A model generated the notes under the pieces. It worked only from the letters and a program-made list of their open reading frames with translations. It did not search any database and was not told the origin of the DNA. DNA of 52,262 bases from a virus (lineage: Duplodnaviria > Caudoviricetes), in the IMG/VR virus record IMGVR_UViG_3300038372_000007, positions 1-52,262 of that record; one strand, written 5' to 3'. Positions 1-52,262 of this stretch are shown piece by piece (the stretch's first letter is position 1; the number at the start of each line of letters is the position of its first letter). A program made the position numbers and the translations under genes.

Positions 1-55
1 CGAGGACGGCCTTGATGATCCGCTCCCAGGCGCTTGGTGCAATCGGCTGATTAGC
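1..55. repeat. Terminal 55-bp direct repeat, left copy (circular assembly overlap)
   Basis: 1-55 is identical to 52208-52262. Confidence 0.95.
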
Positions 56-124
56 GTTATACCAGGTGCGCAGGGCGGTGCTCGCCAGGCGATCCACCAA
101 CACTTCGTCGAACTGCTCAGACAT
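1..124 (-). CDS. Hypothetical protein, 5' part; continues across the origin into 52207..52038 (MSEQFDEVLV...EEAPHV*)
   Basis: ATG at 124 follows an AAGGAGG RBS. The frame stays open across the circular junction to a TGA at 52040-52038. Confidence 0.75.
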   Translation of the reverse strand, partial: MSEQFDEVLVDRLASTALRTWYNANQPIAPSAWERIIKAVL

Positions 125-368
125 GAGTAGGAGCCTCCTTCGGACCAGCCTTGAACGGTATCCAGTGGTCGCAAGCCTTGGCCTGTTTGCTTTGCACGAG
201 CCCCCGAACACTTCTGGAAGGTTTGTGTTGGCAGGCCACCGTACCGTTGTCGCCGGCCGTAGGATACCTGCCGTGACCGCAGGAGCCGCAGGTCATCGAC
301 TCCATGTTGGTTATCCCGTAAGGACTGCATGACACTCCCATCTCTCCAACCTCCTCCACCGCGCACAT
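117..368 (-). CDS. Small Cys-rich hypothetical protein
   Basis: CxxC and other Cys residues. Stop overlaps the next start. True start may lie downstream. Confidence 0.5.
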   Translation of the reverse strand: MCAVEEVGEMGVSCSPYGITNMESMTCGSCGHGRYPTAGDNGTVACQHKPSRSVRGLVQSKQAKACDHWIPFKAGPKEAPTHV

Positions 369-410
369 CGCCCGGAGCGCGGGGTGAAAGCTGCCGGGAC
401 AGCAACGTCC

Positions 411-689
411 TCATGCCGTCTTCTGCCTCTTGAATCTCCTGCCCGCGGCCATGCCGGGATCCATGAACCTGCCCATAGTCCGGGCCAGAATCCCGTGGAG
501 CTTGAACTCGTCTTTCTTCCTGGCGTCCTTCATCTTCAGAAGGTCGATGCCCGCGTAGATCCTCGGCTCGCCTCCGTCCCAGCGACGATACGGCGCCCAC
601 GTCACTGAGTGGTCATCGCGGTGAGCCAGGAGGTACAACGCGCGGCGGTTGCGCCGGGGAAGGGCGAGGATGGCACTGGTTATCTTCAT
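411..689 (-). CDS. Hypothetical protein
   Basis: ATGA-coupled ORF in the early operon. Confidence 0.6.
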   Translation of the reverse strand: MKITSAILALPRRNRRALYLLAHRDDHSVTWAPYRRWDGGEPRIYAGIDLLKMKDARKKDEFKLHGILARTMGRFMDPGMAAGRRFKRQKTA

Positions 690-1132
690 GGTGTCGCCCC
701 CTCACGCAAGGACAGCTCCTCCACGGCGTGGAGCGCAGCCCGTAGAACCGCTAGGCCGAAACAGCCGTCAGTCGCGGGCAGTCCCAACCGCTTGTCGTTG
801 TCGAACCTCACCTGGAAAACCCCTGCAACCTTGCGGCAGCTCATCACCCAGCCGTGATTCGCCATAGTGCAGATAACCTGGATCAGGGGTCTGCCTTCGC
901 CGAAGTCGGGGACGATGCGGTCATTGTCGCGGGTTTCTTCGCCCTCCGCGTCTACGTCGGGCTCAACGCCGGACTCGTAGAGGTAGGGGTCGCGCCCGCC
1001 ATCGTCCTCAATCCACACAACGGAGCCATGCCAACCCATGACCTTCTCGGCGATTGCAGCATCCAGGTCGCGCCCGAAAAGGGCAGCGATTTGCTCACGA
1101 GTCAAGGTCGCCGGTTCGCGTTTCTTGTCCAT
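686..1132 (-). CDS. Phage ABA-sandwich / BC1872-like protein
   Basis: GRDLDAAIAEKVMGW motif and a C-terminal LAVLRAAL helix. Confidence 0.6.
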   Translation of the reverse strand: MDKKREPATLTREQIAALFGRDLDAAIAEKVMGWHGSVVWIEDDGGRDPYLYESGVEPDVDAEGEETRDNDRIVPDFGEGRPLIQVICTMANHGWVMSCRKVAGVFQVRFDNDKRLGLPATDGCFGLAVLRAALHAVEELSLREGATP

Positions 1133-1187
1133 GCTTCTCCACTCACCTTTCATGTCGCTAGTTGCCTCTGGACTCTGAAACTTTGGC

Positions 1188-1625
1188 CTACTGAGCCGTC
1201 TTCTGCATGAGATAACCCGCCACAGCCAGCGCCATTTCTCCATCTTGGATGACTCTCATCAGGAGCCACGCCGCGAAGGATTCGATTGGGGCTTCCGCGA
1301 GTTTCCTGCGGAAATCGTTCTTCGTCTCGAAGTCGTCCTCGGTGTCAAGGTTCGGCAGAAGTGTTTCTCTGAATCTTGCGGTCCGCTCTCGCCAGTTGGG
1401 CATGAGAGAAGCATCCAGCGGCGGGTTCAGGGCGCACTGGCAGTAGAAAGCAGCGGCCGCCGGACTCTTACCGAGCAGCTCCTCAGCGTCGTCCTTGCCA
1501 CGCTGGGTCAGGGCCACCTTGCCGTTGCCGACGGATCGGATCTGGCCGCGTTCCAGCAATTCTTCCAGAGCAGTCGCCAGAGGATCGGACTTGATCTCTT
1601 CCACGATGATCTCTCCTCTCGTCAT
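1188..1625 (-). CDS. Hypothetical protein (N-terminal winged-helix-like segment)
   Basis: ORF in operon, with the pattern LEELLERGQI...LTQRG. Confidence 0.55.
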   Translation of the reverse strand: MTRGEIIVEEIKSDPLATALEELLERGQIRSVGNGKVALTQRGKDDAEELLGKSPAAAAFYCQCALNPPLDASLMPNWRERTARFRETLLPNLDTEDDFETKNDFRRKLAEAPIESFAAWLLMRVIQDGEMALAVAGYLMQKTAQ

Positions 1626-1634
1626 AGGGCAGCG

Positions 1635-1886
1635 CTAGCTCGCCTTCCTCGCCCTCGGCCTGCTCATCGCCTCCGCCTGTTTTGCGCGTTGAACCGCCGC
1701 CCGCAATCTCAGCGCCGCCGCGTTCAGCGTGTAAATCGTGGAGTCCAGGGCGCAGCGGTTGTGCTCCGCTTCCGTGGTCCAATCGAAGTGATTCTCGGCT
1801 ACGACCAGGGCGCGCTGGGCGCGGGCTAGGTCGCTGAAAGCATCCTGGGCTGCGGTATTCAGCGGGGGCATAAATATGCGGCTCAT
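1635..1886 (-). CDS. Hypothetical protein
   Basis: ATGA-coupled to the MBL gene. Confidence 0.6.
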   Translation of the reverse strand: MSRIFMPPLNTAAQDAFSDLARAQRALVVAENHFDWTTEAEHNRCALDSTIYTLNAAALRLRAAVQRAKQAEAMSRPRARKAS

Positions 1887-2584
1887 GGGACGTACACCAC
1901 CTTCCCGCTAAGGGCGGCAATCTCACGCTTGAACCTCTCTGCGTCACTGTTCTCCTGGGATAGGTGCAGCAAGTGGATCTCCTTCACCCGGCTGAGGTCG
2001 TTAGCCTTGAGGAAGCCTTTAAGGGTTTGCAGGCTCATGTGTGATCTCAGAACCCGCCGCTTGACCTCGGGGTCAACGAGCCCCGCCTTCACGTTCGCCT
2101 TGAGCAAGCCCAGGTCGTAATCGCAGCCGATCATGACGTGGGTTAATCCCGTGGGCATCCGAAACCGGATGTAGGCGGTGTCGACTGCGAAGAGGAGCAT
2201 CTCCCCGCCCCGCTGCAGGAGAAACGATAGCGGCTCTCCCGCGTCGTGGACCGCCGCCAACGGCATTACCCTCCAGCCCCAGAGGTCGAACGGCTCTCTA
2301 TCCCTGATGATGTGGAGCCGGTGGTGGCCGAGTATCCCGAGGGTCTTCGCCGTGCCGGCCGACATATAGCAATCGATCCCCGATCCGAGGAGCCCGGCCA
2401 CACCTTTTGCGTGGTCGCCATGCTCATGGGTGACAATGCACGCCAGGATTTGCGAGAGCCGGAAGTCCAACTTCCGCAGGATTTCCTTGATGGGCAATCC
2501 CGCCTCAAGAAGCAAAGGGGAACCGCCGGAAGCTATCCGGTAGAGGTTCCCCTTCGACGATGACGCCAGGACCCGAATATCCAC
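1883..2584 (-). CDS. MBL-fold metallo-hydrolase (YycJ-like putative exonuclease)
   Basis: Motifs LASSSKGN, THEHGDH, HDA and HLS. Adjacent to RecT. Confidence 0.9.
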   Translation of the reverse strand: MDIRVLASSSKGNLYRIASGGSPLLLEAGLPIKEILRKLDFRLSQILACIVTHEHGDHAKGVAGLLGSGIDCYMSAGTAKTLGILGHHRLHIIRDREPFDLWGWRVMPLAAVHDAGEPLSFLLQRGGEMLLFAVDTAYIRFRMPTGLTHVMIGCDYDLGLLKANVKAGLVDPEVKRRVLRSHMSLQTLKGFLKANDLSRVKEIHLLHLSQENSDAERFKREIAALSGKVVYVP

Positions 2585-3511
2585 CTAGAAGTCCGGCTTC
2601 AGTTTCTTGGACTCGGCCTTGGCGGCCGGCTTTTCGGCCGGCTTCTCCTCCTCTTTGGCTTCGGTCTCCGGCGCGGGTTCCTCTCCCCGCTCCTTGAAGC
2701 CCACGTCGATGACCTCGGCGTTGGCCCTGGCTGCGACCTCCTCGGCGAACTCCGCCTCATCGGCCGCGTCGTCGGCCCGGTTCATGTGCTGGACCACCAG
2801 GTCGAGGCTGTCGTCCATGCTTGAGTTGATGAACATCTTGCACGTCCGGCCAGTGACCGTCTTCTTCGCCATCTCCCCGGTGAACTGGCCGTGAGTGCTT
2901 CCGGGCCTGAGGTCGCCCTTCTCGTCGAACGGGTTGTTCTGCGACTTGGTCCAGGCCTGCTCGATCTCGGCCATGGTCATGATCTCCGTGTACGGCTCAC
3001 CCTCGGCCGGGATGATCGTGCAGTAGGCGGCCACGATCTTCGTCTTGTCCACGTTCTTGAGGCTCTGCATGTGCTTCGTGATCTGCTTGTTGCCGCGGTC
3101 GATGACGTACTCGAACTCGTCCCCCTCGTAGACGGGCTCCGCAAAGACATCCTTGCAGTGCGTCACCCGCTTGGTGACGGCGACGGTGCCGAAGTACGAC
3201 CGTTGGCAGACCAGTTGGCTGCCGTAAGCGATGAAGTACACCTGCTTCTTGCTCGGATTCAGCCCCTGGATCGCCATGTCCAGGAGCGAGTTCACTATGC
3301 TCTCGTGGGTGCAGGACTGGAGGACCGGCCTCTTCTCCTTGTCTTTCACCCCCTGCAAGGTGAGCCAGGCGCTGGCCAGGGCGTTGCCCACCGAATAGTT
3401 GGCCGGGAAGTTCAGCCGGCCGTTCGCCTGGAGCTCCTTAATCTGGGCCGCCACGATGTCGACCGGGTTCTTCTTAGCAATTGCCGTCGTCTGCTTCTCT
3501 GCGGTTGCCAC
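2585..3511 (-). CDS. recT: RecT-family recombinase (single-strand annealing protein)
   Basis: Motifs QGLNPSKKQVYFIAYG, QRSYFG and MAKKTV, with an acidic tail. GTG at 3511 follows AAGGAGG. Confidence 0.9.
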   Translation of the reverse strand: MATAEKQTTAIAKKNPVDIVAAQIKELQANGRLNFPANYSVGNALASAWLTLQGVKDKEKRPVLQSCTHESIVNSLLDMAIQGLNPSKKQVYFIAYGSQLVCQRSYFGTVAVTKRVTHCKDVFAEPVYEGDEFEYVIDRGNKQITKHMQSLKNVDKTKIVAAYCTIIPAEGEPYTEIMTMAEIEQAWTKSQNNPFDEKGDLRPGSTHGQFTGEMAKKTVTGRTCKMFINSSMDDSLDLVVQHMNRADDAADEAEFAEEVAARANAEVIDVGFKERGEEPAPETEAKEEEKPAEKPAAKAESKKLKPDF

Positions 3512-3512
3512 G

Positions 3513-3884
3513 TTACTCTGCCTCCTTAAGTTGAATCTCCACGTCGAGCCGGGCCCCGAACGTAACCCGCCCAGCATCCCCTCCCTGCACGATCCGCAGG
3601 CTCGTTATCTGGGCGGTCTCGCCGCGATCCATACGGGGCGCGAGATTGGCGGCCAGCGCCTTGGGGACGTAGCCCACTTGCCTGCCGCCGATCCGAACCT
3701 GGATTGCGTTCGGGTCGTACGGGTTAGCAGGCTCCCGGACAAGAGCGCCCGCGAGTTGATCCCCTTTCGCCTGGTCGTCCGCCAGTACCGCCAGGATCGC
3801 CTGCCGCCCCTCGAAGCTAACGCCGGCCACGGTGACCTGCAGCCTGTCGCCCTCACCGAGGAATTCATAAGGGTCGTATGGCAT
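3513..3884 (-). CDS. Stand-alone HIRAN domain protein
   Basis: VAGVSF...LVREPANPYDPNAIQV...VGYVP. Confidence 0.85.
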   Translation of the reverse strand: MPYDPYEFLGEGDRLQVTVAGVSFEGRQAILAVLADDQAKGDQLAGALVREPANPYDPNAIQVRIGGRQVGYVPKALAANLAPRMDRGETAQITSLRIVQGGDAGRVTFGARLDVEIQLKEAE

Positions 3885-3885
3885 C

Positions 3886-6039
3886 TCAGACTTCCTCCTT
3901 CAGCTTGCGGAGCAGTTCTATGCCCTCGGCTACCAGGCTGACGGGTTTTGAGTCGTCCACAACCCTGAGGGTCTCATCATCCTTGCTGACTACCAACCGG
4001 ATAAGCTGACCCCGCACAGGGATGAGCTTGGTAACCCCCTCTGCCCCGTCAACCCAAATCGGGGCAGAGAAACCGTAGTGCTCCGAGAGGGTGTTGAGGA
4101 CATCGAGGCCGATCTTCATCTGACTACCGCTGTTGAGGTCGCTGTAAGGCACGCCTTTGTAGACGGTCTGACAGGTTTCCGCCAGGGCGCCGTTGACCTG
4201 CGTCTCAAACAGCTTGAAGGTGGCGTGCTTGAAGCGGGCATTGATGCGGTCCTCCAGGAGCCGGACCTTCGTGCGGACGAACTCCTCGCTGAGGTAGAGT
4301 TCTGCCTCCAGGCGCTCGAACTCCGAGGCTAGCTCCCGCTCCTGGGCCTTGAGCTCCTCGATGCGCTTCTCGCCTGACTGTCTCTGGTCCAGGAGGAGCA
4401 GCGACTTCTCGTGGGACGCTACCGCCTCGCCCAAGGCAGCTACCTCCGCCCGCATGTCGTCCAGGACGGCCTGGCTGCCGGATCGCAGGCCGGCTATGGT
4501 CTCCCCTAGCGCATCCCTCTCATTCGCTAGTTTCGCGTACTCAACGGTCTCGGAGACTTTGCCGCCCTCCAACTGGAGTTTCTCGAACTGGACCTGACCG
4601 GCGCTCGCCTGGCGCTTCAGGTCCGCGAGGCGCTTCTCGACCGCAGCAGTCTGTTTCTGGCACCTGGCGATCTCGACTTCGACCTGCTTGCGCTGCTCCT
4701 TGGTCGCCTTCCCCTGGGCATTGATAGACTCCAGTTTCTCGGACATGTCGAGGTTGAACTGCTCCAGGGCCTTCTCGCGGGCTCTGGCGACCATGTCTTC
4801 CGGGAGGGACTGGCCGCAGGTCGGGCAGGTCGCCAGGTCGCTATGCGTGAATTCCCGCGATTGAGTCTCATTGAACTGCTCGTGGAGGCGCTGGAGCCTT
4901 TCGTCCAGGCGCTCCGCTTCCCGCTCTGCGGTGACCTGCTCGCCGGCGAGCCCGGTCAGTTCTCGCTCCGCGGAGCCCGCCTTGAACCTCAGGTCTTCCA
5001 CTTCCGACCGCTTCGTGCGGACGGCCGTGTCGTGCGCGGAGCGGGCGCGGTTCTCCAAGTCTAGGAGGTGCCCCTCGATCTCTCGCAAGCGCTTCTGTTT
5101 CTCCGCAGCCTCTCCCCCGGTCTGAGCCCGGGCGAGTTCTTCCATCTTGACCTGGCGGTCCGCTTTCAGGCCGCCAAGGTCCTCAGCGAGTTTCTCCGTG
5201 TCCAGTTTCGAGACGTCCGGCAGACCCCGTTGGACCTCCGCGATCCGCACCAGGATCTTCTCCAATTCCTTCTTGATGACGGTCTGCCTGGCCGCTATGA
5301 CCTTGCGGTGGTCTTCCAGGCTTCGGTTTCCGAGAATCTCCGTCAGGTCGGAGAGCTTGACATCAGAGGCGATTACCTGGTCGTCGCTGATGTCGCCGCA
5401 GACCTCTAGGAGCAGCTTCCGGCGCTCCTGCCAATGGAGCTCTCGATTGAAATAAGCGGGGTCGCTGAGGAGCCGGAATACGTTCTCGTCCACGATTTCC
5501 GCAATCCGCGCTTCGTATTTCGCCTTAGCGACTGGGACCCCGTCGACGAAGTGGGCCGTCTCGTGGCCGGTGAAGACCGAATTCGCGCTGCCTCTCTGCT
5601 TGGTCCATTTCTCCGAATACACCTTGCGGAGGGTGAACTGCCTATCGCCTAACTCGAACACGCCCTCGACCTCGTGGTCCAGGCCGGAGATCGCCTTGCC
5701 GTTTTCGTCGAGCGTCTTGATCTCGAAGTCAGCCCGGTTGAGCGAGTCTTTGCCGAAGAGGAGGTAAACAAACGCATCGAAGAGCGAGGTCTTGCCTGTC
5801 GCATTGTTTCCCATGATCGACGCGTTCCTGCCGTCGATGTCCAGGGTGAAATCCTTGATGCCTTTGAAATTGCTGAGGCGTAGCTGGAGCAGTCTGAGCG
5901 ACTTGCCTTCCGCTCCAGAGTCAAGGACCTCCTCCTTCATCGTCAGCACGTTGACTAGCGATCCTTGCTGTAGACTCTGGCGCGTAGTAGACTGCTGTTG
6001 TCCGGGCCGCTCTTGGAGCGGCTCTCTTTTTGTTTCCAA
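3886..6039 (-). CDS. SMC/Rad50-like AAA ATPase with coiled coil (start may be near 5940)
   Basis: NFKG, Walker A GNNATGKT, zinc-hook CPTCGQ, long coiled coil, and C-terminal LNSG and WVDGAE. Confidence 0.88.
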   Translation of the reverse strand: METKREPLQERPGQQQSTTRQSLQQGSLVNVLTMKEEVLDSGAEGKSLRLLQLRLSNFKGIKDFTLDIDGRNASIMGNNATGKTSLFDAFVYLLFGKDSLNRADFEIKTLDENGKAISGLDHEVEGVFELGDRQFTLRKVYSEKWTKQRGSANSVFTGHETAHFVDGVPVAKAKYEARIAEIVDENVFRLLSDPAYFNRELHWQERRKLLLEVCGDISDDQVIASDVKLSDLTEILGNRSLEDHRKVIAARQTVIKKELEKILVRIAEVQRGLPDVSKLDTEKLAEDLGGLKADRQVKMEELARAQTGGEAAEKQKRLREIEGHLLDLENRARSAHDTAVRTKRSEVEDLRFKAGSAERELTGLAGEQVTAEREAERLDERLQRLHEQFNETQSREFTHSDLATCPTCGQSLPEDMVARAREKALEQFNLDMSEKLESINAQGKATKEQRKQVEVEIARCQKQTAAVEKRLADLKRQASAGQVQFEKLQLEGGKVSETVEYAKLANERDALGETIAGLRSGSQAVLDDMRAEVAALGEAVASHEKSLLLLDQRQSGEKRIEELKAQERELASEFERLEAELYLSEEFVRTKVRLLEDRINARFKHATFKLFETQVNGALAETCQTVYKGVPYSDLNSGSQMKIGLDVLNTLSEHYGFSAPIWVDGAEGVTKLIPVRGQLIRLVVSKDDETLRVVDDSKPVSLVAEGIELLRKLKEEV

Positions 6040-6138
6040 GTCACTGACCTCCCTTGAGCCATAGAACCAAGAACACCAGGATCTCCACCGCCAGTGCCGC
6101 GACGTAAGTCCACCGCATGCGCCGGAGCCTCGCGTCCG

Positions 6139-6465
6139 TCATGGCTGCACCTTGGTGAGGGCGGCAACAGCGTCAAAAAGTGCATGGTGAGCCTCGAGGT
6201 GCGCCTTCCTAGCGGTGTGATAGGCGTCGTAATCATCACCGACCGCACTTGCCACAGCGACCTGATCACTCGTAGCGGTGAACGCCTTCGCCGCCTCCAC
6301 GACCTCCGCCAAGTCGAAGTAGCCAACCGCGTCAAGGGCGGCATTCATGCTCTCCAGTCTGTTTGTGGGATTGTCCTTTTCTGCGCGAGTCTCGGTGTAG
6401 GCATCAAGCGCCTTGCATACCGCATCTACCTTCCTAAGTGCCGCCTTGCGCTGCTCGTCTGTCAT
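6139..6465 (-). CDS. Hypothetical protein
   Basis: ORF with a GGAGG RBS. Confidence 0.65.
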   Translation of the reverse strand: MTDEQRKAALRKVDAVCKALDAYTETRAEKDNPTNRLESMNAALDAVGYFDLAEVVEAAKAFTATSDQVAVASAVGDDYDAYHTARKAHLEAHHALFDAVAALTKVQP

Positions 6466-6647
6466 GCCCGCGCCTCCTGCCTTGCCATTTCTCGATCCAG
6501 TTCTTCCTGAATCGTCTGGCGGTCCTCAGCCCGGGCGAGTTTCAATCCACGCCGGGCACATTTCACGAGGATAGCCAGCAGAGCCGTGGCGTCGCCGTCG
6601 TAATGAAGTCTGGGGTCCAGTTGCAGCCTGTTCTCCTTGACGCTCAC
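6462..6647 (-). CDS. Hypothetical protein
   Basis: GTG start after GGAGG, coupled to neighbouring genes. Confidence 0.55.
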   Translation of the reverse strand: MSVKENRLQLDPRLHYDGDATALLAILVKCARRGLKLARAEDRQTIQEELDREMARQEARA

Positions 6648-6940
6648 GTTTTCGCCTCCTCGGGCTGATGGACGGCGGCGAGCCTCCCGCACATGTCGAC
6701 GAGTTTGTTCATGAGCACGATGTAGAAGCGGTCAATCTCGTCGGGTTCGTTGATGCGCTTCTTGACATCCTCGTAGGCATCTTCCGAGCAGAAGCGCCCG
6801 CCGTCGGAATAGTGGAAAACGGTCTTGCCCTGCGAATCCGGGGAGTACCGCCGGACCTGTTCCAGGTTGATAGTGGTAATGGTCCTCATGGTTGCGCCGT
6901 AATCCGTGATCTCTTTGTGCGTAACCTCGATGAACCTCAC
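6644..6940 (-). CDS. Hypothetical protein
   Basis: ORF with a GGGGAGG RBS. Confidence 0.65.
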   Translation of the reverse strand: MRFIEVTHKEITDYGATMRTITTINLEQVRRYSPDSQGKTVFHYSDGGRFCSEDAYEDVKKRINEPDEIDRFYIVLMNKLVDMCGRLAAVHQPEEAKT

Positions 6941-6955
6941 TTCAGAAGCCTCCCC

Positions 6956-7225
6956 TCAGATGGATCTCCAGAACGCCGCCAGCACCGCGAACAGGATCGC
7001 CGCACAGACCGCCGCGACCGCCAGGTTCACCCACATGAGCTCCCGCTGGACCTTCTTGGTTCTGGCGATCTCCCTCAAAAGGTCGGTCGCCGCAGCCTCG
7101 AAGCCTTGGCTGTCGAGGATCTCGACCGCTCGCCGCATGACGCGCCTCACCGTCGGGTTCGAGGTGGTGGTTAGAACCGAGTCCAGAGCCGCCCGTACAT
7201 CGCCCTCGGTGATCGTGTCAGTCAC
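6956..7225 (-). CDS. Hypothetical membrane protein
   Basis: C-terminal hydrophobic helix and an AAGGAGG RBS. Confidence 0.65.
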   Translation of the reverse strand: MTDTITEGDVRAALDSVLTTTSNPTVRRVMRRAVEILDSQGFEAAATDLLREIARTKKVQRELMWVNLAVAAVCAAILFAVLAAFWRSI

Positions 7226-7339
7226 GCCAGATCGCCTCCTTTCTTGCTGTACATTCCGGGGTCAACGTATCCAAGTGACTGAGATGCCTTCCCGAGAGGG
7301 ATAGGGTCGCCGCGCCCCTGTGTACGTGGACCAAAATCA

Positions 7340-7666
7340 CTAGGATGGGCCTCCTGGTTCCTCTCCTGGCGTTCCCCGCGCCGCTTTCTGTTCCATGGCC
7401 ATTTTCTTCATGCGGAGGACGCTCGCCGCCCTGACGCCGTTCGTTACCTTCCGGGGTCTATGGATCGAGATGCAAGCCTTCGGCAGGTCGTAGGTCTTGG
7501 AGACGATCCTGCCTTCCATCCGCCCGACCTCCGTTGCCTTCGCCCACTTGTCCAGGCGACGCATGACCGCTGGCGAGGACGTGTAGAGGTTCCAAGTCGT
7601 TTCTGCTTCTGAGCGGTTCAAGATCGTCTCGCGTTCTTCACGAGTCAAGGAGTAGGCCTTCATCAC
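7340..7666 (-). CDS. Hypothetical phage protein
   Basis: LTREERETIL...YTS motif typical of small Bacillota mobile-element proteins. Confidence 0.65.
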   Translation of the reverse strand: MMKAYSLTREERETILNRSEAETTWNLYTSSPAVMRRLDKWAKATEVGRMEGRIVSKTYDLPKACISIHRPRKVTNGVRAASVLRMKKMAMEQKAARGTPGEEPGGPS

Positions 7667-8052
7667 GATACCTTCTCGAACAGGTCTTCCAGGGGCGCGT
7701 TCAGGTACTTAGCCAGGATGCCCGCTGTGTCGGCGCTGATCGCGTGGCCCGTCTCGATCCTGCACAGAGTCCGGTAATCAAGGCCGAGGTTGCGGCCTAC
7801 ATCCACCCGTTTCAGGCCGCGGATCACCCGCAGGAGCGTCATGTAAGCCACTCCGTGGTCGTTGAGCCAGCTCCGGTACTGCCCGGGCCTGCCATTTGCC
7901 GACCTCTTCGTGAAGCGTTGATATTCCTGCCTGATGACCTGCTCGATACGCTGACGGCTCACGCCCATCTCCCTGGCCGCCGTCGCTTCGGGTACTCCGT
8001 GGTAGAGCATCTCCACGATCCTGCGGTTGCGCTCGGCCAACCCCCTGGGCAC
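7663..8052 (-). CDS. Double-HTH DNA-binding protein (C-terminal XRE HTH)
   Basis: AAREMGVSRQRIEQ and LGLDYRTLCRIETG...LEDLF. Confidence 0.75.
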   Translation of the reverse strand: MPRGLAERNRRIVEMLYHGVPEATAAREMGVSRQRIEQVIRQEYQRFTKRSANGRPGQYRSWLNDHGVAYMTLLRVIRGLKRVDVGRNLGLDYRTLCRIETGHAISADTAGILAKYLNAPLEDLFEKVS

Positions 8053-8098
8053 TTTGCATTCCCCACTTTCCCGTTCTCATCCGATTGAGTCCGACGGC

Positions 8099-8296
8099 CT
8101 ATACCGCTTTCTGCGCCGCCTGGCTACACTGTTGACTTACCTCCGAGCCTCCGGCGACCACTAGCGTAAGCGCCGGGGACCGGACCGTGGCGGGCTGGGG
8201 ATACTTGATGTTGAAGGCAGCCCTCAAGGCCGCAAGTTCCCTCTCGGGGTCCGGCTCGTACCGGCGGAGCAGAATCGGGTCGAGGCGGCTAGACAT
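8099..8296 (-). CDS. Hypothetical protein
   Basis: ATG after AAGGAGG, overlapping the cro stop. Confidence 0.55.
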   Translation of the reverse strand: MSSRLDPILLRRYEPDPERELAALRAAFNIKYPQPATVRSPALTLVVAGGSEVSQQCSQAAQKAV

Positions 8297-8531
8297 CGGC
8301 GGGAGCCTCCTTGTGCTTCCTCGTCGCTGCGTTGAGTTCAGCATCGAAGAAATCGGCTGGCCTAGCGCCCAACGCCTTGGCGAGAAGCTCAATCTGTTCC
8401 GTTGTCACCCTGCGTTTCCCTAGTTCAATCAGGCTTAGGCCCGCAGGAGTCATTCCGATCTGCCGGGACACTTCCGCCAGCGTGAAGTGCTTCTGGCTTC
8501 GCAGCATCCTGATTCGTTCGCCGGTATTCAT
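8289..8531 (-). CDS. Cro-like XRE HTH regulator
   Basis: GERIRMLR...LSLIELGKR. Divergent from the repressor. Confidence 0.88.
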   Translation of the reverse strand: MNTGERIRMLRSQKHFTLAEVSRQIGMTPAGLSLIELGKRRVTTEQIELLAKALGARPADFFDAELNAATRKHKEAPADV

Positions 8532-8545
8532 CGGTAGTCACCCTC

Positions 8546-8645
8546 TCGACGCGTCGTTGAGTTCTAGCCTCAATGTAAATCGACGCGGCGTTGAAGTCAA
8601 TAGGGGAAGTCAACATTTTGGCGAAAGAATTCTACTCTCTGTTGA
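8546..8645. promoter_or_regulatory. Lysis/lysogeny switch: four operator-like 15-bp sites (TCAAC-N5-GTTGA consensus)
   Basis: 8546 TCGACGCGTCGTTGA, 8580 TCGACGCGGCGTTGA, 8610 TCAACATTTTGGCGA, 8631 TCTACTCTCTGTTGA. Confidence 0.75.
8572..8600 (-). promoter_or_regulatory. Lytic (cro) sigma70/sigmaA promoter
   Basis: TTGACT (8600-8595), 17-bp spacer, TACATT (8577-8572). An operator occupies the spacer. Confidence 0.75.
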
Positions 8646-8658
8646 GTCCTGCTAGAAT
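8630..8658 (+). promoter_or_regulatory. Repressor promoter (extended -10)
   Basis: TGcTAGAAT at 8650-8658, with a weak -35 (TTCTAC) overlapping an operator. Confidence 0.5.
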
Positions 8659-8693
8659 CGGAGCGCAAGGCGGAGACGGGGGCGGGAATATAC

Positions 8694-9143
8694 TTGCCTA
8701 ACACGTTCGGCAGCAGGTTGCGAGCTGCACGTCAAGGACGCGGATACACTCAAGAGGACGCCGCTAAACAGATTGATGGACTCACGGCCTCAGCCCTCTC
8801 CAACTACGAAAGAGGCGTGAGGGACCCCGACACGGAACGCTTGGCTCGCCTTGCGGCACTCTATGGAGTTACGGTTGACTGGCTCCTCGGCAAAAAGGCC
8901 GGGCCAGAAATCCTTCCCATGTATCTGGACCATCTATCCCCCGGCATGCAGGCTTTCGTGCGGCGCGAGGTTGCGGCAGGTTGCCCCTGGCTCCATGTCA
9001 TAAGGGAGATAGTGGAGAAAGGGCTTACGGTTCAGGAGATTGAGCAGGTCCTGAAGCTCTTCGTCAAAGCGAAGGGAGGAGCGGAGCGGAAAGCAGACAG
9101 CGGATCGCAACCAGATTACGCACCCCCGTCCACCAAGAGATAA
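8694..9143 (+). CDS. CI/ImmR-like XRE-family repressor
   Basis: FGSRLRAAR...LSNYERGVRDP...VTVDWLLG. Heads the plus-strand lysogeny module. Confidence 0.9.
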   Translation: MPNTFGSRLRAARQGRGYTQEDAAKQIDGLTASALSNYERGVRDPDTERLARLAALYGVTVDWLLGKKAGPEILPMYLDHLSPGMQAFVRREVAAGCPWLHVIREIVEKGLTVQEIEQVLKLFVKAKGGAERKADSGSQPDYAPPSTKR

Positions 9144-9194
9144 CCTCACCCCCGCTGCCTGCCTCATCGGACTACAGACAAAGAGGGGACGCCG

Positions 9195-9386
9195 ATGATG
9201 CCGCAGGCCGCCAAGAAGGAATTCATCGTTGAGTTTCAACCGCTACCCAAGCGCATTGTGGCCGTGCTCGCTGACCGTTGGCTCTTCGTCAACGACGAGC
9301 AGGTGGACAAGCAGAACGAAGCTGTCCTGTGGGCCAGGAAGATGGTGGCCGCAGGCAAGACTCACGAGATCATGTGGCTAACCTGA
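9195..9386 (+). CDS. Small hypothetical protein
   Basis: ORF with a GAGGGG RBS, at the position usually held by the ImmA anti-repressor. No HExxH motif. Confidence 0.55.
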   Translation: MMPQAAKKEFIVEFQPLPKRIVAVLADRWLFVNDEQVDKQNEAVLWARKMVAAGKTHEIMWLT

Positions 9387-9405
9387 GAGAGGAGGGACCC
9401 TGGAA

Positions 9406-10407
9406 ATGAGTTGGCGGTTTCGCAAGAGCATCAATCTCGGAGGCGTGAAAGTCAACCTCAGCAAAAGCGGGGTCGGCATGAGTGTCGGCGGGAAAGGACT
9501 TCGAGCGGGGATAGGACCGAAGGGACCTTACCAATCGATGGGAATTCCAGGAACGGGTCTTTACTCTGTGAACTATGCGTCGAGCGGGTCGAAGAACGCA
9601 CCGGCCAGGACGCCTGCCGGTAGCGTCCCCGTCTCGTCGTCGGTTGGGTTTGAACAGATGCCTTCGCATGGCGCGTTGGGGCTAGGCACGATGTTCAAAT
9701 CAGGTTGCCTCTTCTTCACGCCGCTCCCGATGCTGATCTTCGGCTGGAAAATCGCAGCGATAGCCGCCGCGGTCATCCTGCTTATCTACCTCGTGGAGAA
9801 AAAGTCGGACGTGGGAAAGGAGGCGGCCCTGTATAGCGGCGTGCTAGAGAAAGTATCGACCAATCGATACGAGGAAGCCGTGGCCGGACTACACGAGCTC
9901 TCGCAACGGCCCAAACCTGCCGCAGGTTTGCACCTCGCCCTGGGATACTGCTATCTGAAGAGTGGACAACGGGAGCAGGCGCTCAACGAGTACCGCGGAT
10001 ATGTCGAGAAGGTTCCGTCTGACACGGCGACCGCCGTGCGCTTCGCGGGATATCTCATTGAGGAGAATCGGTTGGAAGAGGCGCTCGCCATCCTTGACCG
10101 GATGCCTCCGCTGCCCAGTCTGGGCCTTATTCTAACGTGGATGAAGGGAATGTGTCTCCTGGGTCTGGAACGTCCGGCATTGGCCATCGAGGTGTTAAAG
10201 ACCGCACCTTTGAGGCAGAAACTACCTGACCCGACTCTTACCTCGATCCGGTACACACTCGGGAGAGCGTACGAACTCAGCGGGAATCGAGAGAGGGCTG
10301 CCGCCCTGTTCAGGCGGGTCTATGCCGACAACGCGAACTATCAGGGCATCCAGGACGCGCTGGCGAGAGTGGAAGGCGTAAAGACCCCTGATGAACCCGA
10401 GGCGTGA
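9406..10407 (+). CDS. DUF4236-domain membrane protein with TPR repeats
   Basis: N-terminal WRFRKSINLGGVKVNLSKSGVGMSVG...IPGTGLY, a TM segment, and TPR-like helices (LALGYCYLKSG, YTLGRAYE). Confidence 0.85.
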   Translation: MSWRFRKSINLGGVKVNLSKSGVGMSVGGKGLRAGIGPKGPYQSMGIPGTGLYSVNYASSGSKNAPARTPAGSVPVSSSVGFEQMPSHGALGLGTMFKSGCLFFTPLPMLIFGWKIAAIAAAVILLIYLVEKKSDVGKEAALYSGVLEKVSTNRYEEAVAGLHELSQRPKPAAGLHLALGYCYLKSGQREQALNEYRGYVEKVPSDTATAVRFAGYLIEENRLEEALAILDRMPPLPSLGLILTWMKGMCLLGLERPALAIEVLKTAPLRQKLPDPTLTSIRYTLGRAYELSGNRERAAALFRRVYADNANYQGIQDALARVEGVKTPDEPEA

Positions 10408-12023
10408 ATCCAGCCGTGAAGGTCGCCGGGTACTTCAGGGTGAGCACCGAGGAGCAGCGAGAGCGCTCCACAATCCAGAACCAGCTCGACTTCTACCGGA
10501 AGTACCTGGACCTCCACGGCCTCCAGGACGCCGGGGTGTACCCCGATGACGGGGTCAGCGGCACGATCCCGCTGGAGGAGAGAACACAAGGCGCGAAGCT
10601 TCTAGCTGATGCGAAATCCCACCTCTTCAGCCAGGTCCTCGTCTACCGGCTTGACCGAATAGGCCGCGATCCCCGCGTCATCCTCAACGCGGTCCATGAG
10701 TTGCAGCAGGCAGGCGTGACGGTCAAGTCCATGACCGAACCCTTCGAGACCGGCACCGTCTACGGCGAGTTCATGATGAGCATCCTGGCGGGCGTGGCCG
10801 GGCTGGAGAGAGGGGTATTCCTGGAGAGGAGCGCCCTCGGCACCGCGAGAGCCGCCAGGGACGGCAAGTGGCTCGGCGGCATCGTGCCCTACGGATACCG
10901 GGTGGACGGCGAGGGGCGGTTGGAGGTATCCGAGGCGCCGCTCGAAGGCGTCAACATGACGGAGGCCGGGGTCGTGCGCCTAATCTACGCCTGCGTCGCG
11001 GAGCGGGGCTGGAGCACCATCAAGGTGGCAGACCATCTCAACGCGCTGGGCATCCCGACCAGTTACGGCAAGGACGGACGCTTGGTGAAGCGAGGCCAAC
11101 GCAAGGTCCGCACGGCCAACCTCTGGAGGCCGGGCCGGATCAGAAACATGGTCGTGAATCCGACGTACCGGGGAGAACACCAGTACGGGAAGCGTACAGC
11201 CAAGAAGCGGGAGCTCATTCCCAGGTTAGTCCCCGCCATCGTGGACGACGCCACCTGGCGCAAGGCCCAGGCCGTTCTCCGGAGCAACCTCATCGAGGCC
11301 ACTCGCAACGCGAAACGCCCGTATCTCCTGCGGGGCCTGGTGGTCTGCGGGACTTGCGGACTGCATTACGGCGGGACCTCATACAAGGGACCCGGCGGCA
11401 AGCTTAAGGCGTACTACGTCTGCGGGGGCAAGACGGCATACCGGGGGCCGCTCCAGGGAAGATGTCGCAACTCGAACGTCCCGGCCGAGTGGCTGGAGGA
11501 GGCGGTTTGGGAGGACCTCATGGGTTTCATCCGCAATCCGGGCGACGCCCTGCGGAGGTTGCGAGAGGACGCCGGGGAGCCGAAGACCGGGGATACGGCC
11601 GCTGAGCGCAGGAACCTCGAATCCGCGCTGGCGGGGAAGGACGTTGAAAGGCAGCGGGTAATGTCGCTCTACCGGCGCGGGTTCGCCAGGATAGGAGACG
11701 TGGAGGTCCAACTGCGGGAGGTGGAGCGCGAGGAGAAGGCGCTCAAAGAAGAACTGGAGAGCTTGGTGAGAGACGAAAGCGACCGGGCGGGACAGGCGGC
11801 CAGGTTCGAGTCCGCAGAGGCGCTCCTTGACTCCCTGCGCGAGTCCGTGACTGGCGACGTGCCGTGGGAGAAGCGGAGAGAGTTGGTCAAGTTGCTGGTG
11901 AAGGAGATCCGCGTGAGCCCGCCTGCGGACGGCGGCAGGAAGGCGGTGGTCGAGGCGACGTACCTGTTCTCCCAGGTAACCTACCGCACGGGCATGGGTT
12001 CATATAGCAACCTGGGAGCATAG
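10404..12023 (+). CDS. Large serine recombinase (integrase)
   Basis: YFRVST catalytic Ser, DDGVSG, RLDRIGR, recombinase domain (PYGY), zinc ribbon (CGTCG...YVC) and coiled coil. Confidence 0.95.
   Translation: MNPAVKVAGYFRVSTEEQRERSTIQNQLDFYRKYLDLHGLQDAGVYPDDGVSGTIPLEERTQGAKLLADAKSHLFSQVLVYRLDRIGRDPRVILNAVHELQQAGVTVKSMTEPFETGTVYGEFMMSILAGVAGLERGVFLERSALGTARAARDGKWLGGIVPYGYRVDGEGRLEVSEAPLEGVNMTEAGVVRLIYACVAERGWSTIKVADHLNALGIPTSYGKDGRLVKRGQRKVRTANLWRPGRIRNMVVNPTYRGEHQYGKRTAKKRELIPRLVPAIVDDATWRKAQAVLRSNLIEATRNAKRPYLLRGLVVCGTCGLHYGGTSYKGPGGKLKAYYVCGGKTAYRGPLQGRCRNSNVPAEWLEEAVWEDLMGFIRNPGDALRRLREDAGEPKTGDTAAERRNLESALAGKDVERQRVMSLYRRGFARIGDVEVQLREVEREEKALKEELESLVRDESDRAGQAARFESAEALLDSLRESVTGDVPWEKRRELVKLLVKEIRVSPPADGGRKAVVEATYLFSQVTYRTGMGSYSNLGA
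11967..12020. other. attP site (predicted target: host comM/YifB gene)
   Basis: Inverted arms CTCCCAGGT (11969-11977) and ACCTGGGAG (12010-12018) flank a core. On the minus strand, 12003-11983 reads ATG AAC CCA TGC CCG TGC GGT = MNPCPCG. Confidence 0.8.
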
Positions 12024-12050
12024 AAAAGGAGCCTCGGTTAGGAGGCTCCT
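12024..12050 (-). terminator. Intrinsic terminator between the integrase and the accessory operon
   Basis: AGGAGCCTC-6 nt-GAGGCTCCT hairpin, followed by TTT on the minus strand. Confidence 0.7.
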
Positions 12051-12067
12051 CGGGTAGGCCGAACTAT

Positions 12068-12853
12068 CTATTCCTCCGCCATCTTCCTGAGCACCTCGAA
12101 GCCCTGGCGCAAAGCGACGATCACCCGCTCGTTGGTGAGGTGGAAGGCTGCCACAATCTCCGGCAGGCGGTTCGCCGCCGCCAGCCATTGATCGGGCCGC
12201 GCATTGCAGAGTCCGCATCCGAGGTCGCGGTGCAGATACCACTCGGCTTCCGGCTCCTTCGTGCCCTCGAACACGTAGTAGAGAGGCTTGCCGCCGCCTG
12301 TCTCCACCGTCATGTACAGGTGGCTGTCGAGGTTGCTCCTGACCTCCCTTACGGTGAGCGTCATCCCGGCCGCTTCCACGGTCGTGCCTACGGGCACGGC
12401 CTCGGCTATGGCGTCGAGCACATCTGCCACCAGGTAGCGGAGCTGCTCCGAGAGTTTGGTCCGCTCCTTGCCCGAGGCCTGGAGGTCGGCCAGGTATTGC
12501 TGCAACCTCCTCCTGCTTTCGGTCTTGGACGCAGGATAGATCCGCTGCCAGCCCTGCTTCGGATCCTCGAACTCGCTGAGGTCGTCGTCGTTGGTAACCA
12601 GGTGGCCGTGGTCGTAATCGCGCCAGATAGTGTATCCGGCGTGCAGCGCGTGGCCCAGACTGTTCTTATCGTCACAGACCCAGATTTCCGTTACAGGCTT
12701 GTCGAGGTCCGGTGCGGCCTCCGGCTCCTGCGCCAGCACCTTCTCCAACTGGTCGCCGTAGAACACGGCAAGGAAGTCCCGGAGGGCAGCGCCGTGCTTG
12801 GCCTTCTGGATCATTGCACTCTCCCTGATTGTGAGACTCAGGTTGCGGTTCAT
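12068..12853 (-). CDS. Hypothetical protein (accessory operon)
   Basis: ATG at 12853 after GGAGAAAGG. No recognisable family. Confidence 0.7.
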   Translation of the reverse strand: MNRNLSLTIRESAMIQKAKHGAALRDFLAVFYGDQLEKVLAQEPEAAPDLDKPVTEIWVCDDKNSLGHALHAGYTIWRDYDHGHLVTNDDDLSEFEDPKQGWQRIYPASKTESRRRLQQYLADLQASGKERTKLSEQLRYLVADVLDAIAEAVPVGTTVEAAGMTLTVREVRSNLDSHLYMTVETGGGKPLYYVFEGTKEPEAEWYLHRDLGCGLCNARPDQWLAAANRLPEIVAAFHLTNERVIVALRQGFEVLRKMAEE

Positions 12854-12897
12854 CGTTAGATCCTTTCTCCTGCGCTTAGGGGCGCGGCCCCTTGAGT

Positions 12898-13170
12898 TTA
12901 GCCGAAAACTTCGTTCCACACCTCGTCGCGGATCTGATCGATCCGCTGTCTGATCTCGTCCTCCTCGGCCCAAGACTCGGCCTCGACGATGATACTGTTA
13001 GGCATTGCGCCCTCGGCGTTTTGCAGGTCGATTTCGATGTCGCACTCGGGATACTCGGCTGTGAGCCGCTTGTGGAGCAGGTCGACATAGCGGTCGAGCA
13101 GGGGCACGGAGTCGCCCTGGAAATCGTTCGGGACCAGGTTACCACCGAGTTCGGTGATTAGGATACGCAT
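12898..13170 (-). CDS. Small acidic hypothetical protein
   Basis: ORF with an RBS. Very D/E-rich. Confidence 0.7.
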   Translation of the reverse strand: MRILITELGGNLVPNDFQGDSVPLLDRYVDLLHKRLTAEYPECDIEIDLQNAEGAMPNSIIVEAESWAEEDEIRQRIDQIRDEVWNEVFG

Positions 13171-13215
13171 CGGGATCATCCTTTCTCCCGCGCTCATGCG
13201 GGGCGGTGAGAGGGC

Positions 13216-13731
13216 CTAGAACGTATGTATCCGCGTGATCTTGGTCGTGCCGTTGGGCATCGCCCACTTGGTTACGGCGTCGGTCGAGCATTCTTTTACG
13301 CTGCCGTCGCAGTCCTCCATCCAGGTCTCGATAGCTACGGGCTTGCCTGCGACCTTGGCCTGGGCAAACGCTGCCTCGACTTTGGCCTGCCTTGCAGCGG
13401 TGCTGGCCCGAGCCTTGGCGACTTTGGCGGCTTCCGTGGCGGCGATTGCGGCAAGGATCTCGTCGCGCCGGGCCTCCGTGATGAACCAGAACATCCCGTC
13501 GCAGGGGAGAACCCCGTCGCAGCGGCGATCCATCTCGGTGTACTTATAAGCCACTGGGATCCGCTCGCAGCCGGTGGCGGTAACGTGAGGGTTGCAGGCC
13601 TGATAGTCCTTGCGGTACTCGGCGATCCTGGGATCCGGCACCACGCAACAGATAGTGCATTCGCTGTCCCACCGGGCTACCGCGAGCTGGGGTCTCTGGG
13701 CCTCTTTCTGGTTCGCAGTCATCTCGGTCAT
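13216..13731 (-). CDS. Hypothetical protein
   Basis: ORF with a GGGGAG RBS directly below a strong promoter. Confidence 0.7.
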   Translation of the reverse strand: MTEMTANQKEAQRPQLAVARWDSECTICCVVPDPRIAEYRKDYQACNPHVTATGCERIPVAYKYTEMDRRCDGVLPCDGMFWFITEARRDEILAAIAATEAAKVAKARASTAARQAKVEAAFAQAKVAGKPVAIETWMEDCDGSVKECSTDAVTKWAMPNGTTKITRIHTF

Positions 13732-13763
13732 CTCGCGTCTCCCCTTCTCATTCCTCTACCCTG

Positions 13764-13791
13764 ATTATATCATCATCCTTGCCGTTTGCAA
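13764..13791 (-). promoter_or_regulatory. Strong sigma70/sigmaA promoter for the accessory operon
   Basis: TTGCAA, 16-bp spacer, perfect TATAAT with a TGn extension. Confidence 0.75.
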
Positions 13792-14077
13792 CAGATATTT
13801 GCTTCCACGCGCAGATATATTTTCATCGGTGTCAATCCTCTCCTCTCCCCGATGATATTTGCCACCGCGATTGTTGCAAAGGCAAAGCCCTGCTCAGGGC
13901 ATGTTTGGATTTCAGACGAGGAGGCAAAAGGGTTGAAAACAACAAAAGCCCTGCTAGATAGGCCTGTTTTTAGCCCTTGTGGGCGGCGCTGCTTTTTGGC
14001 AGGTACAATCAGTTAGGGTGCGTGAGAAGTGCCTCTTAAATCGCCTCGTAGCGCGTCCTTTTTTCGGGGCGGGAAAC

Positions 14078-14112
14078 GGAAAGGCCCCCAGCTTTTCAGC
14101 CGGGAGCCTGCT
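14078..14112 (-). terminator. Terminator-like hairpin at the end of the late/lysis transcript
   Basis: AGGCTCCCGGCTGAAAAGCTGGGGGCCT followed by TT on the minus strand. Confidence 0.55.
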
Positions 14113-14201
14113 TGTATGGGATATTCACAGGCGCCGTACCTAGCGCCGTCAGTCGTCGGTTTCGTTGCACCCTATGCCGCTCACCCTCGGATCGGGGTCG
14201 T

Positions 14202-14555
14202 CTATGTGGAGGTGTTGAGGGCGGCCTCGGGATTCTGGGAGTCCTTGTTGTTCTCAAACCACCGCTTGATTATCGGATGGACACCGCTGGAACCGCCCGC
14301 CATGAGGATCGCCGCAGCCAGGATGCCGAATACCGCCCACTGGAACGGGATGGCGAACATCTCGAACAGGTTGAAATTCGCTCCATAGGCGATGACCACT
14401 GAATATGCGAGCGCCAGGAGGAGCGTCACGTCACAGCCAAGAACCTTGCGCTTATCGAGGAATGGGAAGACGTGGATCGTGCCCTCCACCAAGCGTTCGA
14501 CGAGAAAGGCACAGAACAACCAGACGAACAGCCGAACCAGATTTACTTCGCCCAT
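14202..14555 (-). CDS. Holin-like membrane protein
   Basis: Three TM helices and GGSSGVH. Adjacent to the lysin. Confidence 0.7.
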   Translation of the reverse strand: MGEVNLVRLFVWLFCAFLVERLVEGTIHVFPFLDKRKVLGCDVTLLLALAYSVVIAYGANFNLFEMFAIPFQWAVFGILAAAILMAGGSSGVHPIIKRWFENNKDSQNPEAALNTST

Positions 14556-14574
14556 AAGGAACTCCTTTCTTTGG

Positions 14575-15432
14575 CTAGACGATTGCCTGCTTTACTCTTG
14601 CGAGAGTTTCCCATAACCGCCCGACCTCGCCTTTGAGCCCGGCCACCTCCGCCCTGATCGCCGCGAGCTCATCCGGCTTCGTGACCTTCGCCAAGTCCGC
14701 CAGGTACTTCAACTGTTCGCTGTCCTGGAAACCATCGAGGAGCCACCAGCTCCAGATCCTAAACCCGCCCGCGTTCGCGATCTCCAGGAAGTCCTTCACG
14801 CCGCCCAGGCCCGCGCTGAACTCGCCGATGGGGTGGATGGGCAGGCCGAGCGGCCCGTAGTCCTCCGCCGTGATCTGCAGCATCTCCTCGCGGGAGGCCC
14901 TGGTGGTCCTCTGCGCCAGGTCGAAGTAGTCCTGGGGCATCACGACGGAGCAGAAGGCGGAGAACACGTCCGCCGGATAGAAGTTGTGGCTATAACGTAG
15001 GTTCCACTGTGGAGCAAACGCAAGCCTGCTCTTAGCGTCCGGGACCTTGCCCAGAATCCTGTCGCCGAAGCGCCTCGCCCAGTCGCGGCCCTCAGGGACC
15101 TCCCAATACCCCTCAGCATCGATGACGTAGCCAACGGGGTAGCGGCTCAACACATCTACCACGGCATCGGCCTCTTTGAGGAGGTTGCCGTAGGTATCGC
15201 CATACACGTACCCCCAGGCCAGCAGCGGAATACTGAGGCTCGCACACCTCTCCGCTATTTTCGCGAACTTCTCCTGGAAGCCGTACTTGCTATCGTCCGC
15301 CGGGTCCCCGTCGTGGTACTTCGCGCATATCCCGTAGCCGGTGTCCTGGGCGGCCGAGATCACCCGGTCAATCCCGCCGCAGTCGGAAGAGTCGAGAACC
15401 CAGAGGAACTTGTGGTCGAAGCAGCTAGTCAT
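14575..15432 (-). CDS. Endolysin, GH25-like TIM-barrel glycoside hydrolase
   Basis: Motifs KYHDG, WGYVYG, VIDAE and MPQDY. Lies between membrane proteins at the end of the tail operon. Confidence 0.65.
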   Translation of the reverse strand: MTSCFDHKFLWVLDSSDCGGIDRVISAAQDTGYGICAKYHDGDPADDSKYGFQEKFAKIAERCASLSIPLLAWGYVYGDTYGNLLKEADAVVDVLSRYPVGYVIDAEGYWEVPEGRDWARRFGDRILGKVPDAKSRLAFAPQWNLRYSHNFYPADVFSAFCSVVMPQDYFDLAQRTTRASREEMLQITAEDYGPLGLPIHPIGEFSAGLGGVKDFLEIANAGGFRIWSWWLLDGFQDSEQLKYLADLAKVTKPDELAAIRAEVAGLKGEVGRLWETLARVKQAIV

Positions 15433-15625
15433 GGCTCCGCTGCTCCTTCACCTTGCCATTGGTTTTCCGGTACATAGCCAACGAGGTAGTCAGGTTCGCA
15501 ACGAGCAGCAGGATAGTGGCCCAGAACATTGCTTCCAATGTGCTAACCCTCCTCAGTAGGTCCACGATCTGTTGACCGTGCACCGCTACCTGCCTCATGA
15601 GTTCCATGAGCGTTGAGTCTCCCAT
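15425..15625 (-). CDS. Small coiled-coil/TM lysis protein (XhlA/holin-like)
   Basis: Coiled coil plus a single TM helix, with a GGAGG RBS, upstream of the lysin. Confidence 0.6.
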   Translation of the reverse strand: MGDSTLMELMRQVAVHGQQIVDLLRRVSTLEAMFWATILLLVANLTTSLAMYRKTNGKVKEQRSHD

Positions 15626-15644
15626 GGGTAGCCGCCTCCTCCTC

Positions 15645-15676
15645 AAATAGAGAGACCGCCCTCATGGAGCGGCCTC
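15645..15676 (-). terminator. Intrinsic terminator-like hairpin
   Basis: GAGGCCGCTCC...GGCGGTCTC followed by TCTATTT on the minus strand. Confidence 0.45.
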
Positions 15677-15786
15677 GTGATGCCTTTGTCTGTGAGAAAG
15701 AATCACCCTGTAGTGCAAATCCAAATATGTGATTGCCGCCCAATGAAGTTGAAGGAATTGCAGGAATTGCGGAGAATGCCGCATTC

Positions 15787-16404
15787 ATGGAATTCCGATC
15801 AGTCATCATCATAGGCGCGGGCGGTCACGGCAAGGTTGTAGCCGATATTGCTCAGCTCTCTGGTCTCAAAGTCGTCGGGTTCGCCGATGACGTCGTGACG
15901 GGCGAACCGCTTCCCGACCTGCCTGTTCTCTATCGAATCGCCGACATTCCCGACGGGTCAACCATCATCTTGGGGATAGGAGACAACCAGGCCCGCCGAA
16001 GGATCGCGGAGTCGCTTGCGCCGCGAGTGCTGTTTGCCACCATCATCCACCATACCTGCACAGTCTCGAAGTATGCGACTATCGGCGAGGGTTCAGTGTT
16101 GATGCCTGGCGCTGTCGTCAAAGCAGTCACCACAATCGGCAACCACGTCATCCTGAACACCAACTGCGCCATCGGACATGACTGTGTTATAGGCAATTAC
16201 GTCCACGTCGGGCCGGGTGCCAATGTCTCCGGCAATGTGCAAATCGGAGACGGCGTTCTGATTGGCGTCGGTTCCTGCATCATCCCCGGAGTTCGCATCG
16301 GCGCGGGGAGTATCATAGGTGCAGGCAGTGTGGTTGTCCATGACGTCCCTGATGGGGTTACGGCATACGGTGTTCCAGCGACCGTGAAGTGCGTATCTAG
16401 CTAA
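15787..16404 (+). CDS. NeuD/PglD-family sugar O-/N-acetyltransferase (moron)
   Basis: IIIGAGGHGKVVAD, IGDN, IGHDC, hexapeptide repeats and GVPA. Oriented opposite to the late operon. Confidence 0.9.
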   Translation: MEFRSVIIIGAGGHGKVVADIAQLSGLKVVGFADDVVTGEPLPDLPVLYRIADIPDGSTIILGIGDNQARRRIAESLAPRVLFATIIHHTCTVSKYATIGEGSVLMPGAVVKAVTTIGNHVILNTNCAIGHDCVIGNYVHVGPGANVSGNVQIGDGVLIGVGSCIIPGVRIGAGSIIGAGSVVVHDVPDGVTAYGVPATVKCVSS

Positions 16405-16426
16405 GGAGCCTCGTGAAGCCTCACAG

Positions 16427-17230
16427 TCAGACGATGTAGCTATAGCTCACGCTGTAGGTGATGCTGTCCGCGTCCGCGTGGTTTACGACTATTCCCCAAT
16501 TCCGTGGTAACGGTTGACTCACCGCTAAATTTGCCACGGGTGTCGCGCCAGGATACACCGTGAGGACCACTGGATAGGTCGTGACATCGGTAATCGCCGC
16601 GCTGGCCAGAATGTAATTCGAGTGGCCGCTGATGAAGTCCGTTTCCCCGATGTTCACGACGATGCTGGGCGTATCGCTTTTGGCCGTCACATTGATGAAC
16701 ACTTTGACGCCGCGGGCGTTGTAGTTCGTCTGGCCTGCGCTAACGGCAACTTCAGTCCTCGCCTGGCTTGCCAGAAGCGTGCCCTCGGCGTTGTTGCGCC
16801 ACCTGTCCCAGGTCGCGCCGTTGAATCCCATCTTCCCGGCGACAGCGTGAATCCATCCCGCCGCGCCCGTCAAGGCGTCAGCAGGGGCCGCCGAGGATAC
16901 GCGCACGGCTTGAACGTTTGTCCCGTCCGAGCCAGCCATGAGCCCGCCGTATGTCCCGATTGCCGCGCCGAGCAGTTGGATGTGGCGGGCCAGCCACGCC
17001 CTCACGCCGCCCACAGCGGCCTTGACGGTGCTCGCGCCGGAGAGGGCGTCGGCATCCGTAGTCGTGCCGAGAGCCACGTCCTTGCCGTCCTCGGTGCGGG
17101 TGTTCAGGGCGTTATCCAGGCCGTGAAGCGGCATGAAAGCCGTGGCGGTGGCGTCCCAGGCTTGAGGCAGGACGTTGCCGTTGGCATCCTTTTTCAGCGT
17201 ACTGGTCTCTGGAGTCGGCATAGCAAACAC
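16427..17230 (-). CDS. Putative tail fibre/structural protein
   Basis: A/G/T-rich with a beta-rich C-terminal domain. Last gene of the tail module. Confidence 0.55.
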   Translation of the reverse strand: MFAMPTPETSTLKKDANGNVLPQAWDATATAFMPLHGLDNALNTRTEDGKDVALGTTTDADALSGASTVKAAVGGVRAWLARHIQLLGAAIGTYGGLMAGSDGTNVQAVRVSSAAPADALTGAAGWIHAVAGKMGFNGATWDRWRNNAEGTLLASQARTEVAVSAGQTNYNARGVKVFINVTAKSDTPSIVVNIGETDFISGHSNYILASAAITDVTTYPVVLTVYPGATPVANLAVSQPLPRNWGIVVNHADADSITYSVSYSYIV

Positions 17231-17273
17231 ACCTTTCTAGTCGAACATGAGTTTGGAAGCGGAAACTAGTGGA

Positions 17274-20240
17274 CTAGGCTTCGACGGCCTTGAGCAGCCT
17301 CACGAGGATGTCCTGGTCGTCGGGTCTGAACTTGCCCAAAGTGATCTCCGTATGCGGAGGGCTGGCGAGGGGCCTATGCACCTTGCGCTGGATAGGCATT
17401 GCCTCGCTCAGGCCCGCTTCGGCCAGCACGACCCATATCTTCTGGCTGAAGGGAACGCTGGTCGTGAGGGGGATCTTGCCGCTGACCGTGACCTGGTCGT
17501 AACCGTGCACCGCCAGCCAGGCCGCGGCTATCGCCGCGCACTCGGCCGCGTCGCCGGCGTCAACGTAGAGTATCCGCTGGATCGCGTCGTCGGGGTCAAT
17601 ACCCGTGAGCGTAGCCGTGCCGCTGACCTCGGGAGAGCTGTTGCGGACGATGACCTTAACCGTCGTCGCGTCCCGGGTGAAGTAGTCCAGCCTGAGGCCT
17701 TCCGGGAAGAACCTCAGGTAACTGGCGGTCGGAGGCTCGAACACCCGGTCCCACATGATTGAGACCGTGGGCGCGGTGAGACTCGCTTCCTTGACCACGT
17801 ACACGATCCAGTCGGTGCCGTCATAGTAGAGATAGTAGAGCACGCCGAACCTTCTCCGCACCTCCTCGAAAGCGTCCAGGGCGCGTTTGCCTATGAGCGA
17901 CAAGGCCCCGGTATCCCCCAGCGCCGGTATGCCGGTGTTGACCAGCGGCGTGCAGATCGCCGTTACTATCGTCCCGAGCGTCGTCCCCAGGTCGTCGCTG
18001 GCGTAATCCGCGACTATGAGCCTATCCGCGAGGATCTGGTCGCCTGAGGAGCAGATGAGCCAGGAGGTCTCAGGCCCAGGCTCCACCTTGAACACCTTGC
18101 CGCGCCACCTCTCCGTGTGCGCCGTCACGTCCCGGATGCCCACTTCCACCACCTTATCTAGGTAGGCCATGGCCCCGCCCGGGCCTCCGTGGACCAGCGT
18201 GAACTTGAGGTAGTCGATGATCGGCGCGTAGTGGCCATCGGCCTTGGCCGTCATCAGTATGCGTAATCGGTACTTCGTGAATTCCGTGAGGGTGAACGTG
18301 TCGCCGTCAGCCAGGGCCATCTCCAAACCCTGCCCCGGCATCTGCGCGGAGGGAGACAGCCAGAGGCCCAAGGTCGTGCCTGCGGGTTCGACGTAGATCA
18401 TGTCGAAGGTCAGGGTGCCCGGCCCGAAGCCGAACCCGGTGACGTACTCGGCGGCATCCGTGACGAACTCATAACAGACTACCTGGAGAGTCCAGTCAAA
18501 CGCCTCGGCCGACCAAACCCCGGCCTTCCACGTCCAGCCTTTGCCGTCGTCGTAAGCCGTATCGGTGCGGGTCCAGAAGCCGTTGGCGGTCGTGACCGGG
18601 ATGATGACGATGGCATACGTCCCGTCGTAGAGAGGCACCGGCGCGGGGAACGTGAACGTGATCCACGCGCCCGCCGTGTTCACCACCTGCGACGGGGAGG
18701 TCGCTATGACCGTTGCGGTAGGTTCTCCTGTGCTGTCGCAGGCGCGGAGTTCGACGTAGATAGTGCGGTTCGCCGCGTCAGTGTCCAGGTGCAGCAGGAC
18801 CTGTTTCAGTAGGCAACCCCCGGCGATGAAGGTCTGCGCCCGCCTGACCGATTCGGTCGTCCAGTACCAGTTGTCCTGGCTGCCGCCGACTAGAGAGAGG
18901 TCCACGGGGATGTGCGTACCCGCCGTCGCCGTTGGGTGCAAAGCACCGTTAGCGGTCTGCATGTTCGTGGACGCTATGGCCTTCGCGTCGCTCCACTCGT
19001 CGGCGGTGTCCACGAGGTGCTCCATCGTGCCGCCCTTGTTGGACACCTCGATGCGGAACTGGCCCAGCTCGCCGTTAGCCGTCTCCCGGACCTCCATGTC
19101 GAAAGCCTTGACCGGGTCGCCGTCTATCTCCAGGCCGTAACTCCCCCAGATAGTCAGCAGGACGTGGACGTGCCAGATGCTGCTGGCCGTGCACCAGGCG
19201 TATGCGTCCTTCACCTGGCCGTCGAAGTACCAGGTGCCTATCGCGGGCTCAGCCGGAGGGGTGTACCGGGCCTTCACGGCCTGCGCCACGCCGCCTGCGG
19301 GAAACGCAGCCCACGCCGCGCCGGTCCAGTACGTCCAGTTTGCCTGCGAAGCGGAAGTGTCCAGGGTCGTGGGAGCGGCCATGGCCGGGCTGGTCGAATA
19401 GCGCAACTTGAAGTGTATCGTCGCGGCGTCTGAGTCAACGTCGGTAGGGGCAACAGCCTCGAAGTAAATCTGGTCGCGCTCCAGGGATGCGCCCGTGGCC
19501 GGGTAGTTGAACGCCGGGGCCGCCAGGGTAGGTTGGTAGGTTATAACAATCTTCCGCTCGACGTGGAGCGAACCTTCGATGGCATAGGTCAAGAGGTTAC
19601 TGCCTGTCGTGAAGCCCGCCAGGTCGAGTTCAGCGCTTTCCACCCCATCCGCCAGGTCGCCTGCGTGGGACGTGGAGGATGCCCCGATGGTCACCGTTGG
19701 GTCGTGGGTTACGGCGGTTTTGGTGCCATAGGTTGAGCATCCGACCGATTGATTGCCCACCAAAGTGCAGGTTCCGCGTTCGTGGGCTGCGCTGACTGTC
19801 TCTCCAATGTGGCTTGTATAACACGACGGAGCAGCACAGCTTAGCGTCGCTTCGCTGCCAGGCGTAAGAAAAGTCTGGGTATAGTACGTGCCCCAAGGGG
19901 CCGTGAGCCAGAGATAAACCCATTGTGCGTCGTCTGTGTCGTTCCGAAGAGTGACCAGGGCAAGGGCCGTATGGTGGCTGAACACGTAGCCCCCAGGCGT
20001 TGCGGGTAGAGTCGCCGAACTCACTCCGGTGTCGCTGGCATAAGAAGTAATCGGACCATCCGCACCTCTCCACGTGATATGAGCGCCGTCTATGTTTGTT
20101 GAAGCCAGCGCGATGGTCTCTGTGCCTGCGGTATGGAGTAGCGCCCAGCCAGTGTCGTAGGTTTTGCTCATTGTTGCCCAACAACCTCCTGTCAGGCATA
20201 AGAGGCTCACCAAGACCGCCCACGCCAGGAATCGCCTCAT
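17274..20240 (-). CDS. Large tail/baseplate-hub-like protein with beta-sandwich domains and a signal-peptide-like N-terminus
   Basis: Follows the Dit-like gene. GAGGAGG RBS before MRRFLAWAVLV. T/G/W-rich. Confidence 0.65.
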   Translation of the reverse strand: MRRFLAWAVLVSLLCLTGGCWATMSKTYDTGWALLHTAGTETIALASTNIDGAHITWRGADGPITSYASDTGVSSATLPATPGGYVFSHHTALALVTLRNDTDDAQWVYLWLTAPWGTYYTQTFLTPGSEATLSCAAPSCYTSHIGETVSAAHERGTCTLVGNQSVGCSTYGTKTAVTHDPTVTIGASSTSHAGDLADGVESAELDLAGFTTGSNLLTYAIEGSLHVERKIVITYQPTLAAPAFNYPATGASLERDQIYFEAVAPTDVDSDAATIHFKLRYSTSPAMAAPTTLDTSASQANWTYWTGAAWAAFPAGGVAQAVKARYTPPAEPAIGTWYFDGQVKDAYAWCTASSIWHVHVLLTIWGSYGLEIDGDPVKAFDMEVRETANGELGQFRIEVSNKGGTMEHLVDTADEWSDAKAIASTNMQTANGALHPTATAGTHIPVDLSLVGGSQDNWYWTTESVRRAQTFIAGGCLLKQVLLHLDTDAANRTIYVELRACDSTGEPTATVIATSPSQVVNTAGAWITFTFPAPVPLYDGTYAIVIIPVTTANGFWTRTDTAYDDGKGWTWKAGVWSAEAFDWTLQVVCYEFVTDAAEYVTGFGFGPGTLTFDMIYVEPAGTTLGLWLSPSAQMPGQGLEMALADGDTFTLTEFTKYRLRILMTAKADGHYAPIIDYLKFTLVHGGPGGAMAYLDKVVEVGIRDVTAHTERWRGKVFKVEPGPETSWLICSSGDQILADRLIVADYASDDLGTTLGTIVTAICTPLVNTGIPALGDTGALSLIGKRALDAFEEVRRRFGVLYYLYYDGTDWIVYVVKEASLTAPTVSIMWDRVFEPPTASYLRFFPEGLRLDYFTRDATTVKVIVRNSSPEVSGTATLTGIDPDDAIQRILYVDAGDAAECAAIAAAWLAVHGYDQVTVSGKIPLTTSVPFSQKIWVVLAEAGLSEAMPIQRKVHRPLASPPHTEITLGKFRPDDQDILVRLLKAVEA

Positions 20241-20287
20241 CGTGGATACCTCCTCACGATGAAGATGATGTCCAATCGCGGCAGATG

Positions 20288-20671
20288 TCAATAGAGCCTA
20301 GCCCCGGTACTCGTTAGATACGGAACCGGATCGCTGGCCGTGAAGAGCATGGTCACTTCATGGTGTCCCGGCCACAGGAACCGCTCGTCCTGAATCGAGC
20401 CGCTCGTGTCAGCGTAGTACTGGCCGTCTGTCACCCCAGCATACGCAAGGTAAAGGTAAGCCGAAACATCGGCGTGGCAGACGGCGCGGAGGGCGATCAG
20501 GTCAGCGTCCGAGGCCACAGATACGGTGCACCTGATGATGGTGGCTGGCCTGCCCATGTAAAACCTCTCGGTTATGTCCGTGCCGGGGTAGTGCCGAAAG
20601 GACTCCGCCGTCGCAGGCGTGATGATGAGGGTGTCCTCTTTCAGGTTCAGGGTGAGGGTGCCGAACATCAT
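20288..20671 (-). CDS. Distal tail (Dit-like) protein
   Basis: Directly after the tape measure gene, with C-terminal FTASDP. Confidence 0.6.
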   Translation of the reverse strand: MMFGTLTLNLKEDTLIITPATAESFRHYPGTDITERFYMGRPATIIRCTVSVASDADLIALRAVCHADVSAYLYLAYAGVTDGQYYADTSGSIQDERFLWPGHHEVTMLFTASDPVPYLTSTGARLY

Positions 20672-22608
20672 CAGACGCCCCTCCTCTGCTGGTTGAACGT
20701 GTTGAGGAGATCCGCTACCGCCGCCTGCGCCCCGCGCCTAACGCCGAACTCGTCGGTAGGACCGTAGAACTGGAGGGTCTGGCTGACGGTGGTGGGCCCT
20801 ATGCTTGACAGCGGGGTGATCGCTTCGGGACCGCGCTCGCCTACCAGGGCCAACGTGGGACGCCAAGCGATGCCGCCGGTGGCATACCCTGGCGGGGGAG
20901 CATACTCCTCGGTTTTCCTACCTGGCGGCATCCAAACGCGAGAGGGAAGCAGCGTTTGCATCTTCAAAGCTTCTTCGTACTTGCCCGCTTGGAACAGAGC
21001 CTGAATCTTATCGAATACCATCGTTAGCCCAGCGATCTGTTCGGGGGTGAGCGCGTATCCCATTTCCTTCTTCGTGGCCTTAATCTCGTCCTGAAGGTCC
21101 CGATAGGCTATCCTGGCGTTTATGAGGTCCAGGGTGAGCTTCCGCGTGCCCTCTGAGGCAGCGCCCTCGGCCAGAGTCATAGTGTCCACCGCGCCAGTCA
21201 GTAGGGCAATCGTGTCGCGCACGAGGTCTAACTCGTCGTACTGCTCTTCGAGTTGGGCGTTCAGGGTTTCCATTTTCGATGCGGAAGGCAACAGGCCGCC
21301 GGTAAACAGGTCGTACTTGGCCTTCACGATGTCTATCTCGATGCCGACAGCGGAAAGTTTGTCGGCCAGGGCGTCGAGGAAAGCCTCCATGCTCGGCTTA
21401 CCGGCAGGCGGCTTCTCCGGGCTAGGCGGGACAGCTCCGGCAATCGTCTTCTCCATCGCCGCCATCTCGCCCGCCAACCGCTCTTTGCCAAGCGCACCGC
21501 CCAGCCGTATATCTAGTGCGGCAGCGGCACCTTGTTCCCGGTAATGGTTGATCGTCTCGGCAATCTTCTGGCCCACCTGGAAGGCCGCTGCAGATACTAC
21601 GGCAATGGCAAACAGTTCGGGATTCGCTTTGATTGCAAGCCCCGCCGCTGTGATCCAACCTGCGAGTTTCCCGAAGTTCGTAGCCAAGGCGCCTATGACG
21701 GCCACGCCAGGGCCAAGAAGAATCAGCCCGCCAAGAACGGTTTCCAGCGAGCCTTTGGCCGTCGGGCTGAGGTTGACGAATCCATCGGTCAGATCGCCGA
21801 TCTTCCCAATGAATTTGCCCATGGCGGGAATGACCTTATCTTCGAGATACGGCACTAGTTCCTTTTCCAGGAGCGGCAGGAACCTCTCTGCCAGCTCCAT
21901 CCCGGCCATCGCTAGTCGCTGTTTGAGTGCATCCATCTTGTCGTTGAAGTCCGCGAGCGCCTTAATCGTCCCTGGGCTTACCAGGCCCAGCCTGTGCGCT
22001 TCGGCTGTGAAGGCTTCAATGCCTGCCGCGCCTGCGTCGAGCATGGGGATGAGCTCTTTCGCCCGGGTCCCGAAAATCTGCATAAGCCGGTCGTTCCGGT
22101 CAACTCCGGGTGACATCTCGGCCAGCGCCTTGATGGTCTCAGGGAGGATGTCGTTCATGTCCCGGAAGGTGTCGTCAGCGTTCTTGGTCTGGATTCTGAG
22201 GCGGCTGAACGCCTCAGCTATCTCCGAGCCTTCCTTGTCCGCGTCCACCATGTTCCGGGTCATGGTCGCCACGGCCATGGTGATGGCCTCGAAGGTCGTG
22301 TTGGTCTGCGAGGCGACGTACCGCATCTCCTGGAGCCGTCCCACGCTGAGGCCCGTCTGCTTCGACATGGCCTCCAGCGCTGCCGCCGCCGCAGCCGATT
22401 TGGTGACCAGGGCCAGTATCGCCGTACCCGCGCCAAGTATGGGCAAGGTGAGGCCCTTGGTCAGGGCGGCCCCGGCGGCGGTCATGGACTTGCCCATCTC
22501 TTCGAGGCTTTTCCCGGCGGTGGCGATCTTCGCGCTGACCGTCGCCATGGCGTTGTCGAACTCGGCGTACTTGGCCGCGAGGACGACGTAAATCTTCTTG
22601 AGCTCCGT
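20671..22608 (-). CDS. Tail tape measure protein (predicted start is ACG at 22608; first ATG at 22548)
   Basis: Ala/Gly-rich helical protein with GLTLPILG and C-terminal YATGG...LVGERGPEAITPL. Confidence 0.9.
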   Translation of the reverse strand, partial: TELKKIYVVLAAKYAEFDNAMATVSAKIATAGKSLEEMGKSMTAAGAALTKGLTLPILGAGTAILALVTKSAAAAAALEAMSKQTGLSVGRLQEMRYVASQTNTTFEAITMAVATMTRNMVDADKEGSEIAEAFSRLRIQTKNADDTFRDMNDILPETIKALAEMSPGVDRNDRLMQIFGTRAKELIPMLDAGAAGIEAFTAEAHRLGLVSPGTIKALADFNDKMDALKQRLAMAGMELAERFLPLLEKELVPYLEDKVIPAMGKFIGKIGDLTDGFVNLSPTAKGSLETVLGGLILLGPGVAVIGALATNFGKLAGWITAAGLAIKANPELFAIAVVSAAAFQVGQKIAETINHYREQGAAAALDIRLGGALGKERLAGEMAAMEKTIAGAVPPSPEKPPAGKPSMEAFLDALADKLSAVGIEIDIVKAKYDLFTGGLLPSASKMETLNAQLEEQYDELDLVRDTIALLTGAVDTMTLAEGAASEGTRKLTLDLINARIAYRDLQDEIKATKKEMGYALTPEQIAGLTMVFDKIQALFQAGKYEEALKMQTLLPSRVWMPPGRKTEEYAPPPGYATGGIAWRPTLALVGERGPEAITPLSSIGPTTVSQTLQFYGPTDEFGVRRGAQAAVADLLNTFNQQRRGV

Positions 22609-22613
22609 CTATG

Positions 22614-22820
22614 TCACCCCGCCTTCTTGGCGAGCGTCAAGAGTTCCTTGAGGCTCATTTTCCGGGGAGGCGGGCCTTGTGCTTCCTTCTCCGCAAGGGA
22701 GACGACCGCTGCCTCATCTATCCAGAAGCGCAGCGCGCCGCCCCAGAGGTACTCGGACGGCGCCTTGTGCCAGTATTGCCCTACCAGCGCGACTCTTTGG
22801 AACTCGTCACTTCTGGCGAA
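22614..22820 (-). CDS. Frameshift extension (gpT-like part) of the tail assembly chaperone
   Basis: Open +1 frame FARSDEF...YWHKAPSEYL...FWIDEAA...KKAG* with no RBS of its own. Entered at TCC TTT CGC. Confidence 0.7.
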   Translation of the reverse strand, partial: FARSDEFQRVALVGQYWHKAPSEYLWGGALRFWIDEAAVVSLAEKEAQGPPPRKMSLKELLTLAKKAG

Positions 22821-23226
22821 AGGAGGCGAGGGCCTCCAGATCCCCCAGGTTCCCGAGAACGTGGTTCGCTATCGCCAGCTCCTGCTCAAGCGTCAGCGGA
22901 TGAATTGCCGCGATCTGGTCGTATGTGGGTTCAACGAGCATCTCTTGAGCAATGAGGTCGAGGAAGCCCAGGAACGCATCGGCACCCTTCTCATCGATTG
23001 CGACGCCCGCCTCGCGCTCCAGGTCCTCGGCCTTCGCTCCGGTTTTGGCCTGTTCTCGGATGCTACCGATGAGGGGGTTCACGAGTCCGGCGGCCAGGAG
23101 CCGCGGGGTTAATCGGAGCACGGGCTGCACCGCCACGTTGATGGTCGTCCCTGGCCTGAACCCCGGTATCTCGATGATGTCAGGCTCCGCCTGCGCCCTG
23201 ATCTCGTCTATTGGCGTGACTTTCAT
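22807..23226 (-). CDS. Tail assembly chaperone (gpG-like)
   Basis: Between the major tail and tape measure genes. Contains EPTY and ends ...SFRQK*. Confidence 0.75.
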   Translation of the reverse strand: MKVTPIDEIRAQAEPDIIEIPGFRPGTTINVAVQPVLRLTPRLLAAGLVNPLIGSIREQAKTGAKAEDLEREAGVAIDEKGADAFLGFLDLIAQEMLVEPTYDQIAAIHPLTLEQELAIANHVLGNLGDLEALASFRQK

Positions 23227-23239
23227 GTCAACTCTCCTT

Positions 23240-23809
23240 CTAGGTGATCGCCACCGCGGTCTCGTTCATGATTATAGCCATGAGCCGGTGCTTTGCGGAG
23301 ACGGTCCCGGTGGTGTGTATGAACCGGATGGTCGCCGTGATCTTGGCGAAGTCGCCCGAGTTGTCGGCCATCTCCCAGTCCGCCCCGGCCTGGAGCTTGC
23401 CCTTGTAGAAAACCACGTGGACGTCGCCTACATCGGCGTATGTCGCCTGTCCCTCGATCTTCACGTACTCGGCATCGTCTGCCGACGACAGGTCGTAAGT
23501 CTGGATCTCGTTCGGCGTGGTGCCCGTGTTCGCGACCGTGCCGCCCATGAGCATGTCGAGGATGTTCAGCGGGATCTTGGCGTTGGTAAGTTTGAGATCA
23601 ACGTAGTCCGCGTGGGAGTAGAGGTCGATTATCACGCTGTCCCCGCGCAGTTCCTTGGTGATGAAGTGCGGAGCTACCCCCAGGCTGAGGACGCCCGGGA
23701 TGTCCACCGGCGAGCCGTAGGTCGGGGAGCCTCCCGCGGTATCCGCCGACTGCAAGAACACTTTGGCGTCAGCCAACTCGAAAACCTTGGTTTCGGTTGT
23801 GAGAGCCAT
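23240..23809 (-). CDS. Major tail (tube) protein
   Basis: PTYGSPVDIPG...ELRGD, with typical size and synteny. Confidence 0.8.
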   Translation of the reverse strand: MALTTETKVFELADAKVFLQSADTAGGSPTYGSPVDIPGVLSLGVAPHFITKELRGDSVIIDLYSHADYVDLKLTNAKIPLNILDMLMGGTVANTGTTPNEIQTYDLSSADDAEYVKIEGQATYADVGDVHVVFYKGKLQAGADWEMADNSGDFAKITATIRFIHTTGTVSAKHRLMAIIMNETAVAIT

Positions 23810-23824
23810 GTCTTTCGCCTCCTG

Positions 23825-24172
23825 TTAGCCTGTGTTCACAAATTGAATGGCCGCCACCGTCACGCTTGCCACCTGGTCATAACCCACGTTGACGTAGTTC
23901 GAGGAGTCGTTGAACCTCTTCGGATTGAACGGCCCGATCATCTTGTCGCCGCTCGTCTTGACCACGGTGACTGAAACATCGTGCATGGAACCCTGGTCGC
24001 ACGCTGTCGGCGAATCGACTGTCACCGCGCAGTTCGAACCGCCGCCTGCGTTCTTCACCTGGAGGAACGTCCTGCCATCATTCGTGAAGTAGTTGCCCGC
24101 CGCCGCAGCAGCCGCATACGAGGGCGTTGTGCCCGCGATGGCGATCACCTGCACCGTCAGAGCCGTAGCCAT
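23825..24172 (-). CDS. Small beta-rich virion protein, paralog 2
   Basis: Tandem paralog of 24188-24532. Confidence 0.75.
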   Translation of the reverse strand: MATALTVQVIAIAGTTPSYAAAAAAGNYFTNDGRTFLQVKNAGGGSNCAVTVDSPTACDQGSMHDVSVTVVKTSGDKMIGPFNPKRFNDSSNYVNVGYDQVASVTVAAIQFVNTG

Positions 24173-24187
24173 GATCCTCTACCTCCC

Positions 24188-24532
24188 TTAACCCGTATTC
24201 ACGAACTGGATCGCCGCCACCGTGATGCCGGTCACCTGGCTGTAGGTCGCCGTGACTTTGCCCGCCGAGCTGTTGAACCTCTTCGGGTTGAACGGGCCGA
24301 TCATCTTGTCGCCCGTGGTGGCCCCGACAGTCACCGTGACGTCGTGAGCCTCGCCCTGGTCGCAGAGCGTGGGCGAGTCGACGGTCACCGTAGTCGAGGC
24401 GCCGGAGTTCTTCACCTGGAGAAAGGTCCTGCCGTCGTTCACGAAATCATTCCCGTCCGCAGCAGCCGCGCCGTAGGTCGGCGTAATCCCGGTAACGGCC
24501 ATCACCTGCACCGTGAGAGTCACAATTGACAC
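24188..24532 (-). CDS. Small beta-rich virion protein, paralog 1
   Basis: Shares NDGRTFLQVKN, GDKMIGPFNPKRFN and TVAAIQFVNTG with its neighbour. Confidence 0.75.
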   Translation of the reverse strand: MSIVTLTVQVMAVTGITPTYGAAAADGNDFVNDGRTFLQVKNSGASTTVTVDSPTLCDQGEAHDVTVTVGATTGDKMIGPFNPKRFNSSAGKVTATYSQVTGITVAAIQFVNTG

Positions 24533-24550
24533 AAGCCTCAGCCTCCTTCG

Positions 24551-24937
24551 TCAGTCTCGCGTAGTCACGAGTTCAAGGTTGAACACCCAAAACCACCTGC
24601 CGTTCTGATCCTGGCCCATGAGTTCCGGGGGTTGCATCGCCTTGCAACTCGCTCGCCTGCCGCCGGGGAGGACGAGGCACCTAGCCCCCGGCTTATCCAG
24701 GAGGTTGAACACGCTCCAGGCCTTGGCGTAACCCGTGTCGTATCCCGAGTGCCTCACCCTGACCTGCACCGTGCGGCGGAGGTCCTGGAGCTGCGAGTAG
24801 GAGCCGGGACCTGCGGTGTCGTAGAGGACCACCACGTCCGCCGGTTCGTCGGGCTGCCGGTCGAGGAAGATGTCAGCGGCTACCGTGCCCAGCCCGTGGT
24901 CGTGCAAATGCTGGCCCAGGTCGTCCAGTAGAGACAC
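24551..24937 (-). CDS. Tail terminator ('minor capsid' family)
   Basis: QPDEPADVVVLYDTAG, VQVRVR and GQDQNGRW...FN. Confidence 0.8.
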   Translation of the reverse strand: MSLLDDLGQHLHDHGLGTVAADIFLDRQPDEPADVVVLYDTAGPGSYSQLQDLRRTVQVRVRHSGYDTGYAKAWSVFNLLDKPGARCLVLPGGRRASCKAMQPPELMGQDQNGRWFWVFNLELVTTRD

Positions 24938-24938
24938 G

Positions 24939-25487
24939 TCATTTGCCCCCCGTCACCTTTTCGTCCACTCGTGCGGCTATCCGCTCCGCCATGCCCTGCA
25001 TCCTGGCGTTCATCGGTCGCTCAAGATACTTGCTGCCCTTGTAACCCGGGTGACTCACTTTCTTGCCCAGGATGACGTAGTAGCCGTCCTTCGATAGGCT
25101 GGGCAGTTGGCCGGAGCCGTAGGGGTTCGGGGTCTTGCGGCCCCCGCGCCTCCAGCGGCCTTCGGGCACGGCCAAGACTTGCGCCGCCACCGGCCTGATC
25201 TCGTGAGGAGCGAAGCCTTCGTGGACCAGCACCGCATAAGGAGCCGCCACGCCGCCGTATCCCACTTCGACGGTGGCGGTCGCTTCGTCAGGCTTCACAT
25301 AGCCGGAGTTCTTGAGGGCGGCAACGTCCGTGTTGCCCACGTTGACTTCCTTCTTCGAGTCCGTCATCAGAAGTTCGGCTTCCTCGACCAGCGCCGAGAA
25401 CGTCTCGCGAGGATACGCCTTCGCCAACTCCTTGAGCTGGGCTTGCAGCTCTTCCATGCCCTCGACCCTGACCTCGAACTTGCCCAT
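24939..25487 (-). CDS. HK97 gp10-like tail completion protein
   Basis: VEGMEEL, LKNSG, YAVLVHEG and KYLERP. Confidence 0.75.
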   Translation of the reverse strand: MGKFEVRVEGMEELQAQLKELAKAYPRETFSALVEEAELLMTDSKKEVNVGNTDVAALKNSGYVKPDEATATVEVGYGGVAAPYAVLVHEGFAPHEIRPVAAQVLAVPEGRWRRGGRKTPNPYGSGQLPSLSKDGYYVILGKKVSHPGYKGSKYLERPMNARMQGMAERIAARVDEKVTGGK

Positions 25488-25837
25488 CAGGTGAAGACCT
25501 CCACGTAGTAGGTCTCGCCCTTTTCGTCCGGCATCACCGTCGCCGAGATGATGGGCGGCTGGGTGCCGTCAGGCAGGGTCAGCCTGGCGTTCACCAGGTT
25601 CTGCGTCGTGGTGAAGCGGCTGGCAAGGATCGTGCCGTTGAGGTAGACCTGTACCGTGCTCACCCGTTCCTCGCCCTTCGAGTCCCTCACCATGCGGTTT
25701 CTCTGCACGACCCGGGCCATCTCCCGGAAGGGCTGGCCGTAGGTAGGTTCGGCGTGTGCGTTCATGCCCGTGCGCGGCTCCAGGATGACCTCCTGCTGGA
25801 ACCATTCGAGGAAATCCTGCTCTACTCCGGTAGACAT
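25487..25837 (-). CDS. Head closure / head-tail adaptor
   Basis: Synteny and RMVRDSKGEERVST...LPDG. Confidence 0.65.
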   Translation of the reverse strand: MSTGVEQDFLEWFQQEVILEPRTGMNAHAEPTYGQPFREMARVVQRNRMVRDSKGEERVSTVQVYLNGTILASRFTTTQNLVNARLTLPDGTQPPIISATVMPDEKGETYYVEVFT

Positions 25838-25856
25838 TCGCCCCTTCCCCCCGTCG

Positions 25857-26231
25857 CTACGCTTCCGGTTCTTCCGTCGCGGCCTGCTCCATCATGGCCT
25901 TCTTGAAGAGCGGGTCGCCCTGGTCGGCGGTCGTCGGGCCGCAGACCGCACCGGCCTGCTGCATGAGGTCCACGGCCAACTGCCGGTACGAAGCGACCTT
26001 CTGGCTAAGGCTGATCCTGAGGTCGCCGATGGACTTGTCGGCCAGGCGCGAGAACTTGGCTGCGATAGCCGAGGCCGCTTTGCTCGCCGTGACCGTGACG
26101 TTGATCCACGCTGCCAGGAGGTATGCGATCTCCAGGTCGGTCAGGAGCTGGTCGTCCGTGTCGGTGTCGCCAACCATGAACCTAACTTCATCCCTGGTGG
26201 AGGTCGCAGGGTCGGTGTACGTCCAAGTCAT
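25857..26231 (-). CDS. Head-tail connector protein
   Basis: VRFMVGDTD...LLTDLEI...IGDLRIS. Confidence 0.75.
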   Translation of the reverse strand: MTWTYTDPATSTRDEVRFMVGDTDTDDQLLTDLEIAYLLAAWINVTVTASKAASAIAAKFSRLADKSIGDLRISLSQKVASYRQLAVDLMQQAGAVCGPTTADQGDPLFKKAMMEQAATEEPEA

Positions 26232-26244
26232 TTCCGCTCACCAC

Positions 26245-26604
26245 CTAGAAAGACGCCCCAGCGTACTGGGTCGAGAGTTTCCCGTTGTCGCCAGCCCCGG
26301 CGGGCTGAACCTGAATCTTGAGGTTCGTGTAATAGGCCGTGACGGACTTCGTGGTCGGGGCCGCCGCCGCAGTCAGAAGGAAGGACGCCTCGACCTCGTG
26401 CGGGTATGTCGCCCCGCCGTCCATGCTGCCCAGGATTTTGGCGTTGAGGTTGTGGGTTGTAGCCGCAAATGAGAACGCTTTGGTCTTGAGGAGCATGCAA
26501 TCCCAGGTCCCCGCGTCCGCCCATGTATCCGCGACGGTCGTGTAGTCGACGAAAGCGTCGTACAGAGCCACCAGAGGGCGTGTGCTGAGCCGTTGCTCGC
26601 CCAT
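26245..26604 (-). CDS. Hypothetical beta-rich virion protein
   Basis: ORF with a GAGGAG RBS in the head module. Confidence 0.6.
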   Translation of the reverse strand: MGEQRLSTRPLVALYDAFVDYTTVADTWADAGTWDCMLLKTKAFSFAATTHNLNAKILGSMDGGATYPHEVEASFLLTAAAAPTTKSVTAYYTNLKIQVQPAGAGDNGKLSTQYAGASF

Positions 26605-26623
26605 GTCATATCTCTCCTCTCTC

Positions 26624-27094
26624 CTACTGCACCGGAGCCGCTGGCTTCTCGCCCTCGTCAGCGATGAACGGCAGCAGCGCAACCATGTCCACCGGGCTGA
26701 TCTCCGCCTTGTCGCCCAACTGCTCCAGGGTGAGCGGCCTGAACTCGAAGGCTACTTCGGTGCTCGCCAGGTCCTGGTATCCCTTGCCGAAGGCATCCTT
26801 GTCCGCCTCGGGGATGTTCTCGACATCGTACTGGTAGTCGCCCCGGTAGTCCTTGCCGCAGACGATCCTCGCGCCCGCCTCGTCGATGCGGAACCTCACC
26901 GGAGTCCCGTCCTCGGCTTTCAGGGAATACTCCTCCAGGAGCCTGAGCCTGGCGGTCTGGAAGTCCTGGAGCTCGCGCTGCGCCCTGGCTAGGAACTTCC
27001 CCAGCCAGTAGGCTGATTTGATAGGCAGCTTCTGGGTCAGGATGCCCTGGAGCGAGGAAACGGTGGTCTGGAGATCGCCTAGCTTGAATATCAT
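26624..27094 (-). CDS. Hypothetical protein (possible fibre chaperone)
   Basis: LPIKSAYWL...LLEEY pattern. Directly follows the large fibre-like gene. Confidence 0.6.
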   Translation of the reverse strand: MIFKLGDLQTTVSSLQGILTQKLPIKSAYWLGKFLARAQRELQDFQTARLRLLEEYSLKAEDGTPVRFRIDEAGARIVCGKDYRGDYQYDVENIPEADKDAFGKGYQDLASTEVAFEFRPLTLEQLGDKAEISPVDMVALLPFIADEGEKPAAPVQ

Positions 27095-27120
27095 CCTTCG
27101 GTCATCCTCCTTGGATTGCA

Positions 27121-27152
27121 AAGAGAGGGGAGGCCCCTTTCGGAGTCTCCCC
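27121..27152 (-). terminator. Intrinsic terminator-like hairpin
   Basis: GGGGAGACTCCGAAAGGGGCCTCCCC followed by TCTCTTT on the minus strand. Confidence 0.6.
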
Positions 27153-27159
27153 GGTTGAG

Positions 27160-30100
27160 TTACGCCACGCTGTTGCATATGATGGCGTATGCTACGCCGT
27201 CGATGTCCACCTTCAAGTACCTCTTGGTGGTGCCCGTCGGTTCAGCAGCGACCAGCATATCCCTGGCACCGCCGGGTTGGATGGTGAGGAAGTTGTCCGG
27301 CAAATTGATGCCCTGGAAGTAGATGCCGGTCTTCGCCACGCCCAATTCCTGCAAGGCGCACACGATAAACGCGTCGAGGCCCGTGCCCTTCGTGGTATTG
27401 AACTTGTGCAGGAATATGTTCGAGAAGTAGTCGGTCGCGCCCAGTTCCTTCATGTCCACGACCAGCCCGCTGACCAGGTTGGTCGCCAGGTTGGGGCTGC
27501 CACTCAGGGGCATGCGGATGTACATGCCGTTGATGTTGCCCGTCCCGGCCACCGTGACCTGATCCAGGATGCCGTTGAACCGCGTCGACGCGCCGCCGGT
27601 CCTGCTGCCGCCAGCGGTTACGAGAAGGGAGACCGCGTTCCCGACGCCAGTGCCGAACGTGGTGCTGTCGGTCAGGGTGATCCCCAGGCCGTTGTCAGCA
27701 TCCGTGCCCGCTATGGTGCCGAGGGCCAGGTCAAGTGCCCCTGCCGCGCTGTTGTTGAGGGTCGCCGCATTACGGAACCTCACGTCAGCCGTCGGGGTCC
27801 CCATGCCGTTGAGGTCGATGCCGTAAGTCCAGTTGCCTGCTGAGGGTGCCAGCACACGCACGCCCGAAGCGACCCCTGTGATGGTGCCGCCCAGGTTCCC
27901 GCTTACCGAGACACCGGCAGCCTGAGAACTTGCTGCCAGAGTGCTGCCGGATGCCAGATCCAGCGAGGCGTGCAAGGCTGATACGATTGCTCGCGCACCG
28001 GCGCTGTTGTCAATGGTCACTCCCGTAGGTATCAGGAAATGAGCCCAGACACCCGACAGGTTGCCGATGCCCGTGTAGTTGGCATATACCCACTGCGAGG
28101 CGTGCAAGGCACTGGCAGACACGGCGATCCCGCCAGCGACGACCTTGGTTAGGATGTGCCGGACCATGACGGATTCAGTAGAACCTGCGGTCATGGCCAC
28201 CCCGCCGTCATCGGCGAAGAAACCCGAACCCTGATAGTTCGTGGCGTTGAGGGCCACGCCGCTGCCAGACGCGGTAGCGGAACTGCCGACGCGGATGCCC
28301 CGCGTGACCGTGGCCGGAAGGACGATACCCGTACCATCGACCCGGAAGACCTCGGCGATAGTCGCGCCGCCAGTGACCGTCTCGACCGTGAAGGCTCCAG
28401 CTTCCGCGCCCGCAGTAACGCCCGTCATCAGGGCCTTGAGATTGACGACCGCCTTCTGCGCGGGAGTCGTATTCATCCCCGAAGCGATGAGCTGCCAGAT
28501 CACGTCGTTGGCTGAACAAACTGCCGCTGCGCGGGCCTTCGTCGCGGTCCAGGTCACGCCGGTCGCGTCAACTTCGATGTTCTTCGAGGCTATGTCGCCG
28601 AGAGAGTTGACGCTGAACCTGGTGGCAGCAGCCGAGTCGGTGACTATGAAACTGGTCGCGCCTGCGGCTTCGGGAAGGACCACTGTGACATCTGCCATCA
28701 GTTCGAGACGAACCGACGCAGCCGCACCACCGAACATCGTACTGAAGAATATCCGACCACTCTCCGTGCCAGCCCCAACGTTCATTATCTGGGCCACCAT
28801 GTTTCCCACGGTCTTTAGGGCAGGAGTCGCGTTCATACCTTGGAAGTCCAACTGGTAGATGGTGTCGGTGGCCACGCAGACCGCACCCGCCGCGCGAGAC
28901 TTCTTCGAGATCCAGTAGGTGCCCGAGGCATCGGCTTCCTTGTTGTAGGAAGTGATGTCGCCCGCCGTCGAGATCCCGAACTCGGTGAGGTTCGCACCGA
29001 AGGCAACGGCGCCCTTGGCGTTGACTGCGCCTGCCGCAGACACCGTGAACATGGTGCTGACGACCGCGATGGAGCCATCTGCCGCCACCGTGAACTCGGT
29101 CCCGTTCGTACCCGCACCGATGGTGCCCTTGAGAAGCGTATTGCCTGATGCGGCGGTCACGACGAACTTACTAGCGCCTACGGTGAAGTCTCCGGTAGAC
29201 TTGACCGTGCTGGCCGCAACGACCGCACCGGCAGCCGATACCGTGAACCCGGTCGTCGCTATCGCGAGAGAACCGTCAGCCGCCACAGTGAATGTGGTTC
29301 CGTTGGTTCCTGCGCCGAACGTGCTCTTGAGCACCGTGGCTCCTGAGGAAGCCGTCACCACGAACTTATCCGTACCGACCTGGAAGTTCACCGTGGAGTT
29401 GACCACGTCCGCGATGGAGAGCCGCTCCGCTAAGGCCCCGTTGACCGCCGTGAGGAACGAGAGCGAACCGTCCTCGGACCCTGCGGTCTTGTCGGTGAGG
29501 ATCGCCTTGAGTTCCGCGACCGTCACGAGTGCAGGCGTGGCGTTCATGCCCTGGGCTATGATGTCGAGCAGCACGTCGTTGTTCGAGCACGCCGCACCCG
29601 CCGCCCTGGATTTCTTGACCGTCCATGTAGTCCCGGTGGCGTCAGCCTCCTGGTTGTAGGAGGAGAGGTCAGCCGAGGTCGCATTGACCGTGAACTTGGT
29701 TGTATTGACCGAGAAGTTTCCGACTACGTTGAGGGTCCCGGAGAAGGTGATCGCCGCGACCGTGAACGCGAGGACTCCGCTCACCGCGTTGTCGATGAGC
29801 GCCCCGTTCTGGAGCCGGAAGTCGCTGGTGAACGCCTTGTGGTCCGTAGGCGTGCCGCCGTTTACGTCGACCGCGATGCTCGTTGTCTGGGCCGCAGACG
29901 AGTTGTTGAAGATCACGAGGCCCTGGGCGAGAGTCGAACTGCCTCCGTTCGCGCCGTCGAGCGAAACCTCGAAACCCCTAATCGTGGTGCCGGTCTTGGT
30001 CTTGACGTCGACTGAGACGTAGACCCCGGTGAGGCCGTCGATGTTGGCGCCGTTGCCCGACGGGTCCGCGGCCCGCGCCTTGATCTCCGCGCCCCTGATG

Positions 30101-30285
30101 GTGCCGGTGCCCGTAGTCGTGCCGTTGGTGGCCACGGCGTAGATGCCTCTGAGCGTCCCGGTGAGGGCCGTGGAACCCTGGGTGATCTGGGCGTAGACGC
30201 CGCTCGCGCCGTTGGCGACCTCGCAGACCTGCTTCTGGTCGAGACCGCCGACCAGTTGCCTGCCTCGGGTTGCTCTGTTGTACAC
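27160..30285 (-). CDS. 1041-aa repetitive fibre-like protein in the head module
   Basis: A/G/T/S-rich beta strands with internal repeats. AAGGAGG RBS. Confidence 0.7.
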   Translation of the reverse strand: MYNRATRGRQLVGGLDQKQVCEVANGASGVYAQITQGSTALTGTLRGIYAVATNGTTTGTGTIRGAEIKARAADPSGNGANIDGLTGVYVSVDVKTKTGTTIRGFEVSLDGANGGSSTLAQGLVIFNNSSAAQTTSIAVDVNGGTPTDHKAFTSDFRLQNGALIDNAVSGVLAFTVAAITFSGTLNVVGNFSVNTTKFTVNATSADLSSYNQEADATGTTWTVKKSRAAGAACSNNDVLLDIIAQGMNATPALVTVAELKAILTDKTAGSEDGSLSFLTAVNGALAERLSIADVVNSTVNFQVGTDKFVVTASSGATVLKSTFGAGTNGTTFTVAADGSLAIATTGFTVSAAGAVVAASTVKSTGDFTVGASKFVVTAASGNTLLKGTIGAGTNGTEFTVAADGSIAVVSTMFTVSAAGAVNAKGAVAFGANLTEFGISTAGDITSYNKEADASGTYWISKKSRAAGAVCVATDTIYQLDFQGMNATPALKTVGNMVAQIMNVGAGTESGRIFFSTMFGGAAASVRLELMADVTVVLPEAAGATSFIVTDSAAATRFSVNSLGDIASKNIEVDATGVTWTATKARAAAVCSANDVIWQLIASGMNTTPAQKAVVNLKALMTGVTAGAEAGAFTVETVTGGATIAEVFRVDGTGIVLPATVTRGIRVGSSATASGSGVALNATNYQGSGFFADDGGVAMTAGSTESVMVRHILTKVVAGGIAVSASALHASQWVYANYTGIGNLSGVWAHFLIPTGVTIDNSAGARAIVSALHASLDLASGSTLAASSQAAGVSVSGNLGGTITGVASGVRVLAPSAGNWTYGIDLNGMGTPTADVRFRNAATLNNSAAGALDLALGTIAGTDADNGLGITLTDSTTFGTGVGNAVSLLVTAGGSRTGGASTRFNGILDQVTVAGTGNINGMYIRMPLSGSPNLATNLVSGLVVDMKELGATDYFSNIFLHKFNTTKGTGLDAFIVCALQELGVAKTGIYFQGINLPDNFLTIQPGGARDMLVAAEPTGTTKRYLKVDIDGVAYAIICNSVA

Positions 30286-30367
30286 TTCAGTTCATCCTCC
30301 TTAAATTCAGAGGGCGAGCCCGGATGCTGAATTTCCCCCGGGCCTCGCCCTTCGGACGAGTCTGCCG

Positions 30368-30706
30368 CTATCTCCCTAAGACACAGGCCCCAGGGGGGGC
30401 TACCTCCTGGAGCATCTTCTCCTCCCGCTCCTCGCGGGCGTCCTGCTGAACCGGACTCAGAGCGCGGCCGGAGTGCCGCTTCTTGCCGTGGGCGTCCCTC
30501 TCCGCGAAGCCGATGAACTCCGCCCCGCATGCGGCGCAGACGAAGGTCTCCGCGTGCTTCTGGAACGCCGAATCCACGACGCCGAAGTAGCCGAGGCGCA
30601 CGAGCTTCTCGTCGTTCCTAGCCCCGACTAGTTCGGTTATCTGCCCCCGGTCCAGCTCCTTGCCGGCGTACTCGAAGGGCCGCTTGGCCCAGTACCGTTT
30701 GGCCAT
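30368..30706 (-). CDS. Hypothetical protein with a C2H2-like zinc finger
   Basis: FVCAACGAEF...RDAHGKKRH. Confidence 0.65.
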   Translation of the reverse strand: MAKRYWAKRPFEYAGKELDRGQITELVGARNDEKLVRLGYFGVVDSAFQKHAETFVCAACGAEFIGFAERDAHGKKRHSGRALSPVQQDAREEREEKMLQEVAPPGACVLGR

Positions 30707-31662
30707 TACACGATCACCGCCGAAGCGTAGAGCCCGGCATCAGCGCCGACTCTGCGCTGGTCGAAGTACGTGTTGCCCTCTATGATGTCCACCTCGCGCT
30801 CCTCGTCCCTCATGCGCTTGATGTACTGGAGCGCGTTGGCCACGACCTGCCAGACGAAGGTGTAGCAGGCAGCCGGGGTCATGAGGCTCGGAGTCGCGGG
30901 GACATAGAGCATCAGGGCGTTCTTGCCCCAGATGCGGGTGTACGTCACGCTGGCCTCAGCCGTGCCCTCGGCCGTGGCGGTGTAGAGAGCCTTGCCGATG
31001 AACACCCTGTCGAGCTCAGCCAGGGTCTTGAACAGGTCGAGAGACACTTGCCCCTTCTGCGTGTACTTGATCGTGTCCACGAGGTCGGGGTGCCACTTGA
31101 GTATGCTCCAGACCTGCTTGCCCATGACGAACGTTCCCGGCTCGCGGCCGATCAGGGCCTCGACGGTGTCCCGCCAGTCCGTTATGTCGGTGAGCGGGGA
31201 GCTGTTCGCGTAGTCGCTCCACTTCGTGAAGTCCGTGGTGCCGACCTTGTTGGTCGTCCAAACACTGGTCGTGAACAGGGTCGACGCGAAGTTCCGCTCC
31301 CTCCTGAGCTGGATCTTGTCCGTCACGAACTCCGTGGCCTCACGGTCGAGGTTGAACGGCGCGTCCGCGTTGGCGCGATCCTGGTCGGCGATCTCCTTGC
31401 GGTAGCTGTATTCCGGGCAGAAGTACGTGTTCGTGAGGTCAACCGTCCAGCCGCCGCCCTCCGACTTCGTTCCGGGAGCCCTCAATTTCGCTTCGTCGCG
31501 GAACCAGTGGGACTTGTCGTACTGCGGGATGAAGTCCGATTGCTTCTTTACTTGCACGATGGGGCAAATCTGGTCGGCGATGTATTCCAGGTTCTTGTAG
31601 CCGACCGAGATGTTGGTGAGCAATCCGTCTACGTGCAGATCACTGCCTAGAGGTCCAGGCAT
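30706..31662 (-). CDS. Major capsid protein (lambda gpE-like family)
   Basis: DGLLTNISVGYKN...IADQICP, RAPG, KWSD...PLTDI and synteny. Confidence 0.9.
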   Translation of the reverse strand: MPGPLGSDLHVDGLLTNISVGYKNLEYIADQICPIVQVKKQSDFIPQYDKSHWFRDEAKLRAPGTKSEGGGWTVDLTNTYFCPEYSYRKEIADQDRANADAPFNLDREATEFVTDKIQLRRERNFASTLFTTSVWTTNKVGTTDFTKWSDYANSSPLTDITDWRDTVEALIGREPGTFVMGKQVWSILKWHPDLVDTIKYTQKGQVSLDLFKTLAELDRVFIGKALYTATAEGTAEASVTYTRIWGKNALMLYVPATPSLMTPAACYTFVWQVVANALQYIKRMRDEEREVDIIEGNTYFDQRRVGADAGLYASAVIV

Positions 31663-31697
31663 GTCTAAACTACCTCCTCAGATTATCCAGAGAGAAC

Positions 31698-32084
31698 CTA
31701 TACGTTGAGCTGGAACGGGCCGGTCAGCTTCACGCGGATGATGGTCCCGAGCGCGGTGGATGCATCCAGGGCCTGGCCCAGGACGTAGTCCTTGTTCGTG
31801 GACTTCTTGATCCCATGGCCGCTCGCATCGGTCCCGATCCAGTTCCCGACGCTGATACCCGTGCCACTGCCGTCCGAGTACACCTTGGAGATGCCAAGGA
31901 ACATCACGGCTGCGGCTTCATCCTCGTCGGGTTCGTTCTGCAAGACGCCGTAGGGAATGTCCCCCGCGCCGTCGCAAACGTCAACCTGGTCCGCTGCGCT
32001 CAGCTCCACGATGTGGTACTGGCAGGCGGTCAGGTCGTTCTCAGCTTTTGCCGAGTGAGTCCACAGACTGAACTCGGTCGCCAT
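31698..32084 (-). CDS. Capsid cement/decoration protein (DUF2190-like)
   Basis: GVLQN, GISKV, GTDASG and GQAL. Precedes the MCP. Confidence 0.75.
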   Translation of the reverse strand: MATEFSLWTHSAKAENDLTACQYHIVELSAADQVDVCDGAGDIPYGVLQNEPDEDEAAAVMFLGISKVYSDGSGTGISVGNWIGTDASGHGIKKSTNKDYVLGQALDASTALGTIIRVKLTGPFQLNV

Positions 32085-32120
32085 TGAAGTGATTCCTCCC
32101 TCAAATCCTCCAAGAGATGC

Positions 32121-33059
32121 CTATACCTTGACTACCGTTTCTTTCTTGTACTGCTCGTAAAGCTCGGGGTGCTCGGCCATGACCTTGCCCATAGCCTCGG
32201 CCGAAGTCGCCTTCGCGTCCTTCTGGACGATGCCGGCCACCATCTGCATGACCTTCTCGGTCGCAGACCCGGCTACCGGCGCGCCGCCGCCCCTGCCGAG
32301 CTCCGCGAACAGCTGGCCCTTGGCGATGGCTTCGCTGGACGCCTTGAGCACGGGGTAGAGCTTCGCGTAGAGCGCGGGGTCCTTTTCCTCGATGCCCTTG
32401 AGGACCGCGCCGAGGTCCTCGGCCTTGGCCCCCGGAAGGTCCGCCAGTTCTGCCGCTGCCTTCTCGACGTACTCCTTCAGGACGCGCTTGTCGCGCTCTT
32501 CCTTGGCCACTTTCTCGGCCTCGATGGCGCGCTTGGTAATGGCCTCGTTCTCTTTCCAGAGGGCCTCGATGGCCGGCCGGACAGCCTCGGGAACGCCGGA
32601 GAAGTCCATCGTACCGTCGGCTTTCTTGACGGGGAAGGTGTACTTATCCTTGTCCTTGTCCGCCTGCTTCTTGGCCTCTTCGACCTTCTTGGCCTCTTCC
32701 TCTTGCTTCTTCTTGTCTTCCTCGTCTTTCTGCTTCTGCGCCGGCTCAGGGTATCCGTAGCCGCCCAGCTCAGCCAGGGTCTTCAGGACATCCTTCGGCA
32801 GTTCGTCCTTGTACGCGCCGAGCAGCCTGAGAGCGCCCTTGACAGCGTTCTGGCCCTTCTCCGAGAGCTTGGCCGCCTTGAGCACCTTGTCCACCTTTTC
32901 CTCATCCTCGAGATCCGTCTCAAGGACTGCCTTCAGGATCGCTTCGTCCAACATCCCAGATTCCTCCTCAGACTTCAAGATGAGAAACTTTTTCCTATTT
33001 GCCATCTTAGGCACCATCGCCACCTCAAGGGCGTCGAGGTCCTTAAGCCTTTGCGTCAT
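32121..33059 (-). CDS. Capsid scaffolding protein
   Basis: K/E-rich coiled coil with EVAMVPKMANRKKFLILK. Lies between the protease and cement/MCP genes. Confidence 0.75.
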   Translation of the reverse strand: MTQRLKDLDALEVAMVPKMANRKKFLILKSEEESGMLDEAILKAVLETDLEDEEKVDKVLKAAKLSEKGQNAVKGALRLLGAYKDELPKDVLKTLAELGGYGYPEPAQKQKDEEDKKKQEEEAKKVEEAKKQADKDKDKYTFPVKKADGTMDFSGVPEAVRPAIEALWKENEAITKRAIEAEKVAKEERDKRVLKEYVEKAAAELADLPGAKAEDLGAVLKGIEEKDPALYAKLYPVLKASSEAIAKGQLFAELGRGGGAPVAGSATEKVMQMVAGIVQKDAKATSAEAMGKVMAEHPELYEQYKKETVVKV

Positions 33060-36000
33060 GCGACCGCCTCCCGAACTCCGAAACCTCCGACAGAGAAGCC
33101 TTGATATTCGCCCTGCTTGATGGCGGACCAAAGCTTGCTGTCAGAGACATGTACCCCCAACACCCAGCTCCCCTTCTTCACCTTCTGACCCCCCATTTCG
33201 AACGCATCGGGGGCCACGTAGGACTCGACCACTTCGGCGTCGGCCTTCTTCGAATGCCGGTCGCTGATTACCCGCGACTTCACGAGGAAACGGTGCGCCG
33301 CCTTCTCGATCTCATCGGCGGAGATCACATCGCCCTGCGTGTCAACAGTCTCAGGTTCAAGCACCACGCCGTAGACCAACTGCTTCTCATCGTCGGCCTT
33401 GAGGATCTGGGCGAAGTACTCTTTGGCTACCCTGGCGGAGGTCACGTCTATCAGCCTCGGTTTGCCACCTTCCTCGGGGTCGCGCCAGATCAGGTGCCGT
33501 TGTCCCTTGCCGCGAAGCTCGCTCGTCACATCAGCGAGGTCGTGGGCCTTGGCATAAGGCGTTTGCGAGGTTGGCTTATCTATCAGCCAGACTCTCCGCC
33601 CGCCGATAGGCGCGAACTCGACGAGGAACCGGCCCTTGAGCTTCTCCCCGTGGAGGAATACCTCGAACATGTGCTCCCGCCAGCAGCCCATCTCGTAGGC
33701 GCCGCGGTCGTAAGCGAAGAACTTGCTGTACTTCTCGCTGGTCGCCCCGACGCCGCCGGGCTCAGTCACCATCGGTTTTCCAACACCGACATCGAGCCAG
33801 GCTGAGGGCTGAGCCAGCTTGAACTGCCCTTGCAGGTTGTCGTCCTGCGGGAGCGTCGTCAGGCGGTCGCCGCCCGCCCTGCGGTTGTCTTGCGTCGTGC
33901 CCAGGAACACGCTGAAGCCCCAGAGTTTCCCATCGGCTTCAAAGCGCAGGTCACCGTGCAGGCTGTGGGAGGTGTCGAGCAGCTCCTTCTCATCGAGCTT
34001 GCTCTCGTCCTCGGAGAGCCCGCGAAAGTGATGGTGATAGGTATAACGCCCTTTGCCATCGGGCGGGAACATCCGAAACCAGTTGTCAGCCCAGAACTTG
34101 GCCGCGGCCTCGGCCGTGGTCTCGCCCTCGTCGTCGGCCTTCTCAATGGTGCCAGTCTTGAGCCATCGGGCCAGTGCCCTATCCCAGGCGTCATCGCTCC
34201 AGCCTAGTTCCTTGACCTGAGCCTTGCCAAGAACCTTATCGAGCGGAGGCTCGCAGTTGAATGCCCCAACATCCGGCATCTTCACCGCAATCCACCGGGC
34301 TTTACCGCTTTCCACAAGGTAGTACCGCTCGCCCCAGCCATCGTTGATCCGCCAGATGGAGCGACCACTCTCCGAAGCCACTTCCCTTGTGCTGTGGCGC
34401 TCGACATTCTCCCCGGAGTCCCTCATGGTTGACGCATAAGCTTCCTCGACCATGGCCTTCGGATCGGCCTTCTTCACTTCTTCCAGCGCCCGCCCTATCT
34501 GCTTGAGCTTCCGCGCCAGCTCGCCGGAGTCGCCGAACCTACGGATCGCGGAGGGGTGAGGCAGCGTGAAGTCCGCCCGGTCGCCCAGCGCCGCCTTAGC
34601 CGTCTGGCCCAGGGCCACCACGATACCGGGCTGCACCTCGTCAAGTTGCCTGGCAAGCCACGGCTTCCACTCCTCGACTTCCGCAGGAGTAGGTTCGCGG
34701 ACGTTGCCCTTCTCGTCGGTAAGGTAGAGGGGCACGGTGTTGGTCAAGAAAACATCCTTGCGGCTGAGGCCGAGGGGCGTCAGGTACGACTCGTTCAGCA
34801 CCGCGCCGGCAGGACCCACGAAAGGCTCGCCCCGGGCGGCCTCGGTCGCTCCAGGGGATGCCCCGACGAACATGATCCTGGCATCCTTGGGCCCGGCGCC
34901 GGGCACGATCTCGCCCACGGACTTTTGCAGGACCTGGCCGCGCTCGGCTACGTCGATGGCCTGGGCCGCGGTGTACGGCTCCTTGCGCGTGTCGTCCACG
35001 TCCACCGGCCGCGCCCCGAGCCACGCGAGGTGCTTCTTCTCCTCGTCGGGAAGGAGTTCCAGGATTTCGACCGTTATCACATCGCTGACCTGGGCCTTGA
35101 CCTGGCTGGTCGAGAACGTCTTCCCCAGGTCGATGTATTCCTTGTCCCCGACCTTCCGGGTGTTCTTCCAGTCCATGCCCACGCTCGGCAGGAGGCCGCA
35201 ATAGTAGTTCACCGTACCGGGAGTCTTGGTCTGCTGGACTTCCAGCACCTTCACTTTGAGCTCGCAAATTTTCTTGAGCTTACTCCAAGAATCCGTTACC
35301 CCGTCCAGCTCGTACTTCCCGCTCGCCGTCTTAGCCACGAGACCCTCGGAGCGGTCCTGGCTGAACGCCCACCTGGCCGCCACCTTGAGCTCGGGCAGCG
35401 TCTCGACCCAGCGGACCTCGGTGATGCCGAAGCCGGTCTTGCCCTTGAGGTGCTTCTTGTCGAACTCCTCAAGGCTCTCTCGCCGCTCCTCGAAGGGCTT
35501 GTCGTGCAAGTCCTCCTGCCAGTACGGCAGGTCAAAGGCGGTGAGCACCGGCGTCTCGTCCTCAGCGAACTCCGGCTTGTCGGCGTTGAACCGCATGAGG
35601 TCGGGCCTTGGCTCCCGCTTGCCGCCCCTCAGGATCCCGATGTCGCAGTCCAGGATGAAGTCGGAGTCGACCTTCTCCAGCGCGGCTTTGAGTCCGGGGA
35701 ACTTGCCGAGTTGGTCCTTGCCCATCTGGCCCTCGAACCAGAGTTCGACGCGGGAGGCCTTGCGGATCGCCAGGGACCGGAAGCCATTCAGCTTCGGTTC
35801 AACATCCGCCTTGCCCTTATCCTTCGCCCACTTCTCCCAGAGCTCGTCTACCGTGTAGAGTTCGGTGTACAGCGCCACCTGCGGCTTCGGAGGGACGAAC
35901 CTGTCGAAGGGTTCCAGCGCCGCCTTACTCACGCCTTCCGGCTTGCGCAGGATGCCTCGGACGTACACGAGGTCGCCGTTCTCGATTTCCTCGAGCTTCT

Positions 36001-37888
36001 CGACCTCGAACTTCGGGCGGCCTTCGAGGAGGTTATCCTGCGTCCAGAAGGCGAAGGCGGACTTGTTCCACCAGGAGCGGTGAGAGGGATGAGCGAATGC
36101 ACCCTCGCCCTTCGTGCTCGGCACCTCGAACACGAACCGCCCTCCCGGCTTGAGCACCCGGTGGACCTCCGCCATGATGCGCTCCTTGTCCGAGAGGTGC
36201 TCCAGGACGTGATTGGCGCGGACCTCGCTGGCGGAGGCGTCGGGGAGAGGAATCCCGGATTCCAGGTCCGCTACCTTGTCGACCTTCGGGCCGGGGATCT
36301 TGTCGATACCCAGATAACCATCGGGCCGGGAATCGCGACAGCCCAGATCGACCCGAAGGGCTTCTGCCTTGGCAACCCGCGCTGGCTTGAAGTTCATCAC
36401 CAGGAGTTCGTGGCCTGTCCTCCAATGTCGCGATGCTGGCATCCCCGGGCCCGTCGCAGTGCGAGGCACTTCCACTTCCTTGATCGTCCACGCCTTCGAT
36501 GCCTCGACCAGGTCTAGCGATCCCTTGTTGCAGGACAGGATGAACTTGCCCCTCACGGAGGCGAGCACCTTGACCAGTTTCTGAAAGTGCTCGGTCTCAT
36601 CCTTGTCCCCAGGGTAATCCACGGTGTCGCCCGCCGGATAAGGCGGGTCGAGGTAGAAGAGCGTCGACGGCGCATCGTGCTCCTTGATGACCGATAGCGC
36701 GTCCATGTTGAGCAGGGCCACGTCTTTGAGACGTTCCTGCAGTTTCTGTAACCGCTCGATGGAGACGTTGGCGACATCGCCGATGCCGCGGGCATGTATG
36801 AAGTTCCCTGCCTTGGCGTGTGCGCCCTGAAATCCAAACCGCGAGATGTACCACACACGGTAAGCGTGGTCTGCTAACCCCTGGGGATGCGAGTTGGCGA
36901 GCCGGTCGAACCGTTCTTCATTCGCTTCCCAGTTCCGCCCCGCAAAGGCGGTCAACTCTTCATCAGAGGCGCCCTTGATGAACCTGTAGACGCTCATGAT
37001 CCCGGCGTCGCTGTCGTTCAGGACTTCCTTGGGGGACGGCTCCTTTGCCCAGAAGACCTTCGCCCCGCCTGCGTAAGGCTCGACATAGGCGGTGTGCTCC
37101 GGGAATAACGCAATAATCTCGTCCGCGATCCTGGACTTGCCGCCCACGACGTGGATCGGCCCGAGCAGGCCGCCCTCCTTGACCACCTGCCGCTTCGGGT
37201 CCTCGCGCCTGAGCACCAGACTATAGCAGGGCACGAAGTCAGCGTGGCTCCCCTGCGGCGAGTCGATGAAGTGCAGGGTCCCCTTCTTCTCCGGGTCCAG
37301 CACCTTCCTCACCGGCAGCCATACGTTGTCCGACTGGATCAGGAAGTGCTCGCCGCCGCCGTCGCGGTTGGCGCGGATCAGCACGTCTATGTCGTTCGGC
37401 TTCTCCTTGCTCACGGCGGAGCCTACCACGGAGACGAAATTGGGCACGACCACGACCTCCGCAGGCAGGTTTGCAAGCTTCGCCTCGATGCTCTGGGCCT
37501 TCTTCACGCCCTGCAGCTTGCGGGCTTCCTGGACGAGGTCGGAGGACTCGTCGTAGTGGATTCCCCGACGTTCCAGTTCTTCCAGCGCGAACAGGGCGGC
37601 GTTGACCACGCCCTCGACCGGGTCTCCCCGCTTCTTGGCCGCGCCGTACCACTGATGCAGCCTAAGCCAGGCCATCCGCACATCATCCTCCGGCGCGTCC
37701 TTGAGCTTCTCCGGCCGGATGTCAGCGAGCGCCATCTTCTCCAGGAACGATGGCTCCTCAGGCTCGCGCCAGCGGGCCTTGCCGCCGGCCGAGGGCAGGG
37801 CGAGCTTGTGCAACTCCGTCATCAGCCACGACGGGAGATACTTCTTGGCGCTATTGAGAAGTGCTTCGAGGTACTCGGTCGTGGGCAC
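33056..37888 (-). CDS. ~1610-aa polyprotein: NTase-like + Dam methylase + class I SAM MTase + ATP-dependent DNA ligase + UDG + LigD-type phosphoesterase + XkdF-like prohead protease
   Basis: Motifs in order: VVGS..DIDV; GGKS/EPYAGG/DPPY; DLGC/HVLEH/VLKPGG; EPKLNG/EGLVAK/WSKLK; GASPG/PFVG/TNTV/HPS; HHH/HGDLRFE/DRG; VYGVVLEP/VESY/GFSVGG. GTG start after GGAGG overlaps the MuF stop. Confidence 0.88.
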   Translation of the reverse strand: MPTTEYLEALLNSAKKYLPSWLMTELHKLALPSAGGKARWREPEEPSFLEKMALADIRPEKLKDAPEDDVRMAWLRLHQWYGAAKKRGDPVEGVVNAALFALEELERRGIHYDESSDLVQEARKLQGVKKAQSIEAKLANLPAEVVVVPNFVSVVGSAVSKEKPNDIDVLIRANRDGGGEHFLIQSDNVWLPVRKVLDPEKKGTLHFIDSPQGSHADFVPCYSLVLRREDPKRQVVKEGGLLGPIHVVGGKSRIADEIIALFPEHTAYVEPYAGGAKVFWAKEPSPKEVLNDSDAGIMSVYRFIKGASDEELTAFAGRNWEANEERFDRLANSHPQGLADHAYRVWYISRFGFQGAHAKAGNFIHARGIGDVANVSIERLQKLQERLKDVALLNMDALSVIKEHDAPSTLFYLDPPYPAGDTVDYPGDKDETEHFQKLVKVLASVRGKFILSCNKGSLDLVEASKAWTIKEVEVPRTATGPGMPASRHWRTGHELLVMNFKPARVAKAEALRVDLGCRDSRPDGYLGIDKIPGPKVDKVADLESGIPLPDASASEVRANHVLEHLSDKERIMAEVHRVLKPGGRFVFEVPSTKGEGAFAHPSHRSWWNKSAFAFWTQDNLLEGRPKFEVEKLEEIENGDLVYVRGILRKPEGVSKAALEPFDRFVPPKPQVALYTELYTVDELWEKWAKDKGKADVEPKLNGFRSLAIRKASRVELWFEGQMGKDQLGKFPGLKAALEKVDSDFILDCDIGILRGGKREPRPDLMRFNADKPEFAEDETPVLTAFDLPYWQEDLHDKPFEERRESLEEFDKKHLKGKTGFGITEVRWVETLPELKVAARWAFSQDRSEGLVAKTASGKYELDGVTDSWSKLKKICELKVKVLEVQQTKTPGTVNYYCGLLPSVGMDWKNTRKVGDKEYIDLGKTFSTSQVKAQVSDVITVEILELLPDEEKKHLAWLGARPVDVDDTRKEPYTAAQAIDVAERGQVLQKSVGEIVPGAGPKDARIMFVGASPGATEAARGEPFVGPAGAVLNESYLTPLGLSRKDVFLTNTVPLYLTDEKGNVREPTPAEVEEWKPWLARQLDEVQPGIVVALGQTAKAALGDRADFTLPHPSAIRRFGDSGELARKLKQIGRALEEVKKADPKAMVEEAYASTMRDSGENVERHSTREVASESGRSIWRINDGWGERYYLVESGKARWIAVKMPDVGAFNCEPPLDKVLGKAQVKELGWSDDAWDRALARWLKTGTIEKADDEGETTAEAAAKFWADNWFRMFPPDGKGRYTYHHHFRGLSEDESKLDEKELLDTSHSLHGDLRFEADGKLWGFSVFLGTTQDNRRAGGDRLTTLPQDDNLQGQFKLAQPSAWLDVGVGKPMVTEPGGVGATSEKYSKFFAYDRGAYEMGCWREHMFEVFLHGEKLKGRFLVEFAPIGGRRVWLIDKPTSQTPYAKAHDLADVTSELRGKGQRHLIWRDPEEGGKPRLIDVTSARVAKEYFAQILKADDEKQLVYGVVLEPETVDTQGDVISADEIEKAAHRFLVKSRVISDRHSKKADAEVVESYVAPDAFEMGGQKVKKGSWVLGVHVSDSKLWSAIKQGEYQGFSVGGFGVREAVA

Positions 37889-38790
37889 TAGTCTCGCCTC
37901 CGCGAAAGACCTGCTGCGCACCGGCATCCTGGATGAGCCGGGGGACCTGTAAGCCCTCCTGGAAAGACTCCGCCGATGGGAGCCCGCTCGCCGTCCAGGT
38001 CGAGGCACTCCTGGCACGCTCTGTCGTCCGGCGTGGTTATCCACTCCATCTCGAACTCGTCGGGGTCGATGAGGCCGGCATCCACCGCCTGCTGCCAGCT
38101 TTCTTGCTGACCGGCGTTGGCTGCAGAGATGGTTTCCGTCCGTCCGATGAGTTCCGCCCTGTCTCTCAGCAACCGCCCCGCGTACCTCTCCGCCTGCCAG
38201 TCCGCCCGTTCCTGGGTGATGCCCGCCTCCAACTGCCGCGCCTTGAGGTTCTCGACCGCACGGCTCTGCCTTTCGGTGAGGCCGATGTGGCCCTGGATCA
38301 TCTTCGCCTGCTGGTAGGGATGGCCGCCCTGCTCGAAGGCCCGCTGCACGATATCCTTCACGGCGGCTATCGTCTCGTCGCTGACCTGCCTGATGAGCTC
38401 TCCAGTGTGCTGGGTGACGAAGCTGACCGCCCTCGGGTTCAGCACGTCGAAGGTGAGGCTCACCTTGAACTGCCGCTCCATCCTGGCGGCTACCGACGTG
38501 CCGACCGCAGCCACCAGACCCTGGAGGATGTTCTGGACCTTGACCGCGTCCATGCCGAAGTCCTGGACGCCGACTATCGCCTGGGCCTTGACAAGGTCAC
38601 GGGCCTGCAGGGCGTCCGCCAACTCACTGACAGCGACCCTGCCCTTCGCCCGCTCGACCGACTCCAGGAACTCCTGTTGCAGAGGCTCCAGCCTGGCGTC
38701 CGCCAGCCGGTGTATCAGCCGCCACTCCGGTTCCTGGGCCTGGGCCGCGGCCTTCTTGATGTTGACCGGCGCAGGCCTCACGACGAACAT
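37888..38790 (-). CDS. MuF / SPP1 gp7-like minor head protein
   Basis: RAELIGRTE, WITTPDDRACQEC and PPAHPGCRC. Confidence 0.9.
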   Translation of the reverse strand: MFVVRPAPVNIKKAAAQAQEPEWRLIHRLADARLEPLQQEFLESVERAKGRVAVSELADALQARDLVKAQAIVGVQDFGMDAVKVQNILQGLVAAVGTSVAARMERQFKVSLTFDVLNPRAVSFVTQHTGELIRQVSDETIAAVKDIVQRAFEQGGHPYQQAKMIQGHIGLTERQSRAVENLKARQLEAGITQERADWQAERYAGRLLRDRAELIGRTETISAANAGQQESWQQAVDAGLIDPDEFEMEWITTPDDRACQECLDLDGERAPIGGVFPGGLTGPPAHPGCRCAAGLSRRRD

Positions 38791-40073
38791 CAGTCCTCAG
38801 TCCCCTTGGCCGGCATGTGCGCGACCTGGCGGATGTACTTCTCCAGCGTCTCGTCGGGGAAGAGCGGCGCACCGGCCAGCGCCATCTGCGCGAGGAAGGC
38901 ACCGAGCTCGGCCAAGTCGACGTCTTCGAGGTCCCCGTGGGCCAAAACCGGGTATTCCTTGACCTTGAAGCTGTTGAGTTTGAAGAGCCTCGGTATGGCG
39001 TCCGTGTTGAACACGTCCTGGACCTCGTCCAGGAACGCGCCGATGGCGACGGCGAAGAGGTGGGTCTTGCTGGATGCCAGGGCGAAGCTCCCCACCTTCT
39101 GGCTGCCGAGCAAGATGAAGTCAGCCAAACAGGTGGCCGCGATCTGCGTGTTGTAGCGGTTGATCACCGTGTCCGTCGCGAACTGCCTCGTGCCGCCGGT
39201 CGAGAGGAGGGTCAAGTCGTAAGTCTTGTTCCCGCTCGCGTCGTAGACCAGCGGCATCAGTATGCCTTCCTGCTCGTCGCGCCGGATGCTCGTGGCGAGG
39301 GTCTTGTAGGCGTCCCGGACCGTGACCTCGGCGGCGGTGGTCGGGTTGGCGACGTTAGACGGCACCCAGACGACGGGCAGGCCCGCCAGGTCGCGCTCGA
39401 CGCCGATACCCTCGATGACCTCTATATTTTTCTTAAAATACCATGATCTGTAAGAATTGCGTAAAATCGAGCGCCCCTCGGGATTCCCCTTCGTCGTCTC
39501 GGTGCGGAAGAGCAGCGCCTTCTCGATGGGGATCGTCCTCAGCTTGTAGTCCGGCGGGGCGCTCTGCGTCATGGCCGTGAGATCGCCGGCATCGTTGAAT
39601 ACCCACTCCAGGAGGGAGGTCTGAGCCCGGATGGGAATCTTGCGCCAGCCGATGCGTCCGTCGTCGTACTTGCTCCGCTTCGTCGGGTCTGTGGAGTCCC
39701 CGCCACGGCGCTTGTAGACCAACTCACAGAAGGCCCAGCCGTACACCAGCATGGACAGGGCTTCGCTGATCACGTCCTGCCAGGACTCCGACATGTCGCC
39801 ACGACATGACTCCAGGAACTGGGCCGCGTCCCTGGCCTCCGCCGATTCGTCTGCCGGGTCCACGCGCCAGTCCACCTGCCGGCAGAGCATGCGAATGGCG
39901 AATAGGACGGCGCCGATTATGGGGTCGTTGTCGGACATCTCCCGGTAGACCGTGGCCGCCTTGGTCCCGGCCAGTTCGGTGAGCCATTCCTCGGAGATGT
40001 AGCCGCCCCACCTATTTAAGCCGGTGCTGCCTAATTCCACCAGGGGCTTGAACTTCACCTGCTCTTCGGCCAA
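38790..40073 (-). CDS. Portal protein (Mu gp29/DUF935-like)
   Basis: Follows TerL. GNPEGRSILR, IGVERDLAGLP and GSFALA. Confidence 0.88.
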   Translation of the reverse strand: MAEEQVKFKPLVELGSTGLNRWGGYISEEWLTELAGTKAATVYREMSDNDPIIGAVLFAIRMLCRQVDWRVDPADESAEARDAAQFLESCRGDMSESWQDVISEALSMLVYGWAFCELVYKRRGGDSTDPTKRSKYDDGRIGWRKIPIRAQTSLLEWVFNDAGDLTAMTQSAPPDYKLRTIPIEKALLFRTETTKGNPEGRSILRNSYRSWYFKKNIEVIEGIGVERDLAGLPVVWVPSNVANPTTAAEVTVRDAYKTLATSIRRDEQEGILMPLVYDASGNKTYDLTLLSTGGTRQFATDTVINRYNTQIAATCLADFILLGSQKVGSFALASSKTHLFAVAIGAFLDEVQDVFNTDAIPRLFKLNSFKVKEYPVLAHGDLEDVDLAELGAFLAQMALAGAPLFPDETLEKYIRQVAHMPAKGTED

Positions 40074-40076
40074 TGG

Positions 40077-41453
40077 TCAACGCCCCTTCCACTTGCTGCG
40101 GGACTCAAGAGTGACGGGTAACACCAAGGGCGCGGCCGGCGAGCGGATATACGAATACACCGCATACCTCGTCGCGTCCATGCCGTGGTCGTTCACCTTG
40201 GCGGGTTGCTCCTTGGCGCTCCGGCCCTCGGCGGCCGGCAACCAGGCGTACCCCTGGATCTCGTCCTCCGTGCAGGTCGGCTTGCCCTCGGCCTCCAGCG
40301 TGGTGTCCTTCTCGACCGAGCCGTCAGCGATGAAGTACAATCGCGGCCGGCCCCGCACCTCGTCCACCTGCAGGAGCGAGTACACGGACTGGATGCCTGG
40401 GCTGACATCCTTGACCGCCGCGACCGTGGGCACCCCGTGCCTCTCCAACGTAGCGCGGTCCTCCGCATCGTGGTCAGCGTATGTCGCGAGTACCCTCTCG
40501 CCGACGCTGAGGCGCACGATGTCTTTCGCCAGGTCCTCGACCAGCCTCCGCGTCCGACATATCTCCCGGTAGCGGAACCAGTCGCCGTCCGGGGATATGG
40601 CCCACCACTGGCAGACGAAGGGGTTCGCGTACCCGAAGTCCACGCTCCGAACCCGCGTCCAGTCCGCGGGAATCCGCTTGTACCCCGTCAGATCCTCGAA
40701 CTGCCCCCAGGTGATGAGGTGGGTCAGCGGGTCGTAAACGTCGTAGACCAGGCCCTCGAAGCCGACCCACTTGCCCAGGACGAAGCGGTCGCGGTAGCGG
40801 CCCTTGAAGCCGTCGAGCCTGACCCGGTAGTCCTCTGGATTGCAGGTGTTCTCCAGCGCGTTAGCCTCGACCACCTCGCCCAACCGCTCCTCGAAGAAAT
40901 GCTTGTATGCCCAATGCTTCGGGTGCGACGGGTTGGTGGCGCTGAACGCCTGGCGGAAAGGCAGGACCTTCCCGGCGGCCAGTTTCGTCAGCCTCAGCCG
41001 GCCGAGGAGCATCGTGTAGTCGTCCTCGGTCAGCTCGATGATCTCGTCGACGCCCACGAACCCGAGTTCGAGCGAGCCCCACTTCTGCGGGTCGTCCAGA
41101 CCGCCGAAGATGAGCTGACTGCCATTGACAAGCGTGATCAAGTCCTCGGACTTGTTGTATTTCAGGATGAACTCCGGCGGGCAGGCGTCCTTGAAGAAAC
41201 TCCTGAGCGTCGTATGCGTCAGGCTCTTTCGCGTCTTGCGGAAGATGCCGCCGAAGTTGCCCGGGTACTTGAGGCTGAGGAACAGCGCCTTCTCGCAGAG
41301 GACCCGCGACTTCCCCGCGCCGAATGCCCCGGAGTACATGAGCTCAGGCGCCATCGACTCCATGAACCGCTTTTGCCCGGGGAAAGCGACGAACCTGTGA
41401 GCTGGGCGGATCACCTTACTGCGGGTCAGGGTACTTGCTCTGGTCGAAGTCAT
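40077..41453 (-). CDS. terL: Terminase large subunit
   Basis: Walker A GAFGAGKS, Walker B GVDE, ATNP, and nuclease motifs DFG and DHGMDATRY. Confidence 0.95.
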   Translation of the reverse strand: MTSTRASTLTRSKVIRPAHRFVAFPGQKRFMESMAPELMYSGAFGAGKSRVLCEKALFLSLKYPGNFGGIFRKTRKSLTHTTLRSFFKDACPPEFILKYNKSEDLITLVNGSQLIFGGLDDPQKWGSLELGFVGVDEIIELTEDDYTMLLGRLRLTKLAAGKVLPFRQAFSATNPSHPKHWAYKHFFEERLGEVVEANALENTCNPEDYRVRLDGFKGRYRDRFVLGKWVGFEGLVYDVYDPLTHLITWGQFEDLTGYKRIPADWTRVRSVDFGYANPFVCQWWAISPDGDWFRYREICRTRRLVEDLAKDIVRLSVGERVLATYADHDAEDRATLERHGVPTVAAVKDVSPGIQSVYSLLQVDEVRGRPRLYFIADGSVEKDTTLEAEGKPTCTEDEIQGYAWLPAAEGRSAKEQPAKVNDHGMDATRYAVYSYIRSPAAPLVLPVTLESRSKWKGR

Positions 41454-41853
41454 ACAGTTTCAGCGGGATAGGCCCGCCGTTAGGCCCGCTTATCTCGTGC
41501 CTCTGGGGCTCGCCGAGGAGTACCTGGGTCTTGTCGATCATCGTGCCGGCGACAATCGCTGAGTCCTTCGCCCCGGCCTTGTGGATCGTCTCGGCGTCCC
41601 GGAGGTGCTCCATGTACAGGGTCGCGATCTCCCAGGCCCGGGCCACCGCCGCGAGGCGCTGCTTCATCCGCTCGTCCTCGATCTCGTCGGGCGGCTGCTT
41701 AACGACCCAACGCTTCACGGTGGAGACTGCGGCCCTCACCGCTCTGGCGGCGGCCGACAGCGAGCCGGTCTGCACATAGACGGCCAAGGCTCGTTCCTTC
41801 GCTTCGTCGGTCCAGACCTTCCGCTTCTTTGCCTTCCCGGCCACGGCCGTCAC
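41416..41853 (-). CDS. terS: Terminase small subunit
   Basis: N-terminal HTH and C-terminal EISGPNGGPI. Upstream of TerL. Confidence 0.75.
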   Translation of the reverse strand: MTAVAGKAKKRKVWTDEAKERALAVYVQTGSLSAAARAVRAAVSTVKRWVVKQPPDEIEDERMKQRLAAVARAWEIATLYMEHLRDAETIHKAGAKDSAIVAGTMIDKTQVLLGEPQRHEISGPNGGPIPLKLYDFDQSKYPDPQ

Positions 41854-41859
41854 CCTCCC

Positions 41860-42216
41860 TTACTCGGGATCGCGCCCCGAAACTATGGGCCCCAGGTCTG
41901 ACGAAACGCGCTCAATCTGCACTTCTTCCTTGGGCCACAGATCGGTTGCCCAGTCCCGGATGTTCTGCGAGAACTCCTGATAGACGAACATGGCTTTGGC
42001 GTTGTTCGTGTCGAAGATCAGTCGGGAGACAGCCTCCTGGGGATCGCAGCCATGCCGAGCAGCGTCGGTCTTACTGACGTACCCCTGGCAGGTCTTATCG
42101 ACCCTCTCTGCCGTGCAGATGCATGACCACGACATGATGCTGACCTCGCCGCAGGTGCGGGGGCTGGCGCGCCCCTCAATACGGAAGCCGTTGTTGTACA
42201 GGCCGATGCGTATCAC
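41860..42216 (-). CDS. Hypothetical protein, possibly Prp cysteine-protease-like
   Basis: IRIGL..GFRIEGRA...TCGEVS resembles the Prp pattern GHA...VCAAVS. Confidence 0.45.
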   Translation of the reverse strand: MIRIGLYNNGFRIEGRASPRTCGEVSIMSWSCICTAERVDKTCQGYVSKTDAARHGCDPQEAVSRLIFDTNNAKAMFVYQEFSQNIRDWATDLWPKEEVQIERVSSDLGPIVSGRDPE

Positions 42217-42232
42217 CCGCGCTCGCCTCCCC

Positions 42233-42265
42233 AAATGAAAGCGCCCCGGTGGTCGCCGGAGCGCC
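42233..42265 (-). terminator. Intrinsic terminator at the end of the early/middle operon
   Basis: GCGCTCCGG-loop-CCGGGGCGC followed by TTTCATTT on the minus strand. Confidence 0.65.
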
Positions 42266-42291
42266 GTTATGTCCTCGATTACGTCCGCCTG

Positions 42292-42579
42292 CTACTTGGG
42301 TTTCTCGGACTCCTCCTCGTTCGGCTGCTGGAACACGTGATACCCGTGCTTGCCTATCGTCTCGTAGTGATACCTGCAGGAACAGGTTAGGTCTATACCG
42401 TGAGCCACCAGAATCCCCGCCAGCGAGACCCGTATATCCAAAAGGTCCGCATCCGACACCAGAACTTGCGTCATCAGCGGATCGCTGCGGTCTCTGACGA
42501 TAGCGACGTTTGGCTGAGCGGTCGACACGGACTGAACTCCTTCTTGGGGCAAGTCCTTCCCCACCCAGCACCATATCAC
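42292..42579 (-). CDS. Hypothetical protein
   Basis: GTG after AAGGTG. Fills the gap before the terminator. Confidence 0.5.
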   Translation of the reverse strand: MIWCWVGKDLPQEGVQSVSTAQPNVAIVRDRSDPLMTQVLVSDADLLDIRVSLAGILVAHGIDLTCSCRYHYETIGKHGYHVFQQPNEEESEKPK

Positions 42580-42599
42580 GTCACCTTGCGGTTTCCCTT

Positions 42600-43031
42600 C
42601 TAGGTGCCTCGAATTCGCAACCAAAACACCGAAAATATACCTTGGGGTACGAGTGCCAAATACCCTGCTACAACCGCGCGAACAACCTTGAGGTTTTTGT
42701 CCACAACCCCCTCCGAGAGGTCGGACTGTGTTACCTGCTCCTTGTAGGTCCATCCCCAGCGGTATTTTCGCCGCGCCAGCTTGCGGAGTTCAGGGGTCAG
42801 CGCGTCCCATCCACGCTTCACCGCATCGAGGACCATCGTGATCTCGGCCCGGTCTATCGCCAGCCGCTCGACCAGGCTGCCGTGACTTACGCCGCGGGAT
42901 GGGATCGTTATGAGCCCGCTAGTCCGGGTACCGAGGTTCTCCACCTCGCGGCGCAGGTCGCGGTAGTTGTAGAGTAGGTAGTCTATGGCTTTCACCGGCA
43001 GGTCGTAAGGCAACCGGGACACCTCCTCCAC
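42600..43031 (-). CDS. RinA/ArpU-like late transcriptional activator
   Basis: YLLYNY...VERLAI...LTPELRKLARRKY with a C-terminal HTH. Upstream of the packaging genes. Confidence 0.7.
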   Translation of the reverse strand: MEEVSRLPYDLPVKAIDYLLYNYRDLRREVENLGTRTSGLITIPSRGVSHGSLVERLAIDRAEITMVLDAVKRGWDALTPELRKLARRKYRWGWTYKEQVTQSDLSEGVVDKNLKVVRAVVAGYLALVPQGIFSVFWLRIRGT

Positions 43032-43060
43032 TCCAGATCAATCCAGTAAGGCAACATCAT

Positions 43061-43213
43061 TCACCGCGGCGGCAGAACCAACCGCCGCCTGTACCCGAGC
43101 AAGCCCTTTTCTTCCCACCTCAGCCACAGCCAGACGATGGCAAACGCCCCGGTCACGACACCCGCCGCGAACGCCAGGACCATCGGCCAGAAGCCGGGCG
43201 TGAGCCAGGTCAT
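43061..43213 (-). CDS. Small membrane protein
   Basis: Single TM helix, coupled ORF. Confidence 0.5.
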   Translation of the reverse strand: MTWLTPGFWPMVLAFAAGVVTGAFAIVWLWLRWEEKGLLGYRRRLVLPPR

Positions 43214-43350
43214 CCCCGCTTCCCCCTTTGGCCCGCCCACCATTTTCTCGCCGCTCTCACCGCGACGCCGACGAACTCCACGGCGCCGACGACGATATAA
43301 ACGACGAATATGACCGCGATTGCCCCTATCACGATGTCCCCGATTTTCAC
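43210..43350 (-). CDS. Small membrane protein
   Basis: GTG after GGAGGTG, with a hydrophobic helix. Confidence 0.5.
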   Translation of the reverse strand: MKIGDIVIGAIAVIFVVYIVVGAVEFVGVAVRAARKWWAGQRGKRG

Positions 43351-43493
43351 GCCAGCACCTCCCCTACCACGAGCAGGATCACCGCGACCACGATCCCCTG
43401 GATCCACCAGAAGGGATCCCGGCCCGAGGTTTCGTACTCGTGGCCCTTCACGCCGGCGAACATGCCGGCAAGGAGGCAGAGGGCGGGGATCAT
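43347..43493 (-). CDS. Small membrane protein (48 aa, not in the ORF track)
   Basis: MIPALCLLAGMFAG...FWWIQGIVVAVILLVVGEVLA*, coupled on both sides. Confidence 0.5.
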   Translation of the reverse strand: MIPALCLLAGMFAGVKGHEYETSGRDPFWWIQGIVVAVILLVVGEVLA

Positions 43494-44305
43494 GCCAACT
43501 CCTCGAACAGCGCTGGCTGTTCTGCTTCGTCGTCCTGTGCCTTGGCCTGCTTCTTGTAGTTCTTCGGCATACTGCCCTTTAGAGCCGCACCCACTCCAGC
43601 TGACGTAAGAAGGCTCTTCCGCAGCGCTTCCCAGGGTCCGAAGCTGCCGTCCTCAAGCACACGGCAAAGAGCGTCCACAACGGGTACGCCCTCGGGCGTC
43701 GTCATGCTCAGGATCCCGGGCACGTTCTCCATGCAGAGCACCTTGGGCTGGATCTCCAGCACTAGACGCGCGAACTCGAACACGAGACTGTTTCGCGGGT
43801 CCATGACGTTGCGCTTGCCACTGACGCTGAATCCCTGGCACGGAGGACTGCCGACCACCAGGTCGACTTCGCCCACCTTGCGGCCCAGGACTTTGAGGAT
43901 CCGCTCGCCGCTTACCTTGCGGATGTCGCCCAGGAAGAAATGGCGGATGGGCGGGATCTCGGGGTTGTGGCGTATCCACCAGGAGCCGGACACCGGCATC
44001 TGAATCAGCCCGCCTTGCTTCTGGAGTCTCCGCATCTCGCCCTCCACGGTCTTGGTGGCGCGTTCCTTATCCTCCGGCTCCAGGTACTGGATGTCCACAG
44101 GGTAACTGCCGAGGTTGGAAAGATAGGTGAGCATACAATCGGGGTCATTGTCCAGCCCGGCCAGCACCTCGTAGCCCGCTTGCAAAAGTCCCAGCGAGAA
44201 GCCGCCAGCCCCGCAGAACAAATCGATGGCGGTAGGACGCCTGGCCTGGCGGGTCGCGCCCTCTGGTACGATTAGCCCGGACCCGGAACGCACCCAGGCA
44301 CTCAT
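43490..44305 (-). CDS. DNA (cytosine-5)-methyltransferase, N-terminal half only
   Basis: DLFCGAGG, GSPPCQGFS, DPRN and ENVPG are present. Motif VIII, the TRD and motifs IX-X are missing. Confidence 0.85.
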   Translation of the reverse strand: MSAWVRSGSGLIVPEGATRQARRPTAIDLFCGAGGFSLGLLQAGYEVLAGLDNDPDCMLTYLSNLGSYPVDIQYLEPEDKERATKTVEGEMRRLQKQGGLIQMPVSGSWWIRHNPEIPPIRHFFLGDIRKVSGERILKVLGRKVGEVDLVVGSPPCQGFSVSGKRNVMDPRNSLVFEFARLVLEIQPKVLCMENVPGILSMTTPEGVPVVDALCRVLEDGSFGPWEALRKSLLTSAGVGAALKGSMPKNYKKQAKAQDDEAEQPALFEELA

Positions 44306-44679
44306 GACTGGGTCTCCGCTTGCTTACGGATGGCTGCCAGATTCTCCACGTCCTCGATGCTTTTCGCCATGAGCCATTTGCCGCCGTGCTCCTGCACGTC
44401 TCGCCTGAAGGCATCCTGGTCCTCGGACACGCGCCCCTTCGCCGTCTTGATCTCGATCCAGACTGTCATGCCGGTGCGGATCGCCGTCAGGTCCGTCATG
44501 CCCGGGTGGCTGCCTAGCCCTTGCTGGTTGCGGATAACGAACCAATCATGCATGCGGAGGAAGTCTCGGACCTGATGTAGCAGGCCGGTCTCCGTGACCT
44601 TCAGCCCGGGGACCTCCTCCGCTGGCACGGTGGCCTTGATCCTAGCCTGGTAGCCTTGCATCCCTCGGCGCATGGTCAT
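44302..44679 (-). CDS. VRR-NUC domain nuclease
   Basis: PGMTDL...WIEIK...GRVSEDQ. Confidence 0.85.
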   Translation of the reverse strand: MTMRRGMQGYQARIKATVPAEEVPGLKVTETGLLHQVRDFLRMHDWFVIRNQQGLGSHPGMTDLTAIRTGMTVWIEIKTAKGRVSEDQDAFRRDVQEHGGKWLMAKSIEDVENLAAIRKQAETQS

Positions 44680-45500
44680 AACTCCTTGACCTCCTTGCCG
44701 TCCAGAACCGCCTGCACCCGCTCCCGCGTTTTCGTCATGACGTGGAACTGGTCTCCCAGGTCGCCCAGCACCTTGCCGATGCGCTCGACGAGGTCGAGGT
44801 TCTTCATGATCCAGGACACCGTGTTGAGGCTCTCCCTGAAGCGCCAGTCGCTTTTCTCGATGTCCAAACCCGTGACCTCGCGGCAGACTTCCAGGACCTG
44901 CTTTGCGGCGCGGAGTCTATCCGCGATCTCGTGCTGGCCGTGTCCTCCGAGTCGTTCCCGGATCTCCCGTCCTATCCGCTTGGCCTTGTCCTCCAAGTCC
45001 ACGTTCTCCTCGGTGGCGATCCTCTCTTTGAGCCTGCGGATCTCGATGTCGTCGTTATGGACCTTGAACAGGATGGCGAGGGCTATCTCCGGCGTGAAAC
45101 CTGGCGGCGCATGTCCGATAGCGGCTTTGACCACCTGCCAGCCTTTCGGCCCTCGCACGATGAGCCCGGCTTCATGCGGCATGTCATCCTTGGTGAGGAC
45201 GCCCGCGGGACAGGCGAAGAACACCCGATGGGCCACGTCGAGATATTTCCGCCACTTGTTTGCACCATCGTCCCGGTGGAAGTCCGACCGCGAGGTCTTG
45301 ACCTCATAGATGCGGAGGTCTTGCGTCACATAGGCATGAGGCTTTATGGCCATCACGTCTATCCGTGAATCCCAGCCGGGGAAGTACATCTCCTTGACCA
45401 CGATCCAGTTGGACTCGCGCAGGTAATGGGCGAGGTCGTCTATGAGCGCTGGACCTTGCCACTTTTTATCTTTGGGGTCCTTCAGGAGCAACTCGCTCAC
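44676..45500 (-). CDS. MmcB-like PD-(D/E)xK nuclease
   Basis: RIDVMA...YEVKTSRSDF..D...KW..Y....FFACP...GLI. Confidence 0.75.
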   Translation of the reverse strand: MSELLLKDPKDKKWQGPALIDDLAHYLRESNWIVVKEMYFPGWDSRIDVMAIKPHAYVTQDLRIYEVKTSRSDFHRDDGANKWRKYLDVAHRVFFACPAGVLTKDDMPHEAGLIVRGPKGWQVVKAAIGHAPPGFTPEIALAILFKVHNDDIEIRRLKERIATEENVDLEDKAKRIGREIRERLGGHGQHEIADRLRAAKQVLEVCREVTGLDIEKSDWRFRESLNTVSWIMKNLDLVERIGKVLGDLGDQFHVMTKTRERVQAVLDGKEVKEL

Positions 45501-46060
45501 CGTGACACCGCCTCCGCTCTCTCCTCGCTCCGACCCGGATCTGTCTGCCGGCGGTACATAGAGATCAGGTGCATTGCGTATACCGGCCCTCGGCCTTCCA
45601 ACAAGACCGCCAAGAAGAACGCCCGCCACGTAGCCGATCCTCGCATGCGCGCCAACTTCACCGCGGCCGGGATCTTGTGCGGTGCCCAGGGTTGCTGTTT
45701 CGGCGCCTTCGGTAGCTTGGGCCTCTGCCCCCGCTCCCTGCGCGGCAGCCCGGCCCGGTCGGTGATGCGGTACACGACGGCGCTCCCAACATGGAACATG
45801 GCCCGCATCACGCAGATAGGCGTCCCCTTCCGGTACTCAGCGAGGATCCCGGCGGTCTTGCCCTTGTCTGCACCCTTGATGCTTGACAGGGTTTTGGCTT
45901 GAGGCCCCTGTCGCCGGATGATGCCTACATTGCGGAGCCACCTGCCAACGGTTGCGTATTTGTGGTGATGCTTCGACGCGAGGCCTCGGATCGTCGCGCC
46001 TGCCGAGTATTCGGCGGCCATCGCATCTCGGTCAGACCATGTAAGCCAGGGTTCAGTCAT
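45497..46060 (-). CDS. Basic HTH-repeat hypothetical protein
   Basis: Two YxxGxxI HTH-like repeats. Confidence 0.55.
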   Translation of the reverse strand: MTEPWLTWSDRDAMAAEYSAGATIRGLASKHHHKYATVGRWLRNVGIIRRQGPQAKTLSSIKGADKGKTAGILAEYRKGTPICVMRAMFHVGSAVVYRITDRAGLPRRERGQRPKLPKAPKQQPWAPHKIPAAVKLARMRGSATWRAFFLAVLLEGRGPVYAMHLISMYRRQTDPGRSEERAEAVSR

Positions 46061-46923
46061 GACCGGTCAACCTCCTCCAGTAAAACCCGGGCACCTTTCG
46101 GCACCCTCCTGCCGTCCTTCATCCACCAGTCGAAGAACTCTTGGCCAGTCTGCCAGGTTTGCATGTAATCTCTGCCTTTGTGTAACCTCAGCGCTGCATC
46201 AAGCGTGCGGATATAGGCCGCCTTGAACTTGGGCCACCTGGCGAATTCCTTCTCACGCCCGGCCTTGCGAGCCATCGGGCAACCAATGCAGCCTAAACGC
46301 TTGAAGCCCTCGTCGTAGAGGGAACAATAGGGGATCTCGCGGTCGCGGATATAGGCCCAAACGTCGGAATCCTGCCAGTCGAAAATCGGGGCGACAACGA
46401 TCTTGCCGGTGGTCGGGCAAGACCGCACCATCTGCCTGCCCTGCTCAGGGTCGAACGTGTAGAGGCGCTCCTCGCGACGGCGGTGGGTGAGCGTCACAAT
46501 CCCGTAGCCCTGCTTGCGGTTCCTACTCTCTGCGGCCCTTACACCCATGACGACGATCCTGTGGTCTCCGCCGTGTTCCTTCAGTTCCGCGCAACAGAAT
46601 CGCACAACGCGTGTCGGAGGCATACCGTGCTCCTTGATTAACTGCCACATAGACTTCTGGTAAGGTTCGGCTCGCACGTCGGGATAGTAACGTCGCATGT
46701 GGTAGATGAGTTCAGGCGGGTCAATCCCCGTGACGTTGTAGTGGGCGTCGAACTTCACCCCAGCCTCCTTCGCCAGGTGGTAGACACATTGGCTGTCCTT
46801 GCCGCCAGAGAACGCCAAGTAGTAACCCTCAGGTGGGCAGAACATGCGTAGTCGCTCAATGGCAGCGTCCGCCATGAGCTGCAGGCGGGTGCGGCCATCG
46901 AAGGCGAGTTGTTGGAGGGTCAT
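46057..46923 (-). CDS. PAPS reductase family (PP-loop) protein
   Basis: FSGGKDS, RFCCAELKE, GVRAAES, PIFDW and RLGCIGCP. Confidence 0.9.
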   Translation of the reverse strand: MTLQQLAFDGRTRLQLMADAAIERLRMFCPPEGYYLAFSGGKDSQCVYHLAKEAGVKFDAHYNVTGIDPPELIYHMRRYYPDVRAEPYQKSMWQLIKEHGMPPTRVVRFCCAELKEHGGDHRIVVMGVRAAESRNRKQGYGIVTLTHRRREERLYTFDPEQGRQMVRSCPTTGKIVVAPIFDWQDSDVWAYIRDREIPYCSLYDEGFKRLGCIGCPMARKAGREKEFARWPKFKAAYIRTLDAALRLHKGRDYMQTWQTGQEFFDWWMKDGRRVPKGARVLLEEVDRS

Positions 46924-47213
46924 CTTCGCCTCGCCCTCCTCCCGGCATGTCCTAAGATCCTCCGCCGTGACAAAGTGCCAGCTGAGTCGTACCCAAACCG
47001 CTTCACCTGCTGTTCCTCGAACGCCGACCCCCGACTGTAGCTGCTGAACACATTCCCCATGACCCGGCCCAGCCGGTTGACCGAAACCTCGCCGGTGACG
47101 ACGTCCACCTGGAGCATGGTCACCCAGGGGCCGCTACCAGGCCGCTTGGCTGTCGAGAGGAGCTCGGACAGCGGCAGATCGGGTTCCAGGCCGAAGCCGG
47201 GTTGCCTAGACAT
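46920..47213 (-). CDS. Hypothetical protein
   Basis: Coupled ORF between the initiator and PAPS reductase genes. Confidence 0.45.
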   Translation of the reverse strand: MSRQPGFGLEPDLPLSELLSTAKRPGSGPWVTMLQVDVVTGEVSVNRLGRVMGNVFSSYSRGSAFEEQQVKRFGYDSAGTLSRRRILGHAGRRARRR

Positions 47214-48129
47214 GGGGAGCACCTTCTTTTTTTCTGCTTGTGCTTGGCGCCGGTCCAGCGGCCAAAGCCTCCAATGCTTTCCAACGTTTCGCCAGCGTGG
47301 GGAGGTATGCCGCCAAGGTGGCGACCCGCTCTTTGGGTTGGGTGTTCGTCATCGTCTCCGCGACGTGCGTCACCGCCCGCCCAAGGTGGGTAGCGCAACT
47401 GCAATGAGGCTCGTCGCTGCGGCAAAGGTTGGCCGCCCGCAGCGCCAGGCAATACTTCTCAAGGCCAGTAGCCAGCAGGGGTAGTTCTTCGTCTCCGGGG
47501 TTTTCGATGCCCATCTCCTTAGCCCATTTGATTAACAAAGGGGCTGTCCCGTTCTTGAGAGGGCAAGGCACCAGTGAAGAGTTATCCACAGGTCCTGTAA
47601 CTAAAGGATGAGGATTGGTTCCCTCAGTCTCCTTCCTGTTTTTCTCTCCTGTACTTTCCTCTACTCTACTTTCCTCTACTTTGCTTTGCTCTACTATGTG
47701 TCCAGAAACCCCTCCATTCTGGAGTGTTTCTGCGTCAGAAACCTTCTGGGTTTGTCCCTCATACTTTTCCCGCATCTTGCTGCGCTTCTCTATCACAGGG
47801 GCAGCCCGTCTCTTGATGCCTTCACTGGTAAGGACCTTCCGATCCGCGTATGCGCTGGCAGAGAAGCACCCCCACTTGAGCGCTGTCGCAAGCATCTCTT
47901 GGAATCGTTCCTCGGTTACCGCCACTTTTCTGGCAAGTATCTGTATGGTTTCTGCGTCAGAAACGGGGAGCTCAAAAGCCGCAGTCCGGTAGATCCTCTC
48001 CAGTAGGATGAAGTAGAAGGCGTAGCCGTCGTTTCCGTACAGGGCGCGGAGGATCTCGACCTTCTCATCACCTGAGGCGTCTGTGTCGTGCGGAAAGTAT
48101 TCCATGCCTTCCTTGCGCGGTCGAGCCAT
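47206..48129 (-). CDS. Replication initiator, DUF4373 (Lin1244/Lin1753-like) N-terminus
   Basis: MARPRKEGMEYFPHD...YGNDGYAFYFILLERIY...LTSEGI, with a repetitive SKVEESRVEES linker. Confidence 0.85.
   Translation of the reverse strand: MARPRKEGMEYFPHDTDASGDEKVEILRALYGNDGYAFYFILLERIYRTAAFELPVSDAETIQILARKVAVTEERFQEMLATALKWGCFSASAYADRKVLTSEGIKRRAAPVIEKRSKMREKYEGQTQKVSDAETLQNGGVSGHIVEQSKVEESRVEESTGEKNRKETEGTNPHPLVTGPVDNSSLVPCPLKNGTAPLLIKWAKEMGIENPGDEELPLLATGLEKYCLALRAANLCRSDEPHCSCATHLGRAVTHVAETMTNTQPKERVATLAAYLPTLAKRWKALEALAAGPAPSTSRKKEGAPHV
47582..47964. other. Putative replication origin inside the initiator gene
   Basis: TTATCCACA (47582-47590), a pyrimidine/CTACT repeat tract, and two copies of the palindrome GTTTCTGCGTCAGAAAC (47726, 47948). 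Confidence 0.6.
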
Positions 48130-48215
48130 CTCTATCGGCCCCCCCGATTCTCTCTCTACCTGCCGCTTTGCCGCTCGTGCACTCAGTGAGCGCTCTTTGC
48201 GCTCGCTTGCCGCCC

Positions 48216-49166
48216 TTAGACGCCCGGTTTCGCTGCCTCTGTCAGGTCGGAGCACCTTACGCTAGACATGCGCAAATCCGTTGGCAACTCGCTGTGCTCC
48301 ACGCCGTCCAGGACACGGCCGGCGCGCTTCTTGCCGACGCGATACATCAGCTTGCCGTCCGGCCACAGGTGGGTTTTGAACCTCCCGGCGTTCGGCTGGA
48401 GATCGCTTTCGTGCCAGTCGCCCCAGCTTTTGAAGTAGAAGGCCACGTTTGCAGCTTTGCACTGGTCACGCAGGTCTCTCGCCCAGTCGGGGTGCATCGG
48501 CCTGGCGCCGGACCCGGTCTCTCCGCCGACGATCATCCAGTCCGGCGAAGCCTCCCAGCGCGAACCTACTTTGAGCGCCCACTTGCCTTCCGCATATTCG
48601 TAGAGGCCAAATGTCTCCGCGAGGTCGATGGGGCCGAGCAAAGGCTCCGCGCTCACGAAGCGGACTGCCGCCGGGATCTGGCTGAGGTAGCGCGTCCTGT
48701 CATCGAAAGTGAGTTGGTTCTCCACGGAGACACCGAGCCACACATTGGGCAGCGGTCGCTGGTCGTAAACGTCCACAATGTTCCAGTCCCATCTCGTGAA
48801 CAGTTCAGCCAGCCTTTGAGGGCGTTTCGTTAGGACTACGAAGGTGTGTTTCGGGAGTAGGCGCATCCATTCCCAGACGCGCCGAATGAGTTCGTCCGGC
48901 ACGTCCAGGTGCGCTATGTCCCCCATACTCTGCACGAACACCCTCTTCGCCTTCCTCGCCCTCGCCAACCGCTCAAAGGGCTTCTCGTCCAGGACGAACT
49001 CCGTGGGCGCCGCGTCAAACGGCTTGCCGTTGCCGAAGCGCCGATTGAAGGCCTCTGCCCAGCAGTGGAGACAGCCGGCGCTGACCTTGGCGCAGTGGTA
49101 GCCGCCGCCCTTGACCTTGATAACGTTGCAGACCTCGTCCACATACTCAATGCCGGTCTCAGCCAT
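48216..49166 (-). CDS. DUF5131 (phage Gp37/Gp68) family protein
   Basis: CAKVSAGCLHCWA, FVQSMGD, LTKRP, NVWLGVSVENQ, SAEPLLG, VGGETG and FYFKSWG. Confidence 0.9.
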   Translation of the reverse strand: MAETGIEYVDEVCNVIKVKGGGYHCAKVSAGCLHCWAEAFNRRFGNGKPFDAAPTEFVLDEKPFERLARARKAKRVFVQSMGDIAHLDVPDELIRRVWEWMRLLPKHTFVVLTKRPQRLAELFTRWDWNIVDVYDQRPLPNVWLGVSVENQLTFDDRTRYLSQIPAAVRFVSAEPLLGPIDLAETFGLYEYAEGKWALKVGSRWEASPDWMIVGGETGSGARPMHPDWARDLRDQCKAANVAFYFKSWGDWHESDLQPNAGRFKTHLWPDGKLMYRVGKKRAGRVLDGVEHSELPTDLRMSSVRCSDLTEAAKPGV

Positions 49167-49518
49167 ATCTCGCTACCAGCTCCTCTTTGGTCTTGCCCTT
49201 GTTGACCGGGTCGTGCCAGCCTTTCGTCGGGGTGTCCGCTGGCAGGTCGTTCATAATGACCTCTTCCTCCTCGGGCAGCGTCAGGCACATCTCCGCCGAG
49301 GAGTAACCCCGGATGCCCTTGGTGGTGTCCAGCGCGTTGAGGGCGCCGCAGTAAGGACACTTGCCCCACCAAACGGCATAGGCGTCGTCCAGCGTGGATT
49401 CCGACTCGTAGACGAGCCTCCCGCACTTGGCGCAGCTTCCGGGGATGCTGTCACGGACTCGGTAACGTTCCCGCCCGGGCCGCATGTTGCTGATGATGAC
49501 GCTCATCTGCTCACTCAC
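49159..49518 (-). CDS. Zinc-ribbon hypothetical protein
   Basis: CAKC...CPYC. Confidence 0.6.
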   Translation of the reverse strand: MSEQMSVIISNMRPGRERYRVRDSIPGSCAKCGRLVYESESTLDDAYAVWWGKCPYCGALNALDTTKGIRGYSSAEMCLTLPEEEEVIMNDLPADTPTKGWHDPVNKGKTKEELVARYG

Positions 49519-49726
49519 CCTCTCTTACTGCGGTTGATCTCGTACTCATCATTTCTCGCGCCGCTATCTCCCGCTCCACCTTGTGCAACATCTCGATGAT
49601 GTCTCTACGGCACGACCGCAGCGGCCCTCTCGCATGACGCAGCATTCGCAGCAGTATGCGCCGCTGCTCGTTGAGGGGCACTTCGACTGGCGGGATGATA
49701 TGGCAGCCTGGAGGCAAGTCGTTCAT
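49511..49726 (-). CDS. Hypothetical protein
   Basis: Coupled ORF starting MNDLPP. Confidence 0.45.
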   Translation of the reverse strand: MNDLPPGCHIIPPVEVPLNEQRRILLRMLRHARGPLRSCRRDIIEMLHKVEREIAAREMMSTRSTAVREGE

Positions 49727-50220
49727 GCGTGCTCGCCGCCTTTGGCCTGGGCGATGATGGTTTGCAAAGTGACTATGACGGCGGCAGGTGACGTGTGGGG
49801 GGCAAAACCATCCTTTGCGACCTGCCTGAGTGTAGTGGTCAGCCATTCCTCCGCCGCCCTCCCTATCCTCGCGTCCTGCTCGATCTGCATGGTGTCGCCG
49901 GAGAGGGCCTCCTTAGCTCGCTCGACCGCCTCACTCCACTCACCGCCAATGGTGGGCAGCGATGCAGCGAGGAGGTCGGTTATGGCAGTCCTCGCTTCGG
50001 CGAGTTGGGCTTCGAGTTCATGTATCCGGTCGAGGGTCGCCACCTCGCCCTCGTTGCAGGTGCCGTAGCGTTTCAGATCGTCGGGCACCGTGCTGAACGT
50101 GATGTTGACGTTGGGTATTGTCGCGCCTTGCTGTAGGTAGCGAAGCCAGAATCTAGGGAATCTAGGGCACGACTCGCCGATGCAGGCGGTTAGGTTGCAA
50201 CCGACGCAGAAGCTATACAT
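49723..50220 (-). CDS. Hypothetical protein
   Basis: ORF with a GGAGG RBS. Cys-rich N-terminus and coiled coil. Confidence 0.6.
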   Translation of the reverse strand: MYSFCVGCNLTACIGESCPRFPRFWLRYLQQGATIPNVNITFSTVPDDLKRYGTCNEGEVATLDRIHELEAQLAEARTAITDLLAASLPTIGGEWSEAVERAKEALSGDTMQIEQDARIGRAAEEWLTTTLRQVAKDGFAPHTSPAAVIVTLQTIIAQAKGGEHA

Positions 50221-50234
50221 GCTGCTCGCCCTCC

Positions 50235-50522
50235 TCAGAAGAAACCGTCGAAGTCGCGCATCTTCGCCAACTGGCGTTCCGACAGCAGCACACGCCCAAA
50301 GGTAATCTTGATGGGTTTGTCGCCAGGAACCAGCGTCGCATAGGTGATGAACTTTTCCCCGACCTGGAGTTCCTGGACAATCCGCTCCACATGTTCAATC
50401 GCTTCGAGGTCGTCGATGTCCAGCGCGTTGAAAGCCTCGGTCGTCGGATCGTGGTAATACTCGCTGTAGCAACGGACGCCACCGATTTCCGAGTAGAACT
50501 TAACCTTACCTTGCTTATCCAT
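50235..50522 (-). CDS. Hypothetical protein
   Basis: ORF with an AAGGAGG RBS. Confidence 0.6.
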   Translation of the reverse strand: MDKQGKVKFYSEIGGVRCYSEYYHDPTTEAFNALDIDDLEAIEHVERIVQELQVGEKFITYATLVPGDKPIKITFGRVLLSERQLAKMRDFDGFF

Positions 50523-51633
50523 TTGACTTTTCGCCCTCCTTCAGCTCGCTGCCGGGGTCATCGTCAGCATCACCCTGGTCGTCAGGGTCATCGGCGGGGG
50601 CGGGCAACTTCGGGTTTAGGTAGGCGTCGATGGCCTCAACCAGGGCCGTCCAGTTGTTGGCCATTGCGGCGGCCTCCTCGCCGGGATACTGGGTGACCAC
50701 TTGACGAAGGAACCCCTCGGCCTGCTCCAGGTGCTTGACCCTCGCCAGGAGGGCCTGGCCGCAGGAGGAGGAAAGGGCGGCGGTGGCAACCTTCTCAATG
50801 TCGGGCAGCAGGCAACCTCTACAAAGCATCGCACCCCCAGTGTTCTGATCAACAATGTCAGTGCAGCACTCATCGGATAGCTGGACGATGCGCCTCATGG
50901 CCTTCCTCATCTCGGCGCACACGGCCTCTACCGGGTCCACAGGCTCCTCGTAGCCGGGGAATTCCTTCGACAGGTAGCGGATGGGCTTGCCCTTGGCGGT
51001 AGCGTACTCTATCTCGCTGCGGGTCGATGAGCCGATGTAACCGCCTACGTCCAGGACAAGAACCTCGTCCGCCAGGTCAATCTTGCGCTTGTGGAGGTCG
51101 TCGAGAGCTTCAACCACCTCCGGCCCGAGGGCTTCAGCACCGTGGTCTTTGGCGTGTTTGCAGACACCGACCGATAGGACGATCTTCCCGGCCAGCGTTT
51201 CGTTCCATCCAGTCTCGAAGAACGCACCCATAAACCTCGTGGAGCCGCACAAGCAGACGATGGGCGCGGTGAACCGGGTCTTCAGCTCACCCTCGGCCTT
51301 CGCAGCGCGGGCCAGCAACGTCTCCTCGCGGTTGTGCAAGGCTAACGCGGCGTCCAAACCCGCCTCCAGCGTGCCTGACTCGTGGGGGTCGTGGGTCGGG
51401 AATGGGCTGACTTCGGTGTCACGATGGGCAATCTGCCCGGCGTACTTACGAGCAAGTCTCTCCTGCTCCCCTAAAAGCACCTGCCAGTTGAAACTGACCC
51501 CCCGCAACTCGAACATCTCGACCATGATCTGGTCGCGGTCCGTGGCGTCGATGGCGCAAATAGTAGCCAAACCGCCGCAATGATTGTCGTCTGCCCCAAC
51601 GTAGACCTTCTCCTGGGTGCAGGGATTACGCAT
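50515..51633 (-). CDS. Mosaic protein with a central nucleoside 2-deoxyribosyltransferase-like domain
   Basis: IVCLCGSTRF...LHKRKIDLADEVLVLDVGGYIGSSTRSEIEYA...KPIRY. Confidence 0.7.
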   Translation of the reverse strand: MRNPCTQEKVYVGADDNHCGGLATICAIDATDRDQIMVEMFELRGVSFNWQVLLGEQERLARKYAGQIAHRDTEVSPFPTHDPHESGTLEAGLDAALALHNREETLLARAAKAEGELKTRFTAPIVCLCGSTRFMGAFFETGWNETLAGKIVLSVGVCKHAKDHGAEALGPEVVEALDDLHKRKIDLADEVLVLDVGGYIGSSTRSEIEYATAKGKPIRYLSKEFPGYEEPVDPVEAVCAEMRKAMRRIVQLSDECCTDIVDQNTGGAMLCRGCLLPDIEKVATAALSSSCGQALLARVKHLEQAEGFLRQVVTQYPGEEAAAMANNWTALVEAIDAYLNPKLPAPADDPDDQGDADDDPGSELKEGEKSNG

Positions 51634-52045
51634 GTTTCTTCACAGCCTCCTTGCCTTTCGCCATGAGGTACTTCCCCCAGCAGGGCCAGCAGTTATCGTC
51701 AACGGGACCGAGACACCCTTTGCCCTTCATGCTCGGTGGGCATAAACCGGACTGTACCAACATCTCAATCGCCGCCTCCAGCGCGGCCTCCGCCTCCTCG
51801 CAGCGGTCGAGGTAGTGGGGCAGGGCGTCGTTCACGAAATCGGCGTAACTCGGCCAGTCGGGGGTGTCGCACACCCGGTCGAACTCTTGGCGGTCAGCCG
51901 CTATGTCGCGCTTTGGCTGGGCCGGTTCCTTGGCTGGACGACCATGCGAACAAGTGCCGCCTGAAACGTAGTCGGGGCAGTCCATCTCCTCTGGGCAGTC
52001 CTTGCACATTACCTTATCTGCCGTTATGTCACGTCGCTCAGACAT
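51626..52045 (-). CDS. Cys-rich hypothetical protein
   Basis: ATG at 52045 after GGAGG. Repeated RDIxAD motif. Confidence 0.6.
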   Translation of the reverse strand: MSERRDITADKVMCKDCPEEMDCPDYVSGGTCSHGRPAKEPAQPKRDIAADRQEFDRVCDTPDWPSYADFVNDALPHYLDRCEEAEAALEAAIEMLVQSGLCPPSMKGKGCLGPVDDNCWPCWGKYLMAKGKEAVKKHA

Positions 52046-52207
52046 GGGGAGCCTCCTCCGGGAGCAATTCGTTGAGCGTATCAAGCACTATTTTTAATTC
52101 CATATCCTGGCGGAAAGCAGCCATCATCTCGCTGGCGGCATCCCGTATCTCGATGAGTCGGACGTACTCGGCCACCGGCAGGATGGCGTGAGTCTTGGAC
52201 AACTCGG
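52038..52207 (-). CDS. 3' part of the origin-spanning hypothetical protein (starts at 124)
   Basis: In-frame continuation across the 55-bp overlap. Confidence 0.7.
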
Positions 52208-52262
52208 CGAGGACGGCCTTGATGATCCGCTCCCAGGCGCTTGGTGCAATCGGCTGATTAGC
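52208..52262. repeat. Terminal 55-bp direct repeat, right copy
   Basis: Identical to 1-55. Confidence 0.95.

Follow-up and report, generated by a model that had tools for sequence, protein, structure and literature searches.

The window, a stretch of 52,262 nucleotides, holds a complete 52-kb temperate phage, as yet uncultured, in which a giant gene between the MuF and scaffold genes encodes a series of enzyme-like domains ending in an XkdF prohead protease. The enzymes were probably fused to this capsid-maturation protease so as to be built into the head. We give an even chance to the fuller reading that the product is a capsid-targeted, self-processing "polyvalent" head polyprotein, carried by the XkdF protease, whose enzymes would be packaged, freed and injected; in this scheme we infer packaging, cleavage, injection and every enzyme activity.

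The uninterrupted reading frame covers 33056..38044 (-). Translation most likely begins at GTG 37888, yielding 1610 aa; the gene shares bases with its neighbours at either end, its GTG with the TAG of MuF upstream (TAGTG) and its TGA stop with the ATG of the scaffold gene (ATGA). The neighbouring genes confirmed that the ~1610-aa product occupies the protease slot (MuF, giant gene, scaffold, cement, MCP), as the initial annotation had placed it. From the N-terminus, the chain consists of a helical domain, an NTase-like domain, a Dam-type MTase, a small SAM MTase, an ATP-dependent ligase, a UDG-superfamily domain, a 110-aa insert, a LigD-type 3'-phosphoesterase (PE) and the C-terminal XkdF protease. 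The domains listed earlier were borne out by Pfam in the same order, the PE through AlphaFold and Foldseek and the NTase on weaker evidence, and their coordinates differed from ours by a few tens of bases at most.

Table 1. Features of the giant gene and of the surrounding head-gene region
Feature	Residues	Position in window	Strand	Remarks
Whole polyvalent gene		33056..37888	(-)	1610 aa, 177-kDa chain
N-terminal helical segment	1-51	37736..37888	(-)	
Conserved helical domain	52-135	37484..37735	(-)	R76, Q79, E92, N96 invariant
Nucleotidyltransferase-like domain	143-230	37199..37462	(-)	pol-beta superfamily pattern
D12/Dam-class N6-adenine DNA methyltransferase	246-500	36389..37153	(-)	EPYAGGA 270-276, DPPY 414-417
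Small class I SAM methyltransferase	512-632	35993..36355	(-)	DLGC 514-517, LGID 526-529
ATP-dependent ligase module	655-980	34949..35926	(-)	nearest named families LigD/NHEJ ligases
UDG-superfamily domain	996-1130	34499..34903	(-)	closest to UdgX and family 4
Lineage-specific insert	1141-1250	34139..34468	(-)	beta sheet + helices
LigD-type 3'-phosphoesterase fold	1262-1478	33455..34105	(-)	H1287, H1311-x-D1313-x-R1315, H1406 invariant
XkdF (Peptidase_S78_2) prohead protease domain	1498-1608	33065..33397	(-)	D1516, H1545, S1599 invariant
TerL		40077-41453		
Mu-type portal		38790-40073		
MuF-like head morphogenesis gene		37888..38790	(-)	directly upstream of giant gene
Scaffold-like gene		32121..33059	(-)	312 aa; true start ATG 33059, GGAGG upstream
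Cement-like gene		31698-32084		
MCP		30706-31662		

Relatives of the protein were encoded in the same head-gene slot by 71 of 88 candidate IMG/VR stretches, the order gene-scaffold-cement-MCP being seen in at least 43 of the 71 loci, and 30 of 52 long homologs carried both the ligase and the XkdF Pfam domains. No record in a 50,697-phage collection covered more than 20% of the 1610-aa protein. The window comes from a metagenome-derived contig and the gene is split over two ORFs in a few relatives (L009, L011, L018, L049, L059, L061), as might be expected of an assembly chimera or of separate genes read through by error. Against this, the frame stays open over 1610 codons and the domain order recurs in 71 independent viral contigs and 52 database proteins. 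A mapping check for misassembly had also been proposed; in Logan contigs of four runs, all from one study and two of them possibly the source, the stretch recurs with 0-1 differences and is free of joints and indels. Given the relatives and the matching contigs, we regard the chance of a chimera as negligible.

Comparison of these sequences showed a family layout of a conserved ~1000-aa core with swappable inserts, the conserved payload being the core module (NTase-like, ligase, UDG-like, PE) and the methylases being add-ons. The helical domain at residues 52-135 was retained in two short relatives (L042, L046) made of that domain, PE and XkdF only; a fold search with it gave generic helical matches and nothing more specific. 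At 58 loci, the residues 1-51 segment and a separate MuF gene were both present in 24, both absent in 26, with MuF only in 5 and the segment only in 3; the segment occurs mainly where a separate MuF gene exists, possibly as a clade effect. The insert at residues 1141-1250 is common to L001, L003 and P0004, with a related piece elsewhere in P0021, and searches for a known fold or family with it returned nothing.

In the N-terminal half, the Dam-class MTase (MethyltransfD12 at 248-457, 71 bits against a cut-off of 22) has an intact DPPY and is an insert relative to the family core. The small SAM MTase matched Methyltransf_11 at 538-587 (40.5 against 21.2). The NTase-like pattern G156-S157...D166-x-D168 was invariant in 42/42 sequences, and language-model Atlas neighbours of the domain were NTP_transf_2/Polbeta (0.84-0.88), but a Pfam search of the 1610-aa protein gave no match there and Foldseek rows to pol beta and MNT had E>0.2. 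The pol-beta-type NTase named initially is therefore plausible rather than established.

The ligase module matched DNA_ligase_A_M (Pfam) at 691-872 (47.8 against a cut-off of 26.2). Its best NCBIfam matches were NHEJ/LigD ligases, with the curated LigD cut-offs all missed by far (50.8 against 989; 49.8 against 227.75), and a single-sequence fold search reached no solved ligase at E<0.2. Motifs I (K699-L-N-G-F-R), III (L-D-C-D-I-G), IV (S-E-G-L-V-A-K) and V (W-S-K-L-K-K) are present, and K699, E848-G849 and K870/K872 were conserved in 21/21 relatives. The module is atypical in that N replaces the motif I Asp and D the motif III Glu (KLNG, LDCD); two ligase types, KxNG and KxDG, each retain their own motif set.

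Since KxNG stands for KxDG and Asp/Asn for the motif III Glu, this is not a standard DNA ligase, which raised the possibility of an RNA-repair kit, instead of or beside a DNA kit, that counters host anticodon nucleases. The SAM MTase, KxNG ligase, PE and NTase would then heal and seal cleaved tRNA, perhaps with junction methylation as in bacterial Pnkp/Hen1 or 3'-end rebuilding as by CCA-adding enzymes. In line with this, the SAM MTase occurred solely with the KxNG type (36/44 sequences against 0/51 KxDG sequences, in sets that were not de-duplicated), 3'-ribonucleotide and 3'-phosphate ends are substrates of LigD PE enzymes, and 2H phosphoesterase ("2'-5' RNA ligase") domains are found in other XkdF fusions. 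We nevertheless consider an RNA kit unlikely: the best named ligase matches are LigD-type DNA ligases, DNA is the substrate of UDG-superfamily domains and of Dam methylase, the MTase resembles generic class I methylases with no likeness specific to Hen1, and that MTase is missing from the canonical KxDG clade, whose core is otherwise the same.

The UDG-like domain had been called family-4-like. Its place in the superfamily held (Pfam UDG at 996-1119, 90 bits against a cut-off of 24.3; motifs A GASPG at 1009-1013, PFVGPAG, LTN and B LPHPS at 1109-1113), but the family assignment was not supported: the domain has zero cysteines, hence no Fe-S cysteines, lacks the family-4 GE(A/Q)PG glutamate and falls below all NCBIfam family-4 and UdgX cut-offs. 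In other clades, the Asn and Phe are absent too. The atypical ligase or the UDG-like domain could thus be non-catalytic or act on another substrate. Conversely, the assignment of a LigD-type PE was confirmed at the level of fold. LigD_N (Pfam) at 1308-1422 scored 17.4, below the cut-off of 31.1, but the AlphaFold model (pLDDT 82) had LigD phosphoesterases as all seven of its best Foldseek PDB matches (E 2.4e-7 to 1e-4), and H1311, D1313 and R1315 were conserved in 21/21 and in 42/42 sequences. As no AP endonuclease family, recognisable polymerase or Ku was found in the phage genome, the base-excision/nick-repair chain envisaged earlier is incomplete.

The missing UDG residues, the non-canonical ligase motifs I and III and an NTase-like domain unrecognisable to Pfam would also suit mostly inactive ballast, that is, decayed relics serving as bulk, auxiliary scaffold or non-catalytic DNA-binding "internal proteins". 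This appears very improbable to us, because active-site-type residues (K699, EG, KxK, H-x-D-x-R, GS..DxD) are invariant across sequences merely 40-55% identical, the DPPY is intact and each ligase type holds its own motif set.

The XkdF domain matched Peptidase_S78_2 at 1494-1606 (111 against a cut-off of 24), with D/H/S conserved in 34/34 sequences. A survey of XkdF proteins for N-terminal cargo, suggested with the initial annotation, showed that the protease closes the chain at its very C-terminal end in 144 of the best 150 representatives, 47 of which had more than 400 aa of N-terminal cargo. By our count, other Pfam families were present in 54 of 120 listed longer XkdF proteins, the cargo families being UDG, ligase, D12, SAM MTase, 2H phosphoesterase, NUDIX, ParB and phosphatase.

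The scaffold protein is most conserved at its N-terminus, LEVAMVPKMANRKKFLILK (family consensus EVSLV.RGAN.KKFLI.K): among 27 sequences K29 is invariant and S14, V16, A20 and N21 reach at least 90%. The XkdF domain was predicted to dock onto this "EVSLV..GAN" strand with a score of 0.70 (three runs 0.66, 0.83, 0.70; best control 0.00), a score that is model confidence on alignments we built ourselves, with the partner's own fold uncertain (pLDDT under 50). The mark used was reached by 58/80 solved complexes and 2/110 mismatched pairs. The runs agreed in at least 63% of contacts, with the scaffold partner at pLDDT of just 41-44, and placed scaffold residues 1-18 against XkdF 118-121 (the Ser1599 strand) and 60-65 (the His1545 region). 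Such docking would give the giant protein a route into the procapsid. The proposal that the protease tethers enzymes into the head thus gains a conserved fusion and a docking site, the latter as a prediction.

Alternatively, the domains could be late cytoplasmic DNA-grooming enzymes, fused for timing with head assembly, which act before or during packaging by nick sealing, 3'-end cleaning, base removal and progeny methylation and are later degraded or left outside the head, nothing being injected. We regard this as possible, if rather doubtful. In its favour, the gene belongs to the late head operon and is translationally coupled to both neighbours, only the cell supplies SAM and ATP, and phage Dam methylases normally act before packaging. 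However, co-expression alone fails to explain the C-terminal protease fusion, the predicted docking would bring the chain into procapsids, and prohead proteases turn active inside assembled procapsids.

A feature that the initial annotation overlooked is the polyprotein look of the chain, with candidate cleavage sites at the boundaries. A hydrophobic-x-Lys motif lies within 10 aa of 7/7 domain boundaries (35 sites in 1610 aa; random placement P ~6.5e-4) and a stricter form at 6/7 (P ~5e-5), the boundaries having been set after reading the sequence, in linkers that are Lys/Ala/Glu-rich and, where homologous, not independent. Cuts are predicted after Lys 237, 507, 655, 989, 1140, 1250, 1489 and 1497. 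Homologs also show the motif on either side of unrelated inserts, and in 3xD12-XkdF proteins it lies between the three MTase repeats. Because such sites occur at every domain boundary, the giant protein is likely a self-cut polyprotein, judging from this pattern; release at these sites would suit the cytoplasm equally as the head.

Stand-alone XkdF proteases of cultured phages (Pakpunavirus vB_PaeM_B31, Rhizobium phage RHph_I4) share the protease domain (30-48% identity) and the slot between portal/MuF and the scaffold, decoration and MCP genes, and the gene after them opens with a similar motif, V-x-[LM]-V..(G)AN...hydrophobic-x-K; unlike the giant protein, they have 156-200 aa and no cargo. 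In PBSX-type XkdF proteins the domain is N-terminal, with 130-380 aa behind it, rather than C-terminal as in the giant protein, and the absence of the docking motif in cis from these proteins counts against the head-polyprotein reading. Bacterial LigD likewise combines ligase, 3'-end healing and nucleotidyltransferase in one chain and has the H-x-D-x-R metal motif of PE. In contrast to LigD, the phage protein has a minimal pol-beta-like module and no archaeo-eukaryotic primase-type polymerase, is encoded without Ku, and adds UDG, methylases and the fusion to a virion protease. In concept it resembles P1 Dar and T4 internal proteins/Alt, head-loaded, proteolysed enzymes that act on or beside injected DNA before phage transcription and that include, in P1, a giant protein bearing a methyltransferase; to these systems also belong DarB, the capsid-targeting sequence of T4 and gp21. 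It differs from them in targeting by covalent fusion to the protease plus predicted docking and in its payload (ligase, PE, UDG-like), and it is known from sequence. Large eukaryotic DNA viruses package base-excision repair enzymes in their virions, e.g. Pol X, ligase and AP endonuclease in African swine fever virus. Carrying ready-made DNA repair enzymes in the particle would be common to both, but there they are separate proteins of a complete pathway, and here one polyprotein lacking an AP endonuclease.

The closest precedent dates from 2017, when the general concept of polyvalent head proteins that bear a processing peptidase at the C-terminus was published by Iyer, Burroughs, Anand, de Souza and Aravind, who predicted packaging and autoprocessing (PMC5512222) and cite Alt of T4 and DdrB of P1 as packaged, injected enzymes. 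Polyvalent proteins of phages and conjugative elements likewise have many unrelated catalytic domains per chain, portal/MuF neighbours, predicted packaging and injection, and DNA methylases and pol-beta NTases in their domain set (PMC5512222). The peptidase here is XkdF, which the same group later called "unrelated" to SH/assemblin prohead peptidases (PMC7824862). The main text of PMC5512222 does not mention XkdF, DNA ligase, UDG or LigD ("ligase" refers to RNA ligases only and "uracil" appears in a reference only), nor does it describe a conserved repair core, Lys sites at domain boundaries or docking on the scaffold; its supplements may list such architectures. The earlier view that this architecture has no characterised example thus needs qualifying, as the idea dates from 2017 while such cargo is absent from that main text.

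In the head-polyprotein reading that we prefer, the giant gene would be expressed late, along with portal, MuF, scaffold and coat, and since its C-terminal XkdF domain is predicted to dock onto the scaffold N-terminal strand, the whole 177-kDa chain would co-assemble inside the procapsid. Once activated, the protease would cut the scaffold and its own chain at the inter-domain sites, releasing the NTase-like module, Dam MTase, SAM MTase, ligase, UDG-like domain and 3'-phosphoesterase. By analogy with other phages, the folded fragments would be retained as internal proteins of the head until, together with the DNA, they pass into the next host; their need for SAM and ATP would leave the MTases and ligases inactive in the free virion. 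A consideration against the head-polyprotein reading is that the 177-kDa cargo or its folded fragments would need to exit through the tail. After entry, the released enzymes would methylate the genome and heal or seal damaged or nicked DNA before any phage gene expression, cleaning 3' ends, ligating nicks and recognising or removing aberrant bases. This would probably serve to shield the incoming temperate-phage genome against defences that rely on restriction, nicking or base damage; comparable enzyme-protease fusions occur in dozens of uncultured phages.

The record was found to be a complete virus of 52,262 bp with direct terminal repeats, in which the polyvalent gene lies in a minus-strand frame open from 38044 to 33056. 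The likely start, a GTG (37888), shares bases with the stop codon TAG of MuF, the gene before it (TAGTG), and gives a product of 1610 aa; at the other end the TGA overlaps the ATG (33059) of the scaffold gene, which has a GGAGG eight bases before it. These start and stop overlaps imply translational coupling of the gene to both neighbours. Upstream are the genes for TerL, a Mu-type portal and MuF (the latter two directly so), and downstream come those for a scaffold-like protein of 312 aa, a cement-like protein and the major capsid protein, which is of E type; the linkage to the portal/MuF packaging genes holds also in related loci. The possibility had been raised that the gene was misassembled. 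Independent contigs (in place of raw reads) from four runs of one study, two of which may be the source of the record, differed from the stretch at 0-1 positions and had no joints, and we consider an assembly artefact scarcely credible.

The protein holds six Pfam families and two further domains, so that several unrelated catalytic domains share one polypeptide.

Coordinates of the polyvalent gene, its domains and sites, and other genes of the phage (residues of the 1610-aa protein; bits against Pfam cut-off)
Feature	Window position	Strand	Residues	Remark
SMC/RecN-like AAA ATPase	3886-6039	-		717 aa
DUF4236 + TPR protein	9406-10407	+		
Large serine recombinase	10404-12023	+		
Plus-strand block	9406-12023	+		
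ORF of 1041 aa	27160-30285	-		
Scaffold gene	32121-33059	-		312 aa
Polyvalent gene	33056-37888	-	1-1610	
N-terminal segment	37736-37888		1-51	
MuF gene	37888-38790			
MmcB-like DNA repair nuclease-family protein	44676-45629	-		
Lin1244_N protein	47206-48255	-		
D12 MTase (PF02086)			248-457	71.2 vs 22
Methyltransf_11			538-587	above cut-off
DNA_ligase_A_M (PF01068)			691-872	47.8 vs 26.2
UDG (PF03167)			996-1119	90 vs 24.3
110-aa insert			1141-1250	
LigD_N (PF13298)			1308-1422	17.4 vs 31.1, below cut-off
Peptidase_S78_2/XkdF (PF14550)			1494-1606	111 vs 24; profile positions 4-124 of 126
Small SAM MTase beside ligase	35993-36355			
KxNG ligase	34949-35926			
Linker hydrophobic-x-Lys sites			VVK237, VAK507, VSK655, LQK989, VKK1140, IEK1250, VAK1489, ILK1497	

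The C-terminal XkdF domain also matched PHROG 3017 ('head maturation protease', 7.4e-41), and its D1516, H1545 and S1599, invariant in 34/34 sequences, may form the catalytic triad; a sequence search for a solved relative of this domain found none. In the D12 methylase both the DPPY (414-417) and the SAM-binding glycine loop EPYAGGA (270-276) are kept, and the domain scores below the TIGR00571 Dam cut-off (75 versus 114.85). For residues 1125-1495, an AlphaFold model (pLDDT 82) gave as its seven best Foldseek matches in the PDB only LigD-type 3'-phosphoesterases (PE; E 2.4e-7 to 1e-4, target TM 0.59-0.81). The H1311-x-D1313-x-R1315 triplet, invariant in 42/42 sequences, aligns to HYD(L/F)RLE of PE chains, and a profile search against the PDB returned PE chains exclusively, but at E values of 0.067-0.77. 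The modelled structure thus places in the protein a PE fold with its His-x-Asp-x-Arg metal/phosphate site, and the LigD-type phosphoesterase of the initial annotation was borne out by fold, its Pfam sequence match lying below the cut-off.

Family 4 UDGs and UdgX are marked by a motif A of the form GE(A/Q)PG and by four Fe-S cysteines. The UDG-like domain has UdgX and family 4 as its nearest relatives (5e-17) and carries motif B as LPHPS (1109-1113), with H1111 at least 90% conserved. Its motif A reads GASPG, no family member having Glu at that place, and residues 996-1130 contain no cysteine. The domain also falls under the NCBIfam family 4/UdgX cut-offs (85.8 versus 125.3, 88.8 versus 250 and 99.2 versus 189.95), and the UdgX KRRIH loop was not found in the alignment. 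Of the proposed family-4-like UDG, the superfamily and the nearest relatives therefore stand; the family-4 Glu, Fe-S cysteines and NCBIfam cut-offs do not.

At the N-terminus, a GS...DxD pattern is invariant in relatives and language-model neighbours in the Atlas lie at 0.84-0.88. The NTase-like domain had no Pfam or NCBIfam match and no short homolog with an NTase Pfam label; with the N-terminal model, Foldseek gave rows only at E>0.2, the PDB no match at E<=0.001, and a wide VIA-align search a list filled by generic helical hairpins, from the helical domain (Z <=7.4). A profile built on the first 245 residues retrieved nothing from PDB sequences at E<=10, and fold searches with the helical domain that precedes the NTase-like one gave generic helical matches only. 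Because these N-terminal searches produced weak or generic rows, the earlier pol-beta NTase assignment is a weak one: its sequence pattern holds, and family match and clear fold match are missing. The insert of 110 aa before the PE had no Atlas match and nothing informative in a viral structure library. Its motif (...KELGW..(D/E)AWDRAL..WL...) recurs at residues 523-638 of P0021, a distant relative in which it sits between ligase and Dam MTase; given this different position, it behaves as a mobile domain.

Canonical DNA ligases carry KxDG as motif I and DGE as motif III. Both are absent from the ligase of the window, which has K-L-N-G and L-D-C-D-I-G, and K699 of motif I, E848-G849 of motif IV and K870 and K872 of motif V (KxK) are invariant in 21/21 sequences. 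That the cargo domains are inactive ballast, a reading to be set beside both these invariant residues and the altered motifs, appears very unlikely to us. The best named relatives in NCBIfam were LigD/NHEJ ligases, at scores far below the equivalog cut-offs (50.8 versus 989, 49.8 versus 227.75 and 46 versus 373.2), and a single-sequence search with the ligase module retrieved no solved ligase at E<0.2. Among 101 family sequences, which were not de-duplicated, 51 have the canonical KxDG and 44 have KxNG with the motif III Glu replaced by Asp, Asn or Ser; the motif was not found in six. A small SAM MTase lies directly upstream of the ligase in 36 of the 44 and in none of the 51, being found only alongside the KxNG subtype and never with KxDG/DGE. 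This co-occurrence suggests that MTase and KxNG ligase move as one swappable two-domain cassette, which indicates an unstudied ligase variant. The cassette leaves room for a non-standard substrate, such as RNA ends; that the polyvalent protein as a whole is an RNA-repair kit is improbable in our judgement.

The initial annotation had combined these enzymes into a base-excision/nick-repair chain. Ku, Exo_endo_phos and AP_endonuc_2 had no match in the phage genome, and no DNA polymerase was recognisable among the ten large ORFs scanned. Lacking Ku, an AP endonuclease family and a recognisable polymerase, the phage does not encode a complete NHEJ or BER pathway, and we rejected both. A heat-damage rationale was also left unsupported: the IVYWREL fraction of 24 proteins (0.391) corresponds to about 31 C, with no sign of a thermophile, by a formula relating this fraction to temperature that is attributed to Zeldovich 2007. 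Judged by its large serine recombinase gene, the phage is temperate. A DUF4236 + TPR protein is encoded directly upstream of the recombinase; the two make up the only plus-strand block of the region, probably the lysogeny module. Shortly downstream of the head genes, an ORF of 1041 aa had no Pfam or PHROG match. No host was called, since a genome-contig scan returned only four MAG contigs, which are spread over four unrelated phyla and are probably binned viral DNA.

A database search gave 52 long relatives of the polyvalent protein; by precomputed Pfam lists, XkdF is present in 40, XkdF with ligase in 30, and XkdF with ligase and UDG in 19. Mapping of segments on the relatives delimited a conserved core of helical, NTase-like, ligase, UDG-like, PE and XkdF domains, which at its smallest measures about 1036 aa. 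To this core the window phage adds the Dam methylase, the SAM methylase and the 110-aa insert; other members add metallo-beta-lactamase-fold, NUDIX or 2H domains. Two short relatives, at 7172-9427 of locus L042 and 7914-9842 of L046 (643-752 aa stop-to-stop), contain only the helical N-domain, PE and XkdF, so that the first two look like the most basic cargo. In IMG/VR, 71 loci were confirmed among 88 candidates. The downstream order scaffold, cement, major capsid protein is the same in at least 43; ten loci with downstream DNA had no scaffold homolog at E<=1e-4, and the remaining ones end at or inside the gene. Six related contigs (L009, L011, L018, L049, L059 and L061) have the gene as two ORFs with differing break positions, which may reflect frameshift errors or genes that are truly split. 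Residues 1-51 and a separate MuF gene were both present in 24 loci and both absent from 26, with MuF only in five and the segment only in three; in the MuF-less clade the gene begins just where a longer portal (~507 aa) ends. The co-occurrence could mean contact with MuF, or just two clades.

The initial annotation had suggested a survey of XkdF proteins for variable N-terminal cargo. At E<=1e-3, a profile search with the XkdF domain returned representatives of 15,077 clusters; among the best 150, XkdF is at the extreme C-terminus in 144, with more than 400 residues in front in 47, 151-400 in 57 and at most 150 in 40, some of them perhaps fragments. The 120 listed XkdF proteins of at least 306 aa comprise 86 C-terminal fusions and 34 PBSX-like proteins with an N-terminal protease, and by hand count 54 contain other Pfam families (UDG, ligase, D12, SAM MTases, 2H phosphoesterases, NUDIX, ParB-like and histidine phosphatase). 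In a collection of 50,697 cultured phages we found stand-alone XkdF proteases only (156-200 aa, same slot) and no fusion relative. Such stand-alone proteins are annotated as 'DNA methyltransferase' or 'methyltransferase/capsid and scaffold' in Pseudomonas phage vB_PaeM_B31 (L073, 4902-5372) and in locus L074 (4992-5591). Many Pakpunavirus records and PHROG 1530 bear the same label, evidently transferred from MTase-XkdF fusions; in practical terms, the XkdF proteases of cultured Pseudomonas phages are widely mislabelled.

The scaffold N-terminus ('L.DL...EVSLV.RGAN.KKFLI.K') is the most conserved part of that protein, and in a Pakpunavirus and a Rhizobium phage the gene that follows stand-alone XkdF begins with a similar motif. 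For the XkdF domain paired with scaffold residues 1-60, complex prediction gave a median score of 0.70 over three runs, where the best of three controls had 0.00; among solved complexes 58 of 80 attain this mark, and among mismatched pairs 2 of 110. The runs share at least 63% of contacts, at a partner pLDDT of only 41-44, and place scaffold residues 1-18 against the strand bearing the invariant Ser1599, near His1545. The prediction supports binding of the scaffold N-terminus by the XkdF domain. We also considered that this N-terminus might be a missing XkdF strand, supplied in cis elsewhere. As the motif was missing behind the domain in 33 of 34 C-terminally extended PBSX-type proteins, by a search pattern of our own making, fold completion was dropped and docking kept.

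Every inter-domain linker of the protein has a hydrophobic-x-Lys site. All seven boundaries have one at most 10 residues away (35 sites; random placement P ~6.5e-4) and six of the seven have a stricter motif (P ~5e-5), values to be read with the boundaries set by us, the linkers Lys-rich and homologous linkers not independent. The motif is also found on either side of unrelated inserts in relatives and between the repeats of triple-Dam-XkdF proteins; in scaffolds it comes after the predicted docking strand, with K29 invariant. We infer that these are candidate XkdF cleavage sites; as to XkdF proteolysis of scaffold or head proteins, the boundary sites are suggestive only.

The reading that we put forward, at about even confidence, is a capsid-targeted, self-cut polyprotein that delivers, along with the incoming genome, enzymes to methylate DNA, heal its ends and seal it. 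The XkdF protease would clamp the N-terminal strand of the scaffold, dragging the whole polyprotein into the procapsid, and would next cut the chain after Lys at every linker; once freed, the ligase, the 3'-phosphoesterase, the NTase, the methylases and a UDG-like base reader would accompany the genome into the next host, there to mend or disguise it. For packaging in the virion and delivery to the host, the one basis is the predicted scaffold docking, and the cargo enzymes might instead act in the cytoplasm, grooming DNA ahead of its packaging, which we hold to be rather unlikely. A wider version, in which XkdF-type proteases are a general cargo dock acting through scaffold clamp, procapsid import and Lys cuts to release enzymes that heal or disguise the arriving genome, is offered tentatively, as less likely than not.

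Polyvalent proteins, of phages and conjugative elements, were defined by Iyer et al. 2017 (PMC5512222), where packaging and autoprocessing were predicted and methylases, pol-beta NTases and C-terminal assemblin-like peptidases were noted within them; the main text of that paper has no mention of XkdF, DNA ligase, UDG or LigD. A multi-enzyme chain and portal/MuF linkage are common to the proteins described there and to ours. A later paper from the same group (PMC7824862) treats XkdF as unrelated to assemblin-type prohead peptidases. Full-text searches on XkdF, on prohead-protease/methyltransferase fusions and on virion-packaged ligase or UDG turned up no account of the present architecture. The idea of a polyvalent head protein is thus already in print; what is new is the payload, its carrier protease, the Lys sites at the boundaries and the predicted docking on the scaffold.

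The predicted docking strand and Lys sites provide simple, testable rules for cargo entry and release, which could serve to load foreign proteins into capsids. If true, the wider version would mean that nature has a modular way of packaging proteins into capsids, and that bacteriophages have their own equivalent of the repair systems which giant eukaryotic viruses carry in the virion. We know of no description in bacteriophages of a transcription-independent survival mechanism of this kind. If the reading is right, a large, uncharacterised phage group (71 viral contigs inside an XkdF family of ~15,000 sequence clusters, many with other cargo) pre-loads its head with DNA ligase, end-healing, base-recognition and methylase activities, and would thereby survive restriction, nicking or base-damaging defences independently of transcription.

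What the first reader, a model, noticed from the sequence alone, without database searches (positions are those of the whole stretch)
33395..37510. A [VIL]-x-K-[ASE] motif marks every domain boundary: candidate self-cleaving polyprotein
Seen: the linkers read GVKK/AQ (before NTase), QVVK/EG (before Dam), RVAK/AE (before MTase), GVSK/AA (before ligase), VLQK/SV (before UDG), EVKK/AD (before the unknown domain), TIEK/AD (before phosphoesterase), and RVAK/EY plus QILK/AD (before protease). The same motif recurs in the scaffold (LILK/SE, AILK/AV, KVLK/AA, PVKK/AD, YVEK/AA, PVLK/AS) and near the MuF N-terminus (NIKK/AA). Known: HK97-type prohead protease cleaves after Lys. Inference: the C-terminal protease cuts the fusion into free enzymes inside the prohead. 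The motif may also define interchangeable cargo cassettes.
Basis: partly seen in the sequence, partly recalled or inferred. Interest (0 to 1): 0.9.

Follow-up and report, generated by a model that had tools for sequence, protein, structure and literature searches.

The report
Self-cleaving phage head cargo polyprotein
A phage head gene encodes one 1610-residue chain of DNA-modifying and DNA-repair enzymes ending in a head protease, and a short hydrophobic-x-lysine signal sits at each enzyme boundary, most likely marking where the protease cuts the chain into separate enzymes.

Summary
The minus-strand ORF 33056-37888 encodes a 1610-aa polyprotein: helical N-domain, NTase-like, Dam, SAM-MTase, ATP DNA ligase, UDG, unknown domain, LigD-PE-like, C-terminal XkdF (Peptidase_S78_2) protease. 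It lies between MuF and scaffold genes. All nine linker motifs and the scaffold and MuF motifs exist as quoted.

The motif is non-random. In the window, 2 of 69 ORFs are enriched: the polyprotein (15 vs 6.3) and the scaffold (9 vs 3.0). In 120 homologues, homology breakpoints coincide with [VIL]-x-K (351 of 520 vs 153 expected), and V.K/I.K top an unbiased pattern scan. Cassette losses in close relatives run exactly K-to-K. Sixty-four related scaffolds carry four times the expected motif count. So do scaffolds of three unrelated XkdF phages. Lambda Nu3 and P22 gp8 do not.

Best reading (0.7): [VIL]-x-K, then often A/S, is the XkdF protease's cleavage site. The polyprotein is cut into free enzymes during head assembly, and the sites delimit exchangeable cargo cassettes. 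Cleavage, its location and injection remain untested.

Caveats: P1' is loose. Six of the 15 strict matches lie inside the predicted domain segments. QILK/AD is a strand of the protease fold.

This is a new variant of the known polyvalent-protein theme.

The parts
33056..37888 (-). Polyprotein CDS, 1610 aa plus TGA stop. GTG start at 37888-37886 overlaps the MuF stop by 1 nt. P0002 numbering equals long-ORF numbering minus 52.
   Evidence: Pfam
37499..37888 (-). N-terminal helical domain (aa 1-130), conserved in most family members. Candidate head-targeting or adaptor module (inferred).
   Evidence: AF2 helices 4-139, pLDDT mostly 80-96; consensus in A1
37178..37498 (-). NTase-like segment (aa 131-237) with invariant G156 S157 ... 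D166 x D168.
   Evidence: invariants; no Pfam hit; weak Atlas lead to NTP_transf_2 clusters, score 0.85; poorly modelled
36368..37177 (-). Dam-type N6-adenine DNA methyltransferase cassette (aa 238-507).
   Evidence: PF02086 71 bits; TIGR00571 below cut-off
35924..36367 (-). Class I SAM methyltransferase cassette (aa 508-655).
   Evidence: PF08241 40 bits
34922..35923 (-). ATP-dependent DNA ligase cassette (aa 656-989), LigD/NHEJ-like.
   Evidence: PF01068; NCBIfam ligase models below cut-off; Foldseek top hits are DNA ligases, 3rr5 E 4e-16
34469..34921 (-). Uracil-DNA glycosylase superfamily cassette (aa 990-1140), family 4 / UdgX-like.
   Evidence: PF03167 90 bits; TIGR03914 and TIGR00758 below cut-offs
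34139..34468 (-). Unknown alpha/beta cassette (aa 1141-1250). It is absent, exactly K-to-K, from P0003, P0005, P0006 and P0007.
   Evidence: no Atlas hit
33422..34138 (-). LigD 3'-phosphoesterase-like cassette (aa 1251-1489) with invariant H1287 R1289 H1311 D1313 R1315.
   Evidence: PF13298 weak, 17 bits; invariants
33059..33421 (-). XkdF-type prohead serine protease domain (aa 1490-1610). H1545 and S1599 are invariant in 48 sequences.
   Evidence: PF14550 111 bits, E 5e-32; phrog_3017 head maturation protease
37496..37507 (-). Site GVKK/AQ (K130).
   Evidence: a [VIL]xK within 5 aa in 25 of 47 homologues against 20% by chance; lies at a helix end
37175..37186 (-). Site QVVK/EG (K237).
   Evidence: 36 of 47; 57 HSP ends in bin 230-239; Dam cassette indels start here
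36365..36376 (-). Site RVAK/AE (K507).
   Evidence: pLDDT below 50 at 505-507; 10 of 26; indel edge
35921..35932 (-). Site GVSK/AA (K655).
   Evidence: 35 of 47; 46 of 54 ligase-bearing proteins have [VIL]xK in the 18 aa before the ligase anchor, whatever cassette lies upstream; pLDDT below 50
34919..34930 (-). Site VLQK/SV (K989).
   Evidence: 32 of 46; pLDDT dip to 74-77
34466..34477 (-). Site EVKK/AD (K1140).
   Evidence: 31 of 37; indel edge; lies at a helix end with pLDDT 76-86
34136..34147 (-). Site TIEK/AD (K1250).
   Evidence: 41 of 47; pLDDT below 50 at model residues 601-607; indel edge
33419..33430 (-). Site RVAK/EY (K1489), the likely cut that frees the protease.
   Evidence: 31 of 47; pLDDT below 50 at model residues 839-842
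33395..33406 (-). QILK/AD (K1497). A motif match inside the first beta-strand of the protease fold, so cleavage here is doubtful.
   Evidence: 44 of 47; strand E844-850 of the model; the same string type starts the protease domain of Bacillus B83 and Lactococcus 28201
32121..33059 (-). Scaffold-like protein, 312 aa. Its ATG overlaps the polyprotein TGA (ATGA). It is K-rich and has 9 strict motif matches.
   Evidence: homologues
37888..38790 (-). MuF-like head morphogenesis protein, with NIKK/AA at residues 10-15 (window 38746-38763).
   Evidence: PF04233; N-terminal motif in 16 of 16 distinct homologues
38790..40073 (-). Mu-type portal protein (context).
   Evidence: PF06074
30706..31662 (-). 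Major capsid protein, gpE-like, with no motif enrichment (context).
   Evidence: phrog_1005; PF03864
31698..32084 (-). Cement / decoration protein (context).
   Evidence: PF09956

Best explanation
The gene encodes a head-module 'polyvalent' cargo polyprotein. Its C-terminal XkdF-type serine protease is the phage's only recognisable prohead protease and sits in the canonical slot portal - MuF - protease - scaffold - capsid.

The protease recognises a hydrophobic residue (V, I or L) at P3 and Lys at P1, often followed by Ala or Ser. During head assembly it makes three kinds of cut:
- It cuts the polyprotein at the inter-cassette linkers: after K237, K507, K655, K989, K1140, K1250 and K1489, probably also K130. 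This releases a helical N-domain, an NTase-like unit, two DNA methyltransferases, a DNA ligase, a UDG, an unknown domain, a 3'-phosphoesterase-like unit and the protease.
- It chops the scaffold, which has about 15 sites, roughly one per 20 residues, into small peptides.
- It trims a short N-terminal peptide from MuF.

Each cassette carries its own C-terminal site. Cassettes can therefore be gained, lost or swapped in frame without disturbing processing.

Shown here: the architecture, motif placement, conservation, enrichment and exact K-to-K indels. Inferred: that cleavage happens, that this protease does it, that it happens in the prohead, and that the enzymes are kept in the capsid and enter the host with the DNA.
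For: Architecture and context. Translational coupling on both sides. Candidate catalytic His1545 and Ser1599 are invariant in 48 sequences.

Motif at breakpoints.
- HSP ends of 119 homologues pile up at the seven sites.
- Of 520 breakpoints in 120 proteins, 351 have [VIL]xK within 8 aa against 153 expected. For the 4-residue motif the figures are 160 against 50.5.
- Among 1200 gapped residue pairs, V.K (z 17), I.K (z 13), KA (z 10.9) and L.K (z 10.7) rank first in the breakpoint windows.

Exact cassette edges. P0003 lacks the MTase and the unknown domain, P0004 and P0006 lack Dam, and P0007 lacks Dam plus MTase. In each case the sequence joins at K|. P0003 keeps two sites 6 aa apart where the MTase cassette is gone.

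Conservation. The nine boundary sites are kept within 5 aa in 38-94% of 26-47 homologues, against 20% by chance. Internal matches are kept in 17-55%.

Accessibility. K507, K655, K1250 and K1489 fall in pLDDT<50 linkers. K237 falls in a low-confidence stretch. K989 falls in a pLDDT dip.

Other substrates.
- 64 scaffold homologues: [VIL]xK 971 against 469 expected, and the 4-mer 568 against 144. All 64 of 64 are above expectation. Ratios for other classes are MCP 0.87, portal 0.88 and TerL 0.53.
- The enrichment is specific to K at +2. The ratio for [VIL]xK is 2.09, for [VIL]xR 1.13 and for [VIL]xE 1.09. For K at other spacings the ratios are 1.08, 0.76 and 0.61.
- Sites turn over while density is kept: 30% of sites lie in columns shared by fewer than 20% of 60 scaffolds.
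- MuF N-termini: 16 of 16 have the motif. Controls: portal 15 of 45, MCP 15 of 48.

Independent XkdF phages. Bacillus B83 gp09 has 12 against 2.3 expected, Lactococcus 28201 gp33 has 11 against 2.0, and Pseudomonas KIL1 gp149 has 12 against 2.2. Each has p<0.002, and their MCP, portal and MuF are not enriched.

Negative controls. Lambda Nu3 has 0 against 0.2 expected and P22 gp8 has 1 against 1.0.
Against: No experimental cleavage data were found for any XkdF protease.

The sequences are homologous, so the counts are not independent events, and shuffles ignore relatedness.

The motif alone is not sufficient. Six of the 15 strict matches in this protein lie inside the predicted domain segments rather than at a boundary. 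Two of them recur in about half of the homologues: K710 in 26 of 47 and K1529 in 21 of 47.

Some boundary sites are weaker. K1497 is a beta-strand of the protease fold. K1140 and K130 sit at helix ends with moderate to high pLDDT. K507 is kept in only 10 of 26 homologues and K130 in 25 of 47.

No capsid-targeting signal has been identified. The protease domain ends 8-10 residues after the Ser motif, with no scaffold-like tail, so how the 176-kDa chain enters the prohead is unknown.

The NTase-like region modelled poorly.
Confidence: 0.7

Rival explanations
1. The cleavage is real but cytoplasmic. The polyprotein is an expression device, like a picornavirus polyprotein. The protease frees the methylases and repair enzymes in the producing cell, where they act on replicated DNA before packaging. 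Only the protease, or nothing, enters the prohead.
For: No head-targeting signal was found, and the protease domain has no C-terminal tail. Methylases and ligase need SAM or ATP, which the cytoplasm supplies (established biochemistry). The gene is co-expressed with late genes.
Against: The gene is translationally coupled to MuF and scaffold. The first 48 residues of one homologue, P0023, match the C-terminal MuF motif, which suggests a MuF fusion. Published work predicts that MuF-linked polyvalent proteins are packaged and injected (PMC5512222, passages). A polyvalent protein was detected in phi24B virions (bioRxiv 10.64898/2026.04.10.717836, passage). That prohead proteases generally act at the high local concentration inside proheads is recalled general knowledge.
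Confidence: 0.17
2. There is no cleavage. [VIL]-x-K is a structural cap or linker habit of these cassettes, or a by-product of in-frame recombination, and the chain works as one multi-enzyme protein.
For: Some matches are structural. K1497 is a strand, and K710 and K1529 lie inside folds. N4 virion RNAP is packaged uncut although it has a peptidase domain (PMC5512222, passage).
Against: The same motif is enriched 4-fold in scaffolds of this family and in scaffolds of three unrelated XkdF phages, but not in lambda or P22 scaffolds. It is specific to Lys at +2. It is conserved at MuF N-termini. There is no DNA repeat at the sites beyond AAG GCN, which argues against a recombination signal. The sites sit in low-confidence linkers.
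Confidence: 0.1
3. The cuts after Lys are made by a host trypsin-like or other cellular protease, not by the XkdF domain.
For: Staphylococcal phage 80alpha capsid and scaffold proteins are trimmed by the host protease Prp (PMC5744158, passage), so host processing of head proteins has precedent.
Against: The motif's enrichment travels with the XkdF protease across hosts as different as Bacillus, Lactococcus and Pseudomonas. It is absent from scaffolds of phages with other proteases or none. The protease domain is the most conserved part of the family.
Confidence: 0.03

Closest known systems
Phage 'polyvalent proteins' (Iyer, Burroughs, Anand, de Souza, Aravind 2017, PMC5512222; passages seen)
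   Same: Many enzymatic domains in one polypeptide, encoded among phage head genes and linked to MuF. They are predicted to be packaged and delivered with the DNA. The paper states that an assemblin-like peptidase is always C-terminal in such proteins and probably processes them during assembly.
   Different: The passages I saw describe no cleavage motif or linker grammar. 'linker' and 'UDG' occur 0 times in the text, and 'ligase' occurs only in an RNA-ligase context. Here the peptidase is XkdF-type, which the same group later called unrelated to SH/assemblin peptidases (PMC7824862). The cargo is DNA methylation plus DNA repair, not ARTs, RNases or lysozymes. The paper's architecture lists are on an FTP supplement that I could not see and may include such proteins.
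Prohead-protease processing of ejection and internal head proteins at a short motif: SPN3US gp245, AXE motif (PMC10052503, passages). T4 gp21 with L/I-x-E sites and capsid-targeting propeptides is recalled, not checked here.
   Same: A head protease recognises a three-residue motif. It removes propeptides from proteins that are packaged and ejected, and several motif copies lie in the parts that are to be degraded.
   Different: Those motifs end in Glu, and the cargo proteins are separate gene products, each with its own propeptide. Here P1 is Lys, and the cargo units are strung on one chain together with the protease itself.
HK97 gp4 / gp5
   Same: Residue 103 of gp5 is K and residue 104 is S. 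The 103-residue delta domain holds five [VIL]xK strings. This is compatible with a similar P3-hydrophobic, P1-Lys taste.
   Different: This is another Pfam family (Peptidase_S78 rather than S78_2). The scaffold function is fused to the capsid protein, and there is no enzyme cargo. That K103|S104 is the maturation cut is recalled, not verified here.
XkdF protease-scaffold proteins of isolated phages (Bacillus vB_BtS_B83 gp09, Lactococcus 28201 gp33, Pseudomonas KIL1 gp150/gp149)
   Same: The protease domain is 43-48% identical in B83 and the Lactococcus phages and 31% in KIL1. The gene position is the same and the scaffold is motif-rich in the same way.
   Different: They carry no enzyme cassettes. 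In B83 and Lactococcus 28201 the protease is fused to the scaffold instead of to cargo.
Bacterial LigD (ligase + 3'-phosphoesterase + polymerase)
   Same: The ligase cassette's best NCBIfam hits are NHEJ/LigD ligases. A LigD_N-like H..H.D.R signature is invariant.
   Different: All hits are below the family cut-offs. No AEP polymerase domain is present. The domains are separated by putative cleavage sites and embedded in a virion-module protein.

Membership tests
XkdF-type prohead protease (Pfam PF14550, Peptidase_S78_2) | Profile match above the curated cut-off over the whole domain | tested here: met
   111 bits against a cut-off of 24, profile positions 4-124 of 126
XkdF-type prohead protease (Pfam PF14550, Peptidase_S78_2) | Conserved candidate catalytic His and Ser | tested here: met
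   H1545 and S1599 are invariant in 48 aligned sequences. Which residues are catalytic is inferred, because no solved structure was found by sequence.
XkdF-type prohead protease (Pfam PF14550, Peptidase_S78_2) | Head-module position next to a scaffold | tested here: met
   Gene order TerL, portal, MuF, polyprotein, scaffold, cement, MCP
XkdF-type prohead protease (Pfam PF14550, Peptidase_S78_2) | Proteolytic activity and its specificity | not testable with these tools
   Only motif statistics are available
Polyvalent proteins (Iyer et al. 2017) | 2-15 effector or enzyme domains in one polypeptide of a phage or conjugative element | tested here: met
   Nine segments, six with Pfam matches above cut-off, in a virus record
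Polyvalent proteins (Iyer et al. 2017) | Linkage to MuF, portal or other late head genes | tested here: met
   1-nt overlap with the MuF stop; the first 48 residues of P0023 match the C-terminal MuF motif
Polyvalent proteins (Iyer et al. 2017) | Packaging into the virion and delivery to the host | not testable with these tools
   Inference only
ATP-dependent DNA ligase | Adenylation-domain profile, K-x-[DN]-G motif I and ligase fold | tested here: met
   PF01068 47.8 bits against 26.2; motif I anchor used; Foldseek hit 3rr5, E 4e-16
LigD 3'-phosphoesterase | Profile match above cut-off | tested here: inconclusive
   PF13298 17.3 bits against 31.1. Invariant H, R, H, D, R residues. Some homologues carry precomputed PF13298 hits.
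Uracil-DNA glycosylase superfamily, family 4 / UdgX | Superfamily profile; subfamily models | tested here: inconclusive
   PF03167 89.9 bits against 24.3 is met. TIGR00758 at 85.8 against 125.3 and TIGR03914 at 99.2 against 190 are not met.
Dam (D12 class N6-adenine MTase) | Profile match above cut-off | tested here: met
   PF02086 71.1 bits against 22
Pol-beta-type nucleotidyltransferase | Profile match; G-S ... D-x-D signature | tested here: inconclusive
   No Pfam hit. The signature is invariant. Atlas lead of 0.85 only.

The most novel reading that the evidence does not exclude
XkdF-type prohead proteases and their [VIL]-x-K sites form a general plug-and-play capsid cargo system. Any enzyme cassette inserted between two sites on the protease-bearing chain is carried into the prohead, cut free, retained with the DNA and injected. 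This phage lineage uses the system to deliver a ready-made kit at the moment of entry. The kit comprises two methylases, a uracil glycosylase, a 3'-end-cleaning phosphoesterase, a ligase and an NTase. It would protect the genome, repair it, or seal its ends before any phage gene is expressed.
Probability: 0.3. Interest if true: 0.85.

Novelty: new variant of a known kind. Interest (0 to 1): 0.72.

Why it matters
It gives a concrete, testable cleavage specificity (hydrophobic at P3, Lys at P1) for a large and biochemically uncharacterised family of phage head proteases.

It explains how a widespread family of giant head-module proteins can be built from interchangeable enzyme cassettes. At least 120 protein clusters and 117 viral contigs were found here.

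It points to virion-delivered DNA-repair and methylation enzymes, a cargo class not discussed in the polyvalent-protein passages I read.

Cuts after Lys look like tryptic ends. Routine virion proteomics would therefore miss them, which may be why the pattern has not been reported (my inference).

If confirmed, the motif offers a simple rule for loading foreign enzymes into phage capsids.

Tried and rejected
Complex prediction of MuF (alignment A4) with the polyprotein N-domain 1-135 returned 'no answer' with score 0.00. It says nothing either way.

The search for related loci with the single protein gave only 4 loci. The alignment query gave 117, of which 80 were kept.

tblastn of the whole polyprotein against 50,697 phage records found no record covering 80% or more of it. 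The architecture is therefore not in that isolate collection.

Rhizobium phage RHph_TM16 carries the annotation 'DNA methyltransferase/prohead protease', but the gene is only 633 nt and is not a polyprotein.

The PDB sequence search with the protease domain gave 0 hits at E<=1. The Atlas search of the unknown domain gave no usable hit. The Atlas search of residues 1-240 gave only sub-0.9 leads.

Foldseek on the 961-residue model returned only ligases, so the unknown domain and the protease fold were not placed.

DNA at the sites shows no shared repeat beyond AAG GCN, so I dropped a recombination-signal reading.

Ten literature searches found no paper on XkdF specificity or on this polyprotein family. 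The library holds only CC-licensed PMC papers and bioRxiv preprints, and supplements are closed. PMC3709472 (HK97 protease) is not held. The ICP1 paper reports scaffold cleavage products but gives no sites.
Full report
WHAT IS THERE

The window is a virus record of about 62% G+C. On its minus strand lies a canonical head module:
- large terminase, 40077-41453
- Mu-type portal, 38790-40073
- MuF-like protein, 37888-38790
- a very long ORF
- a K-rich scaffold-like protein, 32121-33059
- a cement protein, 31698-32084
- a gpE-like major capsid protein, 30706-31662

The long ORF is open from 38044. The gene starts at the GTG at 37888-37886. That codon overlaps the MuF TAG by one base and follows a GGAGG. 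This gives the 1610-residue protein that the protein database also holds (P0002), and homologues begin at the same place. Its TGA overlaps the scaffold ATG as ATGA. Below I use P0002 numbering, which is the long-ORF numbering minus 52.

Pfam places five clear matches on it:
- Dam (PF02086)
- a class I SAM methyltransferase (PF08241)
- ATP-dependent DNA ligase (PF01068)
- UDG (PF03167)
- at the very C-terminus, the XkdF-type prohead protease (PF14550, 111 bits)

There is also a weak LigD 3'-phosphoesterase match. NCBIfam's best hits are UdgX / family-4 UDG and NHEJ-type ligases, all below their cut-offs. No other protease was seen among the 20 neighbouring proteins I scanned.

THE OBSERVATION

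The strict pattern [VIL]-x-K-[ASE] occurs 15 times in the ORF against 6.3 in composition shuffles. It occurs 9 times against 3.0 in the scaffold ORF. Both have p=0.003. These are the only 2 of 69 greedy ORFs of the window below p=0.05. MuF was dropped by the overlap filter in that count.

DOES THE MOTIF MARK BOUNDARIES?

I defined boundaries without using the motif. A search with the C-terminal 363 residues returned 120 proteins of 915-2003 aa. Most share the C-terminal protease and carry varying cargo: Dam, other methylases, UDG, ligase, metallo-beta-lactamase fold, GNAT, 2H phosphoesterase, NUDIX, C5 methylase and others.

Four tests then followed.
- BLAST alignments of 119 of these proteins to P0002 end or start in seven narrow piles.
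- An all-against-all breakpoint call gave 520 breakpoints in 120 proteins. A [VIL]xK lies within 8 residues of 351 of them, against 153 expected. The four-residue form lies near 160, against 50.5 expected.
- On P0002 itself, 7 of 8 breakpoints lie within 6 residues of a motif lysine. The eighth is the variable N-terminus. By my own arithmetic a random position does so with probability of about 0.11.
- I scanned all 1200 residue pairs at spacings 0-2 for enrichment in the breakpoint windows. V.K (z 17), I.K (13), KA (10.9) and L.K (10.7) ranked first.

So the motif emerges without being assumed.

CASSETTES

Pairwise alignments with the five closest relatives show that domain losses run from lysine to lysine.
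- P0004 and P0006 lack Dam and join ...VVK| directly to the start of the methyltransferase.
- P0007 lacks Dam and the methyltransferase and joins ...VVK| to the ligase leader.
- P0003, P0005, P0006 and P0007 lack the 110-residue unknown domain and join at or within a few residues of the site lysine to the acidic start of the phosphoesterase-like unit. In P0003 the join is exactly at ...V-x-K|.
- P0003 also lacks the methyltransferase and keeps two sites six residues apart, an empty slot.

Across the family, 46 of 54 ligase-bearing proteins have [VIL]xK in the 18 residues before the ligase N-terminal anchor. This holds whether the upstream unit is a methyltransferase, the NTase-like unit, a beta-lactamase-fold domain or something else.

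In a 48-sequence alignment, the nine boundary sites are kept within 5 residues in 38-94% of homologues, against 20% by chance:

| Site | Kept | of n |
|---|---|---|
| K130 | 25 | 47 |
| K237 | 36 | 47 |
| K507 | 10 | 26 |
| K655 | 35 | 47 |
| K989 | 32 | 46 |
| K1140 | 31 | 37 |
| K1250 | 41 | 47 |
| K1489 | 31 | 47 |
| K1497 | 44 | 47 |

The six internal matches are kept in 17-55%. The DNA at the sites shares nothing beyond AAG GCN, so the signal is at the protein level.

STRUCTURE

I folded two AlphaFold2 models with family alignments: residues 650-1610 (mean pLDDT 85.9) and residues 1-665 (77.1).
- K507, K655, K1250 and K1489 fall in segments with pLDDT below 50.
- K237 falls in a long low-confidence stretch.
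- K989 falls in a dip to 74-77.
- K1140 and K130 sit at helix ends.
- K1497 (QILK/AD) is in the first beta-strand of the protease domain. The same string type opens the protease domain of unrelated XkdF proteins, so it may be structural rather than a cut site.
- K402, K710, K1529 and K1537 lie in helices or strands. K161 and K1222 fall in low-confidence stretches.

Foldseek confirmed the ligase fold (3rr5, E 4e-16) but did not place the unknown domain or the protease.

IS IT A PROTEASE SITE?

The strongest independent evidence comes from the other expected substrates.

In 84 related viral loci I assigned plus-strand ORFs to classes by BLAST to the window's proteins and compared motif counts with composition shuffles.
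- Scaffold homologues (n=64) have 971 [VIL]xK against 469 expected. They have 568 four-residue motifs against 144. All 64 are above expectation.
- Ratios for the other classes are capsid protein 0.87, portal 0.88, terminase 0.53, MuF 1.61 and polyprotein 1.82.

The enrichment is specific. The ratio for [VIL]-x-K is 2.09, for [VIL]-x-R 1.13 and for [VIL]-x-E 1.09. For Lys at spacings 0, 2 and 3 the ratios are 1.08, 0.76 and 0.61. This argues against a mere helical periodicity.

The 60 distinct scaffolds average 15.3 sites. About half of the sites lie in 11 conserved columns, and 30% lie in columns used by fewer than a fifth of the sequences. So density is maintained while positions turn over.

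All 16 distinct MuF homologues whose match reaches the N-terminus have a [VIL]xK in their first 30 residues, against 0.23 per 30-residue window elsewhere in the same proteins. The controls are portal 15 of 45, capsid 15 of 48 and cement 5 of 45.

Three isolated phages with XkdF proteases but no cargo show the same pattern:
- Bacillus vB_BtS_B83 gp09: 12 against 2.3
- Lactococcus 28201 gp33: 11 against 2.0
- Pseudomonas KIL1 gp149: 12 against 2.2

Each has p<0.002, while their capsid, portal and MuF proteins are not enriched.

Scaffolds of phages with other proteases or none are not enriched: lambda Nu3 has 0 against 0.2 and P22 gp8 has 1 against 1.0. HK97 gp5 has K at 103 and S at 104, and five [VIL]xK strings in its 103-residue delta domain. 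That K103|S104 is the maturation cut is recalled, not verified here.

MECHANISM

The most likely reading (0.7) is that the XkdF domain cuts after Lys when a V, I or L stands at P3, preferably before A or S. Three things would then happen during head assembly.
- The protease frees the cassettes of its own polyprotein.
- It shreds the scaffold into roughly 20-residue peptides.
- It trims MuF.

H1545 and S1599 are invariant in 48 sequences and are the candidate catalytic pair.

The following are not shown:
- any cleavage
- whether it is cis or trans
- whether it occurs inside the prohead
- how the chain is recruited
- whether the enzymes stay in the capsid and are injected

The conserved helical N-domain is a candidate adaptor. 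So is MuF, which is translationally coupled and whose C-terminal motif matches the first 48 residues of one homologue. A structure-based test of MuF with the N-domain gave no verdict (see Tried and rejected).

What the cargo does is also inference. Methylases would protect against restriction. The ligase, phosphoesterase and UDG would repair or seal the incoming genome.

COMPARISON WITH WHAT IS KNOWN

The class is the phage 'polyvalent protein' of Iyer et al. 2017 (PMC5512222). In the passages I read, the paper states that an assemblin-like peptidase is always C-terminal in such proteins and probably processes them during assembly. It gives no cleavage motif. The text contains neither 'linker' nor 'UDG'. 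The same group later described XkdF as unrelated to the SH/assemblin peptidases (PMC7824862).

The nearest experimental analogue is SPN3US gp245. It cuts ejection and head proteins after A-x-E, with several motif copies in the discarded propeptides (PMC10052503). T4 gp21 with L/I-x-E is recalled, not checked here. A polyvalent protein has been detected in phi24B virions (bioRxiv 10.64898/2026.04.10.717836).

Ten searches found nothing on XkdF specificity or on this family. They cover only the held library. Supplements, including the architecture lists of the 2017 paper, were not available to me.

VERDICT

This is a new variant of a known kind: a Lys-specific cleavage grammar that delimits interchangeable DNA-modification and DNA-repair cassettes on a protease-bearing head polyprotein. 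It probably also reveals the specificity of the whole XkdF protease family.

Noticed in passing
window 32970-33059 (-), first ~30 residues of the scaffold; L086:3872-4010; L087:3878-4010; L088:4384-4520: The scaffold N-terminus carries a two-site element (hydrophobic strand ending in V-x-K, then A-N-x-K-K-F and a second h-x-K). In Bacillus B83 gp09 and Lactococcus 28201 gp33 the same element lies N-terminal of the XkdF protease domain. In Pseudomonas KIL1 it lies at the start of the separate scaffold. It may tether the protease to the scaffold.
   Followed up: no
P0003 (88% identical relative), junction equivalent to window 35921-36376: Where the methyltransferase cassette is missing, two motif sites remain six residues apart. 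This is an 'empty slot' between cassettes.
   Followed up: partly
window 38746-38763 (-), MuF residues 10-15: The MuF N-terminus has NIKK/AA. All 16 distinct MuF homologues in related loci have a [VIL]xK in their first 30 residues, which suggests a short MuF propeptide.
   Followed up: yes
P0023 residues 8-48: The first 48 residues of this homologous polyprotein match the C-terminal Cys/His motif of MuF (E 7e-5). In some relatives MuF and the polyprotein may therefore be one chain, or the gene call may start inside MuF.
   Followed up: partly
L089:4028-5185 (HK97 gp5): Residue 103 is K and residue 104 is S. The 103-residue delta domain has five [VIL]xK strings, against 8 observed and 4.6 expected for the whole protein. 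HK97-type proteases may share the P3-hydrophobic, P1-Lys preference.
   Followed up: partly
window 10404-12023 (+), 2585-3577 (-), 3886-6039 (-), 43490-44305 (-), 46057-46923 (-), 48216-49166 (-): The rest of the contig looks like a temperate phage. It has a large serine recombinase, RecT, an SMC-like ATPase, a separate C5 cytosine methylase, a PAPS-reductase-like protein and a DUF5131 protein. The phage thus carries a third DNA methylase outside the polyprotein.
   Followed up: no
window 37178-37498 (-), polyprotein residues 131-237: The NTase-like unit has an invariant G-S ... D-x-D signature. It gets no Pfam hit and was modelled with pLDDT below 50. Its activity and fold remain open.
   Followed up: partly
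window 27160-30285 (-): A 1041-residue ORF downstream of the head genes has no Pfam match. It is probably a tail component. I did not examine it.
   Followed up: no
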